A stretch of DNA of 32,000 nucleotides from Thermodesulfobacterium commune DSM 2178 (GTDB lineage Bacteria; Desulfobacterota; Thermodesulfobacteria; Thermodesulfobacteriales; Thermodesulfobacteriaceae): contig NZ_CP008796.1 of assembly GCF_000734015.1 (NCBI RefSeq), positions 1,650,001 through 1,682,000 on the forward strand. The letters run 5' to 3'. A program made the position numbers and the translations under genes. The notes below the pieces were generated by a model. That model did not search any database. It saw nothing but the letters and a program-made list of their open reading frames with translations, and was not told where the DNA came from. The first letter of the stretch is position 1. Every line of letters begins with the position of its first letter. This document shows positions 1-32,000 of this stretch, one piece after another.

Positions 1-1
1 T

Positions 2-133
2 CAGGTTATGGCGCTTTTTATCATAGGGTGTGCTGCTGGAGCTGTAGCTGTGGGTCTTATTCTCTTGGTTATAACCTATCGTAATAAAGCAACCTTAAAA
101 GTAGACGAATTCAATTTATTGAGGGAAGACTAA
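2..133 (+). CDS. nuoK: C-terminal fragment of a NuoK/MrpC-family small membrane subunit (5' end lies outside the window)
   Basis: The frame is open from the window edge to TAA 131-133 and translates to QVMALFIIGCAAGAVAVGLILLVITYRNKATLKVDEFNLLRED. This resembles the NuoK C-terminus as I remember it (GQVxAxF...AVGLxxLV..YR...VDE..L). The stop lies 1 nt before the next antiporter-like gene. It is absent from the ORF track because there is no start in the window. Confidence 0.6.
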   Translation, partial: QVMALFIIGCAAGAVAVGLILLVITYRNKATLKVDEFNLLRED

Positions 134-134
134 G

Positions 135-1616
135 ATGGTAGTAGAAACCTCTATCACACCTTTACTCTGTGTGCTGGTTTCTCTTTTAGCTATACCCTTT
201 ATCATCGCTACCGGAGAAAGGAATCCTAACTTAAGAGAATTCTGGTCTGTTTTGGCAGGTATAATCAAATTTATCTTGGTTTTATCGATGGTCCCTGAGG
301 TAGTTTCAGGAAAGATTTTAGAGTTTGAAGTTTTCTCTATACTTCCTGGGATCTCTTTGAAGTTTAGAGTAGATGCGATGGGACTGCTTTTTGCCCTTGG
401 AGCCTCATTTTTATGGATCATTACTACGTTTTATTCTATAGGATACATGAGGGGCCATCACGAACAAAAACAAACTCGATTTTATGCTTGTTTTGCTGGT
501 GCACTTTCTTCTACCATAGGGGTTGCCTTTTCTGCCAACCTTTTTACGATGTTTTTATTTTACGAAGCCCTTACCTTTGTAACCTATCCTTTAGTGGCTC
601 ATCATGAGACACAAGAGGCTCGAGCCGGGGCGAGAAAGTATGCCATTTATTTGATAGGTTCTGCTAAGCTGTTTTTGGTAGCAGCCATAACCATCACCTA
701 TCTTTTAGCAGGTACCCTTGAGTTTCAAAAAGGAGGAATCTTCCCTAGCCATATAGTAGAGGCTCATCGAGGACTTTTAAGTGTACTTTTTCTTATGTAT
801 TTTTATGGGTTTGCCAAGGCTGCTGCGATGCCTTTACATGGTTGGCTTCCTGCGGCGATGGTGGCTCCTACTCCAGTTTCTGCCCTTCTTCATGCGGTAG
901 CGGTGGTAAAAACCGGGGTTTTTACCGTGTTAAGAACCATATTTTTTGTGTTTGGTCAAGAAACGATGAAACTTCTTTATACCACGGATTTGGCTCTTTT
1001 TATAGCAGCTTTTACCATTACCACTGCTTCGATCATTGCCCTTACCAGAGATAACTTAAAAGCAAGGCTTGCCTATTCAACCGTTAGCCAACTTTCATAC
1101 ATCTTACTCGGTGCTCTTTTGCTTACCTATCATGGTACTATCGGAAGCATTATCCATATCTCTAACCATGCCTTTGCCAAAATAACCCTCTTTTTTTGTG
1201 CTGGCTCTATCTATGTTTGTGCTCACAAAACTGAGGTTAGTCAACTCGACGGTATAGCGAAAAAACTACCTATTACCATGGCCTCTTTTACGATAGGAGC
1301 ACTTGGTATGGTAGGTATCCCTATGGTAGGAGGCTTTATTACCAAATGGTATCTCCTTCTTGGTACCATAGAAGCCCACAATTTTTGGACCTTAGTTGTC
1401 CTTCTTTCTAGTTCTTTACTTAATGCAGGCTATTTTTTTCCCATAGTTTATAGAGCTTATTTTAAGGAATATAAGGGAGAAGGGCATGAAACCCATCATC
1501 CAGTCAAAGAAAACCCTTTTATGGCTACTACCCTTTTGATTACAGCTATCATCAGCGTTATTTTAGGTCTTTATCCGGACTTTTTAATAAACCTTGCTAA
1601 GGAGGTTATTAGGTGA
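135..1616 (+). CDS. Antiporter-like proton-translocating subunit (NuoL/MrpA/MrpD superfamily), 493 aa, with no C-terminal lateral helix
   Basis: Polytopic membrane protein carrying HGWLPAAMVAPTPVSALLHAVAVVKTGVF, LAYSTVSQLSYI and HAFAKITLFFCAG, the hallmark motifs of complex I/Mrp antiporter-like subunits. GAGGGAAG RBS lies before ATG 135. Confidence 0.85.
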   Translation: MVVETSITPLLCVLVSLLAIPFIIATGERNPNLREFWSVLAGIIKFILVLSMVPEVVSGKILEFEVFSILPGISLKFRVDAMGLLFALGASFLWIITTFYSIGYMRGHHEQKQTRFYACFAGALSSTIGVAFSANLFTMFLFYEALTFVTYPLVAHHETQEARAGARKYAIYLIGSAKLFLVAAITITYLLAGTLEFQKGGIFPSHIVEAHRGLLSVLFLMYFYGFAKAAAMPLHGWLPAAMVAPTPVSALLHAVAVVKTGVFTVLRTIFFVFGQETMKLLYTTDLALFIAAFTITTASIIALTRDNLKARLAYSTVSQLSYILLGALLLTYHGTIGSIIHISNHAFAKITLFFCAGSIYVCAHKTEVSQLDGIAKKLPITMASFTIGALGMVGIPMVGGFITKWYLLLGTIEAHNFWTLVVLLSSSLLNAGYFFPIVYRAYFKEYKGEGHETHHPVKENPFMATTLLITAIISVILGLYPDFLINLAKEVIR

Positions 1617-1762
1617 GCTTGCCTCAGGAAGATATAGCCCAAGAAAGACAAATACTAAAACATAACCCCTGGCCAGGATACAAAAGGGCATTTTACATAG
1701 TTTTTACCATTGCTGTTTTGTATTTGTTTTTCATCTTTTATCTGGGATACAGGCCTCACTAA
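1613..1762 (+). CDS. Small single-TM protein (49 aa), missing from the ORF track
   Basis: GTG 1613 overlaps the upstream TGA (GTGA). It translates to MSLPQEDIAQERQILKHNPWPGYKRAFYIVFTIAVLYLFFIFYLGYRPH and ends at TAA 1760-1762. It has one clear hydrophobic helix and fills an otherwise non-coding gap inside a tightly packed operon. Confidence 0.5.
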   Translation: MSLPQEDIAQERQILKHNPWPGYKRAFYIVFTIAVLYLFFIFYLGYRPH

Positions 1763-1776
1763 AGGGGGGTACCTTT

Positions 1777-2028
1777 ATGCAAGAAGAAAAAAAAGGTTTT
1801 TTTGATTATCAGGAAAACGTTAAGAGGTTTTTAAGAGGGTTTTATCTATTTTTGGTGCTGGTAGTTTTAATAGACCCTTTTATCCATAAACATGCTTATT
1901 TCGGTTTTGATGGTTATCCTTCTTTTTATGGAACCTTTGGTTTTGTAGCCTGTGTGTTGTTGGTGTTAGCAGCAAAGCACATTTTAAGGCCTCTGGTAAT
2001 GAGGAGGGAAGACTACTATGATGATTAA
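1777..2028 (+). CDS. Small two-TM membrane protein (83 aa), function unknown
   Basis: AAGGGGGG RBS lies 7 nt upstream of ATG 1777. Two hydrophobic helices are present (FYLFLVLVVLI, FGFVACVLLVLAA). Its 3' end overlaps the next gene by 11 nt. Confidence 0.65.
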   Translation: MQEEKKGFFDYQENVKRFLRGFYLFLVLVVLIDPFIHKHAYFGFDGYPSFYGTFGFVACVLLVLAAKHILRPLVMRREDYYDD

Positions 2029-3796
2029 CATACCCCCTGCACTCATCCTCATCTTTGGAAGTTTGTTAATCCCTTTTTTAAGAGGTAGGCTTAGGAGCGT
2101 TTATATAGTAGGATTACCGCTTTTGACTTTTTTCTATGTAATTAGTTTGTCAGAGGGTATCTCATGGGTTTTTAAGGTGCTTGATTTAGAGCTTGTTTTA
2201 AAAAGGGTAGACAGGTTGTCTTTGCCTTTTGGGTATATTTTTTCTTTAATTTCGGTTATAGCTGCCATCTACAGCCTTCATGTTAAAGACAACCTTCATT
2301 TAGTATCTGCTTTTATCTATGCAGGTGCAGCTTTAGGGGTGGTTTTCGCAGGAGACTTAGCTACACTTTATGTTTTCTGGGAGATTATGGCCTTAGCTTC
2401 AACCTTGGTCATCCTTACAGCTAGGAATAAAAAAGCTATCTCCGCAGGCATGAGATATCTGTTGGTTCATTTAGCCGGAGGTTTATTGCTTTTAGGTGGT
2501 ATGGTACTCTGGTTTAAACAAACAGGTTCTCTTAAGTTTGAATATATCGGGTTGAATTATCAAGATTTAGCTTCTTGGCTTATCTTTTTGGGTTTTGGGA
2601 TTAACGCTGCCTTTCCTATCCTTCATGCCTGGCTTCCTGATGCTTATCCTGAATCTACGGAAACAGGAACGGTCTTCCTTTCTGCTTTTACCACCAAGAC
2701 AGCAGTCTATGTTTTGGCAAGAGGTTTTTACGGGACAGAGCTTTTAATTTATATAGGGGCTTTGATGACCGCTTTTCCTATATTTTATGCCGTGATCGAA
2801 AATAATCTCAGGCGAGTGCTTTCCTATAGCCTTATAAACCAGGTTGGATTTATGATCACAGGTATTGGGATTGGGACCCAACTTTCTTTAAACGGTACAG
2901 TAGCCCATGCCTTTTGCCATATCCTGTATAAAGCCTTGCTTTTTATGTCTATGGGGGCAGTGCTTTATAGAACTGGGAAGATTAATGCCACTGACCTGGG
3001 GGGATTATATAAGTATATGCCTCTTACGACGATATTCTGTATCGTTGGTGCAGCTTCTATTTCTGGTGTTCCTTTAACCAGTGGTTTTGTTAGTAAGTCT
3101 ATGATAGTTTCTGCCGCTGGTGAAGGAGGAATGCTATTTATATGGTTGACGCTTTTATTTGCTTCTGCTGGTGTATTCCATCACTCGGGAATTAAAATTC
3201 CCTTTTTTGCCTTTTTCAGCCATGACTCTGGCTTAAAACCTAAGGAAGCCCCTACTCATATGTTGGTAGCCATGGGAATAGCGGCTTTTCTATGTGTGGC
3301 TATAGGTATTTTCCCTGGAACGCTTTATGGTATCTTACCTTATCCTGTAGATTATAACCCTTATACCCCAGCCCATGTAATCGATCAAACACAGCTTCTT
3401 GCTTTTTCGGCCTTAGCCTTTACCCTACTTATGCTTTCAGGCCTTTATCCTCCTGAAATCAGATGTGTAAACCTTGATACCGACTGGTTTTATCGCAAGG
3501 CCACAGCTGGGTTTTTGTTTTTGGCAGAAAAGGTGATCGCTAAGATAGACTACCAGATAATCGGTGAGGCTTACGAAAAAATCTTTGTAAGAGGTATGTT
3601 AGCCTTAGCAAGGCTTTCTAAAAAATTTGATACTTCTGGGGTTGACAAAAGTTATCATAACTTAGCCAAAGGATCTTTAAAGTTAAGTGAGATTATAAAA
3701 GTAATCCAAACAGGAAAGGTTTCAGATTATGCCTTTCTCATGATCATAGGTTTGATAACCCTTTTGTTAATTTTGGTTTTACCGATGCTTTCTTAA
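2018..3796 (+). CDS. Antiporter-like subunit with a NuoL-type C-terminal amphipathic (lateral) helix and a terminal TM anchor, 592 aa
   Basis: Core motifs are HAWLPDAYPESTETGTVFLSAFTTKTAVY, SLINQVGFMITG and HAFCHILYKALLFMSMG. The C-terminus has about 90 charged/amphipathic residues (YRKATAGF...IQTGKVSDY) followed by one TM (AFLMIIGLITLLLILVLPML), which mimics the NuoL HL+TM16 topology. Confidence 0.85.
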   Translation: MMINIPPALILIFGSLLIPFLRGRLRSVYIVGLPLLTFFYVISLSEGISWVFKVLDLELVLKRVDRLSLPFGYIFSLISVIAAIYSLHVKDNLHLVSAFIYAGAALGVVFAGDLATLYVFWEIMALASTLVILTARNKKAISAGMRYLLVHLAGGLLLLGGMVLWFKQTGSLKFEYIGLNYQDLASWLIFLGFGINAAFPILHAWLPDAYPESTETGTVFLSAFTTKTAVYVLARGFYGTELLIYIGALMTAFPIFYAVIENNLRRVLSYSLINQVGFMITGIGIGTQLSLNGTVAHAFCHILYKALLFMSMGAVLYRTGKINATDLGGLYKYMPLTTIFCIVGAASISGVPLTSGFVSKSMIVSAAGEGGMLFIWLTLLFASAGVFHHSGIKIPFFAFFSHDSGLKPKEAPTHMLVAMGIAAFLCVAIGIFPGTLYGILPYPVDYNPYTPAHVIDQTQLLAFSALAFTLLMLSGLYPPEIRCVNLDTDWFYRKATAGFLFLAEKVIAKIDYQIIGEAYEKIFVRGMLALARLSKKFDTSGVDKSYHNLAKGSLKLSEIIKVIQTGKVSDYAFLMIIGLITLLLILVLPMLS

Positions 3797-3808
3797 AGGG
3801 GTGAGTAG

Positions 3809-5275
3809 ATGGGTGAATTAGGCTTTCCAACCCTTTCTTTTCTTATTTTCTTTCCTTTGTTAGGGGCTGCTTTGATCTTTCTGGTTAAAAAAGAGAGTTT
3901 GGCTAAGTTTATTGCCTTAGGGACTACCCTGTTAAACTTGGTCTTTGGTATTCCTTTGTGGACAAATTTTGACAAAACCAATCCACAGTTTCAATTTGTA
4001 GAAACCTTTTGGTGGATTCCTTTCTTAAACGCTTACTATAAGGTCGGGATAGATGGAATAAGTTTACTTTTTGTTATGTTAACCCTTTTAATCAGTGTTT
4101 TATGTGTGTTGTGTTCCTGGACAGCTATTAAACAAAGGGTAAAAGAGTTTTATGCTTTACTTTTGATGATGGAAACCATCATGTTAGGTGTTTTTTGTGC
4201 GTTAGACATGTTTTTGTTTTATGTCTTTTGGGAAGCGATGCTTATCCCGATGTTTTTGCTTATAGGTATCTGGGGTAGTCACAACAGAATTTATGCCTCG
4301 GTTAAGTTTGTAATCTTTACCTTTGCTGGTAGTGTGTTGATGTTAATAGGAATTATCGTGCTTTATTATGCAGGAGGAAAGACTTTTGATGTCATAGAGC
4401 TTTCTAAAGTTCAATTGCCTGTAAACCTTCAATACTGGCTGTTTTTAGCCTTTTTTGTAGCTTTTGCCGTGAAGGTTCCCATGTTTCCCTTCCATACCTG
4501 GCTTCCTGATGCCCATACAGAAGCCCCTACCGCAGGTTCAGTGATTTTGGCTGGTATCCTTCTTAAAGTTGGGGCTTATGGATTTTTAAGGTTTACCATT
4601 CCTTTCTGTCCAGAAGCAACCCTTGGATTAAAAGAGATGATGCAAATAATTTCTGTTATAGCGATTATTTATGGAGCCTTAGTCACCCTTATGCAAACAG
4701 ACTTTAAACGTTTGATAGCCTATTCCAGTATAAGCCACATGGGTTTTGTTACGTTGGGTATCTTTACCCTAAATAAAGAAGCTATAGAAGGAGCGATCCT
4801 TCAAATGATCAATCACGGTATAGTAACTGGTGCACTTTTTATGTGTATAGGTGTTATCTACGAAAGAACACACACAAGAGACCTGAGTAAATATGGAGGA
4901 CTTGGAGAGGTTGTTCCGATTTTTGTGTTTTTTTATACCCTTTTTTCTGCGGCAGCCATAGGTTTTCCAGGCACTAACTCTTTTATAGGGGAATTTTTGA
5001 TAGCCCTTGGTGTTTTTAAAGACAGAATCCTTTTAGGAGCTTTTTTACCTCTGGGATTTGTCTTGGGAACCGCTTATATGGTTTGGCTTTATTATCGGGT
5101 TGTATTTAAAGAGGTGCCTGCTGAGATTAAAGACCAACTTTATGACCTCAACCTAAGAGAAGTGCTAATGTTTATACCTTTAGTGGTCTTGGTTTTTATG
5201 ATAGGTTTTTATCCCCAGGTGCTTTTAGGTGTGTTAAAGGACTCGGTGATACAAATCATCAATTTTCTAACCTAA
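3809..5275 (+). CDS. nuoM: NADH-quinone oxidoreductase subunit M
   Basis: FPFHTWLPDAHTEAPTAGSVILAGILLKVGAYGFLRF and LIAYSSISHMGFV are canonical NuoM motifs. It is 488 aa and sits directly before nuoN. Confidence 0.9.
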   Translation: MGELGFPTLSFLIFFPLLGAALIFLVKKESLAKFIALGTTLLNLVFGIPLWTNFDKTNPQFQFVETFWWIPFLNAYYKVGIDGISLLFVMLTLLISVLCVLCSWTAIKQRVKEFYALLLMMETIMLGVFCALDMFLFYVFWEAMLIPMFLLIGIWGSHNRIYASVKFVIFTFAGSVLMLIGIIVLYYAGGKTFDVIELSKVQLPVNLQYWLFLAFFVAFAVKVPMFPFHTWLPDAHTEAPTAGSVILAGILLKVGAYGFLRFTIPFCPEATLGLKEMMQIISVIAIIYGALVTLMQTDFKRLIAYSSISHMGFVTLGIFTLNKEAIEGAILQMINHGIVTGALFMCIGVIYERTHTRDLSKYGGLGEVVPIFVFFYTLFSAAAIGFPGTNSFIGEFLIALGVFKDRILLGAFLPLGFVLGTAYMVWLYYRVVFKEVPAEIKDQLYDLNLREVLMFIPLVVLVFMIGFYPQVLLGVLKDSVIQIINFLT

Positions 5276-5305
5276 GGCCTTTAGAAATAGTTTTAGGAGG
5301 TAACC

Positions 5306-6670
5306 ATGATAAACTTGACTCCGTTTTTTCCTGAACTTCTTTTTATAGGATTTACTTTGTTTTATTTTGTATTAGGCCTTTGGATAAAAAAAAGGGTGGT
5401 TCATTCCTTGCTGGTAATCGCTTTTTCTGTTTTAACTTTGCTTACGTTGTTTCAGGTTCAGGGAGAAGCCTTTAAAGGGATGTTTGTAGCTGATCCCTTT
5501 AGTCAAACCTTAAAACTTGTGTTTTTGATAAACTTAGGGATTTGTAGCCTTTTGGGTATGAATTACTCCCAGATAAAGGATGACCTCTTTTATGAGTTTA
5601 ACCTTCTTCTTATGCTTAGCACCTTAGGGATGATGTTTATGGTTTCTTCTAAGGAACTTTTAAGTCTTTTTCTTTCTTTAGAGTTTATGTCCCTTTGTCT
5701 TTATCTTTTGGCTGGTTTTGTGGTAACAGACCCTAAGACAAACGAGGCCTCACTTAAGTATTATCTCTTAGGTAGTATGTTTTCAGCCTTGTTGATTTTA
5801 GGGATTTCTATCTTTTACAGTATATTTGGAGGAACAACCTTTAAGATTATCGCTGAAAACCTTCCTTTGATGTCTCAACATCCGTTTTATCTTTTTACGG
5901 GAATTATATTGATCCTTTCTGCCTTTACTTTTAAGGCTGGGCTTGCCCCTTTTCATCAGTGGTCTCCTGATGTTTACGAAGGCGCTCCTACTCCGGTTAC
6001 AGCTTTTATGTCTGTAGGCCCTAAGGTTGCTGCCATAGGGGCTATGGCAAGTTTTCTCACCGAAGCTTTGTCTCAAAAACCTGAACTATGGGTAGGCCCT
6101 TTGATTTTTGTAGCCCTTTTAACCGCGGCCATAGGTAATATCTTAGCCTTAAGACAGGTCAATCTTAAACGTCTTCTTGCCTATTCTTCTATAGCCCATG
6201 CAGGCTATCTTTTACTTGCGGTTATAGCCTGCTCAACCTCAGGACTCAAGGCTATTTCTTTTTATGCCCTTGTATATACCTTTATGAACCTTGGTGCTTT
6301 TGCTACTCTTATTTCTTTTCCTCAAGGAGAAAGGATAAATGCCTTTTTAGGACTTTCTCAGGCTAACCTATTTTTAGCTATATCCATGTTAGTTTTCCTT
6401 TTTTCCCTGACAGGCCTTCCCCCTTTTGGTGGTTTTGTAGCCAAATTCTTTATATTTAAGTCTATCATAGAATCTGGATATACCTGGGTTGCGGTAATCT
6501 GTATTCTTTTCAGCATCCTTTCTGCATACTACTATCTAAGGGTAGGTGTAAAGATGTTTTTTTATGAAGGGCAAATCTCTATGCCTTCTATGGCTATATC
6601 TTTAAGATTGGTACTTGTTGTTGCCTTATGCTTTACCATTATCCTCGGGGTTTTCCCCTTTTTGCCTTAA
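5306..6670 (+). CDS. nuoN: NADH-quinone oxidoreductase subunit N
   Basis: APFHQWSPDVYEGAPTPVTAFMSVGPKVAA and LLAYSSIAHAGYLL are canonical NuoN motifs. It is 454 aa and is the last gene of the nuo-type arm. Confidence 0.9.
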   Translation: MINLTPFFPELLFIGFTLFYFVLGLWIKKRVVHSLLVIAFSVLTLLTLFQVQGEAFKGMFVADPFSQTLKLVFLINLGICSLLGMNYSQIKDDLFYEFNLLLMLSTLGMMFMVSSKELLSLFLSLEFMSLCLYLLAGFVVTDPKTNEASLKYYLLGSMFSALLILGISIFYSIFGGTTFKIIAENLPLMSQHPFYLFTGIILILSAFTFKAGLAPFHQWSPDVYEGAPTPVTAFMSVGPKVAAIGAMASFLTEALSQKPELWVGPLIFVALLTAAIGNILALRQVNLKRLLAYSSIAHAGYLLLAVIACSTSGLKAISFYALVYTFMNLGAFATLISFPQGERINAFLGLSQANLFLAISMLVFLFSLTGLPPFGGFVAKFFIFKSIIESGYTWVAVICILFSILSAYYYLRVGVKMFFYEGQISMPSMAISLRLVLVVALCFTIILGVFPFLP

Positions 6671-6706
6671 AAATATCTGTAATAAACATAAAAAGGAGGG
6701 ATTGGT

Positions 6707-8665
6707 ATGGCCAATCTTTCATTAATTCAACAGTTAAAAAAGAGACTTTTTTACATTTCATTGATCTTCTTTTTGACAAGTGGCTTCTTTTTGTATGTGG
6801 TTACCAAACATTTTATCTATGCTAAGGATACAGAAAAACTTATTGGGATTCTTGCGAACGCGTATAAGATAACCATTAAAGATGAAGGAGAAACTCTTGC
6901 ATCCTATGCCTCCTTGTTGGCCAATAGAGCTGTCAGTGATGTTTATGTATCTTTACTTAAGGAAGCAGGTACCCTTTCTGAGGTAAATGATGCCAATAAA
7001 AAGATTTTCGAAAAGTATGGTCAGATCCTTCGTGAAACAGTTACCCCCCAGATTAAAGCAGCTGGATTAAGTAAATATCATATACATTTTCATCTCCCTG
7101 GCCCAAGGTCTTTTTTACGCTGGAACCGTCCTCAAGGGGAAGATGTAAAACTTGACGACTTATCCACTTTTCGTTTTACTGTAGCTAAAGTGCAGAAGGA
7201 AAAACAGCTTCTTACTGGACTTGAGGCAGGAAGAGACGGTCTTTTCCTTAGGGGTATTGCTCCTATAGTAAGAGATGGACAAACCATTGGTTCTGTTGAA
7301 TTGGGAATGAATCTTAGAGATTTAGTTAAAAATTTACAGTCTACTTATACTCAAATTTCCCATTATGTGATCCTTGTAAACAAGGACTTAGAAAAGATTA
7401 TGAGCCCTTATCTTGCTAAGGGTGAGGCCAAAGTCTTAGACAAAGGAATTCTTTATTCTAAAACCGAAAACATCGAAGAGAACTTACTAAAAAAGCTTAT
7501 TAATGCCAAAAAATACCCTGTGGAGGTTGGCTCTTTAGTTTTTCACGCCATTCCTCTTTATGATTATTCAAACAACCAGATAGGATTTATTATCATAGGT
7601 ATCAAGCGTGGAGAGATTATAAATCTTTTTCGTTTTAGCGGATTTATCTTGGGGCTTGTTGCCTTTGTGGTGTTTTTCTTTGGTTTTATGGTGATAAACA
7701 AAACCTTACAGAAAATCTCACAATCTTTGTCAGACACAACCAATATGGTAGAAGAACTCGGTAGAGGTGGAGGCGATTTAACCTTTAGATTTGAAGTTAA
7801 GTCTCAAGACGAGTTAGGAGTGTTAGCCTCTAAATTTAACCATTTCTTAGAAACTTTAGCTTCGATAGTTAAAAACCTAATAGAAAAGGCTGAGGATTTG
7901 TTTAGACTTTCTAAAAAACTTCAAGACGATGTAGACACCACCTTTAACTCTGTTAAGGAATTTACGGAAAAAGCAGACCTTATAAGTGCAAGTTCATCTG
8001 AGACCGTAGAGGTTATAAATAATGTGACCACTCAACTTGATGAGCTTACTAAAGCCATCAAAGAGATAAGCGAAAAAGCCCAGTTAAGCAAGTCAATCGT
8101 AGCTGATACTGCCAGAGAAGTAGATAAATCAAAAAATTTAGTAGAAGAGTTGATTTCATCTTCTTCAACGATCATAGAAGTAGTAGACCTGATTAAAGAT
8201 ATCGCAGACCAGACCAATCTTCTTGCCCTCAATGCATCGATTGAGGCAGCTCGTGCTGGGGAAGCTGGCAAGGGGTTTACCGTAGTAGCCAACGAAGTTA
8301 AAGAGCTTGCCAAACAAACACAAGTTGCTACAGAAAACATCAAGAAAAAGATCGACCTTTTATTACAGAATAGCAATTCAGTTGCTCATTCTGTAGGAAG
8401 TATCGTAGAAATGATGAAAAAAGTAGAAGAGGCATCGGTGGCTATCGCTGCAGCAGTTGAAGAACAGGCTATAGTTGTCCAAAACGTCTTTGAGCATATT
8501 ACTTTTGCCAGAGACAAAGTGCTTTTAAACGAAGACCACGCTCAAGCCATAAAGATTGGTGTAGAAAAATTGATTAGCTCTTCTCAAAAGCTTAAGGCAT
8601 CAGGTGAAGAAGTAGGAAGAATTGCTGAAGAGATTAAAGATATAGTTTCTCAGTTTAAGGTATAA
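6707..8665 (+). CDS. Methyl-accepting chemotaxis protein with a periplasmic Cache-type sensor, HAMP and MCP signalling domains
   Basis: N-terminal TM, then about 280 aa between the TMs with a Cache-like pattern ([15 protein letters not shown]...[10 protein letters not shown]...[17 protein letters not shown]). HAMP segment is [25 protein letters not shown]. The highly conserved MCP hairpin is [50 protein letters not shown]. Confidence 0.92.
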
Positions 8666-8686
8666 TGTATAATCTTAGGTCAATTA

Positions 8687-8709
8687 GGCTCCCTCCTTTA
8701 GAGGGAGCC
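8687..8709 (+). terminator. GC-rich hairpin between convergent genes; likely intrinsic terminator of the MCP transcript
   Basis: GGCTCCCTC (8687-8695), loop CTTTA, GAGGGAGCC (8701-8709) form a perfect 9-bp stem. A T-rich tract follows on the + strand (TATAGATTTATTTTATGTTTT). On the minus strand no U-tract follows. Confidence 0.55.
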
Positions 8710-8718
8710 TATAGATTT

Positions 8719-8742
8719 ATTTTATGTTTTATTTTATGTTTT
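8719..8742. repeat. Perfect 12-bp tandem duplication (ATTTTATGTTTT x2)
   Basis: Read directly: copies at 8719-8730 and 8731-8742. The second copy runs into the stop codon (TTA 8741-8743 on + = TAA on -) of the response regulator gene. Confidence 0.9.
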
Positions 8743-10102
8743 AATCTTTTTCCTCTTCTTCCTGGTTAGAAATTCTAGAAAGAAGCCCATGGTGTTTCAT
8801 CTTAGTCCTCAGTTGTTTTCTTGAGATGCCTAACAACTGAGCCGCTTTAGTTTGGTTCCATCCAGTTTCTTCTAATGCTTTAAGGATAAGACTTTTTTCC
8901 ATTTCTAATAAGTTTAAGGTATTTGAGGGAGAAATTTCTTTTTCTTTTGAGCCTAAAATTCTTTTTGGGAGATGCTTTAGGGAAATTACTCCAGAGGTAG
9001 AAAGAATAACCGCTCTTTCTATCACATGCATAAGTTCTCTTACATTGCCAGGCCATTCGTAGTTTATCAACATGTCCATCACCTCAGGTTCTACCATCGG
9101 TATAGGACGATTGTTTTCCTTAGCAAATTTTTGGACAAAATGCTGTATAAGAAGAGGAATATCTTCTTTTCTTTCCCTAAGGGGAGGTAGGTGCACCCTT
9201 ACTACGTTAAGCCTCCAGTATAGGTCTTCTCTGAAAGAGCCTTCTTTAACCGCGTTTTCGAGATCTCTGTTGGTAGCAGCAATCACCCTTACATCAACCT
9301 TGATTTTGTTAAGTCCTCCCAACCTTTGAAATTCCTTTTCTTGCAAGAATCTTAAAAACTTTTTTTGTAGACTTGTAGGTAATTCTCCTATCTCGTCTAA
9401 AAATACAGTGCCCCCGTTAGCTAACTCTAAAAGTCCTATTTTTTTCTCTGTAGCTCCGGTAAATGCTCCTTTTTCGTATCCAAAAAGTTCGCTTTCTAAA
9501 AGATTCTCTGGAAGGGTAGTGCAGTCAACCACTATAAACGGACGGTCTTTTCTTTTGGAGAGCCTATGGATTGCCCTTGCTATCAGTTCTTTACCTGTAC
9601 CAGATTCTCCAGTAATAAGCACGTTAGAGTTACTATCAGCTACCATTTCTATTATATAAAAAATTTCTTTCATTACCGAACTTTTAGCTATGATCTCTGG
9701 AAATTTATGAGAGATATCTTCTTTATAGTCTAATTTTTCATGTTTAGAGATGGCATCTTTGATTACCTCAACCAGAAGGTTAGGGTCAACAGGTTTTACC
9801 AGATAATGAAAAGCCCCTAATTTCATAGCCTCTACAGCTTTTTCGATCGTTCCATAAGCAGTAAGCATGATTACCGGCAATACGATGTTTTCTTTTTTTA
9901 GCCACCTTAACATTTCTATCCCATCCATCCCAGGAAGCCTATAATCGAGAAGTAGACAGTGAGGTTTGTGTTTTCTAAGCTGAAAAATACCCTCTTCTAC
10001 AGTTTGGGCGGTTATTATAGTGTAATCATGTTTTTTGAGGATGGTAGAAATGGTTTTTAGACTGTTTATCTCATCATCTATAAAAAGTATTTTATAGTTC
10101 AT
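8741..10102 (-). CDS. Sigma-54-dependent response regulator (NtrC/AtoC family: REC + AAA+ + Fis-type HTH)
   Basis: Receiver domain (LLLDYRLPGMDG). Walker A GESGTGKE. The GAFTGA sigma54-contact loop (YEKGAFTGA). C-terminal HTH (AAQLLGISRKQLRTKMKHHGL). Confidence 0.93.
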   Translation of the reverse strand: MNYKILFIDDEINSLKTISTILKKHDYTIITAQTVEEGIFQLRKHKPHCLLLDYRLPGMDGIEMLRWLKKENIVLPVIMLTAYGTIEKAVEAMKLGAFHYLVKPVDPNLLVEVIKDAISKHEKLDYKEDISHKFPEIIAKSSVMKEIFYIIEMVADSNSNVLITGESGTGKELIARAIHRLSKRKDRPFIVVDCTTLPENLLESELFGYEKGAFTGATEKKIGLLELANGGTVFLDEIGELPTSLQKKFLRFLQEKEFQRLGGLNKIKVDVRVIAATNRDLENAVKEGSFREDLYWRLNVVRVHLPPLRERKEDIPLLIQHFVQKFAKENNRPIPMVEPEVMDMLINYEWPGNVRELMHVIERAVILSTSGVISLKHLPKRILGSKEKEISPSNTLNLLEMEKSLILKALEETGWNQTKAAQLLGISRKQLRTKMKHHGLLSRISNQEEEEKD

Positions 10103-11693
10103 GCCTTATCGGGAGGAAAACTTTAAATTCTGTCCCTTCTTCTTTTTTACTGAAAACAGATATCTTGCCTCCATGTTCTCTAACGATTTTTTCTACACAA
10201 GCAAGTCCCAGTCCTGATCCTGTAACTTTAGTAGTAAAAAACGGTTCAAATACCTTATCTAACAACTCCTCTGGGATCCCTTCGCCGGTATCTTTTACAG
10301 AAATAACTACCAATCCCCCTTCTCTTTGTGTCGCAACCGAGATTTTATCTCCTTTTTTCGTAGCGTCTCCAGCGTTTACCAAAAGGTTCAACACCACCTG
10401 TTTGAGTTGATAGGGGTCAAAATAAAACTCAGGTATAGAAGGATCTAAACTTAATTCTATTTGTTTTCCTTCTTCTTCAAACTCAGGTTTCACCAAATTT
10501 ATTATTTCTTTTATGATATTATTAATCTGCGTTTTTTCAAGTTTTAAAGGAACAGGCCTTGCATAAGTTAAAAAACCGGTGATCAGTTCATTTAATCTTT
10601 GGGTTTCTTTGTCTATGATAGAAAGAAATTCCTGCAAAATTTTACCTTTAAAGTTGGTTTTAAGGTAAGAACAAGCAGCCTTAATAGAGTTTAACGGATT
10701 TTTGATTTCATGAGCAACCACCATGGCCATCTCTGAAACCGCAGAATATTTTTCAAGCTTAATTTTTTCTTTGGTGGCTTTATCAAGTTGTTCCATATAA
10801 GACCTTAGGTCTGCTACCATCTTATTAAAACTTTCTATTACATAACCTAACTCATCACCACATGAATACTTATAAACAAAACAGTCTTCACACTCAATTT
10901 TTAAAACACTCTTACACCATTTTTTCGAATCTTCGTTAAGCCAACATCTGGTTTTTCCGTAAGAAGGGCATTGATAATCTTTACACTGGTAAAAGTCTTT
11001 ACATAAAATAAGGTTTTCGTTTTCACAAAATTCAAACTCGTTAGCCTGCATTTTTTGAATACTTTTTTTAAGTTTGTTTAGTGGCTTGGTTAGGGTGATA
11101 GAAATAAAATAGGAAACTACAAGTGCTGCCAACAGAAACCCACCTGACACAAAAAGCATATAATTTTTTAACGTCCTTACGGATTGTTCTATAAAATCAT
11201 TGATGTCTGCCTCTGAAACTCCTACCCTAACCGCACCTAAAGAAAAGTCTTCCTTGAAAACCGGACGGTTAAAGTGTTTTATCCCATTATTATCTAAACT
11301 TTCCCAGGTTTTGAAGGTAGAATCATTTACAGGAATAAATTGGCCTAATTGAGAAGGGTTGGTATGGGCTACTATCCTTCCGTTTTTATCAACAACCATC
11401 ACATATACTATCCCTGGAAGGTTTTTTAGAGAACTTACCTTTTCTTCCAGTTTAAGAGGGTCAAAAAAGACCAACCAGTCTACCACCTCTAAAGAAAAGT
11501 TTTCTAAGTTATGGTTTAGTCCTTCATAATATTGTTTTTTTAAGGAGTTTTTTTGGTAGTTTATTATCAAAACATTTACGCTAAAAAGTAATAAGGTTAT
11601 CAAAAACAAAAAAGAAAGAAAGATTCTGCTTTTAATGCTAAAACTTCTTAAAAGTTTATAAAAAGGTGATAAAAAATCTTTACGGATTAACAT
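10092..11693 (-). CDS. Sensor histidine kinase: 2 TM, periplasmic sensor domain, HAMP split by a Cys-rich insert, HisKA and HATPase_c
   Basis: TM1 IFLSFLFLITLLLFSVNVLII and TM2 FVSGGFLLAALVVSYFISI. HAMP halves are TKPLNKLKKSIQKMQANEFEF and GDELGYVIESFNKMVADL. H-box VVAHEIKNPLNSI, N-box LLVNAGDAT, G-boxes DTGEGI and GSGLGL. The stop overlaps the RR start by 11 nt. Confidence 0.92.
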   Translation of the reverse strand: MLIRKDFLSPFYKLLRSFSIKSRIFLSFLFLITLLLFSVNVLIINYQKNSLKKQYYEGLNHNLENFSLEVVDWLVFFDPLKLEEKVSSLKNLPGIVYVMVVDKNGRIVAHTNPSQLGQFIPVNDSTFKTWESLDNNGIKHFNRPVFKEDFSLGAVRVGVSEADINDFIEQSVRTLKNYMLFVSGGFLLAALVVSYFISITLTKPLNKLKKSIQKMQANEFEFCENENLILCKDFYQCKDYQCPSYGKTRCWLNEDSKKWCKSVLKIECEDCFVYKYSCGDELGYVIESFNKMVADLRSYMEQLDKATKEKIKLEKYSAVSEMAMVVAHEIKNPLNSIKAACSYLKTNFKGKILQEFLSIIDKETQRLNELITGFLTYARPVPLKLEKTQINNIIKEIINLVKPEFEEEGKQIELSLDPSIPEFYFDPYQLKQVVLNLLVNAGDATKKGDKISVATQREGGLVVISVKDTGEGIPEELLDKVFEPFFTTKVTGSGLGLACVEKIVREHGGKISVFSKKEEGTEFKVFLPIRHEL

Positions 11694-13335
11694 ATCTTTT
11701 TATAGGTTCAAATTCTTTATCTTCCACAGGTTTAAATTTTTTTACTTTCAGGTTTTTCAGGATAGAAGCAGGTAGATGAATGAGTGATTCTTGGACTTTT
11801 TTGGCAAGGTCCTTGTCTGCTTTAACCACCGCCCATGGCCAGTTTGGTAAAAACTCTGTTGGGGTCAAAACTTTTATCTGAGAAAGATCTACTTCTTTTC
11901 CAAAAACACCAAGAGCTGCCTCTCTTATGAACCCTGCGTCTGCTTCTTTTTTATACACCCCGATGATTACCCTTTCTTGCCTTTTTACATCTACTAACCG
12001 AAAATCTCGCCTTAAATTGTATCCTCTCTTTTCTAAATAAATTTTTTGCGAAAGAAATCCTCCAGCAGAATAGGGAGAAACTATGAAAATTCTTTTGTTT
12101 TTTAAATTTTCTATCTTTTTAATCGGGCTATCTTTTCTTACGATAATAACACCTCTAAACCTGTCTCCTCCACATACCTCACTTGGTTCATCTATACAAT
12201 CTTCTCCCACAGTTAGGGCTATGGCTTTTGCATGCCCAGATTTCGACAGAAGAGCATAAACATAGGGATTTTGATAGGCAAAGTGTACTTCTTTTTTCTT
12301 TACTAAGGTGATAAATTCTTCGAAATTTTTAGGGATGACAATTTTAAACTCCTTTCCTGTCTTTTCTGAAAGATACTTCATCAAAGGATCAAACCTCTGA
12401 TAGATAGTAAGCGGACTGTAAAGAGGTAAAATGGCAACCTTTATGGTATCAGGCCCGTATTTTATTAAATCCTTTCCTTTAAATAATTTTATCAGTACTC
12501 TTATGTAGTCAAAGTCTCTGTCTTCAGCAGGCACAAGTTTTTCTATCTGCAGGTTAGTTAAAACCTCTTTAGGAAGAGACACAAGGATTTCTTTTAATAA
12601 CTGTTTCTCTTTTAAAGCAGAGGTTGAAGCAATCAAAAATACAGGCACTTTTTCAGAGGACTTTATTACTTTAAGACCTGAGGTTAAATAAGGTTTGGCT
12701 ATCGATTCACTTAAGGCTCCTACCTCATAATCTCCTATCAATACAGAGAGAGCAATCCTTTTTTCCTGACCTAAAAAATCTACCTTAGAAAAGTCTTTTA
12801 AAGAAAGTTCTAAGTCTTTTAGCATGGACAAAGGGATTAGATAACTGAAAGAAGAATTTTTATCCCCTAAGGCAAGCCGTTTGTTAACAGCATCAAAAAT
12901 CCTTTCTATTCCTGAATTTTCTTTGGTTACAAAAATGCTGCTTGCCTCTCCCTGTCCTCCCTTGGGCTTAACTAGAGGAAAAATCTTTTGAGGATAAAGG
13001 GCCTTTAATTCGCAGTAAAAAGCTGGGTCTATCATTAGAAGATGTAGTTTATCCTCTGCCACTTTTTGGGTTAGCTCTTCAAAGTTGGCTGAGATGTCTA
13101 TCGAAACAGGTTTTTTAAGTTGATTTTCTAAATAGGTTTTTAAAGGATAAAGCTGTAAAAAGGTTTGTTGAGGAGAGCTTACGTTTAAGACCCCTATAAC
13201 TAAAGGAGGTCCGTTTAAAACCTCCGAGGGCTTATTTTCCTGAGTTTGTCTTCCTTTGTCTTTAAAACACCCGGATAATAAAAACCCTAAGAAGATGGTT
13301 AAAAATAGAGCCCAAAACCTATTTCTTTTTAACAT
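11680..13335 (-). CDS. Lipoprotein with two tandem PhnD-like (phosphonate/oxyanion ABC-type) periplasmic binding domains
   Basis: Signal peptide plus lipobox (FLGFLLSGC). Two repeats of the PhnD-like pattern occur, for example domain 2: YQNPYVYALL...FRGVIIVRKDSPIKKIENLKNKRIFIVSPYSAGGFLSQKIYLEKRG...EADAGFIREAAL. It is 551 aa, about twice a single PBP. No ABC permease or ATPase is nearby. It overlaps the HK start by 14 nt. Confidence 0.8.
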   Translation of the reverse strand: MLKRNRFWALFLTIFLGFLLSGCFKDKGRQTQENKPSEVLNGPPLVIGVLNVSSPQQTFLQLYPLKTYLENQLKKPVSIDISANFEELTQKVAEDKLHLLMIDPAFYCELKALYPQKIFPLVKPKGGQGEASSIFVTKENSGIERIFDAVNKRLALGDKNSSFSYLIPLSMLKDLELSLKDFSKVDFLGQEKRIALSVLIGDYEVGALSESIAKPYLTSGLKVIKSSEKVPVFLIASTSALKEKQLLKEILVSLPKEVLTNLQIEKLVPAEDRDFDYIRVLIKLFKGKDLIKYGPDTIKVAILPLYSPLTIYQRFDPLMKYLSEKTGKEFKIVIPKNFEEFITLVKKKEVHFAYQNPYVYALLSKSGHAKAIALTVGEDCIDEPSEVCGGDRFRGVIIVRKDSPIKKIENLKNKRIFIVSPYSAGGFLSQKIYLEKRGYNLRRDFRLVDVKRQERVIIGVYKKEADAGFIREAALGVFGKEVDLSQIKVLTPTEFLPNWPWAVVKADKDLAKKVQESLIHLPASILKNLKVKKFKPVEDKEFEPIKRYVNP

Positions 13336-14257
13336 CTTCTAAATACTCTCTAACGCTAAGTGCGGCTACAGCGCCCTCACCACAGGCAATCACTATTTGC
13401 CTAAAGGGTTTACTAACGCAGTCTCCACAGGCAAAAATTCCCTTCTGAGAGGTTTCCATCTTTTTATCTGTAATTATAAAACCGTTAGGGTCTAACTCTA
13501 CGAAACCTTTTAACCAAGAGGTATTAGGCTCATATCCTATAAAAATAAAGACCCCAGAAACTTCTAAATATTTTAGTTCTCCTGTTTTTTTATCTAAAAC
13601 CTTTATCCTTTCTACCTTGTGTTTTCCTTCGATAGCCTCTACGGTCGAGTTCAAGATTATCTCAATCTTAGGGTTTTTAAAAACCAAATTTTGCAAATAG
13701 GCCTCAGCCCTAAACTTATCTCTTCGGTGAATTAAAAAAATCTTCTTTACAAACTTGGTAAGTTCTAAGGCTTCTTTAAGAGCCGAATCTCCACCTCCTA
13801 CTACAGCCACCATCTCATCCTTAAAAAAAGGTCCGTCACAGGTAGCACAAAAAGAAACTCCCTTGCCTATCAATTCCTTTTCCCCAGGAATACCTAATTT
13901 TTTAGGGGATGCCCCTAAAGCTAAGATCACCGCATAACTTAAAACGTAGGTCTTGTCAGAAAACCAGATTTTAAAAAGTTCCTGTTCTTTTTCTATACTA
14001 ACGACTTCTTTTGATAATAAGTTCAACCCTAATCTTTCTACTTGCTTAACCATCTTTTCTATCAAGTCAAACCCTGATATACCTTCAGGAAATCCGGGAT
14101 AGTTTTCTATCTGTTCTGTAAGGACTACCTGACCACCTAAAAAGTTTTTTTCTATAAGTAGAGTGTTTAGCATCCCCCTTTGAGCATAAAGATAGGCAGT
14201 AAGACCTGCAGGCCCTCCACCTATTATGGTTAGATCATAAGTAGTTTGTTGGGTCAT
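13319..14257 (-). CDS. trxB: Thioredoxin-disulfide reductase (low-Mr type)
   Basis: FAD site IIGGGPAGLTA, redox-active CATCDG, NADPH site VVGGGDSALKEA and HRRDKFRA. It is 312 aa. Its 3' end overlaps the PBP start by 17 nt. Confidence 0.92.
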   Translation of the reverse strand: MTQQTTYDLTIIGGGPAGLTAYLYAQRGMLNTLLIEKNFLGGQVVLTEQIENYPGFPEGISGFDLIEKMVKQVERLGLNLLSKEVVSIEKEQELFKIWFSDKTYVLSYAVILALGASPKKLGIPGEKELIGKGVSFCATCDGPFFKDEMVAVVGGGDSALKEALELTKFVKKIFLIHRRDKFRAEAYLQNLVFKNPKIEIILNSTVEAIEGKHKVERIKVLDKKTGELKYLEVSGVFIFIGYEPNTSWLKGFVELDPNGFIITDKKMETSQKGIFACGDCVSKPFRQIVIACGEGAVAALSVREYLEDVKKK

Positions 14258-14270
14258 TTTGGTTTCCCAT

Positions 14271-14298
14271 TTTACTTTTTTTAGTTTTATATTATAAT
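14271..14298 (+). promoter_or_regulatory. Putative sigma70-type promoter for hypB (TTTACT-16 nt-TATAAT) in the trxB/hypB divergent region
   Basis: TATAAT at 14293-14298 and a -35-like TTTACT at 14271-14276. It lies about 30 nt upstream of ATG 14330, with RBS AGAGGTGA at 14318-14325. Pattern match only. Confidence 0.35.
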
Positions 14299-14329
14299 TT
14301 CTTTTTAAATTTTATTAAGAGGTGAAAAG

Positions 14330-15088
14330 ATGTGTAAAGAATGTGGGTGTGGATTGGTTAATCATCCTTCAGAAGGATCGGAAAAACATCATGAACACCA
14401 CCATGGACATACCCATTCCAAGGAAACCTTGCAACTTCTTGAAGACATCATGAAATATAACGAATTTCAGGCAAGACATAACAGGGAACATTTTGAAGAA
14501 TATGGAATTTACGCCATAAACCTTATGAGTGCCCCAGGTTCTGGGAAAACTACCTTGTTAGAAAAAACTATAGAACTTCTTTCAGGAAAGTTAAGGATTG
14601 GGGTGATAGAAGGGGACTTAGAGACAGAAAGAGACGCTGAAAGGATAAGGAAAAAAGGAGTCCCTGTGTATCAAATAACCACAGGCAGTGCCTGCCATTT
14701 AGACGCCTCTTTAATTCATAAAGCTATGCATAAACTTCCGATGGATCAGATCGACCTTCTTTTTGTAGAAAACATAGGGAATCTTGTTTGTCCTGCAAGC
14801 TATGACCTTGGCACCCATCTTAACGTCACCCTTCTTTCAGTGCCTGAAGGAGAAGACAAACCAGAAAAATATCCTCTTATTTTTAAGGTTTCTCAGTTGG
14901 TGGTTATCACCAAGATAGATTTGCTTCCCTACTTTGACTTTGACCTGGAAAAGGTAAAAGCCCAGATACAAAAGATCAATCCTAAGGCTCAGATTATCGC
15001 CCTTTCTGCCAAAACAGGAGAAGGGTTTGACCTTTGGGTTAAATTTTTAGAGGATTCCTATAATCAACATAAAAAATCTCTCAGATAG
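14330..15088 (+). CDS. hypB: Hydrogenase nickel-incorporation GTPase HypB
   Basis: N-terminal CxxCGC (MCKECGCG), His-rich stretch (HHEHHHGHTH), P-loop GSGKTTL, and a CH motif region (TGSACHLDA). Confidence 0.95.
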   Translation: MCKECGCGLVNHPSEGSEKHHEHHHGHTHSKETLQLLEDIMKYNEFQARHNREHFEEYGIYAINLMSAPGSGKTTLLEKTIELLSGKLRIGVIEGDLETERDAERIRKKGVPVYQITTGSACHLDASLIHKAMHKLPMDQIDLLFVENIGNLVCPASYDLGTHLNVTLLSVPEGEDKPEKYPLIFKVSQLVVITKIDLLPYFDFDLEKVKAQIQKINPKAQIIALSAKTGEGFDLWVKFLEDSYNQHKKSLR

Positions 15089-15098
15089 AGGAAAGGTT

Positions 15099-16109
15099 AT
15101 GGGAGTTGAAAAACTTTTGTTAGCTCATGGAGGAGGCGGAGAGGAAACCTTATCTTTGATAAAAGATTTTATTCTCAAATATTTTACCAACCCTATTCTT
15201 GAGCCTCTTGAAGATGCAGCTTTACTAACCAATCAAATTTCTCGATTGGCTTTCACCATAGATGGTTTTACCGTAAAACCTATCTTCTTTAAAGGTGGCA
15301 ACATAGGAAAACTTGCTGTAACTGGCACGGTAAATGATTTAGTGGTAATGGGGGCTAAACCTTTATATCTTACGGTAGGTTTTATCATCGAAGAAGGGTT
15401 TAAAATCAAAGATTTAGAAAAGATTTTACAGTCTATGCAAGAAGAGGCCATAAAAAACGAAATTTACATCGTGGCAGGAGATACAAAAATCGTACCTAAG
15501 TCAGAGGTAGACGGTATTTTTATCACAACCTCAGGTATAGGAGAGGTGATTTATTCAGGCATTTCTTGTAAAAACCTAAAACCAGGAGACGTTATCTTGG
15601 TTTCTGGCCCTATAGGAGACCATGGGGCCTGTATTTTGGCAGAAAGAGAAGGTATAAAAGTAGACATAGAGTTAGAAAGTGACTGCGAAACCCTTTGGCC
15701 TGTGTTAAAACCCCTTTTTGAAAGTGGGATTGAAATCCATGCGATGAGAGACCCAACCCGTGGAGGATTAGCCGCTAATCTTCATGAATGGGCTTATAGT
15801 TCTCAGGTAAATCTGGTGGTAGAGGAAGAAAAAATTCCTGTGAGGCCTCAGGTAAAGGCCTTTTGTGAGGCCCTTGGATTTGAGCCTTATCATTTAGCCT
15901 GTGAAGGAAGAGTAGTAATAGCCTTACCAGAAAAAGATGCCGAAAAGGCTTTAGAAATTTTAAGGTCTCATCCATCTGCAGCTGAAGCTAACATCATAGG
16001 ACAGGTGTTGGACCATAGTTCCTCTCCTCAAGTATATCTCAAAACACTGTATGGCACTCATAGGGTTTTAGAAAATACCTCAGGAGAACTCTTCCCGAGG
16101 ATTTGTTAG
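15099..16109 (+). CDS. hypE: Hydrogenase maturation (carbamoyl dehydratase) protein HypE
   Basis: AIR-synthase-like fold motifs are present. The C-terminus ends ...GELFPRIC, the conserved HypE PRIC motif. It is 336 aa. Confidence 0.93.
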   Translation: MGVEKLLLAHGGGGEETLSLIKDFILKYFTNPILEPLEDAALLTNQISRLAFTIDGFTVKPIFFKGGNIGKLAVTGTVNDLVVMGAKPLYLTVGFIIEEGFKIKDLEKILQSMQEEAIKNEIYIVAGDTKIVPKSEVDGIFITTSGIGEVIYSGISCKNLKPGDVILVSGPIGDHGACILAEREGIKVDIELESDCETLWPVLKPLFESGIEIHAMRDPTRGGLAANLHEWAYSSQVNLVVEEEKIPVRPQVKAFCEALGFEPYHLACEGRVVIALPEKDAEKALEILRSHPSAAEANIIGQVLDHSSSPQVYLKTLYGTHRVLENTSGELFPRIC

Positions 16110-16118
16110 GTAAAGCCT

Positions 16119-16469
16119 ATGCATGAGTTTTTTATCGTTCAAAACGTGATAAAAACCGTAGAAGACTTGATGGTTAATCACCCTAAGAAAAAAGTAGTAA
16201 AGGCGGTTTTGTTAATAGGAAGATTTTCTGGGGTTGAGCCTGAGTTATTACAAACCGCCCTTGATTTTTTTAAACAAGGAAGCGTTTTAAAAGATGCAGA
16301 AATCGTGATAGAAATAGAAGACCTTAGGATGAGATGTCAGAAATGTCAGCAAGAATTTTCAAAAGAGAAATGGGATCTTACCTGTCCTTTTTGTGGCTCT
16401 TTTGAAACTGAGGTTCTTTCAGGAGAAGAGATGTTACTCAAAAGCTTAGAACTGGTCGATGAGGATTAG
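16119..16469 (+). CDS. hypA: Hydrogenase nickel insertion protein HypA
   Basis: N-terminal MHE nickel site. Zinc site CQKCQ...CPFCGS. It is 116 aa. Confidence 0.92.
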   Translation: MHEFFIVQNVIKTVEDLMVNHPKKKVVKAVLLIGRFSGVEPELLQTALDFFKQGSVLKDAEIVIEIEDLRMRCQKCQQEFSKEKWDLTCPFCGSFETEVLSGEEMLLKSLELVDED

Positions 16470-18711
16470 ATACCGGATCAGGATAAACGGGGTAGTCCAG
16501 GGGGTTGGTTTTCGCCCTTTTGTGTATAACCTTGCTAAATCCTTAGGGTTGACAGGTTTTGTCAGCAACGATACCAACGGAGTTTTTATCGAGGTTGAAG
16601 GCAACGAGGATACTCTGCAGGATTTTTTAGAGAGGTTAGTTAAAGAAAAACCCCGGCTTTCGCAAATTTACCGTGTGGTTCATGAAAAACTTCCCTCTGT
16701 AGGCTATGAAGACTTTTTGATTAAAAAAAGCCTTAAAGATGAAGAGATAACCTTAGACATCTTGCCTGATGTAGCTACCTGTGAATTTTGTTTAGAAGAA
16801 CTGTTTAATCCTTCAGACCGAAGGTATCGATATCCCTTTATCAACTGCACCCTTTGTGGACCAAGGTTTACCATCATAGAGAGTTTACCTTATGACCGAG
16901 AAAAGACGGTGATGAAAGAATTTACGATGTGTCCTGCATGTTTTGAAGAATATACCGATCCTACTGATAGGAGGTTTCATGCCCAACCTATAGCTTGCCC
17001 GATCTGTGGCCCTCAGCTTGAATTCTATGATCTTAAACGAAACAAGCTGGCAGAAAAGGAAGAGGCTTTATATCAAGCCATAGAAAAAATAAAACAGAAA
17101 AAAATAGTAGCTGTCAAAGGTTTAGGAGGATTTCATCTTGTCTGCGATGCTACAGACAGAGAGGTGGTAAAACTTTTAAGACAAAGAAAGAGAAGGTCTA
17201 AAAAGCCTTTAGCTGTGATGTTTAAGGATTTAGTCCAGTTAGAAGAATATTGTTTGGTTACCTCTCAGGAAAAGGAGCTACTTTTATCTCCTTCTCAGCC
17301 GATAGTCCTTTTAGAAAAAAAAAGTAAGCTTTTACCTGAGGAAATAGCCCCAGGATTAAAAAAAATAGGAGCTTTTTTGCCCTACACCCCTTTGCATCAC
17401 TTAATTCTAAAAGAGATAGACCTTCCTTTGGTGGTTACCTCTGCCAACCTTTCAGATGAACCTATAGTGATAGACAACGAAGAGGCCTTTAACAAACTTT
17501 CCTCCCTTGCAGATTACTTGCTTCTTCATAACCGAAAAATCCTAAGAAGAGCTGATGATTCGGTGGTAAAAGTAATAGCTGGTGGTCCTGTTTTTATAAG
17601 AAGGGCAAGAGGTTATGCACCCTTGCCGGTTTTTCTTCCCTTTAACGTAAAAAAACGGGTACTTGCGGTAGGTCCCAGGGAAAAAAACACCTTTGCCCTT
17701 GCCTTTCAAAACAAAATAGTGCTAAGTCAGCACATCGGAGACATAGAAACCTTAGAAGACCTAAAAGATTTCGAAAAAACCCTTTTAGACTTTACCAAAC
17801 TTTATGAGTTTGAACCTGAGGTAGTAGTAGCTGACCTCCATCCTTTTTATGAGACTACTAAATGGGCAGAACGTTTTGCCAAAGAACAGGGGCTTGAACT
17901 TATAAAGATACAGCATCATTTTGCCCACATCCTTTCTTGTATGGCAGAAAACGGGATCTTTGATGAGGTTTTGGGGGTTGCCTGGGATGGTACAGGATAT
18001 GGAGAAGACCATACCGTTTGGGGAGGAGAGTTTCTCGTAGTAAAAGGGAATAAGTATCAGAGGGTTGGCCATTTTAAGCATTTTAGGTTAATAGGAGGAG
18101 AAAAAGCGGTAAAAGAACCTAAAAGAGTAGCCTTAAGTTTGATGTTTGAACTTTTAGGAGAAAAAACTTTCGACCTCTCCTTACCTTTTTTAAAAGAGTT
18201 TACCAAACAGGAGTTGACACTTCTTTATCAAGCCTGGAAAAAGGGTATAAATTCACCCTTAACCTCTTCTTGTGGAAGGCTTTTTGATGGGGTGGCTGCG
18301 CTAACAGGTTTAAACTTTGTTAACCACTATGAGGGAGAGTCTGCGATGCAGTTAGAAGACCTATTTTTGTATGATTTAGAAGATGCTTACGCAATAAGAA
18401 TAGAGGAAAAAGAAGAAATCCTGATTTTTGACTGGGAAAGTATGATAGAAGAGATTGCCTTTGGAAAAGAGCCTTTACCAGTAAAAGCTACCAAATTTAT
18501 CAACACTTTGGCTAAGGTTTGCGAAGAGATAGCTACGAGAATAGGGATAGAAAAGGTATGTCTTTCTGGTGGGGTTATGATGAACAAGCCTCTGGTAGAA
18601 AGGGTTAGAGAAAGGCTTTCTAAAAAGGGATTTAAGGTCTATCTACAAAGAAAAGTTCCTCCCAACGACGGAGGTCTTTCTTTGGGACAAGCTCTATATC
18701 CCAATCTTTAA
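16459..18711 (+). CDS. hypF: Carbamoyltransferase HypF
   Basis: Acylphosphatase domain (INGVVQGVGFRPFVY), two zinc-finger pairs (CxxC...RYRYPFINCTLCGPRF; CPACFEEY...RRFHAQPIACPICGP), a YrdC-like region, and a Kae1-like C-terminus ending PPNDGGLSLGQA. It overlaps the hypA stop by 11 nt. Confidence 0.95.
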   Translation: MRIRYRIRINGVVQGVGFRPFVYNLAKSLGLTGFVSNDTNGVFIEVEGNEDTLQDFLERLVKEKPRLSQIYRVVHEKLPSVGYEDFLIKKSLKDEEITLDILPDVATCEFCLEELFNPSDRRYRYPFINCTLCGPRFTIIESLPYDREKTVMKEFTMCPACFEEYTDPTDRRFHAQPIACPICGPQLEFYDLKRNKLAEKEEALYQAIEKIKQKKIVAVKGLGGFHLVCDATDREVVKLLRQRKRRSKKPLAVMFKDLVQLEEYCLVTSQEKELLLSPSQPIVLLEKKSKLLPEEIAPGLKKIGAFLPYTPLHHLILKEIDLPLVVTSANLSDEPIVIDNEEAFNKLSSLADYLLLHNRKILRRADDSVVKVIAGGPVFIRRARGYAPLPVFLPFNVKKRVLAVGPREKNTFALAFQNKIVLSQHIGDIETLEDLKDFEKTLLDFTKLYEFEPEVVVADLHPFYETTKWAERFAKEQGLELIKIQHHFAHILSCMAENGIFDEVLGVAWDGTGYGEDHTVWGGEFLVVKGNKYQRVGHFKHFRLIGGEKAVKEPKRVALSLMFELLGEKTFDLSLPFLKEFTKQELTLLYQAWKKGINSPLTSSCGRLFDGVAALTGLNFVNHYEGESAMQLEDLFLYDLEDAYAIRIEEKEEILIFDWESMIEEIAFGKEPLPVKATKFINTLAKVCEEIATRIGIEKVCLSGGVMMNKPLVERVRERLSKKGFKVYLQRKVPPNDGGLSLGQALYPNL

Positions 18712-19162
18712 GTTGAGAAACCACCGCTTCAATCAAAGGGATAAAATTAGCCTTTACTGAAGGAGAAAGTTCATACCTCATCTCAAGGCTTTCAGGTTCT
18801 AACCCTAACACCACAAGCTCCTCAGGAGAAAAACCTCTCATCTCAGCTAAGGTGAGTATGTCTAAAAAACTTACCTCGTGGATGGAGAGTTTTTCAAGAA
18901 TCTGTTTAGGTAGGGTGTCTTTAGTAAATTTGTGAAGGGTGCCAGGAGGACTTCCTTTTGCGATGGCATCTATTACCAAAAGTCTTTTGGCTTTTTCTAT
19001 GTAAGGAAGTAGTTGAAAACTCCCTACTCCTCCGTCAACAAGCTCCACCTTTTCAGAAGGAACTTCAAAAAACTCTTCCAAAACCTTAACTGCTAAAACT
19101 CCTATCCCTTCGTCTGCAAGTAAAACATTCCCTATCCCTAATACCACAACTTTATCCATCAT
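18632..19162 (-). CDS. Hydrogenase maturation endopeptidase (HyaD/HybD/HoxM family)
   Basis: N-terminal VVLGIGNVLLADEGIGV (the GxGNxxxxD[DE]GxG motif), LLVIDA, and the HEVSFLDIL His motif. It is 176 aa. The last 80 nt overlap the hypF 3' end on the opposite strand. Confidence 0.88.
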   Translation of the reverse strand: MMDKVVVLGIGNVLLADEGIGVLAVKVLEEFFEVPSEKVELVDGGVGSFQLLPYIEKAKRLLVIDAIAKGSPPGTLHKFTKDTLPKQILEKLSIHEVSFLDILTLAEMRGFSPEELVVLGLEPESLEMRYELSPSVKANFIPLIEAVVSQLKDWDIELVPKKDLRRWEELFFVDRP

Positions 19163-19312
19163 CGATAAACTCTCTCATTATTTTTTAGACGAAGTCTTTA
19201 AAATTTTAATATACCATTTAAATATTAATTTAGAAAGTTGATATTGACTTTTACAAAAATGGGAAAAATAATAAAATTAAGATTTGAGTTAAACTTTAAA
19301 TGATTTTATGAC

Positions 19313-19852
19313 TTGGGGTTTTTGGTGTTGAATAGAGTTAAATTTCAAAACCATCGGGTTTTGAGTATTTCTGTTTCAGGTTACTCCTTGATAGAACTTA
19401 TTGCAGTTATCACTCTTATAGCTATCTTGGTTAGTGTTGCTATACCTTTTATGTCCAGGTTTATTAGATATACTAAATATCAAAACTACTGTAATTCTTT
19501 AGAGCTTCTTATAAAACAGGCTAAAATCCTTGCGATGGAAAGAAGCACTAACATAGGTATTTGTGTGGATGACGAAAGAACGGTAAGGATTGTTGATATG
19601 GGTACGAATAGGGGAGCAGGGGCTTGCGTAGGAACCACTTTAAGAATTCTTCAGATAGAACCAGGAGATACCTCTTTTGTTAGGTTTGCTGGAAGTAGTG
19701 CATCGTTAGACCCCAGAGGTTTTGCTATTTTTAATGGAAATGCTTGTGTTCATAATTCAGAAAAAAACGTTTATTTTTTAGTTTGTATAAGCAGGTTTGG
19801 AGGGATAAGGGTTGAGACAGGGCAAGGAGAGTGTAGAAATTGTGGAGATTAA
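19313..19852 (+). CDS. Type IV minor pilin / pseudopilin, FimT/GspH-like (start codon uncertain)
   Basis: Prepilin N-terminal motif G|YSLIELIAVITLIAILVSVAIP with Glu at +5, followed by a GspH/FimT-like region (RFIRYTKYQNYCNSLELLIKQAKILAMER). There is no ATG in frame. Candidate starts are TTG 19313, GTG 19325 and TTG 19361. Confidence 0.75.
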   Translation: MGFLVLNRVKFQNHRVLSISVSGYSLIELIAVITLIAILVSVAIPFMSRFIRYTKYQNYCNSLELLIKQAKILAMERSTNIGICVDDERTVRIVDMGTNRGAGACVGTTLRILQIEPGDTSFVRFAGSSASLDPRGFAIFNGNACVHNSEKNVYFLVCISRFGGIRVETGQGECRNCGD

Positions 19853-20249
19853 AAAATTGGGTATTTCCTTAATAGAAGTTTTAGTAGCAATTTTTATAGT
19901 AGGGATTGTGGCATTATCTATAGCGCATCTTATGACAGCCAGTGCTTTAGGTACCAGAGATGATATTTTGGGAATGTGTGCCTGGCAGGCTGCTTTGTCA
20001 GGTATAGAAGAAGTAAGAGGAAATAGAACGTTGATAGGAACTAACCGTAATTTTACCTGTATTCTTTCTAACGGAACTACTAATAACATGATGAACGTTC
20101 AAGTAACCACAAGAGTCATCAGAGGAAATATCTCTAATACTCCTCCCTCTGAAGGAAGCGGGATCAATTCATGTGCTTTGGTAGAAGCAAGAGCAACTCT
20201 ATTAAACAAAAATTATACTGTAAGGGATATGGTATGCAACTTTCAATAA
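19842..20249 (+). CDS. Type IV minor pilin / pseudopilin, PilV/GspI-like
   Basis: Prepilin motif G|ISLIEVLVAIFIVGIVALS. I prefer GTG 19842 (7-aa leader MEIKKLG, AAGGAG at 19824-19829) over the track start TTG 19812. It overlaps the upstream stop by 11 nt. Confidence 0.7.
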   Translation: MEIKKLGISLIEVLVAIFIVGIVALSIAHLMTASALGTRDDILGMCAWQAALSGIEEVRGNRTLIGTNRNFTCILSNGTTNNMMNVQVTTRVIRGNISNTPPSEGSGINSCALVEARATLLNKNYTVRDMVCNFQ

Positions 20250-21259
20250 ATCAGAAAAAAGATAAGGGCTATTCCCTTTTGGAACTTTTGATTGCCACCT
20301 TTATAGGCCTTTTAGTCATAGCTGCTATTTATGGCTTTTATTGGGTTGCTCAAAATACTTTTACTCAGATAAGACATGTTACTTCAGTTAAAGAACAAAC
20401 TAAGGTTGGTTTGGCTCAACTGGAATGGTTTTTTCAGAGATGGGGTTTTGGGGTCCCCTGTTCTAACTACAATAATCCAACATCTTGTATCCAACTTTTT
20501 GTGGACAACAACACTACCTCTAAGCACCCATATCCTCCACCAAGCTCTCTTTATCTTAGAATATCTCAAGACAATCCCTGTGATGAAGTTTGGTTTTATG
20601 GAAGTCTTGGTGGACAAGGTTTTGTAACCAGGGTTGTGGGGGTAAATAAGGTAGCTGTTATGAGCTGTAGATTAAACATCCAAAATACACAAAACAACAG
20701 AGAGAATTGTTATCATGTATGGAGAAGAAGGACCCATTTTGTAAATAAAAATGCTAACTCTAACGGCTCTTTATGCTATGATACCAATATTTTTAACATA
20801 ACTACTACTGAATATCCCATAATTTTTAAACTTTCAGGGTTGTCTTCAAACAATCTTGACTGTTCTCGTGAAAACAATCCTGACAATGCTGAATTAGATA
20901 TTAGGATTGAAGCCTATGAGGGAAGCTGGGAGGATTACAACGGAACCCAGCAGATTTTTGTTAATGCTACCAACCTGGAAGGAGGAGACCTTATCATAAG
21001 AACACCTCATTTAGTTCATTTTTTTTGTAGACAAAACGAGCATGATCAAAATAACCTTTGGCTTTATGTAGAAACTAAAGATGTAGCTTTAAATTGTAAA
21101 ACTAACGAAAATCCTATGCCTCTTGTTAGGGTTAATAGCTTTAAAGTTACCCCTCAAAATAATGGAGTTCTTGTCAGGATAGAAGTAATAGGTACAGAAA
21201 CAAGGTTTGGAATAAATAACTCTAAAATTATAATGGTAGAAAGGTTTTTTGGGAGGTAA
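20234..21259 (+). CDS. Type IV minor pilin / pseudopilin, PilW/GspJ-like, 341 aa
   Basis: Internal ATG 20234 (AAGGGA RBS 6 nt upstream) gives MQLSINQKKDKG|YSLLELLIATFIGLLVIAAIYGFY, a classical prepilin leader plus hydrophobic helix. The track start 20171 would bury this motif. It has 9 Cys and is N-rich. Confidence 0.75.
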   Translation: MQLSINQKKDKGYSLLELLIATFIGLLVIAAIYGFYWVAQNTFTQIRHVTSVKEQTKVGLAQLEWFFQRWGFGVPCSNYNNPTSCIQLFVDNNTTSKHPYPPPSSLYLRISQDNPCDEVWFYGSLGGQGFVTRVVGVNKVAVMSCRLNIQNTQNNRENCYHVWRRRTHFVNKNANSNGSLCYDTNIFNITTTEYPIIFKLSGLSSNNLDCSRENNPDNAELDIRIEAYEGSWEDYNGTQQIFVNATNLEGGDLIIRTPHLVHFFCRQNEHDQNNLWLYVETKDVALNCKTNENPMPLVRVNSFKVTPQNNGVLVRIEVIGTETRFGINNSKIIMVERFFGR

Positions 21260-21261
21260 AA

Positions 21262-23136
21262 ATGAAAAAAAAGGGCTTTGCTTTGGTTACAGCCCTTATT
21301 TTATGTTTTGTTTTGAGCATCATAGGTACAGCTGCCATCACTCTTTCTTATATTTCCTATCAAACAAGTGTTTCAGAGAAAAATTTTTATCTTGCTGAAA
21401 AGGCTGCAAACGTATGTCTTTTAGCTGCTATGGATGAAATAAACAGGACAGGGTTTTGTAGTAACCAGGAATTTACTAATTCGGGATTAGGATATACTTT
21501 ACCTTATGGAACCACCTGTAAGGTAACCTCTACTCAGAGTACTAACATCTGTTTCTTAAGGGCAGAGGGACAAGCAAGAAATTCAAGAGTTTTTAAAACT
21601 ACCATTATTCAGGGTTTTTATGGAGCAGGTTTATATACTGTAAGAGGTGGAGTTAATGCTAATTATAGGGGAGGGCTTCTTACAGGTTGTGATGGAGAAA
21701 ACAATTGTACTGTTCCTGCTTTTATAGCCTCAAGCGGGACTATAAACTTAGGGAGTACAACTCCTAGGTATTGTCCACAATCATCTAACATAGGAATATG
21801 GGGTAATCCTCCTACTTATACTAACGCTGCTTTTCGAGATTTAGTCCCTCTCTTTTTCAACGTAAACTGTTTTGCTTCTAATTTTTATGATACAACACTC
21901 AGATGTAATTATGGTTTAACAGATGCCCTAAGAGATACTTATGGATGGGTTTATAGAAGGAACGCTCAAAGTTACTTTACCCCCTATCCAAACACTCAGA
22001 CTTCAAACAATGCTACAGATTTTTATTTTTCCTCCTATGGAGAACCTGTGATAAATTCTGCGCTTAAGGCTGATTTGCAAAACTATTCTTCTCTCTCAGG
22101 AAATTGTCTTTTTACTTCTAATGCTAATTCATACGATTTTAGTACTTTCTGTAGTAATTTTTATAATCCCAATTGTGGTAATTACACTATAGTATTTACC
22201 AGGACAACTTCTATAAGTCTTTCAGGATCTCTTCCTCTAACTTGTGGGAGTAATGATATATCTTCACTTTGGCTGACTATTCTCCTACCAAGAGGAGGTA
22301 GTTTAAATAACGTAAACGGCGGACTTCCCGTTTCTCAAACTTCCTTAGGAGAATGGAAATATCGTTTAAACATTTATTCTGGAGGTGCTTTAAATATTTC
22401 TGGTAGTCTAAATTACGTAAGAATCCTTTCTACTGCCACTATTAATGTTTCTTCAGGAGTAAATATAAGAAACTCAACTATCATACAAACTCTTAATTCT
22501 GAAACAGAAAATAACAACGCCAACTCCCCTCAGAATTTTATTGGTAATGGGCAGATCAACCTATACGACTCAAAAATAATTACCCGGCACATAAGATTTA
22601 CTAATGGTAATCTTTATGTCTATAGGACCCTTTTATACCTCTATGCTAATGCTTGTCCTAACTGTGTAAGAAACACGAGCGATCCTAATCAAAATCCATG
22701 TTATACAGGAAGTAATTATTACAGATGTGGCTGGTATGGAGGTAATTATAACGCCTACGTAGGTATGTATCAAAACGGAACTTACGTGTTATCAGATGGA
22801 ACTCCCTTGACCTCTATTATTATCAACAATAACTCTATCGTAAGGTCCGAAAGCTTTTACATAGCTGGAATTTATTTTGGTCAGGACGTTAATTATTTAG
22901 TGGGTAGCACAAACGTTATAAAAGGATTTCTTGTGAGAAATTTTCCTTCCAACCTTTCACTTCAAATAGGTTTTACAGATAGTACTAATTTTCAGTTTAA
23001 GTTAGACGCGATCAACTCTTTAAGATATGATCCTGTGTCTCGAAGAGGTTTTTGGTTCGTAAGAAAGGTTAACTGCATTAGAGAAAAACCTACTCCGGCT
23101 TATTTTTCTGTCATAACCAGGATGACTACCTGGTAG
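21262..23136 (+). CDS. PilX/GspK-like N-terminal domain fused to a large (about 560 aa) Cys/Asn/Tyr-rich extracellular domain; putative pilus-tip protein
   Basis: MKKKG|FALVTALILCFVLSIIGTAAITLSYISYQTSVSEKNFYLAEKAANVCLLAA matches the PilX_N pattern (no Glu5, with a conserved A..AA..a helix). GGGAGG RBS. The rest has 18 Cys, many N-x-S/T sites and beta-rich repeats (for example NISGSLNYVRILSTATINVSSGVNIRNSTII). Confidence 0.65.
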   Translation: MKKKGFALVTALILCFVLSIIGTAAITLSYISYQTSVSEKNFYLAEKAANVCLLAAMDEINRTGFCSNQEFTNSGLGYTLPYGTTCKVTSTQSTNICFLRAEGQARNSRVFKTTIIQGFYGAGLYTVRGGVNANYRGGLLTGCDGENNCTVPAFIASSGTINLGSTTPRYCPQSSNIGIWGNPPTYTNAAFRDLVPLFFNVNCFASNFYDTTLRCNYGLTDALRDTYGWVYRRNAQSYFTPYPNTQTSNNATDFYFSSYGEPVINSALKADLQNYSSLSGNCLFTSNANSYDFSTFCSNFYNPNCGNYTIVFTRTTSISLSGSLPLTCGSNDISSLWLTILLPRGGSLNNVNGGLPVSQTSLGEWKYRLNIYSGGALNISGSLNYVRILSTATINVSSGVNIRNSTIIQTLNSETENNNANSPQNFIGNGQINLYDSKIITRHIRFTNGNLYVYRTLLYLYANACPNCVRNTSDPNQNPCYTGSNYYRCGWYGGNYNAYVGMYQNGTYVLSDGTPLTSIIINNNSIVRSESFYIAGIYFGQDVNYLVGSTNVIKGFLVRNFPSNLSLQIGFTDSTNFQFKLDAINSLRYDPVSRRGFWFVRKVNCIREKPTPAYFSVITRMTTW

Positions 23137-23265
23137 GTGGTATAGGTTGTTATAAGTGATTTCTAAATTTGTAGTATAAAGACCTGCCTTAAGAAGGGAT
23201 ATACAAATTAAGTACTTCTTGATACTGTGTTGTCTCACAAAATGAAAAAATAGCTAAAACACTTT

Positions 23266-23284
23266 CCTATAGGGTTTCTATAGG
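23266..23284. terminator. Weak perfect 7-bp hairpin between the convergent pilX-like and membrane-protein genes
   Basis: CCTATAG (23266-23272), loop GGTTT, CTATAGG (23278-23284). It overlaps the stop codon of the minus-strand gene. The T-runs are not immediately adjacent, so terminator function is doubtful. Confidence 0.25.
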
Positions 23285-23796
23285 GACTGATCTTTTTCTT
23301 TTGAGATTATTTTATCTATCCTTTTTTTTCTATAAAACCATTTGCTAAGAAAGAAATACATGGAAAGAAAAAAGACAGAAAAGATAAGCAACAGAGTAAC
23401 CACAGTTACTGCATCATCCGGGGTTATTAAAACGTGCTTCCATTGATGGCTTCTTTTGCGAGGTAAAGGACGTATGGCAAAACCAAATAACTTTATATTT
23501 ATCAAAGTAAAAGCACTGTAAGTTACAAAAAAGCCAACAGCACCCCACATACCTTCGGGAGAGTAAACTTTAGATAGTATATCTGGATGTCCTATCTCTC
23601 TTATCTTTTGTTTTACCCTGAACCTCCAAACCAGAAAACTTACATAAAAGGATAAAATTGTAGATATAAAATTTGCAATCTTTACCTCAAAACTTACATT
23701 TACATATTCAGGGCTATAAAATATGATAAGCCAATAAATACCATAAACTATACAAAGGAGAAACACTACTAAAAACAAAAGCTTTTTTCTACGCAT
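23278..23796 (-). CDS. Hypothetical integral membrane protein (about 4 TM, 172 aa)
   Basis: The ORF has four hydrophobic segments (LLFLVVFLLCIVYGIYWLIIF, FISTILSFYVSFLVW, GAVGFFVTYSAFTLINI, VVTLLLIFSVFFLSMYFFL) and a basic C-terminus. I recognise no family motif. Confidence 0.6.
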   Translation of the reverse strand: MRRKKLLFLVVFLLCIVYGIYWLIIFYSPEYVNVSFEVKIANFISTILSFYVSFLVWRFRVKQKIREIGHPDILSKVYSPEGMWGAVGFFVTYSAFTLINIKLFGFAIRPLPRKRSHQWKHVLITPDDAVTVVTLLLIFSVFFLSMYFFLSKWFYRKKRIDKIISKEKDQSL

Positions 23797-24082
23797 ATTT
23801 ATATTTTAACTTAAAATTGCAAGTAGAAAATCCTATGTTTTTGGCTCCATTTGTCAAATGTTTTTCGATATAGAATTCTTCTGGCAGATATAGGCAATAG
23901 AGTTGACAGGAAGTTTTGCCTAGAAATTTTGCCTAAGAAAAAATCTGAAGGATCTTTTCAAATGAATAGTTTGTTGTTTCATAAAGTACCACTTTTTGAT
24001 TATATTTGTATTTATTTAAATTTTATGTGGTGTGGTAAGGTAGTTAAGATGATTACAAGGATAAACTCAAATTTAAAAAATC

Positions 24083-24165
24083 TGCGGGAGGAGGGACTTG
24101 AACCCTCACGGGGAAATCCCCACCGGATCCTAAGTCCGGAGCGTCTACCGTTCCGCCACTCCCGC
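24083..24165 (-). tRNA. tRNA-Leu (anticodon TAG), class II with a long variable arm; CCA not encoded
   Basis: The reverse complement reads GCGGGAG-TG-GCGG-AACGGTAGA-CGCT-CCGGA-CTTAGGA-TCCGG-TGGGGATTTCCCCGT-GAGGG-TTCAAGT-CCCTC-CTCCCGC-A. The acceptor, anticodon, variable and T arms pair perfectly. The D stem pairs 3 of 4 (GCGG/CGCT). Confidence 0.93.
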
Positions 24166-24189
24166 AAAAATTTCAAGCATTTTAACCAT

Positions 24190-24217
24190 ATTTTAATGGA
24201 TAAAACCTTCTTTTCAA
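24190..24217 (-). promoter_or_regulatory. Putative promoter for tRNA-Leu (TTGAAA-16 nt-TAAAAT on the minus strand)
   Basis: On the minus strand, TTGAAA is the complement of 24212-24217 and TAAAAT is the complement of 24190-24195. The -10 lies 24 nt upstream of the mature tRNA 5' end. Pattern match only. Confidence 0.35.
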
Positions 24218-24239
24218 GAGACCGTACCTTTTCTTTCCT

Positions 24240-24722
24240 ATGAATAATTTTGGAGTTATAATTAAAAATATGAATGTTGGGACTGTAGATTCCACTTTTA
24301 TTAAATCTTTTGCTACTCCTAAAGAGGAAAATTTAGAAGAGTTGAAAGTTCGTGCTGTGATAGAAAAACTTAAAATCAGAGAAAAACAGGTTATAGCCCA
24401 TGAGATGGCTCATAAAATCGTGGGAGGAAAGTATGCAGGAAGTGTACATTATCAGTATACACGAGGCCCAGACGGAAAGTTTTACATTTCTGGTGGTGAA
24501 GTAAGCATAGATGTTTCTGAAGAAAGTTCCCCTGAAAAAACCATTCAGAAGATGGAAATCGTAAGGGCTGCAGCCTTAGCTCCAGCAGACCCTTCTCCTC
24601 AAGACCTACAGGTAGCACAAACCGCCACAGTCAAAGAAATAAAAGCAAGAAGAGAATTGAGTCTTTTGAAAGAAAAGGAACAACACCTATCTAAAGGAAA
24701 GATTTTAGATATCAAAGTTTAA
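24240..24722 (+). CDS. SprA-related family protein (putative HExxH metalloprotease-like, function unknown)
   Basis: VIAHEMAHKIVGGKYAGSVHYQYTRGPDGKFYISGGEVSIDVS...IVRAAALAPADPSPQDLQVA matches my memory of the SprA-related (PF12118-type) consensus (AHE.AH...Y.Y..GPDG..Y..GGEV.ID......KA..I..AALAPA.PS.QD). The start could also be ATG 24270. Confidence 0.7.
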   Translation: MNNFGVIIKNMNVGTVDSTFIKSFATPKEENLEELKVRAVIEKLKIREKQVIAHEMAHKIVGGKYAGSVHYQYTRGPDGKFYISGGEVSIDVSEESSPEKTIQKMEIVRAAALAPADPSPQDLQVAQTATVKEIKARRELSLLKEKEQHLSKGKILDIKV

Positions 24723-25385
24723 ATCATAAAAGACTTTACGATAGACCTCAGAAAAAGGCTCTCCCTGGTAGTGATAGGTAAGCATCCCTATGGTTTTAGC
24801 AGGTTCTATGTCGTTTTTTAAAGAGTCTCCTATCATCAAGGCTTCGTGTGGATCTACTTTTAAGATTTCTAAGGCTGTTTGAAAAAGCTTTAAATCTGGT
24901 TTAAGATATCCTACTTCACACCCTATAAAAATTTCATCAAAAAGTTCGCCTAACCCAAGCTGTTTTAAAATGTTTCTTAGTCTGGCATCCCAATTAGAAA
25001 TAACCGCTGTCTTAATACCTTGTTTTTTTAAAAGGGATAATATCTCTGGAAAATCTTGAGCTAAAATCACACAATCCTTGGTTGCGAAGAACTCCCAACT
25101 TTTCTGAAAAACCTCCTCAAAACAAGGGGCATTTTTCAAAGGCTCAAAGGTTTTTTCAAATATTTGATACCATCCTTTTTTACAAAGCTCCTGAGTCCAG
25201 CGTTCAACTCTGTCGTGCTTAAATTTATCCCTAAAAGCTGGTATAAACCTTTTCATTATTTCCGAAGGAGAAACCTCATATCCTCTTTCTCTCCAAAATC
25301 TGGCGTAGATCTCACCTACTGACGGAGAGATATGTAAAAAAGTACCTTCTGCATCAAAAAATACTACTTTTATCTTTTTCTCCAT
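24705..25385 (-). CDS. HAD-superfamily hydrolase (subfamily IA-like)
   Basis: Motif I VVFFDAEGTF, motif II AVISNW, motif III/IV K...MIGDSLKNDI. It is 226 aa. Its 3' end overlaps the convergent SprA-related gene by 18 nt. Confidence 0.8.
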   Translation of the reverse strand: MEKKIKVVFFDAEGTFLHISPSVGEIYARFWRERGYEVSPSEIMKRFIPAFRDKFKHDRVERWTQELCKKGWYQIFEKTFEPLKNAPCFEEVFQKSWEFFATKDCVILAQDFPEILSLLKKQGIKTAVISNWDARLRNILKQLGLGELFDEIFIGCEVGYLKPDLKLFQTALEILKVDPHEALMIGDSLKNDIEPAKTIGMLTYHYQGEPFSEVYRKVFYDLNFDI

Positions 25386-25472
25386 AGACTTATTTTCTCA
25401 TACTTTCGAGATTTTTTCAACCTCTGATTAAGTGTAATCTCATAGTAGCTTTTGTGGTTAAAAAAACCTCTT

Positions 25473-26642
25473 TTAGCTTTGGGTATAGGTCTTTTTTACC
25501 TTTAATAGTAAAGGTATTGCCGAAAGTTGTAAAATTATCGAAACTGTGATAAGGGCATAAACAGAAAAGTGATATAACACCCCTAAGATGGTGCTACCTA
25601 AAAACCAAAAGAATCCGTAGGTTGTGTGAAATACACCATATCCTGTTCCTCTTTTTTCTTGAGGTACTAATAGGGTAACCGCTGCCCTGATGATAGACTC
25701 CTGGGCCCCCATACCTATTCCCCATAAAATCATCCCTAAGACCGCCCCATAAAATCCTCCTAAAAAGCATAAAGGGGCAAATCCCGATGAGATTATTACC
25801 GAAAAAAGAAGAACAGAAAATCCTTTCTTATCAAATAGATAGCCAAAAAAAAGTGCAGCTAAGGCATCTACCCCCATAGCTATCGCATAAAAAACAGGAA
25901 TCCAAGTTTCTGAGATGTTAGCTACCTTTTTAAAGTGATAAGCAATTAGGGGATAGTCTGCATATCCTGCTCCGTATAAACTAACCGCTATAAGATAGAT
26001 CCAGTAGACTTTTTTAAATCCTTCAGGTTTAACTTGGATGGTTTTGATTTTTAAATAAGAAGGCGAAGGGTATAAAAACCTGGCTATCATTAAGATTGAA
26101 ATCGCTAAAACCGCCGGTATCAACAAAACCCCAAAAGCCTCTCTATAGCCTCCTTGAAGGTAAAAAACGAGGGCTATCATGAGAGGACCAAGCATGGCTC
26201 CTATCTGATCCATAGCCTCGTGAAGCCCAAAGCCCCATCCATAACCTATTTTCCCGGCTGCATGACTAAGTAGAGCATCTCTTGCCGGAGTTCTTATTGC
26301 TTTACCAATCCTTTCTATAAAAAGCAACATAACCGCCAATTCCCATCGTCCTACCAACGCCAAAGCCGGTACACTTAGCAGGTTGATAAGATAACCTGCT
26401 ATTATAATCCCCCAGTATTTACCTGTTTTATCGGTTATCCAACCTGAAATAATCCTTAGCCCATACCCTAAAAACTCGCCTAATCCAGCGATAAAACCTA
26501 CAACCAAACTTGAAGCACCAAGGGTTAAAAGAAAAGGTCCGGTAATGCTTCTTGCTCCTTCGTAGGTTAGGTCTGAAAAAAGGCTTACTAAACCAAGTAA
26601 GATTATAAAAAAAGCAGGTTTTTTGGAATCAATCTTTAACAT
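25473..26642 (-). CDS. MFS transporter (12-TM type)
   Basis: Polytopic throughout. An MFS-like loop motif is GWITDKTGKYWG. I prefer ATG 26642 (AAGGAAG RBS 5 nt upstream) over the track start 26672, which has no RBS. Confidence 0.8.
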   Translation of the reverse strand: MLKIDSKKPAFFIILLGLVSLFSDLTYEGARSITGPFLLTLGASSLVVGFIAGLGEFLGYGLRIISGWITDKTGKYWGIIIAGYLINLLSVPALALVGRWELAVMLLFIERIGKAIRTPARDALLSHAAGKIGYGWGFGLHEAMDQIGAMLGPLMIALVFYLQGGYREAFGVLLIPAVLAISILMIARFLYPSPSYLKIKTIQVKPEGFKKVYWIYLIAVSLYGAGYADYPLIAYHFKKVANISETWIPVFYAIAMGVDALAALFFGYLFDKKGFSVLLFSVIISSGFAPLCFLGGFYGAVLGMILWGIGMGAQESIIRAAVTLLVPQEKRGTGYGVFHTTYGFFWFLGSTILGVLYHFSVYALITVSIILQLSAIPLLLKVKKTYTQS

Positions 26643-26778
26643 TTTGTCTTCCTTTATAAAGGAGTTAGTCATAAGAATATAGCTAAAAATAGAAAAATCA
26701 AGGGAGTAGAATATAAATTGTGTCTTTTAATAAAATATTTTAGAGGCATAATAAAAATTTTTAATATTTTTTAAATTA

Positions 26779-28088
26779 ATGATAACATAAAACCTAAAAG
26801 ACTAAACTAACCAGGAGGTCTGTAAAATGAAAAACTTAGACTTAGATTTAGAAAAAGTTTTAAGTGAAATCTCAAAAATTGAATCAAAAGAGGGTATCAA
26901 AATGGCTGCTGCACTCCTCTTAAACGCTCTCATGAAAAAAGAAAGAGAAATATTCCTTAGAGATAGTATTGATAATAAAGCTAATGGTTACTATGAAAGA
27001 CAACTTGCCTGTTTCTTAGGTAACCTTGGTATCTCTGTCCCAAGAGATAGAAAATCTGAATTCAGACCTGCTATTCTTCCTCCTGAATGGCAAAAAGCTG
27101 ATGAATCTTTCCAGGACTTTATCCTTAACCTCGTTCTCCAAAGCTACTCCCCCAATAAAATCAAAGCCCTCTTGCAATCTATGAAACTTCCCTACTCTCC
27201 AGAACAAATAGAAGAAATTAAAGAAGAATTGTATAACCAAGCCAAAGAATTAAAAACCAAAGAATTGCCAGAAAATTTGTTTGCTATGTTTATAGACGCT
27301 TATCATACTCAGATAAAAGATACCGAAGCCAACAGAATCAGAAAAGCAGTTATTTATAATATCATCGGAATAGATATGGAGGGAAGAAAAAATTTACTTT
27401 CTTATTACATTTATTTTGGTTCAGAGACGAAGGAGGACTGGCTCCAGATACTTAATGATTTGATAAAGAGGGGAGTTAAGAGGGTTATGGTAATAGTGAG
27501 TGATGATTTTCCTGGCCTTGCTCAAGCCATAAAAGCCCTTTTTCCTGAGACAGATCATCAGCTTTGTTTTGTACACATGCAAAGGAACATCAACAGGAAC
27601 ATGTCTAAGCAGGATGCTAAAAAATTTTATGAGGAGTTAAGCATTATAAAGAGGATAGAGGAGTATGAGAGGGCCTTAATTAGATTTGAGGAATTATGTA
27701 AGAGTTATGAGAAGAAGTATCCAGCTTATATAAAGGGACTTTTGAAAAAGAAGGAGCATTATTTTGTTTATAAGAAATATCCTGAGGGGGTGAGGAGGTA
27801 TATATACACGACGAATGTGGTTGAGAATATAAATAGCAGGATAGAGCTGATAAGGGTAAATACAGGGGGATATTTTCAATCAATCAAGACAGCAGAGGTT
27901 GCGATATACATAACAGTAAGTCGGATTCAGAAAACGAGATGGCAAAAACCACTTCCTTTAATTAAGTCTGCTTTATACGAATTGAGGCAAATGTTTGTAA
28001 AGAGATTTTATAAGGAGACACAATTCTCTTGACAAGTGTCAAAATCAACTTAACTACTGAATAATTTAGGTTTTATGATTGTTATGAT
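26779..28088 (+). mobile_element. IS256-family insertion sequence (about 1.31 kb) with imperfect terminal inverted repeats
   Basis: It has a single mutator-type transposase ORF. The left end is ATGATAACATAAAACCTAAA (26779-26798). The reverse complement of the right end is ATCATAACAATCATAAAACCTAAA (28065-28088). 19 of 20 aligned positions are identical, with one 4-nt indel. The size fits the IS256 family. Confidence 0.7.
26827..28032 (+). CDS. IS256-family (mutator-type) DDE transposase
   Basis: It is 401 aa. Motifs: MFIDAYHTQIK, VMVIVSDDFPGLAQAIKALFPETDHQLCFVHMQRN and YTTNVVENINSRIE, which match the Transposase_mut/IS256 pattern. AGGAGG RBS at 26813-26818. Confidence 0.9.
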   Translation: MKNLDLDLEKVLSEISKIESKEGIKMAAALLLNALMKKEREIFLRDSIDNKANGYYERQLACFLGNLGISVPRDRKSEFRPAILPPEWQKADESFQDFILNLVLQSYSPNKIKALLQSMKLPYSPEQIEEIKEELYNQAKELKTKELPENLFAMFIDAYHTQIKDTEANRIRKAVIYNIIGIDMEGRKNLLSYYIYFGSETKEDWLQILNDLIKRGVKRVMVIVSDDFPGLAQAIKALFPETDHQLCFVHMQRNINRNMSKQDAKKFYEELSIIKRIEEYERALIRFEELCKSYEKKYPAYIKGLLKKKEHYFVYKKYPEGVRRYIYTTNVVENINSRIELIRVNTGGYFQSIKTAEVAIYITVSRIQKTRWQKPLPLIKSALYELRQMFVKRFYKETQFS

Positions 28089-28106
28089 AGCAACGTCTTC
28101 AAATCA

Positions 28107-28115
28107 TGTTATAAT
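28107..28115 (+). promoter_or_regulatory. Putative extended -10 promoter element (TGTTATAAT) for purB
   Basis: TGnTATAAT at 28107-28115 lies 32 nt upstream of ATG 28147, with RBS GGGGGAAGGA in between. The predicted -35 position (28087-28092, ATAGCA) straddles the IS right end. Pattern match only. Confidence 0.35.
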
Positions 28116-28146
28116 ACGAGTATAAATAAAAGAAGGGGGAAGGAAC

Positions 28147-29472
28147 ATGATACCAAGGTATACACGTCCTATAATGGCTAAGCTTTGGAGTCCAGAAGAA
28201 AGACTGAGAGCCTGGGGGTTGGTGGAGTTTTATGCCTGTGAGGCCTGGTATAAATTGGGTAAAGTGCCAGAAGGGGACTATCAAAAGATTAAAGAGAAGC
28301 TTCTTCCTTATCTAGAAGAAGGAGGATTTACCGAAGCCAACGTAAAAAGGGTGGAAGAGATAGAAAAAGAAACTAAACACGACGTGATAGCTTTTTTAAC
28401 CCATCTGGCTGAGATCATAGGTCCATCAGCCAGATACCTTCACCTTGGTATGACATCTTCTGATATGCTTGATACCGCCATGGCTTGGTTGATGAAAAGA
28501 GCCATGGAAATAATCCTTGAAGACCTGACGAGAATAAAGGAGGTTTTAAAAGCAAGGGCTTATGAATTTAAAGATACGTTAATGATAGGAAGAACCCATG
28601 GAATTCATGCAGAACCTATTACCTTTGGGTTAAAACTTGCGCTCTGGTATGAAGAGATGAAAAGAAACGAGAAAAGGTTGAAAAACGCTCTTGAATGTAT
28701 TTCTTATGGGAAAATATCTGGAGCTGTAGGCACTTTTGCCCATGTGCCCCCTGAGGTAGAGGCTTATGTATGTGAGAAAATGGGTTTAAAGCCTGCTCCT
28801 GTATCGAATCAGATAATCCAAAGGGATAGGTACGCTGAGTATATGGCTTCTTTGGCTATTTTAGGAACTACGGTAGAAAAAATAGCTACAGAGATCAGAC
28901 ATCTCCAGAGAACTGAAGTGCTTGAGGCAGAAGAATTCTTTTCTCCTGGGCAAAAAGGTTCTTCTGCCATGCCTCATAAACGAAATCCTATTCTTTCTGA
29001 AAACCTTTGTGGTCTTGCAAGACTTCTTAGAGGTTATTTGGTTCCTGCTCTCGAAAACGTTGCTCTTTGGCATGAAAGAGATATAAGTCATTCTTCTGCT
29101 GAAAGGGTAATTGTGCCTGATGCCACTACTGTCGCAGATTTTATGTTAGTTCGTTTAGAAGGCCTGTTAAAAAATTTGGTGGTCTATCCTGAGAACATGA
29201 TAAAAAACTTTAATCTCTTAAGAGGACTTACCTTTTCTCAACAGGTGATGTTAGCTTTGGTAGAAAAGGGGATGATAAGAGAAGAGGCTTATAAAATCGT
29301 ACAGGAATTGGCTATGAAGGTGTGGAAAGATACGAATTTGAACTTTAAAGATTTGGTGTTGTCAGACCAAAGAATAAGAAACTTTTTAACTCAAGAAGAA
29401 ATAGAACATATTTTTGACGTAAAATATTACTTAAGGTATGTAGACCAGATTTTTGAAAGAGTTTTTGGATAG
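28147..29472 (+). CDS. purB: Adenylosuccinate lyase
   Basis: Fumarate-lyase signature GSSAMPHKRNP, TSSDMLDTA and HGIHAEPITFG. It is 441 aa. Confidence 0.95.
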   Translation: MIPRYTRPIMAKLWSPEERLRAWGLVEFYACEAWYKLGKVPEGDYQKIKEKLLPYLEEGGFTEANVKRVEEIEKETKHDVIAFLTHLAEIIGPSARYLHLGMTSSDMLDTAMAWLMKRAMEIILEDLTRIKEVLKARAYEFKDTLMIGRTHGIHAEPITFGLKLALWYEEMKRNEKRLKNALECISYGKISGAVGTFAHVPPEVEAYVCEKMGLKPAPVSNQIIQRDRYAEYMASLAILGTTVEKIATEIRHLQRTEVLEAEEFFSPGQKGSSAMPHKRNPILSENLCGLARLLRGYLVPALENVALWHERDISHSSAERVIVPDATTVADFMLVRLEGLLKNLVVYPENMIKNFNLLRGLTFSQQVMLALVEKGMIREEAYKIVQELAMKVWKDTNLNFKDLVLSDQRIRNFLTQEEIEHIFDVKYYLRYVDQIFERVFG

Positions 29473-29865
29473 ATGGCGGTTAAGGTAGTAGCAGGGTTTA
29501 TAGAAAAAGATGGTAAGGTTTTAGTAGTAAAAAGGCCTACAGACAAAAAAAGAGGAGGACTTTGGGAATTTCCTGGTGGAAAGGTAGAAGCTGGTGAAAG
29601 TTTACAAGAAGCTTTAAGGAGGGAATTAAAAGAAGAGTTAGGGATAGAGGTTAGGGTAGGAGAGGTTTTAGAAAAAATAAGATATATTTATCCTGATGAG
29701 GAAATAGAGCTTTATCTTCTGTCAGTAGCTGTAAACCGAGACCTTGATTTAAAAGAATCGCTAGAGGTTAAGTGGGTAGACTTACAAGAATTAGAAAACT
29801 TAGAGCTTTGTCCTGCAGATAAGGTTTTGTTATCAAAATTAACTCTTGTCAAAAACAAAAAATAG
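29473..29865 (+). CDS. Nudix hydrolase (MutT/NudG-like nucleoside triphosphate pyrophosphohydrolase)
   Basis: Nudix box GGKVEAGESLQEALRRELKEELGI, preceded by WEFPGG. It is 130 aa. Its ATG directly abuts the purB stop. Confidence 0.88.
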   Translation: MAVKVVAGFIEKDGKVLVVKRPTDKKRGGLWEFPGGKVEAGESLQEALRRELKEELGIEVRVGEVLEKIRYIYPDEEIELYLLSVAVNRDLDLKESLEVKWVDLQELENLELCPADKVLLSKLTLVKNKK

Positions 29866-29892
29866 GTTAACTTTATAAATTGAGGCTTTTTT

Positions 29893-29964
29893 GGGCGGTT
29901 AGCTCAGGGGTAGAGCGCCATCCTCACACGGTGGATGTCGCAGGTTCAAATCCTGCACCGCCCA
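29893..29964 (+). tRNA. tRNA-Val (anticodon CAC); CCA not encoded
   Basis: GGGCGGT-TA-GCTC-AGGGGTA-GAGC-G-CCATC-CTCACAC-GGTGG-ATGTC-GCAGG-TTCAAAT-CCTGC-ACCGCCC-A. The cloverleaf pairs fully, with one G-U in the anticodon stem. Confidence 0.93.
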
Positions 29965-29969
29965 TTTTG

Positions 29970-30021
29970 CCTCCTTGCTCCTTGAAGACTCAAGGGGCCC
30001 AAAAATAGGACCAAAAGGAGG
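29970..30021 (+). promoter_or_regulatory. Candidate structured rpsF 5' leader: anti-SD (CCTCCTT), an 8-bp hairpin and the SD (AAGGAGG)
   Basis: CCTCCTT at 29970-29976 is perfectly complementary to SD AAGGAGG at 30015-30021. Between them, CTCCTTGA (29978-29985), loop AGAC and TCAAGGGG (29990-29997) form an 8-bp stem with one G-U. The ATG is at 30028. Confidence 0.35.
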
Positions 30022-30027
30022 GTAAAG

Positions 30028-30372
30028 ATGGCTTTGTGGCGACCAGTTAAAAGGTTTCGTAAATGGGAAACCCTATTTATCATCCATCCTGATAGGGTAT
30101 CTGAAAAAGATCAGGTTTTAGAAAAAGTTAAAGAGATTATTAACTCTAAAGAAGGTGATGTACTTAAAGTAGACGAATGGGGTTTAAGGAAACTCGCTTA
30201 TCCCATTGCTAAACGTAAAAATGGTTATTATGTCTTAATAGAGTTTTATGGTTTAGCAGATACCCCAAAGGCATTAGAGGATTATTTTAGGATAGATGAA
30301 CGTGTGGTAAGGTTTATCGTGGTTAAGTTGGAAGATAGATATAATCCAGAAAAAGTATCAAATGAGGGGTAA
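30028..30372 (+). CDS. rpsF: 30S ribosomal protein S6
   Basis: [10 protein letters not shown]...[14 protein letters not shown]...GYYVLIEF is the S6 signature. A strong AAGGAGGG RBS supports ATG 30028, which gives about a 10-aa N-terminal extension. Confidence 0.93.
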
Positions 30373-30385
30373 CAGGGGGGATAAA

Positions 30386-30637
30386 ATGGAAAATACGATT
30401 ATAAAAAAGAAAGCCTTTGCTAAGAAAAAGTTTTGTCGTTTTTGCGCTGATCCAAGCGTTAAGATAGATTATAAAAACGCAGATCTTCTTAAACAGTTTT
30501 TAAACGAGAAGGGGATGATCATTCATAGAAGACAAACTGGTACCTGTGCCTACCATCAGAGACAACTTACTACTGCTATCAAAATGGCAAGAATAATGGC
30601 TCTTTTGCCTTTTGTGGCTGAAGTAGAGGTAGAATAA
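30386..30637 (+). CDS. rpsR: 30S ribosomal protein S18
   Basis: KKFCRFC...IDYKN..LLKQFL.E.G.I..RR.TG.CA.HQR.L..AIK.AR..ALLPF is the S18 signature. I prefer ATG 30386 (AGGGGGGAT RBS) to the track start 30362, which overlaps rpsF. Confidence 0.92.
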
Positions 30638-30656
30638 TCAAACAGGGGGATAACCG

Positions 30657-31103
30657 ATGGAAGTGATATTGAGAACCGATGTTCCTAAATTAGGTAAGGC
30701 AGGTGATATCGTAAGGGTAAAAGATGGATATGCCAGAAATTATTTAATACCAAAAGGCTTTGCCATCCCAGCTAACCAGAAAAACATAAAAGCCTTGGAA
30801 AAAGAAAGGCAGATTATTTTAGCTAAGGCAGAAAGAGAACGTAAAAAACTTATGTCTTTGGCTGAAAAACTTGAAGGATTGGAATTGGTAATTTATAGGC
30901 GTAAAATAGAAGAGGATAGAATTTTTGGATCAGTTACGGTAGCAGACATAGTAAGCGCCTTAAAAGAAAAGGGATTTGAGGTAGATAAAAAGTTTATCGA
31001 ATTAGACCAGCCTATCAAAAAATTAGGGGTTTATGAGATACCTGTAAAATTTTCTCCTGATAGAGTAGTAACCATAAAGTTAGAAGTAATAGAAGAAAAA
31101 TAA
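30657..31103 (+). CDS. rplI: 50S ribosomal protein L9
   Basis: MEVILRTDVPKLGKAGDIVRVKDGYARNYLIPKGFA is the canonical L9 N-terminus. It is 148 aa. Confidence 0.95.
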   Translation: MEVILRTDVPKLGKAGDIVRVKDGYARNYLIPKGFAIPANQKNIKALEKERQIILAKAERERKKLMSLAEKLEGLELVIYRRKIEEDRIFGSVTVADIVSALKEKGFEVDKKFIELDQPIKKLGVYEIPVKFSPDRVVTIKLEVIEEK

Positions 31104-31112
31104 TATTTTTAA

Positions 31113-32000
31113 ATGTCAGCAAAAAAGAACTTAAAGTTTAAACAAGAGCTTGCGGAGGGTTTACCTCCTGAGCTCTTACCTCCTCAAGACCTACAGGCAG
31201 AAAAACATCTTTTAGCAAGTATTTTTATAGACCCTCCTTCCATAGTAAAAGTCCTTGACATCATCAAACCTGAAGATTTTTATGCCTTGCCCCACAGATT
31301 AATTTATAGTACCTTCCTTTCTCTCTTTGAAAGGGATGAGCCTATTGACATCGTAACCGTACATAATGAGCTTGAAAAGAGGGGAGAGTTAGAAAAGGTC
31401 GGTGGGGCGGTGTATTTAGCCGAGCTGGTTAGTCTTCTTCCTACTTCTGCCCACATCCTCTATTATGCAAAAATAGTAAAAGAAAAAAGTATTCTTAGAG
31501 AAATCATCAATATCTCCCAAGAGCTTATCTATAGGGCCTATTATTCTACAGAAGATTCTCAAGAACTTTTAAGTTATGCGGAAAAGGCCTTCTTTGAGTT
31601 GTCACATTATGGAAAAAAAGAGGGTTTTTCTCCTTTGAAAGATATAGTAAAAGATACCATCAAGTATTTAGAAAACATTTATCAAAAGGGAGACCTTATA
31701 ACCGGTATACCTACAGGTTTTTATGAATTAGACCGAATGACCGCAGGGTTACAAAAAGGAGACCTTATTATCATAGCTGCTCGTCCTGGTATGGGTAAGA
31801 CAGCCTTAGCCTTAGACATAGTAAGAAACGCTACCAAACAAGCCAACATAGGGGCTGCGGTTTTTTCTTTAGAAATGAGTAAACAACAACTTTGTGCAAG
31901 GATGCTTTGTGCTGAAGCCAAGGTAAATTTCCAAAAATTTAGGACTGGACAACTGGAGCCTCAAGAATGGCAAAAGATAGCTCAGGCAGCTTCCACCTTA
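31113..32000 (+). CDS. dnaB: Replicative DNA helicase DnaB (N-terminal about 296 codons; continues past the window end)
   Basis: ATG 31113, with the frame open to the window edge. It is not in the ORF track because there is no stop. It translates to ...PPQDLQAEKHLLASIFIDP...IPTGFYELDRMTAGLQKGDLIIIAARPGMGKTALALDIVRNA...AVFSLEMSKQQL, covering the DnaB N-domain, linker and Walker A. Confidence 0.93.
   Translation, partial: MSAKKNLKFKQELAEGLPPELLPPQDLQAEKHLLASIFIDPPSIVKVLDIIKPEDFYALPHRLIYSTFLSLFERDEPIDIVTVHNELEKRGELEKVGGAVYLAELVSLLPTSAHILYYAKIVKEKSILREIINISQELIYRAYYSTEDSQELLSYAEKAFFELSHYGKKEGFSPLKDIVKDTIKYLENIYQKGDLITGIPTGFYELDRMTAGLQKGDLIIIAARPGMGKTALALDIVRNATKQANIGAAVFSLEMSKQQLCARMLCAEAKVNFQKFRTGQLEPQEWQKIAQAASTL

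Follow-up and report, generated by a model that had tools for sequence, protein, structure and literature searches.

What do the products of three overlapping genes in Thermodesulfobacterium commune DSM 2178 sense, and which genes do they control? The genes lie on the minus strand of the window, by which is meant the whole stretch of 32,000 nt that was analyzed (contig NZ_CP008796.1, positions 1,650,001 to 1,682,000), and they code for a periplasmic binding protein (PBP) together with a histidine kinase (HK) and a response regulator (RR). The trio and its immediate surroundings consist of the following elements:

8685-8711: 11-bp hairpin with 7 G-C pairs that separates the converging chemotaxis-protein and activator genes, a probable bidirectional terminator
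8741-10102, minus strand: response regulator of 453 aa, an NtrC-type sigma-54 enhancer-binding protein (ORF list and Pfam)
10092-11693, minus strand: membrane histidine kinase, 533 aa (ORF list and Pfam)
11680-13335, minus strand: periplasmic binding lipoprotein of 551 aa with PhnD/PtxB-type modules in tandem, presumably the primary sensor (ORF list and Pfam)
13319-14257, minus strand: trxB-like thioredoxin-disulfide reductase, 312 aa (TIGR01292, 386 bits; cut-off 343)
14291-14338, minus strand: candidate sigma-70-like promoters between trxB and hypB (consensus matches only)

The start-stop overlaps described in an earlier note on this DNA were borne out by the ORF coordinates, and the junctions, as read in the sequence, share 14 nt between PBP and kinase (11680-11693) and 11 nt between kinase and activator (10092-10102). 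The fixed stoichiometry deduced from these overlaps had to be given up, since overlap allows at most translational coupling. The 3′ end of trxB overlaps the PBP start by 17 nt, indicating a four-gene unit, trxB-PBP-HK-RR, in the T. commune genome. The T. thermophilum/hveragerdense clade (L001, L002, L081-L084) was the only one to show trxB linked to the trio, and trxB is a lineage-specific passenger of the operon. The trxB-hypB gap contains TTTACA-18-TAAAAT and TTAATA-16-TATAAT, with 10/12 consensus matches each, and these candidates probably represent the promoter of the unit; the TGTCCC-N4-GGGACA site discussed below is absent from this intergenic region.

Linkage of the PBP to the kinase in other genomes had been named beforehand as a decisive check on the grouping. 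In 80 PBP-seeded loci from Thermodesulfobacteriota, Nitrospirota and one Myxococcota MAG, PBP, HK and RR were found with order and strand kept in 79, 77 and 66 loci, respectively, the loci without a trio gene being those with contig-edge ends or frameshifts. The full arrangement is conserved in about 77 of the 80, and HK and RR follow the PBP essentially wherever the locus is long enough. An independent search from the side of the molybdoenzyme described below revealed the kinase and activator next to the enzyme in 23 of 80 loci, most of which also show the tandem PBP. We propose, with a probability of roughly 0.7, that the trio forms an XSR-type circuit for substrate induction (X, binding protein; S, kinase; R, regulator) controlling a neighboring molybdoenzyme-Nuo operon.

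The comparison with AioXSR, made in the earlier note, held for the architecture. AioXSR, ArxXSR and ArrXSR each consist of a separate periplasmic PF12974 protein encoded with a response regulator and a membrane kinase whose periplasmic domain is sCache-like. The regulators AioR and ArxR belong to the AtoC/NtrC-type sigma-54 activators and have sites upstream of an RpoN promoter, and such modules control a molybdenum bis-PGD respiratory enzyme with genes close by (PMC5908839, PMC8050422). In contrast to AioX, the T. commune PBP is doubled, with two PtxB-like modules, and lipid-anchored. Membership of the AioX family itself did not survive analysis of the following segments:

13267-13335, minus strand: PBP signal peptide and lipobox, aa 1-23, LLSG-C23 (read from the sequence)
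12466-13206, minus strand: PBP domain 1, aa ~44-290 (residue-level alignment to Ps_PtxB 5o2j and conservation)
11692-12450, minus strand: PBP domain 2, aa ~296-548 (alignment to 5o2j and invariant columns)

The two tandem PhnD-like domains were confirmed: PF12974 (Phosphonate-bd) matches the PBP in two stretches (Pfam, E 2.4e-88), and both halves gave end-to-end alignments with PtxB and are 26% identical to each other (E 6e-18). The N-terminus, MLKRNRFWALFLTIFLGFLLSGC, carries the lipobox, and Cys23 is conserved at 90% or more among 59 family members. The PBP was modeled by AF2 with a pLDDT of 90.1 and a pTM of 0.83, and Foldseek revealed that each half resembles ligand-bound PtxB (TM 0.83-0.85). 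At the PtxB ligand positions, domain 1 has S161-S162-F163, E191 and F233, and domain 2 has S423-A424-G425, Q453, F393-R394, Y306, R471 and W499. Q453 sits within a conserved K451-R452-Q453-E454 motif, in which K451, Q453 and E454 are invariant, and the domain 2 motifs recur in a single-domain binding protein of the regulon in one relative (L020). Both clefts are highly conserved. Neither pocket has the canonical STS-H anion motif, a point that counts against the proposal. The Glu at the His position of domain 1 argues against a simple oxyanion site there, and domain 2, whose cleft is lined with conserved Lys, Arg, Gln and Trp residues, is the better candidate for the ligand site.

The AioX pocket is formed by Tyr88, Cys106, Tyr131, Ser161, Ser163, His192 and Asp210 (PMC5908839). 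Mapping of the S-x-S, His and hinge Tyr positions via the PtxB alignments placed the AioX S-x-S at S161-S-F163 in domain 1 and S423-A-G425 in domain 2, the His at E191 and Q453, and the hinge Tyr at E130 and F393. The compared pocket residues are replaced in both domains and the similarity to AioX is marginal (phmmer E 0.025-0.03, vs 2.6e-17 for PtxB), and the PBP was rejected as a member of the AioX/ArxX/ArrX subfamily.

Tetrathionate and thiosulfate are likewise detected by PhnD-like sensor domains, those of TtrS and ThsS, respectively, and TtrSR and ThsSR share with the proposed circuit a PhnD-like periplasmic module, a sulfur oxyanion and the induction of a nearby Ttr/Phs-type molybdoenzyme (PMC5408782). 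Their PhnD-like domain is, however, fused into the kinase and their regulator is not a sigma-54 activator, whereas T. commune has a separate tandem lipoprotein and a predicted sigma-54-dependent output. The trio falls outside the TtrSR/ThsSR group: the binding module is a separate protein, and NCBIfam TtrS (NF040750) gave a partial match on PBP domain 2 of 58 bits against a cut-off of 750. Tandem PBP-type II modules feed a histidine kinase in BvgS as well, and 4q0c is among the Foldseek matches, but the BvgS modules are built into the kinase polypeptide and come from another PBP family, so that the likeness is architectural only.

In the kinase, Pfam identified sCache_3_2, a partial HAMP, HisKA and HATPase_c, and the layout is TM1, periplasmic sCache, TM2, a HAMP domain split by a Cys-rich insert, HisKA (H328) and HATPase_c. 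The AF2 model has a pLDDT of 79.6, which approaches 90 in the periplasmic domain. Two segments are of particular relevance to signal input:

11169-11558, minus strand: periplasmic sCache-like domain, aa ~46-175 (PF17203 sCache_3_2, 31.5 bits; cut-off 28.4)
10860-11027, minus strand: Cys-rich insert, aa 223-278, separating one HAMP helix from the other (conservation)

By analogy with AioS, the sCache-like domain is the presumed docking site for the PBP. The insert, which splits the HAMP domain in contrast to AioX-type modules, gave no Pfam match; C231, C237, C242, C250, C268 and C271 are invariant and C278 is nearly so. It is a rare module that recurs in MCP, GGDEF and HD-GYP proteins, and it may provide a cytoplasmic metal or Fe-S (redox) input.

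These features raise the alternative that the kinase senses its signal directly, through the sCache pocket or the Cys-rich module (redox or metal), with the PBP as an accessory that serves as scaffold, ligand buffer or binding protein of a TauE-type permease. sCache domains are generally known to bind small ligands in other kinases, the split-HAMP module is conserved and portable among signaling proteins, and there are redox enzymes in the predicted regulon. Direct sensing is nevertheless unlikely, as the PBP gene in every case directly precedes the kinase gene, often with an overlap, a linkage no looser than that of the activator gene; the high conservation of both clefts and the PBP-receiver precedents AioX, TorT and LuxP (PMC8050422) also argue for a PBP that receives the signal.

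The activator has all the hallmarks of the NtrC family, namely a receiver Asp (D53), an AAA+ domain with Walker A at 165 and GAFTGA at 212, and a C-terminal Fis-type HTH (Pfam: Response_reg, Sigma54_activat with E 1e-72, AAA_lid_14 and HTH_8). Its scores stay under all curated equivalog cut-offs (465 vs 714 for AtoC), which indicates an unnamed member of this family.

Where, then, does the activator act? Sigma-54 promoter matches in the window are not in excess over chance (89 vs 92.8 expected), and no site in the window passed a stricter scan, in agreement with the earlier statement that no such promoter lies inside it. The further claim that the target operon lies elsewhere was correct in a strictly literal sense: its promoter is outside the window, but the probable target is the convergent neighbor of the trio, whose tail occupies window positions 1-8665:

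135-1616, 2018-3796, 3809-5275 and 5306-6670, plus strand: four antiporter-like Nuo subunits, tail of the predicted target operon
6707-8665, plus strand: methyl-accepting chemotaxis protein (MCP; dCache_3, HAMP and MCPsignal by Pfam), last gene on the operon strand

This stretch is the final 8.6 kb of the operon and converges on the activator gene. A locus from T. commune's own genome (L167) is 100% identical to window positions 1-4645, and a relative (L081) is 97.6-99% identical over the rest of the tail. The operon starts ~7.4 kb left of the window with genes for a PhsA/PsrA-like molybdoenzyme and its Fe-S subunit, followed by nuoBDIACHJK and the four antiporter-like subunits of a Nuo-like proton-pumping module without NuoEFG; the putative promoter lies ~7.5 kb left. 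Whether the MCP gene belongs to this operon is uncertain: an MCP gene is found at this place in L017 and L043 of Thermodesulfovibrio as well, and the gene call in L081 begins 186 nt after nuoN.

In L167, the 168-nt gap before the molybdoenzyme gene contains TGTCCTTTTTGGGACA and AGGCAT-N5-TTGTT. The enhancer is a single copy with 1 mismatch, and the -12 element is GT rather than the near-invariant GC, which places this promoter below the scan threshold, so that it was recognized only by position and by comparison with the sister species L085, where TGTCCCTTTTGGCACA and AGGCACAATTTTTGCT have the same layout. An enhancer and a -24/-12-like site before the convergent operon thus indicate that the trio's target adjoins the trio, and a sigma-54 activator, an RpoN promoter and a nearby molybdoenzyme operon, the combination seen in XSR modules, were all found in silico.

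The palindromic enhancer TGTCCC-N4-GGGACA, with at most 1 mismatch, occurs at 54 sites in 1.126 Mb compared to 2.0 in shuffles. The sites usually come as pairs spaced by ~31 bp, and pairs 28-34 bp apart number 28 compared to 0 in shuffles. Intergenic sites lie 60-130 nt upstream of TGGCAC-N5-TTGCW-like (-24/-12) sites. As judged from these sequence statistics, the enhancer is real and travels with the trio; the motif itself sets the trio apart from AioXSR-type modules. Predicted targets in relatives include TauE (PF01925), YeeE/YedE Sulf_transp (PF04143), a Porin_O_P anion porin, Usp, DsrE, a molybdoenzyme closest to PhsA and a DmsB-like Fe-S subunit. In Thermodesulfovibrio, a perfect TGTCCCAAATGGGACA precedes usp-tauE-psrAB-nuo (L096, L097, L101-L103, L117), with the trio outside these loci. 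A regulon described earlier as unknown can thus be replaced by a specific prediction from enhancer and -24/-12 sites, and this predicted regulon, reached via an enhancer shared with the molybdoenzyme-Nuo operon, is what is new relative to known XSR modules.

The molybdoenzyme, which often shares one operon with the Nuo complex lacking NuoEFG, scores 534 bits against PhsA (NF012032; cut-off 694), 136 bits against ArrA and 160-172 bits against YnfE/F. The NF012032 match starts at model position 41, indicating that the enzyme has no Tat leader. With a sub-cut-off score and no Tat signal it was not assigned as a PhsA/PsrA equivalog, and it is predicted to be PhsA-like but cytoplasmic. A cytoplasmic PhsA/PsrA-like enzyme with a Nuo module, plus permeases, distinguishes the predicted target from those of the Aio, Arx and Arr systems.

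In the proposed circuit, trxB-PBP-HK-RR would be transcribed from the sigma-70-type promoter near hypB, and the PBP is predicted to be exported and lipid-anchored at Cys23. One or both PtxB-like clefts would close on a periplasmic oxyanion, and the liganded PBP would dock on the kinase sCache domain, by analogy with AioX and AioS. The kinase would then autophosphorylate at H328 and pass the phosphate to D53 of the activator, with the Cys-rich module, more speculatively, adding a cytoplasmic metal or redox input. The phosphorylated activator would bind TGTCCC-N4-GGGACA ~60-130 nt upstream of the -24/-12 promoter and make sigma-54 RNA polymerase form the open complex; in relatives, this enhancer would also drive genes for TauE- or YeeE-type permeases, anion porin, Usp and DsrE-like proteins.

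The favored ligand, with nearly, though not quite, even odds if this circuit is right, is thiosulfate or an inorganic sulfur oxyanion close to it. TauE and a partner membrane protein rise in thiosulfate disproportionation, for which a cytoplasmic PhsAB-like enzyme has been proposed (PMC13490349). Of the ligands suggested earlier, a sulfur oxyanion fits the predicted regulon, whereas phosphite or hypophosphite and arsenite do not.

A sensor of selenium oxyanions (selenite/selenate) or arsenate, with the PhsA-like enzyme acting as a selenium or arsenic reductase, would be compatible with the weak match of the PBP to TIGR04553 (putative selenate-binding protein, 59 bits), with YeeE/YedE, DsrE-like and YgfK-like (TIGR03315) neighbors, and with ArrX among the solved structures nearest to the PBP. 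It is distinctly improbable in view of the molybdoenzyme scores given above, the loss of the AioX/ArrX pocket residues (PMC5908839), hosts that are sulfate reducers and sulfur disproportionators, and the thiosulfate response of TauE and its partner in proteomics (PMC13490349).

There is very little chance that the PBP senses phosphite, hypophosphite or phosphonate, or that it serves transport as PhnD/PtxB-type binding proteins do. Its best family matches are indeed PF12974 and TIGR01098 (200 bits), and PtxB, whose fold and Pfam family it shares, is the nearest solved structure. Phosphite and hypophosphite proteins, however, have an STS-H anion motif with a capping Tyr (phosphite) or Trp52 (hypophosphite) (PMC5700983), and the STS-H, Y94 and capping Tyr positions are replaced in both domains (SSF/E191/F233 in domain 1, SAG/Q453/W499 in domain 2). 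The PBP also has two modules per chain, is kinase-linked, scores 131 bits against PhnD (TIGR03431; cut-off 261) and accompanies a sulfur-type regulon. The window contains no ABC ATPase or permease, and the 80 orthologous loci contain no phnCE, ptx or htx genes and, in their ±8 kb flanks, one ABC ATPase-like ORF, which is unrelated and 7.3 kb away, in keeping with the earlier judgment that the PBP is unlikely to be a transport component.

A molybdate or tungstate sensor that matches molybdoenzyme synthesis to cofactor supply, suggested by FmdE-domain and FmdE+ModE-HTH genes that adjoin the trio in a handful of loci (L003, L023, L028, L035) and by weak PF13531 or PF12727 matches in some PBP family members, is hardly credible, as the FmdE-type neighbors are sporadic and the conserved regulon consists of permeases, porin, DsrE and Usp, not mod, tup or moa genes.

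To return to an XSR circuit responding to a sulfur oxyanion, a bolder reading, tentative and more apt to be wrong than right, is that the trio serves as dedicated sensor to a respiratory machine not described before, one in which the cytoplasmic PhsA/PsrA-like molybdoenzyme replaces NuoEFG on a complex-I-type proton pump. The sensor would integrate periplasmic substrate, through the tandem lipoprotein, with cytoplasmic redox or Fe-S state, through the new Cys-rich HAMP-splitting module. The pump might, for instance, draw on proton motive force to drive electrons from menaquinol to thiosulfate, or energy might be conserved by oxidizing a low-potential sulfur compound. If so, the PBP ligand would name the substrate on which this complex acts in sulfate-reducing and sulfur-disproportionating members of at least three phyla.

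A PsrAB-Nuo linkage has been noted in Thermodesulfovibrio sp. N1 (THER_0567-0582), whose authors suggested proton translocation coupled to sulfur-compound redox chemistry and proposed no regulator, promoter or inducer (PMC5165239). The predicted target is an operon of this type, L017 being the N1 contig; the link from such an operon to the trio via the shared enhancer is new here. The neighbors in relatives also include a YgfK-like flavoprotein (TIGR03315, 346 bits), and YeeE/YedE, DsrE and YgfK-like neighbors occur in selenium contexts too.

The sensor trio comprises a tandem binding protein (PBP, 551 aa), a kinase (HK, 533 aa), and a sigma-54 activator (RR, 453 aa). Together with trxB, its genes were assigned from Pfam and NCBIfam matches as follows:

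8741-10102 (-), RR: REC, Sigma54_activat, AAA_lid_14, and HTH_8
10092-11693 (-), HK: sCache_3_2, partial HAMP, HisKA, and HATPase_c
11680-13335 (-), PBP: two PF12974 stretches (E 2.4e-88); TIGR01098, 200 bits
13319-14257 (-), trxB: TIGR01292, 386 bits

The ORF coordinates and the reading of the junctions gave overlaps of 11 nt between RR and HK and 14 nt between HK and PBP, exactly as claimed in the earlier note; the fixed stoichiometry that it deduced from these overlaps was not accepted as shown. The RR sequence contains D53, a Walker A motif at residue 165, and GAFTGA at 212. The PBP start is overlapped by 17 nt by trxB, forming a four-gene unit in the window, with sigma-70-like hexamers upstream of trxB, beside the divergent hypB, and a strong hairpin (8685-8711) between RR and the convergent MCP gene. 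Pfam searches found no ABC ATPase or permease genes within the window, and promoter and motif scans found no sigma-54 promoter or enhancer above chance inside it; the earlier note likewise saw no ABC genes and no sigma-54 promoter. An identical PBP is encoded by T. thermophilum DSM 1276 (L001), and the window's source, a Thermodesulfobacterium, stands close to that species. The hydrogenase maturation genes hypB, hypE, hypA, and hypF (14330-19162) run divergently from trxB, and are followed by that of a HycI-type maturation protease; the T. hydrogeniphilum trio is flanked by the same hyp genes, without trxB there. An IS256/Mutator-family transposase gene (PF00872, E 3e-63) is located at 26827-28032 (+).

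A profile-seeded scan from PBP, using one genome per species, yielded 80 loci, whose hosts belong to the Thermodesulfobacteriaceae, Thermodesulfovibrionales, Dissulfurispiraceae, other Nitrospirota, and Desulfohalobiaceae, with one Anaeromyxobacteraceae MAG. PBP, HK, and RR were found in same-strand succession in 79, 77, and 66 of the 80 loci, respectively, and the loci without one of the genes have a contig edge or frameshifts. The flanks of all 80 loci contained a single ABC ATPase-like ORF, 7.3 kb away. The earlier proposal that PBP signals, and is unlikely to be a transport component, was supported by this succession and by the lack of linked ABC genes. TrxB was considered as a conserved fourth component and rejected: only in the T. 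thermophilum/hveragerdense clade is it linked to the trio. In Nitrospirota, the trio has MBL-hydrolase, murJ, TPR, and mfd genes upstream; with no enhancer or sigma-54 sites associated, these were treated as housekeeping synteny. The trio of T. hydrogeniphilum DSM 14290 (L016 7980-12411) looks decayed, with the kinase spread over four reading-frame segments by three frameshifts, a PBP ORF that stops early, and an activator that is without its C-terminal ~70 residues; these are either pseudogenes or assembly errors.

Clustering and subsequent annotation of the ORFs flanking the PBP-seeded loci revealed the following recurrent neighbours:

TauE/SafE permease, in most lineages with a ~250-aa extracytoplasmic domain at its N-terminus, either fused or split off; a small membrane protein often comes after it
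Usp protein
Single-domain PhnD-like binding protein
Molybdoenzyme of 695 aa, without a Tat leader; nearest to PhsA (534 bits against a cut-off of 694)
DmsB-like Fe-S subunit
GltD/YgfK-like flavoprotein
YeeE/YedE (Sulf_transp) permease, with DsrE-like proteins
Outer-membrane protein of the phosphate-porin family

A scan for -24/-12 promoters gave matches in the intergenic regions ahead of these genes. Their upstream regions were found to share a palindrome, TGTCCC-N4-GGGACA, which lies 60-130 nt upstream of the promoter, usually in two copies 31-32 bp apart. Allowing at most one mismatch, 54 such enhancer sites were counted in 1.126 Mb, compared to 2.0 in shuffled sequences, and 28 pairs were observed, compared to none. 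The intergenic sites lie ahead of the recurrent neighbour gene sets, or in the gap separating the PBP gene from a divergent target. An independent search seeded with the molybdoenzyme yielded a further set of 80 loci and agreed with the first. In this set, downstream of the enzyme and its Fe-S subunit comes either a Nuo operon without nuoEFG or the GltD-like flavoprotein, and a kinase and activator adjoin the molybdoenzyme in 23 of the 80, mostly together with the tandem PBP. The Thermodesulfovibrio loci of this set do not contain the trio; there, a perfect TGTCCCAAATGGGACA is found ~90 nt upstream of TGGCAAAGTCTTTGCT, ahead of usp-tauE-psrAB-nuo. Next to the trio, several loci (L003 6333-7076, L023 5784-6758, L028, and L035) also encode proteins with an FmdE domain, in some cases fused to a ModE-type HTH, and one enhancer-like site is located inside the FmdE-domain gene of L023.

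The predicted target in the window's own genome was reached through contigs L081-L084 and L165-L167, which extend the window leftward; window 1-4645 is 100% identical to metagenome contig L167. A compact operon converges on the RR gene; it begins ~7.4 kb beyond the left edge of the window (L167 10001-22076), and its last four subunits, all antiporter-like, are encoded at window 135-6670 (+). Its genes, in order, are:

Molybdoenzyme, 691-695 aa, without a Tat signal
Fe-S subunit, 168 aa, its end overlapping nuoB
nuoB-D-I-A-C-H-J-K
Extra NuoL-like subunit of 493 aa, then an 83-aa ORF
nuoL-M-N
6707-8665 (+), MCP gene (dCache_3/HAMP), last on the operon strand and perhaps part of the unit

NuoEFG are absent from the operon, and the molybdoenzyme appears to take the position of complex I's NADH module. 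Between a dsrMKJOP-like cluster and the molybdoenzyme gene, L167 has a gap of 168 nt containing TGTCCTTTTTGGGACA (1 mismatch), with AGGCAT-N5-TTGTT ~85 nt downstream of it and ~65 nt ahead of the start codon. This candidate promoter lies ~7.5 kb away from the window; it shows only a single enhancer copy, and the -12 dinucleotide in this genome is GT, not GC. A species 81% identical (L085) contains TGTCCCTTTTGGCACA and AGGCACAATTTTTGCT in the same layout.

Nuo complexes without the subunits that oxidise NADH occur commonly in sulfate reducers and sulfur disproportionators, and few of their electron partners are known. One such complex has been noted in the literature as linked to a Psr/Phs-like molybdoenzyme, and the linkage was never explained; PsrAB-Nuo was noticed in Thermodesulfovibrio sp. 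N1, our L017 (PMC5165239). The papers searched contain no description of the present regulator, nor of a regulator or inducer of PsrAB-Nuo, and the D. vulgaris sigma-54 regulome paper makes no mention of a PhnD-type partner. A defined enhancer motif now ties the operon, the TauE/YeeE-type permeases, and the anion porin to a single conserved sensor, so that the role of a respiratory complex so far without explanation can be tested directly. The 16-bp motif offers a regulon predictor for any genome, the soluble binding protein a handle for in vitro ligand screening, and the promoter-activator pair could report the inducer in vivo.

The trio resembles AioXSR and ArxXSR in combining a binding protein of family PF12974 with an sCache kinase and a sigma-54 activator that controls a molybdoenzyme (here in silico). 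PBP itself falls outside the AioX subfamily, and the trio differs from known XSR systems in its tandem, lipid-anchored binding protein, the split-HAMP Cys-rich module of its kinase, its own enhancer motif, and its different predicted regulon. The AioXSR design principle is extended from arsenic to what is probably sulfur metabolism, and the sensor protein is documented in a form that is both doubled and lipid-anchored.

Alignment of the HK orthologues revealed a 55-65-residue insert between the first HAMP helix and the second, GDE(I/L)G...FNxM, which splits the HAMP domain (aa 223-278; window 10860-11027 (-)). Six of its cysteines are invariant (C231, C237, C242, C250, C268, and C271), and C278 is nearly so. 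No Pfam family covers the insert, and the AF2 kinase model is unsure over it (pLDDT 44-60). An exhaustive search of 1.84 billion proteins returned only 31 representative clusters, including MCP, GGDEF, HD-GYP, and PAS-kinase proteins in which the Cys pattern is retained, indicating a rare, portable, and candidate new signalling module. As judged from sequence, a metal or Fe-S redox input through the insert is plausible.

The PBP N-terminus is a lipoprotein signal, LLSG-C23, with C23 conserved in at least 90% of family members. PtxB aligns end to end with each PBP half (E ~1e-16 to 1e-17), and the halves are 26% identical to one another (E 6e-18), which argues that the doubling is an old internal duplication. 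In the AF2 model, which is confident (pLDDT 90.1, pTM 0.83), Foldseek matched each half to ligand-bound PtxB with a TM of 0.83-0.85, compared with ~0.61 for apo-PtxB; further matches were two-lobed PBP proteins, among them transferrins and BvgS with its tandem Venus-flytrap domain. Phosphite is bound in Ps_PtxB by S124-T125-S126, H155, Y94, D16, and a capping Tyr (Te_PtxB Y208) (PMC5700983), the last aligning with Y203 in 5o2j numbering.

PBP residues at PtxB pocket positions, placed by sequence alignment to PtxB only (5o2j numbering)
S124-T125-S126: domain 1, S161-S162-F163; domain 2, S423-A424-G425
H155: domain 1, E191; domain 2, Q453
Y94: domain 1, E130; domain 2, F393 (then R394)
Capping Tyr (Y203): domain 1, F233; domain 2, W499

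The AioX pocket set (Tyr88, Cys106, Tyr131, Ser161, Ser163, His192, and Asp210; PMC5908839) is likewise not kept in PBP, as judged at the S-x-S, His, and hinge Tyr positions mapped through the PtxB alignments, and AioX matches PBP only marginally (E 0.025). Since the pocket residues of both systems are replaced and the AioX match is marginal, PBP has the PhnD/PtxB fold but is placed, by alignment, outside both the PtxB and AioX specificity groups. Q453 of domain 2 lies within a conserved K451-R452-Q453-E454 motif, in which K451, Q453, and E454 are invariant, with the invariant Y306 and R471 nearby; with several conserved basic residues, domain 2 looks likelier than domain 1 to be the anion site. 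Compared with PtxB, domain 2 also has 10 extra residues, among them Cys380 and Cys388 (aa 380-388; window 12172-12198 (-)), a pair seen only in the Thermodesulfobacterium and Thermodesulfovibrio clades, which may form a periplasmic disulfide. In L024 (3217-5481), the tandem PBP ORF (P0076) runs to 754 aa and opens with a DsbD/CcdA-like membrane region (PF02683), which could reflect either a genuine fusion or a start codon called wrongly.

If the circuit is right, the candidate ligand of PBP is thiosulfate or a related sulfur oxyanion, to which we give slightly less than an even chance. This is suggested by the regulon (PhsA-like enzyme, TauE, YeeE/YedE, DsrE, and anion porin), by hosts that are sulfate or thiosulfate reducers and sulfur disproportionators, and by the regulon's single-domain binding protein, which shares the pocket motifs of PBP domain 2. 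It is also suggested by the PhnD-like sensor domains of TtrS and ThsS, which detect tetrathionate and thiosulfate (PMC5408782), and by proteomics in which TauE and a partner membrane protein increased during thiosulfate disproportionation, for which a cytoplasmic PhsAB-like enzyme was proposed (PMC13490349). A selenium, arsenic, phosphorus, or Mo/W oxyanion is a possible ligand instead, of lower probability than a sulfur oxyanion.

Electron transfer from menaquinol to thiosulfate is uphill by ~0.3 V, and in Salmonella it depends on the proton motive force; it would therefore make sense to couple it to a Nuo-type pump that works reversibly. We know of no description of binding-protein dependence in TauE/TSUP-type transporters; in L020 (13326-14165), L023 (14560-15396), and similar Nitrospirota loci, the gene of a single-domain PhnD-like protein adjoins that of a TauE/TSUP-type permease, inside the predicted regulon. 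The MCP at the operon end may mediate taxis towards the same compound, and in two Thermodesulfovibrio loci (L017 and L043) an MCP gene likewise lies between the nuo genes and the activator.

Follow-up and report, generated by a model that had tools for sequence, protein, structure and literature searches.

The sensor histidine kinase described here, from Thermodesulfobacterium commune DSM 2178, carries a nine-cysteine module nested in the C-terminal half of its HAMP connector. Sequence comparison places this insert, in diverged form, among the copies of a recurrent domain of about 60 residues, known in NCBIfam as the two-CW domain (NF045718). The function we consider most likely, with modest confidence, is that of a cytoplasmic metal-thiolate (Fe-S or Zn) input that would bias AS2, the second of the two HAMP helices. 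HAMP domains are usually viewed as relays from sensor to output.

Layout of the Kinase

The window is the whole stretch of 32,000 nucleotides that was analysed (contig NZ_CP008796.1, positions 1,650,001 to 1,682,000), and all coordinates below refer to it. The host is a thermophilic sulfate reducer. Pfam and hydropathy give the order of the kinase as a first transmembrane segment (TM1), a periplasmic sCache domain, a second transmembrane segment (TM2), a HAMP domain with the nested Cys module, HisKA and HATPase_c. The sCache_3_2 domain (PF17203) scores 31.5 bits against a cut-off of 28.4 bits. Because the two transmembrane segments precede it, the module falls on the HisKA/HATPase side of the membrane, in the cytoplasm. 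The features of the gene are listed below.

10092..11693, minus strand: sensor histidine kinase gene, 533 aa (open reading frame and Pfam domains)
11556..11624, minus strand: transmembrane segment 1, residues ~24-46 (Kyte-Doolittle scan)
11181..11465, minus strand: periplasmic single-Cache domain sCache_3_2, residues 77-171 (Pfam PF17203)
11097..11162, minus strand: transmembrane segment 2, residues ~178-199 (Kyte-Doolittle scan)
11028..11096, minus strand: HAMP AS1 and start of the connector, residues 200-222, TLTKPLNKLKKSIQKMQANEFEF (Pfam HAMP, AlphaFold)
10860..11027, minus strand: Cys-rich module, residues 223-278, 9 Cys, diverged two-CW domain (translation, homologues)
10881..11003, minus strand: module core, C231 to C271 (conserved columns of alignments A1 and A2)
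10806..10859, minus strand: HAMP AS2, residues 279-296, GDELGYVIESFNKMVADL (motif, Pfam HAMP after trimming, AlphaFold)
10557..10736, minus strand: HisKA phospho-acceptor (DHp) domain, residues 320-379 (Pfam PF00512, 47.7 bits)
10104..10418, minus strand: HATPase_c catalytic domain, residues 426-530 (Pfam PF02518, 96.4 bits)

A HAMP Domain With an Enlarged Connector

The HAMP domain follows directly on the membrane. TM2 ends near residue 199, AS1 runs from residue 200, and AS2 (residues 279-296) leads into HisKA at residue 320. The Pfam HAMP model (PF00672) has 53 positions and a cut-off of 25 bits. The intact kinase remains below this cut-off because only its AS1 side aligns (model positions 2-25 on residues 197-220, 19.7 bits). 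When the insert is trimmed in silico, the match spans model positions 2-52 or 5-52, and the scores of 25.8 and 25.9 bits exceed the cut-off. AS1 keeps the conserved proline and AS2 keeps the canonical DExG...FNxM motif. Directly ahead of AS2, a folded module 48-56 residues long enlarges the connector, which otherwise has about 12 residues. The HAMP domain of the chemoreceptor (MCP) encoded in the window is ordinary and runs without interruption. The initial annotation had taken the flanks of the insert for the HAMP helices AS1 and AS2 and had placed the insert in the cytoplasm, within the connector. The near-end-to-end HAMP match of the trimmed protein bears out the helices, and Pfam, trimming, AlphaFold and hydropathy all support the location.

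Cysteine Framework and Its Conservation

Translation of the minus strand over window positions 10857-11033 gives residues 221-279, EFCENENLILCKDFYQCKDYQCPSYGKTRCWLNEDSKKWCKSVLKIECEDCFVYKYSCG. Nine cysteines lie within residues 223-278, separated by successive gaps of 7, 5, 4, 7, 9, 7, 2, and 6 residues, which is exactly the spacing read at the outset; the whole kinase has 11. At a background of 1.2% Cys, taken from the large open reading frames of the window, the chance of at least nine cysteines per 56 residues is P ~2.6e-8. The spacing was compared with classical Fe-S and Zn motifs and matched none of them.

Across the 44 modules of the HAMP-embedded set (alignment A1), C231, C237, C242, C250, W251, C268, and C271 are invariant, and these columns are also seen in alignment A2. 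C242 stands in a CP pair and C250-W251 is the retained CW. C260 is usual, not invariant, across the modules aligned. All 65 orthologous loci keep the seven cysteines C1-C7 (C231, C237, C242, C250, C260, C268, C271), and 61 keep C8. C278 is usual among the orthologous kinases, and C223 is confined to the Thermodesulfobacteria clade. The idea that all nine cysteines are conserved thus holds for a core of six to eight; it fails for the full nine, six being invariant and C223 specific to its clade.

These data bear on the reading that the insert is a lineage-specific, low-complexity stretch with no function, which we hold to be so improbable that it carries almost no weight. It is true that the copy in the window is the most diverged of its family and escapes the NF045718 model. 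Against this, the Cys framework does not vary between phyla or architectures, sister species have a module with 96% identity and a Thermodesulfatator MAG one with 75%, every cysteine being kept, and the predicted fold is confident. A low-complexity or chance origin was rejected on conservation and Cys statistics. Unconserved filler of this kind, which the initial annotation had itself named as the case against its claim, is contradicted by the homologues.

Relation to the Two-CW Domain

The NF045718 model comprises 80 positions and has a 35-bit cut-off. It matches 39 of the 44 HAMP-embedded modules at E<=0.01, and scores 37.8-46.8 bits on those that are consensus-like and 73-112 bits on stand-alone proteins. 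An hhalign comparison of A1 (44 modules) with alignment A4 (39 stand-alone two-CW proteins) returned a probability of 99.5% and an E-value of 3.8e-22. Orthologous kinases of the same operon bear canonical two-CW modules at the identical position. Taken as sequence evidence, these results indicate common descent of the window module with the two-CW family. Searched directly, neither the window module nor the whole kinase matched NF045718 even at E<=1, and the profile of the stand-alone two-CW proteins did not match the window's copy.

The window module and NF045718 have the order C-x5-C, C, CW, C, C-x2-C-x-V-Y in common, and C1-C7 of the window copy align in order with both the HAMP-embedded and the stand-alone sets. 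The first CW is replaced by C231-K232, which leaves C250-W251 as the sole CW; the first Trp is kept in 49 of the 65 orthologous loci. The gap between C2 and C3 is 4 residues, the short HAMP-embedded form, whereas stand-alone two-CW proteins have about 14. The loop from C4 to C6 is shorter by 5 residues than in the orthologues, and an additional N-terminal Cys sets the window copy apart from NF045718. Since it is the most diverged copy and fails both two-CW profiles, it could have lost or changed its function.

The two-CW family is already named in NCBIfam. Neither a Pfam model nor a solved structure nor a publication was found for it. Sequence searches of Pfam (to E<=10), NCBIfam, and PDB with the module alone matched nothing, a PDB sequence search with the module profile gave no match, and Pfam and PDB yielded no characterised relative, ferredoxin-type Fer4, zinc ribbons, and CZB included. 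The literature on two-CW, NF045718, Cys-rich HAMP insertions, and Fe-S sensor kinases yielded no functional or structural study. The initial statement that no functional characterisation was known agrees with these searches; it needs correction as regards identity, since the module has a name and its relatives match NF045718.

Predicted Structure

AlphaFold models the module with its HAMP flanks, as a monomer, at a pLDDT of 92.6 and a pTM of 0.82, and the module by itself at a pLDDT of 79.8. The monomer has helices at residues 198-216 on the AS1 side, 272-278 at the end of the module, and 281-308 on the AS2 side, so that helix 272-278 stands immediately ahead of the AS2 helix. Within it the module is mainly coil with short helices, a composition typical of metal-knuckle folds, and its fold is predicted with confidence to be compact. 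Foldseek found no match in the PDB for the module-only model. For the model with HAMP flanks the best PDB match was the Af1503 HAMP, which was not significant (E ~5.7, target TM 0.70).

A fold of this kind would also be compatible with a purely structural zinc knuckle or metal clamp, which would stiffen or enlarge the HAMP connector, perhaps to raise thermostability or to lock the bundle in one state, and would sense nothing. A small fold with little regular secondary structure and invariant cysteines is typical of structural Zn sites, and the eight cysteines conserved in the orthologous kinases are sufficient for two Cys4 sites. The kinase, moreover, already has a periplasmic sensor. The architectures described below speak against such a clamp.

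The module would project sideways from the HAMP bundle, and the conserved surface aromatics W251, Y245, and Y274 could form an interface. It might thus serve as a platform on which a partner protein or the membrane docks, and bind no signalling ligand or cofactor itself; the stand-alone two-CW proteins could compete or pair with it. However, no partner gene is conserved across architectures, and the conserved neighbours encode a periplasmic binding protein and a response regulator. We judge a docking role to be quite improbable.

Distribution and Architectures

When 1.84 billion representative proteins were scanned, 41 matches were obtained at E<=1e-3, one of them false. This was P0027, a repetitive sequence that was dropped as a module carrier. 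A word-indexed homologue search with a 128-aa fragment matched nothing. The two-CW domain is found in the HAMP connectors of kinases, chemoreceptors (MCPs), GGDEF proteins, and HD-GYP proteins, within a putative GAF-like region, and by itself in proteins of about 100 aa (76-115 aa in the module-profile search). After excision of the module in silico, 26 of 40 units score as HAMP and 14 fail Pfam HAMP, and the non-HAMP remainder are mostly cytoplasmic helix-module-AS2 units. Two such units follow each other in tandem in the cytoplasmic relatives P0009, P0014, P0015, and P0040. The short cytoplasmic kinases P0007 and P0008 (~345 aa) and the Desulfobulbaceae loci start at the N-terminus with the helix, the module, and AS2. 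The module is thus a candidate for the sole input in some proteins, P0007 and P0008 among them. Whether the module always sits inside HAMP, as had been asked of the original observation, is answered in the negative by the 14 failing units and by the GAF-like and stand-alone cases. The other expectation, of a pattern shared with further signalling proteins of sulfate reducers, proved correct, and the pattern extends to related anaerobes.

The named genomes that carry orthologues are all from anaerobic lineages (Thermodesulfobacterium, Thermodesulfatator, Thermodesulfovibrionia/Nitrospirota, Desulfobulbaceae, and Syntrophobacter), in a taxonomic sample that is biased towards one kinase subfamily, the orthologous loci having been retrieved with a 7-sequence subset. 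Many carriers, such as groundwater Nitrospirota and Desulfobulbaceae MAGs, are not thermophiles, which argues against a clamp for thermostability. In addition, the domain is the only N-terminal element of several cytoplasmic kinases and GGDEF proteins, and it is found in tandem arrays, nested in another domain, and as stand-alone proteins. Stand-alone, tandem, and N-terminal-only occurrence is what one expects of an input module and not of a brace, and we consider a structural clamp unlikely.

Gene Neighbourhood

The kinase lies in an overlapping four-gene string, of which the other three genes are listed below.

13319..14257, minus strand: thioredoxin-reductase-like flavoprotein with a CATC motif (Pfam Pyr_redox_2)
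11680..13335, minus strand: secreted protein with two PhnD-like (Phosphonate-bd) solute-binding domains (Pfam PF12974, 296 bits over 2 stretches)
8741..10102, minus strand: NtrC-type sigma-54 response regulator with REC, AAA+, and HTH_8 (Pfam)

The PhnD-like gene is upstream, overlaps the kinase start, and adjoins the kinase in about 50 related loci. The double PhnD-like protein is likely a periplasmic co-sensor of the kinase. The sigma-54 regulator gene is downstream, overlaps the kinase stop, and is adjacent in nearly all of 66 loci. About 50 genomes from anaerobic lineages keep the trio of PhnD-like binding protein, kinase, and sigma-54 regulator. The window was scanned for the sigma-54 promoter consensus as a clue to the regulon, and matches were no commoner than expected by chance.

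The thioredoxin-reductase (TrxB)-like gene, the first of the string, raises another reading, namely that the module is a metal-free thiol/disulfide switch whose cysteines alternate between reduced and disulfide forms and so toggle AS2, perhaps with help from the co-transcribed thioredoxin reductase. Kinases under disulfide control, such as ArcB, provide an established precedent, and the density of cysteines is high. However, the TrxB-like neighbour is confined to the two closest genomes (L001 and L002) and does not recur across about 60 other loci; a conserved functional link to thioredoxin reductase was rejected for this reason. Six to eight conserved cysteines with CP, CW, and CxxC in a coil-rich fold of 50 residues also look more like metal ligands than like a single redox pair. 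A disulfide switch thus seems very unlikely.

Proposed Function and Significance

On the metal-thiolate reading, which we favour, the insert would be an autonomous mini-domain of the two-CW family, stabilised by a metal-thiolate site, and would serve as a second, cytoplasmic input of a transmembrane sCache kinase. A cofactor would be bound by the conserved cysteines, with one or two Fe-S clusters as the likeliest choice and Zn as the alternative. C268 and C271, the final pair of ligands, would cap the short helix that leads by way of a Gly-Asp kink directly into AS2. If the cofactor were lost or oxidised, or bound a ligand, the pull or rotation exerted on AS2 would change, and the HAMP bundle would then switch between signalling states. 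Such a shift would in turn change DHp/CA autophosphorylation and phosphotransfer to the adjacent sigma-54 regulator. The sCache domain and the double PhnD-like binding protein encoded alongside would sense the periplasmic signal, which the kinase would integrate with the intracellular redox or metal state. The position, conservation, homology, and modularity of the domain are shown, as is a confident prediction of a compact fold; metal binding, the choice of metal, and the sensory role are inferred.

Extended to the family, this proposal is more tentative. The two-CW domain may represent an uncharacterised class of cytoplasmic Fe-S/metal-thiolate redox or gas sensor that is widely used by anaerobes within the HAMP connector and would make HAMP an input site in its own right instead of a passive converter, although we regard this as plausible rather than probable. 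Signalling proteins with the two-CW module are common among sulfate reducers, Nitrospirota, and other anaerobes. If the sensor reading is true, kinases, chemoreceptors, and c-di-GMP enzymes of anaerobes would be conditional on the intracellular redox state. A folded, cofactor-type domain within the connector would act directly on HAMP conformational signalling, and its nesting would be a new route to merge outside and inside signals in one receptor. The ~345-aa kinases and the ~100-aa stand-alone proteins are natural soluble forms. Annotation is affected as well: diverged copies are missed by NF045718, the sole existing model, and the enclosing HAMP domain is pushed under the Pfam threshold.

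Comparison With Known Systems

The kinase resembles canonical HAMP domains (PF00672; Af1503, 2L7I and 3ZRW) in the place after TM2, the AS1 proline, the AS2 motif, and the feed into DHp. It differs from them by the folded module in the connector and by the score of the intact protein, 19.7 against 25 bits. The tandem helix-module-AS2 units of the cytoplasmic relatives are reminiscent of poly-HAMP arrays such as that of Aer2. Here, in contrast, every unit holds a Cys module, and the N-terminal helix is not scored as AS1.

The chemoreceptor zinc-binding domain CZB (PF13682) is a metal-thiolate sensor and, like two-CW, a small cytoplasmic module common to chemoreceptors and diguanylate cyclases. 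It folds as a four-helix bundle, carries a His3Cys Zn site, and is placed C-terminally. The two-CW module, whose metal-thiolate site is putative, gives no Pfam match to it and differs from it in fold and position.

The cytoplasmic Fe-S sensor kinases NreB and AirS and the small Fe-S sensors FNR and WhiB-like proteins share the concept proposed here, in which Cys-ligated, labile cytoplasmic centres act on a signalling output. Their centres respond to O2, NO, or redox state, and all of them occur within or close to two-component systems. The two-CW module has no sequence or motif similarity to them. Their clusters reside in PAS or dedicated domains, whereas the predicted two-CW site lies in the HAMP connector itself.

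Domain layout of the kinase and its insert

The sensor kinase belongs to a run of four minus-strand genes, each of which overlaps the next (window 8741-14257; overlaps 13319-13335, 11680-11693, and 10092-10102). A chemoreceptor gene is convergent with this two-component operon and adjoins it.

6707-8665, plus: chemoreceptor with a dCache_3 sensor and an uninterrupted HAMP (Pfam, 35.9 bits)
8741-10102, minus: NtrC-type sigma-54 regulator
10092-11693, minus: sensor kinase ORF, 533 aa
11680-13335, minus: double PhnD-like binding protein
13319-14257, minus: TrxB-like gene

Pfam assigns the following domains to the kinase.

Residues 77-171: sCache_3_2
Residues 197-220: first half only of HAMP, profile positions 2-25 (19.7 bits, below the 25-bit cut-off)
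Residues 320-379: HisKA
Residues 426-530: HATPase_c

Hydropathy places two membrane segments at residues ~24-46 and ~178-199, and the insert is therefore cytoplasmic, between the second membrane segment and the DHp helix. Residues 221-279 are the translation of 10857-11033 on the minus strand. The nine cysteines from C223 to C278 (nt 10860-11027) are separated by 7, 5, 4, 7, 9, 7, 2, and 6 residues, so that translation reproduces both the nine-cysteine module of the initial annotation and its exact spacing. The other 477 residues of the kinase contain two cysteines only. Given that large ORFs of the window average 1.2% cysteine, nine cysteines in 56 residues have a probability of ~2.6e-8 per stretch.

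The insert sits within a HAMP, and the Pfam score of that HAMP reaches the cut-off only with the insert excised. When the insert is trimmed to connector length, HAMP positions 2-52 of 53 align at 25.8 bits, and a second excision aligns positions 5-52 at 25.9 bits; both exceed the cut-off that the intact kinase misses. The proposal that the module sits inside the HAMP connector is thus supported. The ordinary HAMP of the neighboring chemoreceptor serves as an internal control. AS1 reads TKPLNKLKKSIQKMQ... and has the usual Pro, and AS2 reads GDELGYVIESFNKMVADL with the canonical DExG...FNxM motif.

Residues 197-309 were modelled with AlphaFold2 from 40 homologous segments, and the prediction has high confidence (mean pLDDT 92.6, pTM 0.82). 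In this model AS1 is a helix at 198-216, and the module is compact and mainly non-regular apart from short helices at 231-234 and 254-264. Directly after the C268-x2-C271 pair another helix (272-278) begins; a Gly-Asp break separates it from a long helix at 281-308 that comprises AS2 and the stalk. In its C-terminal half the HAMP connector contains a compactly folding, conserved Cys-framework domain, whose last two invariant cysteines cap the helix leading into AS2. A Foldseek search of the PDB with this model gives weak matches only; the best two are the Af1503 HAMP structures 2L7I and 3ZRW (E ~5.7, TM 0.70 normalised to the 58-residue target).

Conservation of the cysteine framework

Residues 196-305 were used as phmmer query against 1.84 billion representative proteins in an exhaustive search. 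It returns 41 proteins at E<=1e-3, a set that underestimates family size and taxonomic range because the query is a single diverged sequence. One of these matches, the repetitive protein P0027, is a false positive. Across an alignment of 44 modules C231, C237, C242, C250, W251, C268, and C271 are invariant, and P243 and V273 are kept at >=90%. A genome scan found 66 loci, and the module was compared in 65 orthologous kinase loci of these. C1-C7 (C231, C237, C242, C250, C260, C268, and C271) are present in 65/65, C8 (C278) in 61/65, and a Trp after C1 in 49/65. These counts mark the module as a conserved domain. The idea that the insert is non-functional, lineage-specific filler is contradicted by this conservation and can practically be dismissed.

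Among the orthologous kinase loci, conservation extends to eight of the nine cysteines. The remaining one, C223 just upstream of C1, occurs only in five Thermodesulfobacterium/Thermodesulfatator loci of the 65. The same five have a C4-C6 spacing of 16 residues, against 21 residues in 59 loci, which places the window copy in a derived clade. C223, confined to this clade, and C278, conserved among orthologues, lie on either side of the module, and since a nested domain needs its two ends near each other, one may speculate that these cysteines form an extra pair.

Relationship to the two-CW domain

Profile search of a word-indexed database finds small proteins of ~100 aa with the same cysteine framework. 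These stand-alone proteins match the NCBIfam model NF045718, "two-CW domain-containing protein," at 73-112 bits (cut-off 35 bits), and consensus-like HAMP-embedded modules match it at 37.8-46.8 bits. At E<=0.01 the model is matched by 39/44 modules. Profile-profile comparison of the 44 embedded modules with 39 stand-alone proteins, in which seven Cys and two Trp are invariant, gives 99.5% probability (E 3.8e-22). Judged from these profiles, the insert is a member of the two-CW domain lineage by descent. The window module itself has no match to NF045718 even at E<=1. It departs from the family definition in two respects, since it does not reach the HMM cut-off and lacks the first CW, and is for this reason a diverged derivative and not a model-passing member.

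Pfam has no model for the module. PDB sequence searches (single sequence and profile) and a Foldseek search of the PDB with a module-only model (pLDDT 79.8) give no match, and full-text literature searches on the two-CW domain found nothing relevant. As far as established, the domain has a database name and no described function or structure.

Occurrence in signaling proteins

The statement of the initial annotation that a similar cysteine pattern recurs in signaling proteins is supported.

Hosts and arrangements of the module (P-numbers are homologous proteins)
Membrane histidine kinases like that of the window
Methyl-accepting chemotaxis proteins, e.g., P0012, P0018, P0022, P0035, P0036, P0041
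GGDEF proteins: P0014, P0015
HD-GYP proteins: P0010, P0037, P0038
Hybrid kinases: P0019, P0033
Short cytoplasmic kinases starting directly with helix-module-AS2: P0007, P0008
Tandem module units: P0009, P0014, P0015, P0040
Second two-CW copy in HD-GYP proteins: P0010 226-313, P0037 370-457, P0038 369-456
Stand-alone proteins

With the module excised in silico, 26/40 units score as Pfam HAMP (best E 1.1e-13). The other 14/40 are mostly cytoplasmic, and their N-terminal helix (...RFENPxLVKCWE) differs from a canonical AS1. The module is therefore usually, and not always, found in a HAMP or HAMP-like hairpin. The second HD-GYP copy has a long C5-C6 loop and lacks an AS2-like helix downstream. By eye its flanks look like a GAF-type domain; if so, the module can nest in hosts besides HAMP. 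Portability, together with service as the sole N-terminal element of some enzymes, is the behavior of an input domain. That the module is a docking surface is improbable.

Two unrelated stand-alone two-CW proteins, P0059 and P0047 (loci L067 6001-6321 and L068 6001-6318), are each encoded immediately upstream of, and on the same strand as, a glycogen/starch phosphorylase gene (PF00343). This adjacency may be a clue to what the free-standing form does.

Genomic setting

The window comes from a Thermodesulfobacterium. Its kinase shares 95-96% identity with the counterparts in T. thermophilum DSM 1276 and T. hveragerdense DSM 12571, and the adjoining binding protein is 100% identical to that of T. 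thermophilum DSM 1276. The order binding protein-kinase-regulator occurs in ~50 loci of Thermodesulfobacteriota, Nitrospirota/Thermodesulfovibrionia, Syntrophobacter, and others. The TrxB neighbor is found only in the two closest genomes, whereas the three-gene core is kept across phyla. In Desulfobulbaceae the regulator precedes a short cytoplasmic kinase. A scan of the window for the sigma-54 promoter consensus gave matches no better than chance. Other genes of the window are as follows.

135-6670, plus: four consecutive Proton_antipo_M (NuoL/M/N- or Mrp-type) membrane subunit genes
14330-19162: [NiFe]-hydrogenase maturation cluster, with HypB-like GTPase, HypE, HypA, and HypF on the plus strand
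18632-19162, minus: HycI-type maturation protease of this cluster
20171-23136, plus: 362-aa protein with a type IV pilin-like N-terminal methylation motif, then a 624-aa ORF with no Pfam match
26827-28032, plus: Mutator/IS256-family transposase (PF00872, 214 bits)

Proposed mode of action and comparison with known sensors

Six to eight conserved cysteines in ~50 coil-rich residues, with CP, CW, and CxxC motifs, suggest metal ligation, and the module cysteines would thus hold a cofactor. A metal-free thiol/disulfide switch could use the same conserved cysteines and has a low probability. The named carriers all come from anaerobic lineages, in a sample biased by a search pattern aimed at one subfamily; this and the broad deployment of the module as an input favor a labile Fe-S center, and Zn is the alternative. 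An Fe-S or redox-sensor reading of the two-CW module is tentative. A purely structural Zn brace would also account for metal ligation, and is unlikely for a module that behaves as an input domain. We slightly favor a cofactor-based sensor input that acts on AS2. The state of the cofactor would be passed mechanically to AS2, with a resulting change in the HAMP equilibrium and in the output of the kinase. The receptor would then combine a periplasmic cue, received by sCache and the PhnD-like protein, with the redox or metal state inside the cell.

The literature searched appears to contain no description of a HAMP connector that houses a cofactor-type domain. Cytoplasmic Fe-S or Zn-thiolate sensors include NreB, AirS, FNR, WhiB, and CZB. 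The window module is like them in concept, but differs from them in sequence and in position.
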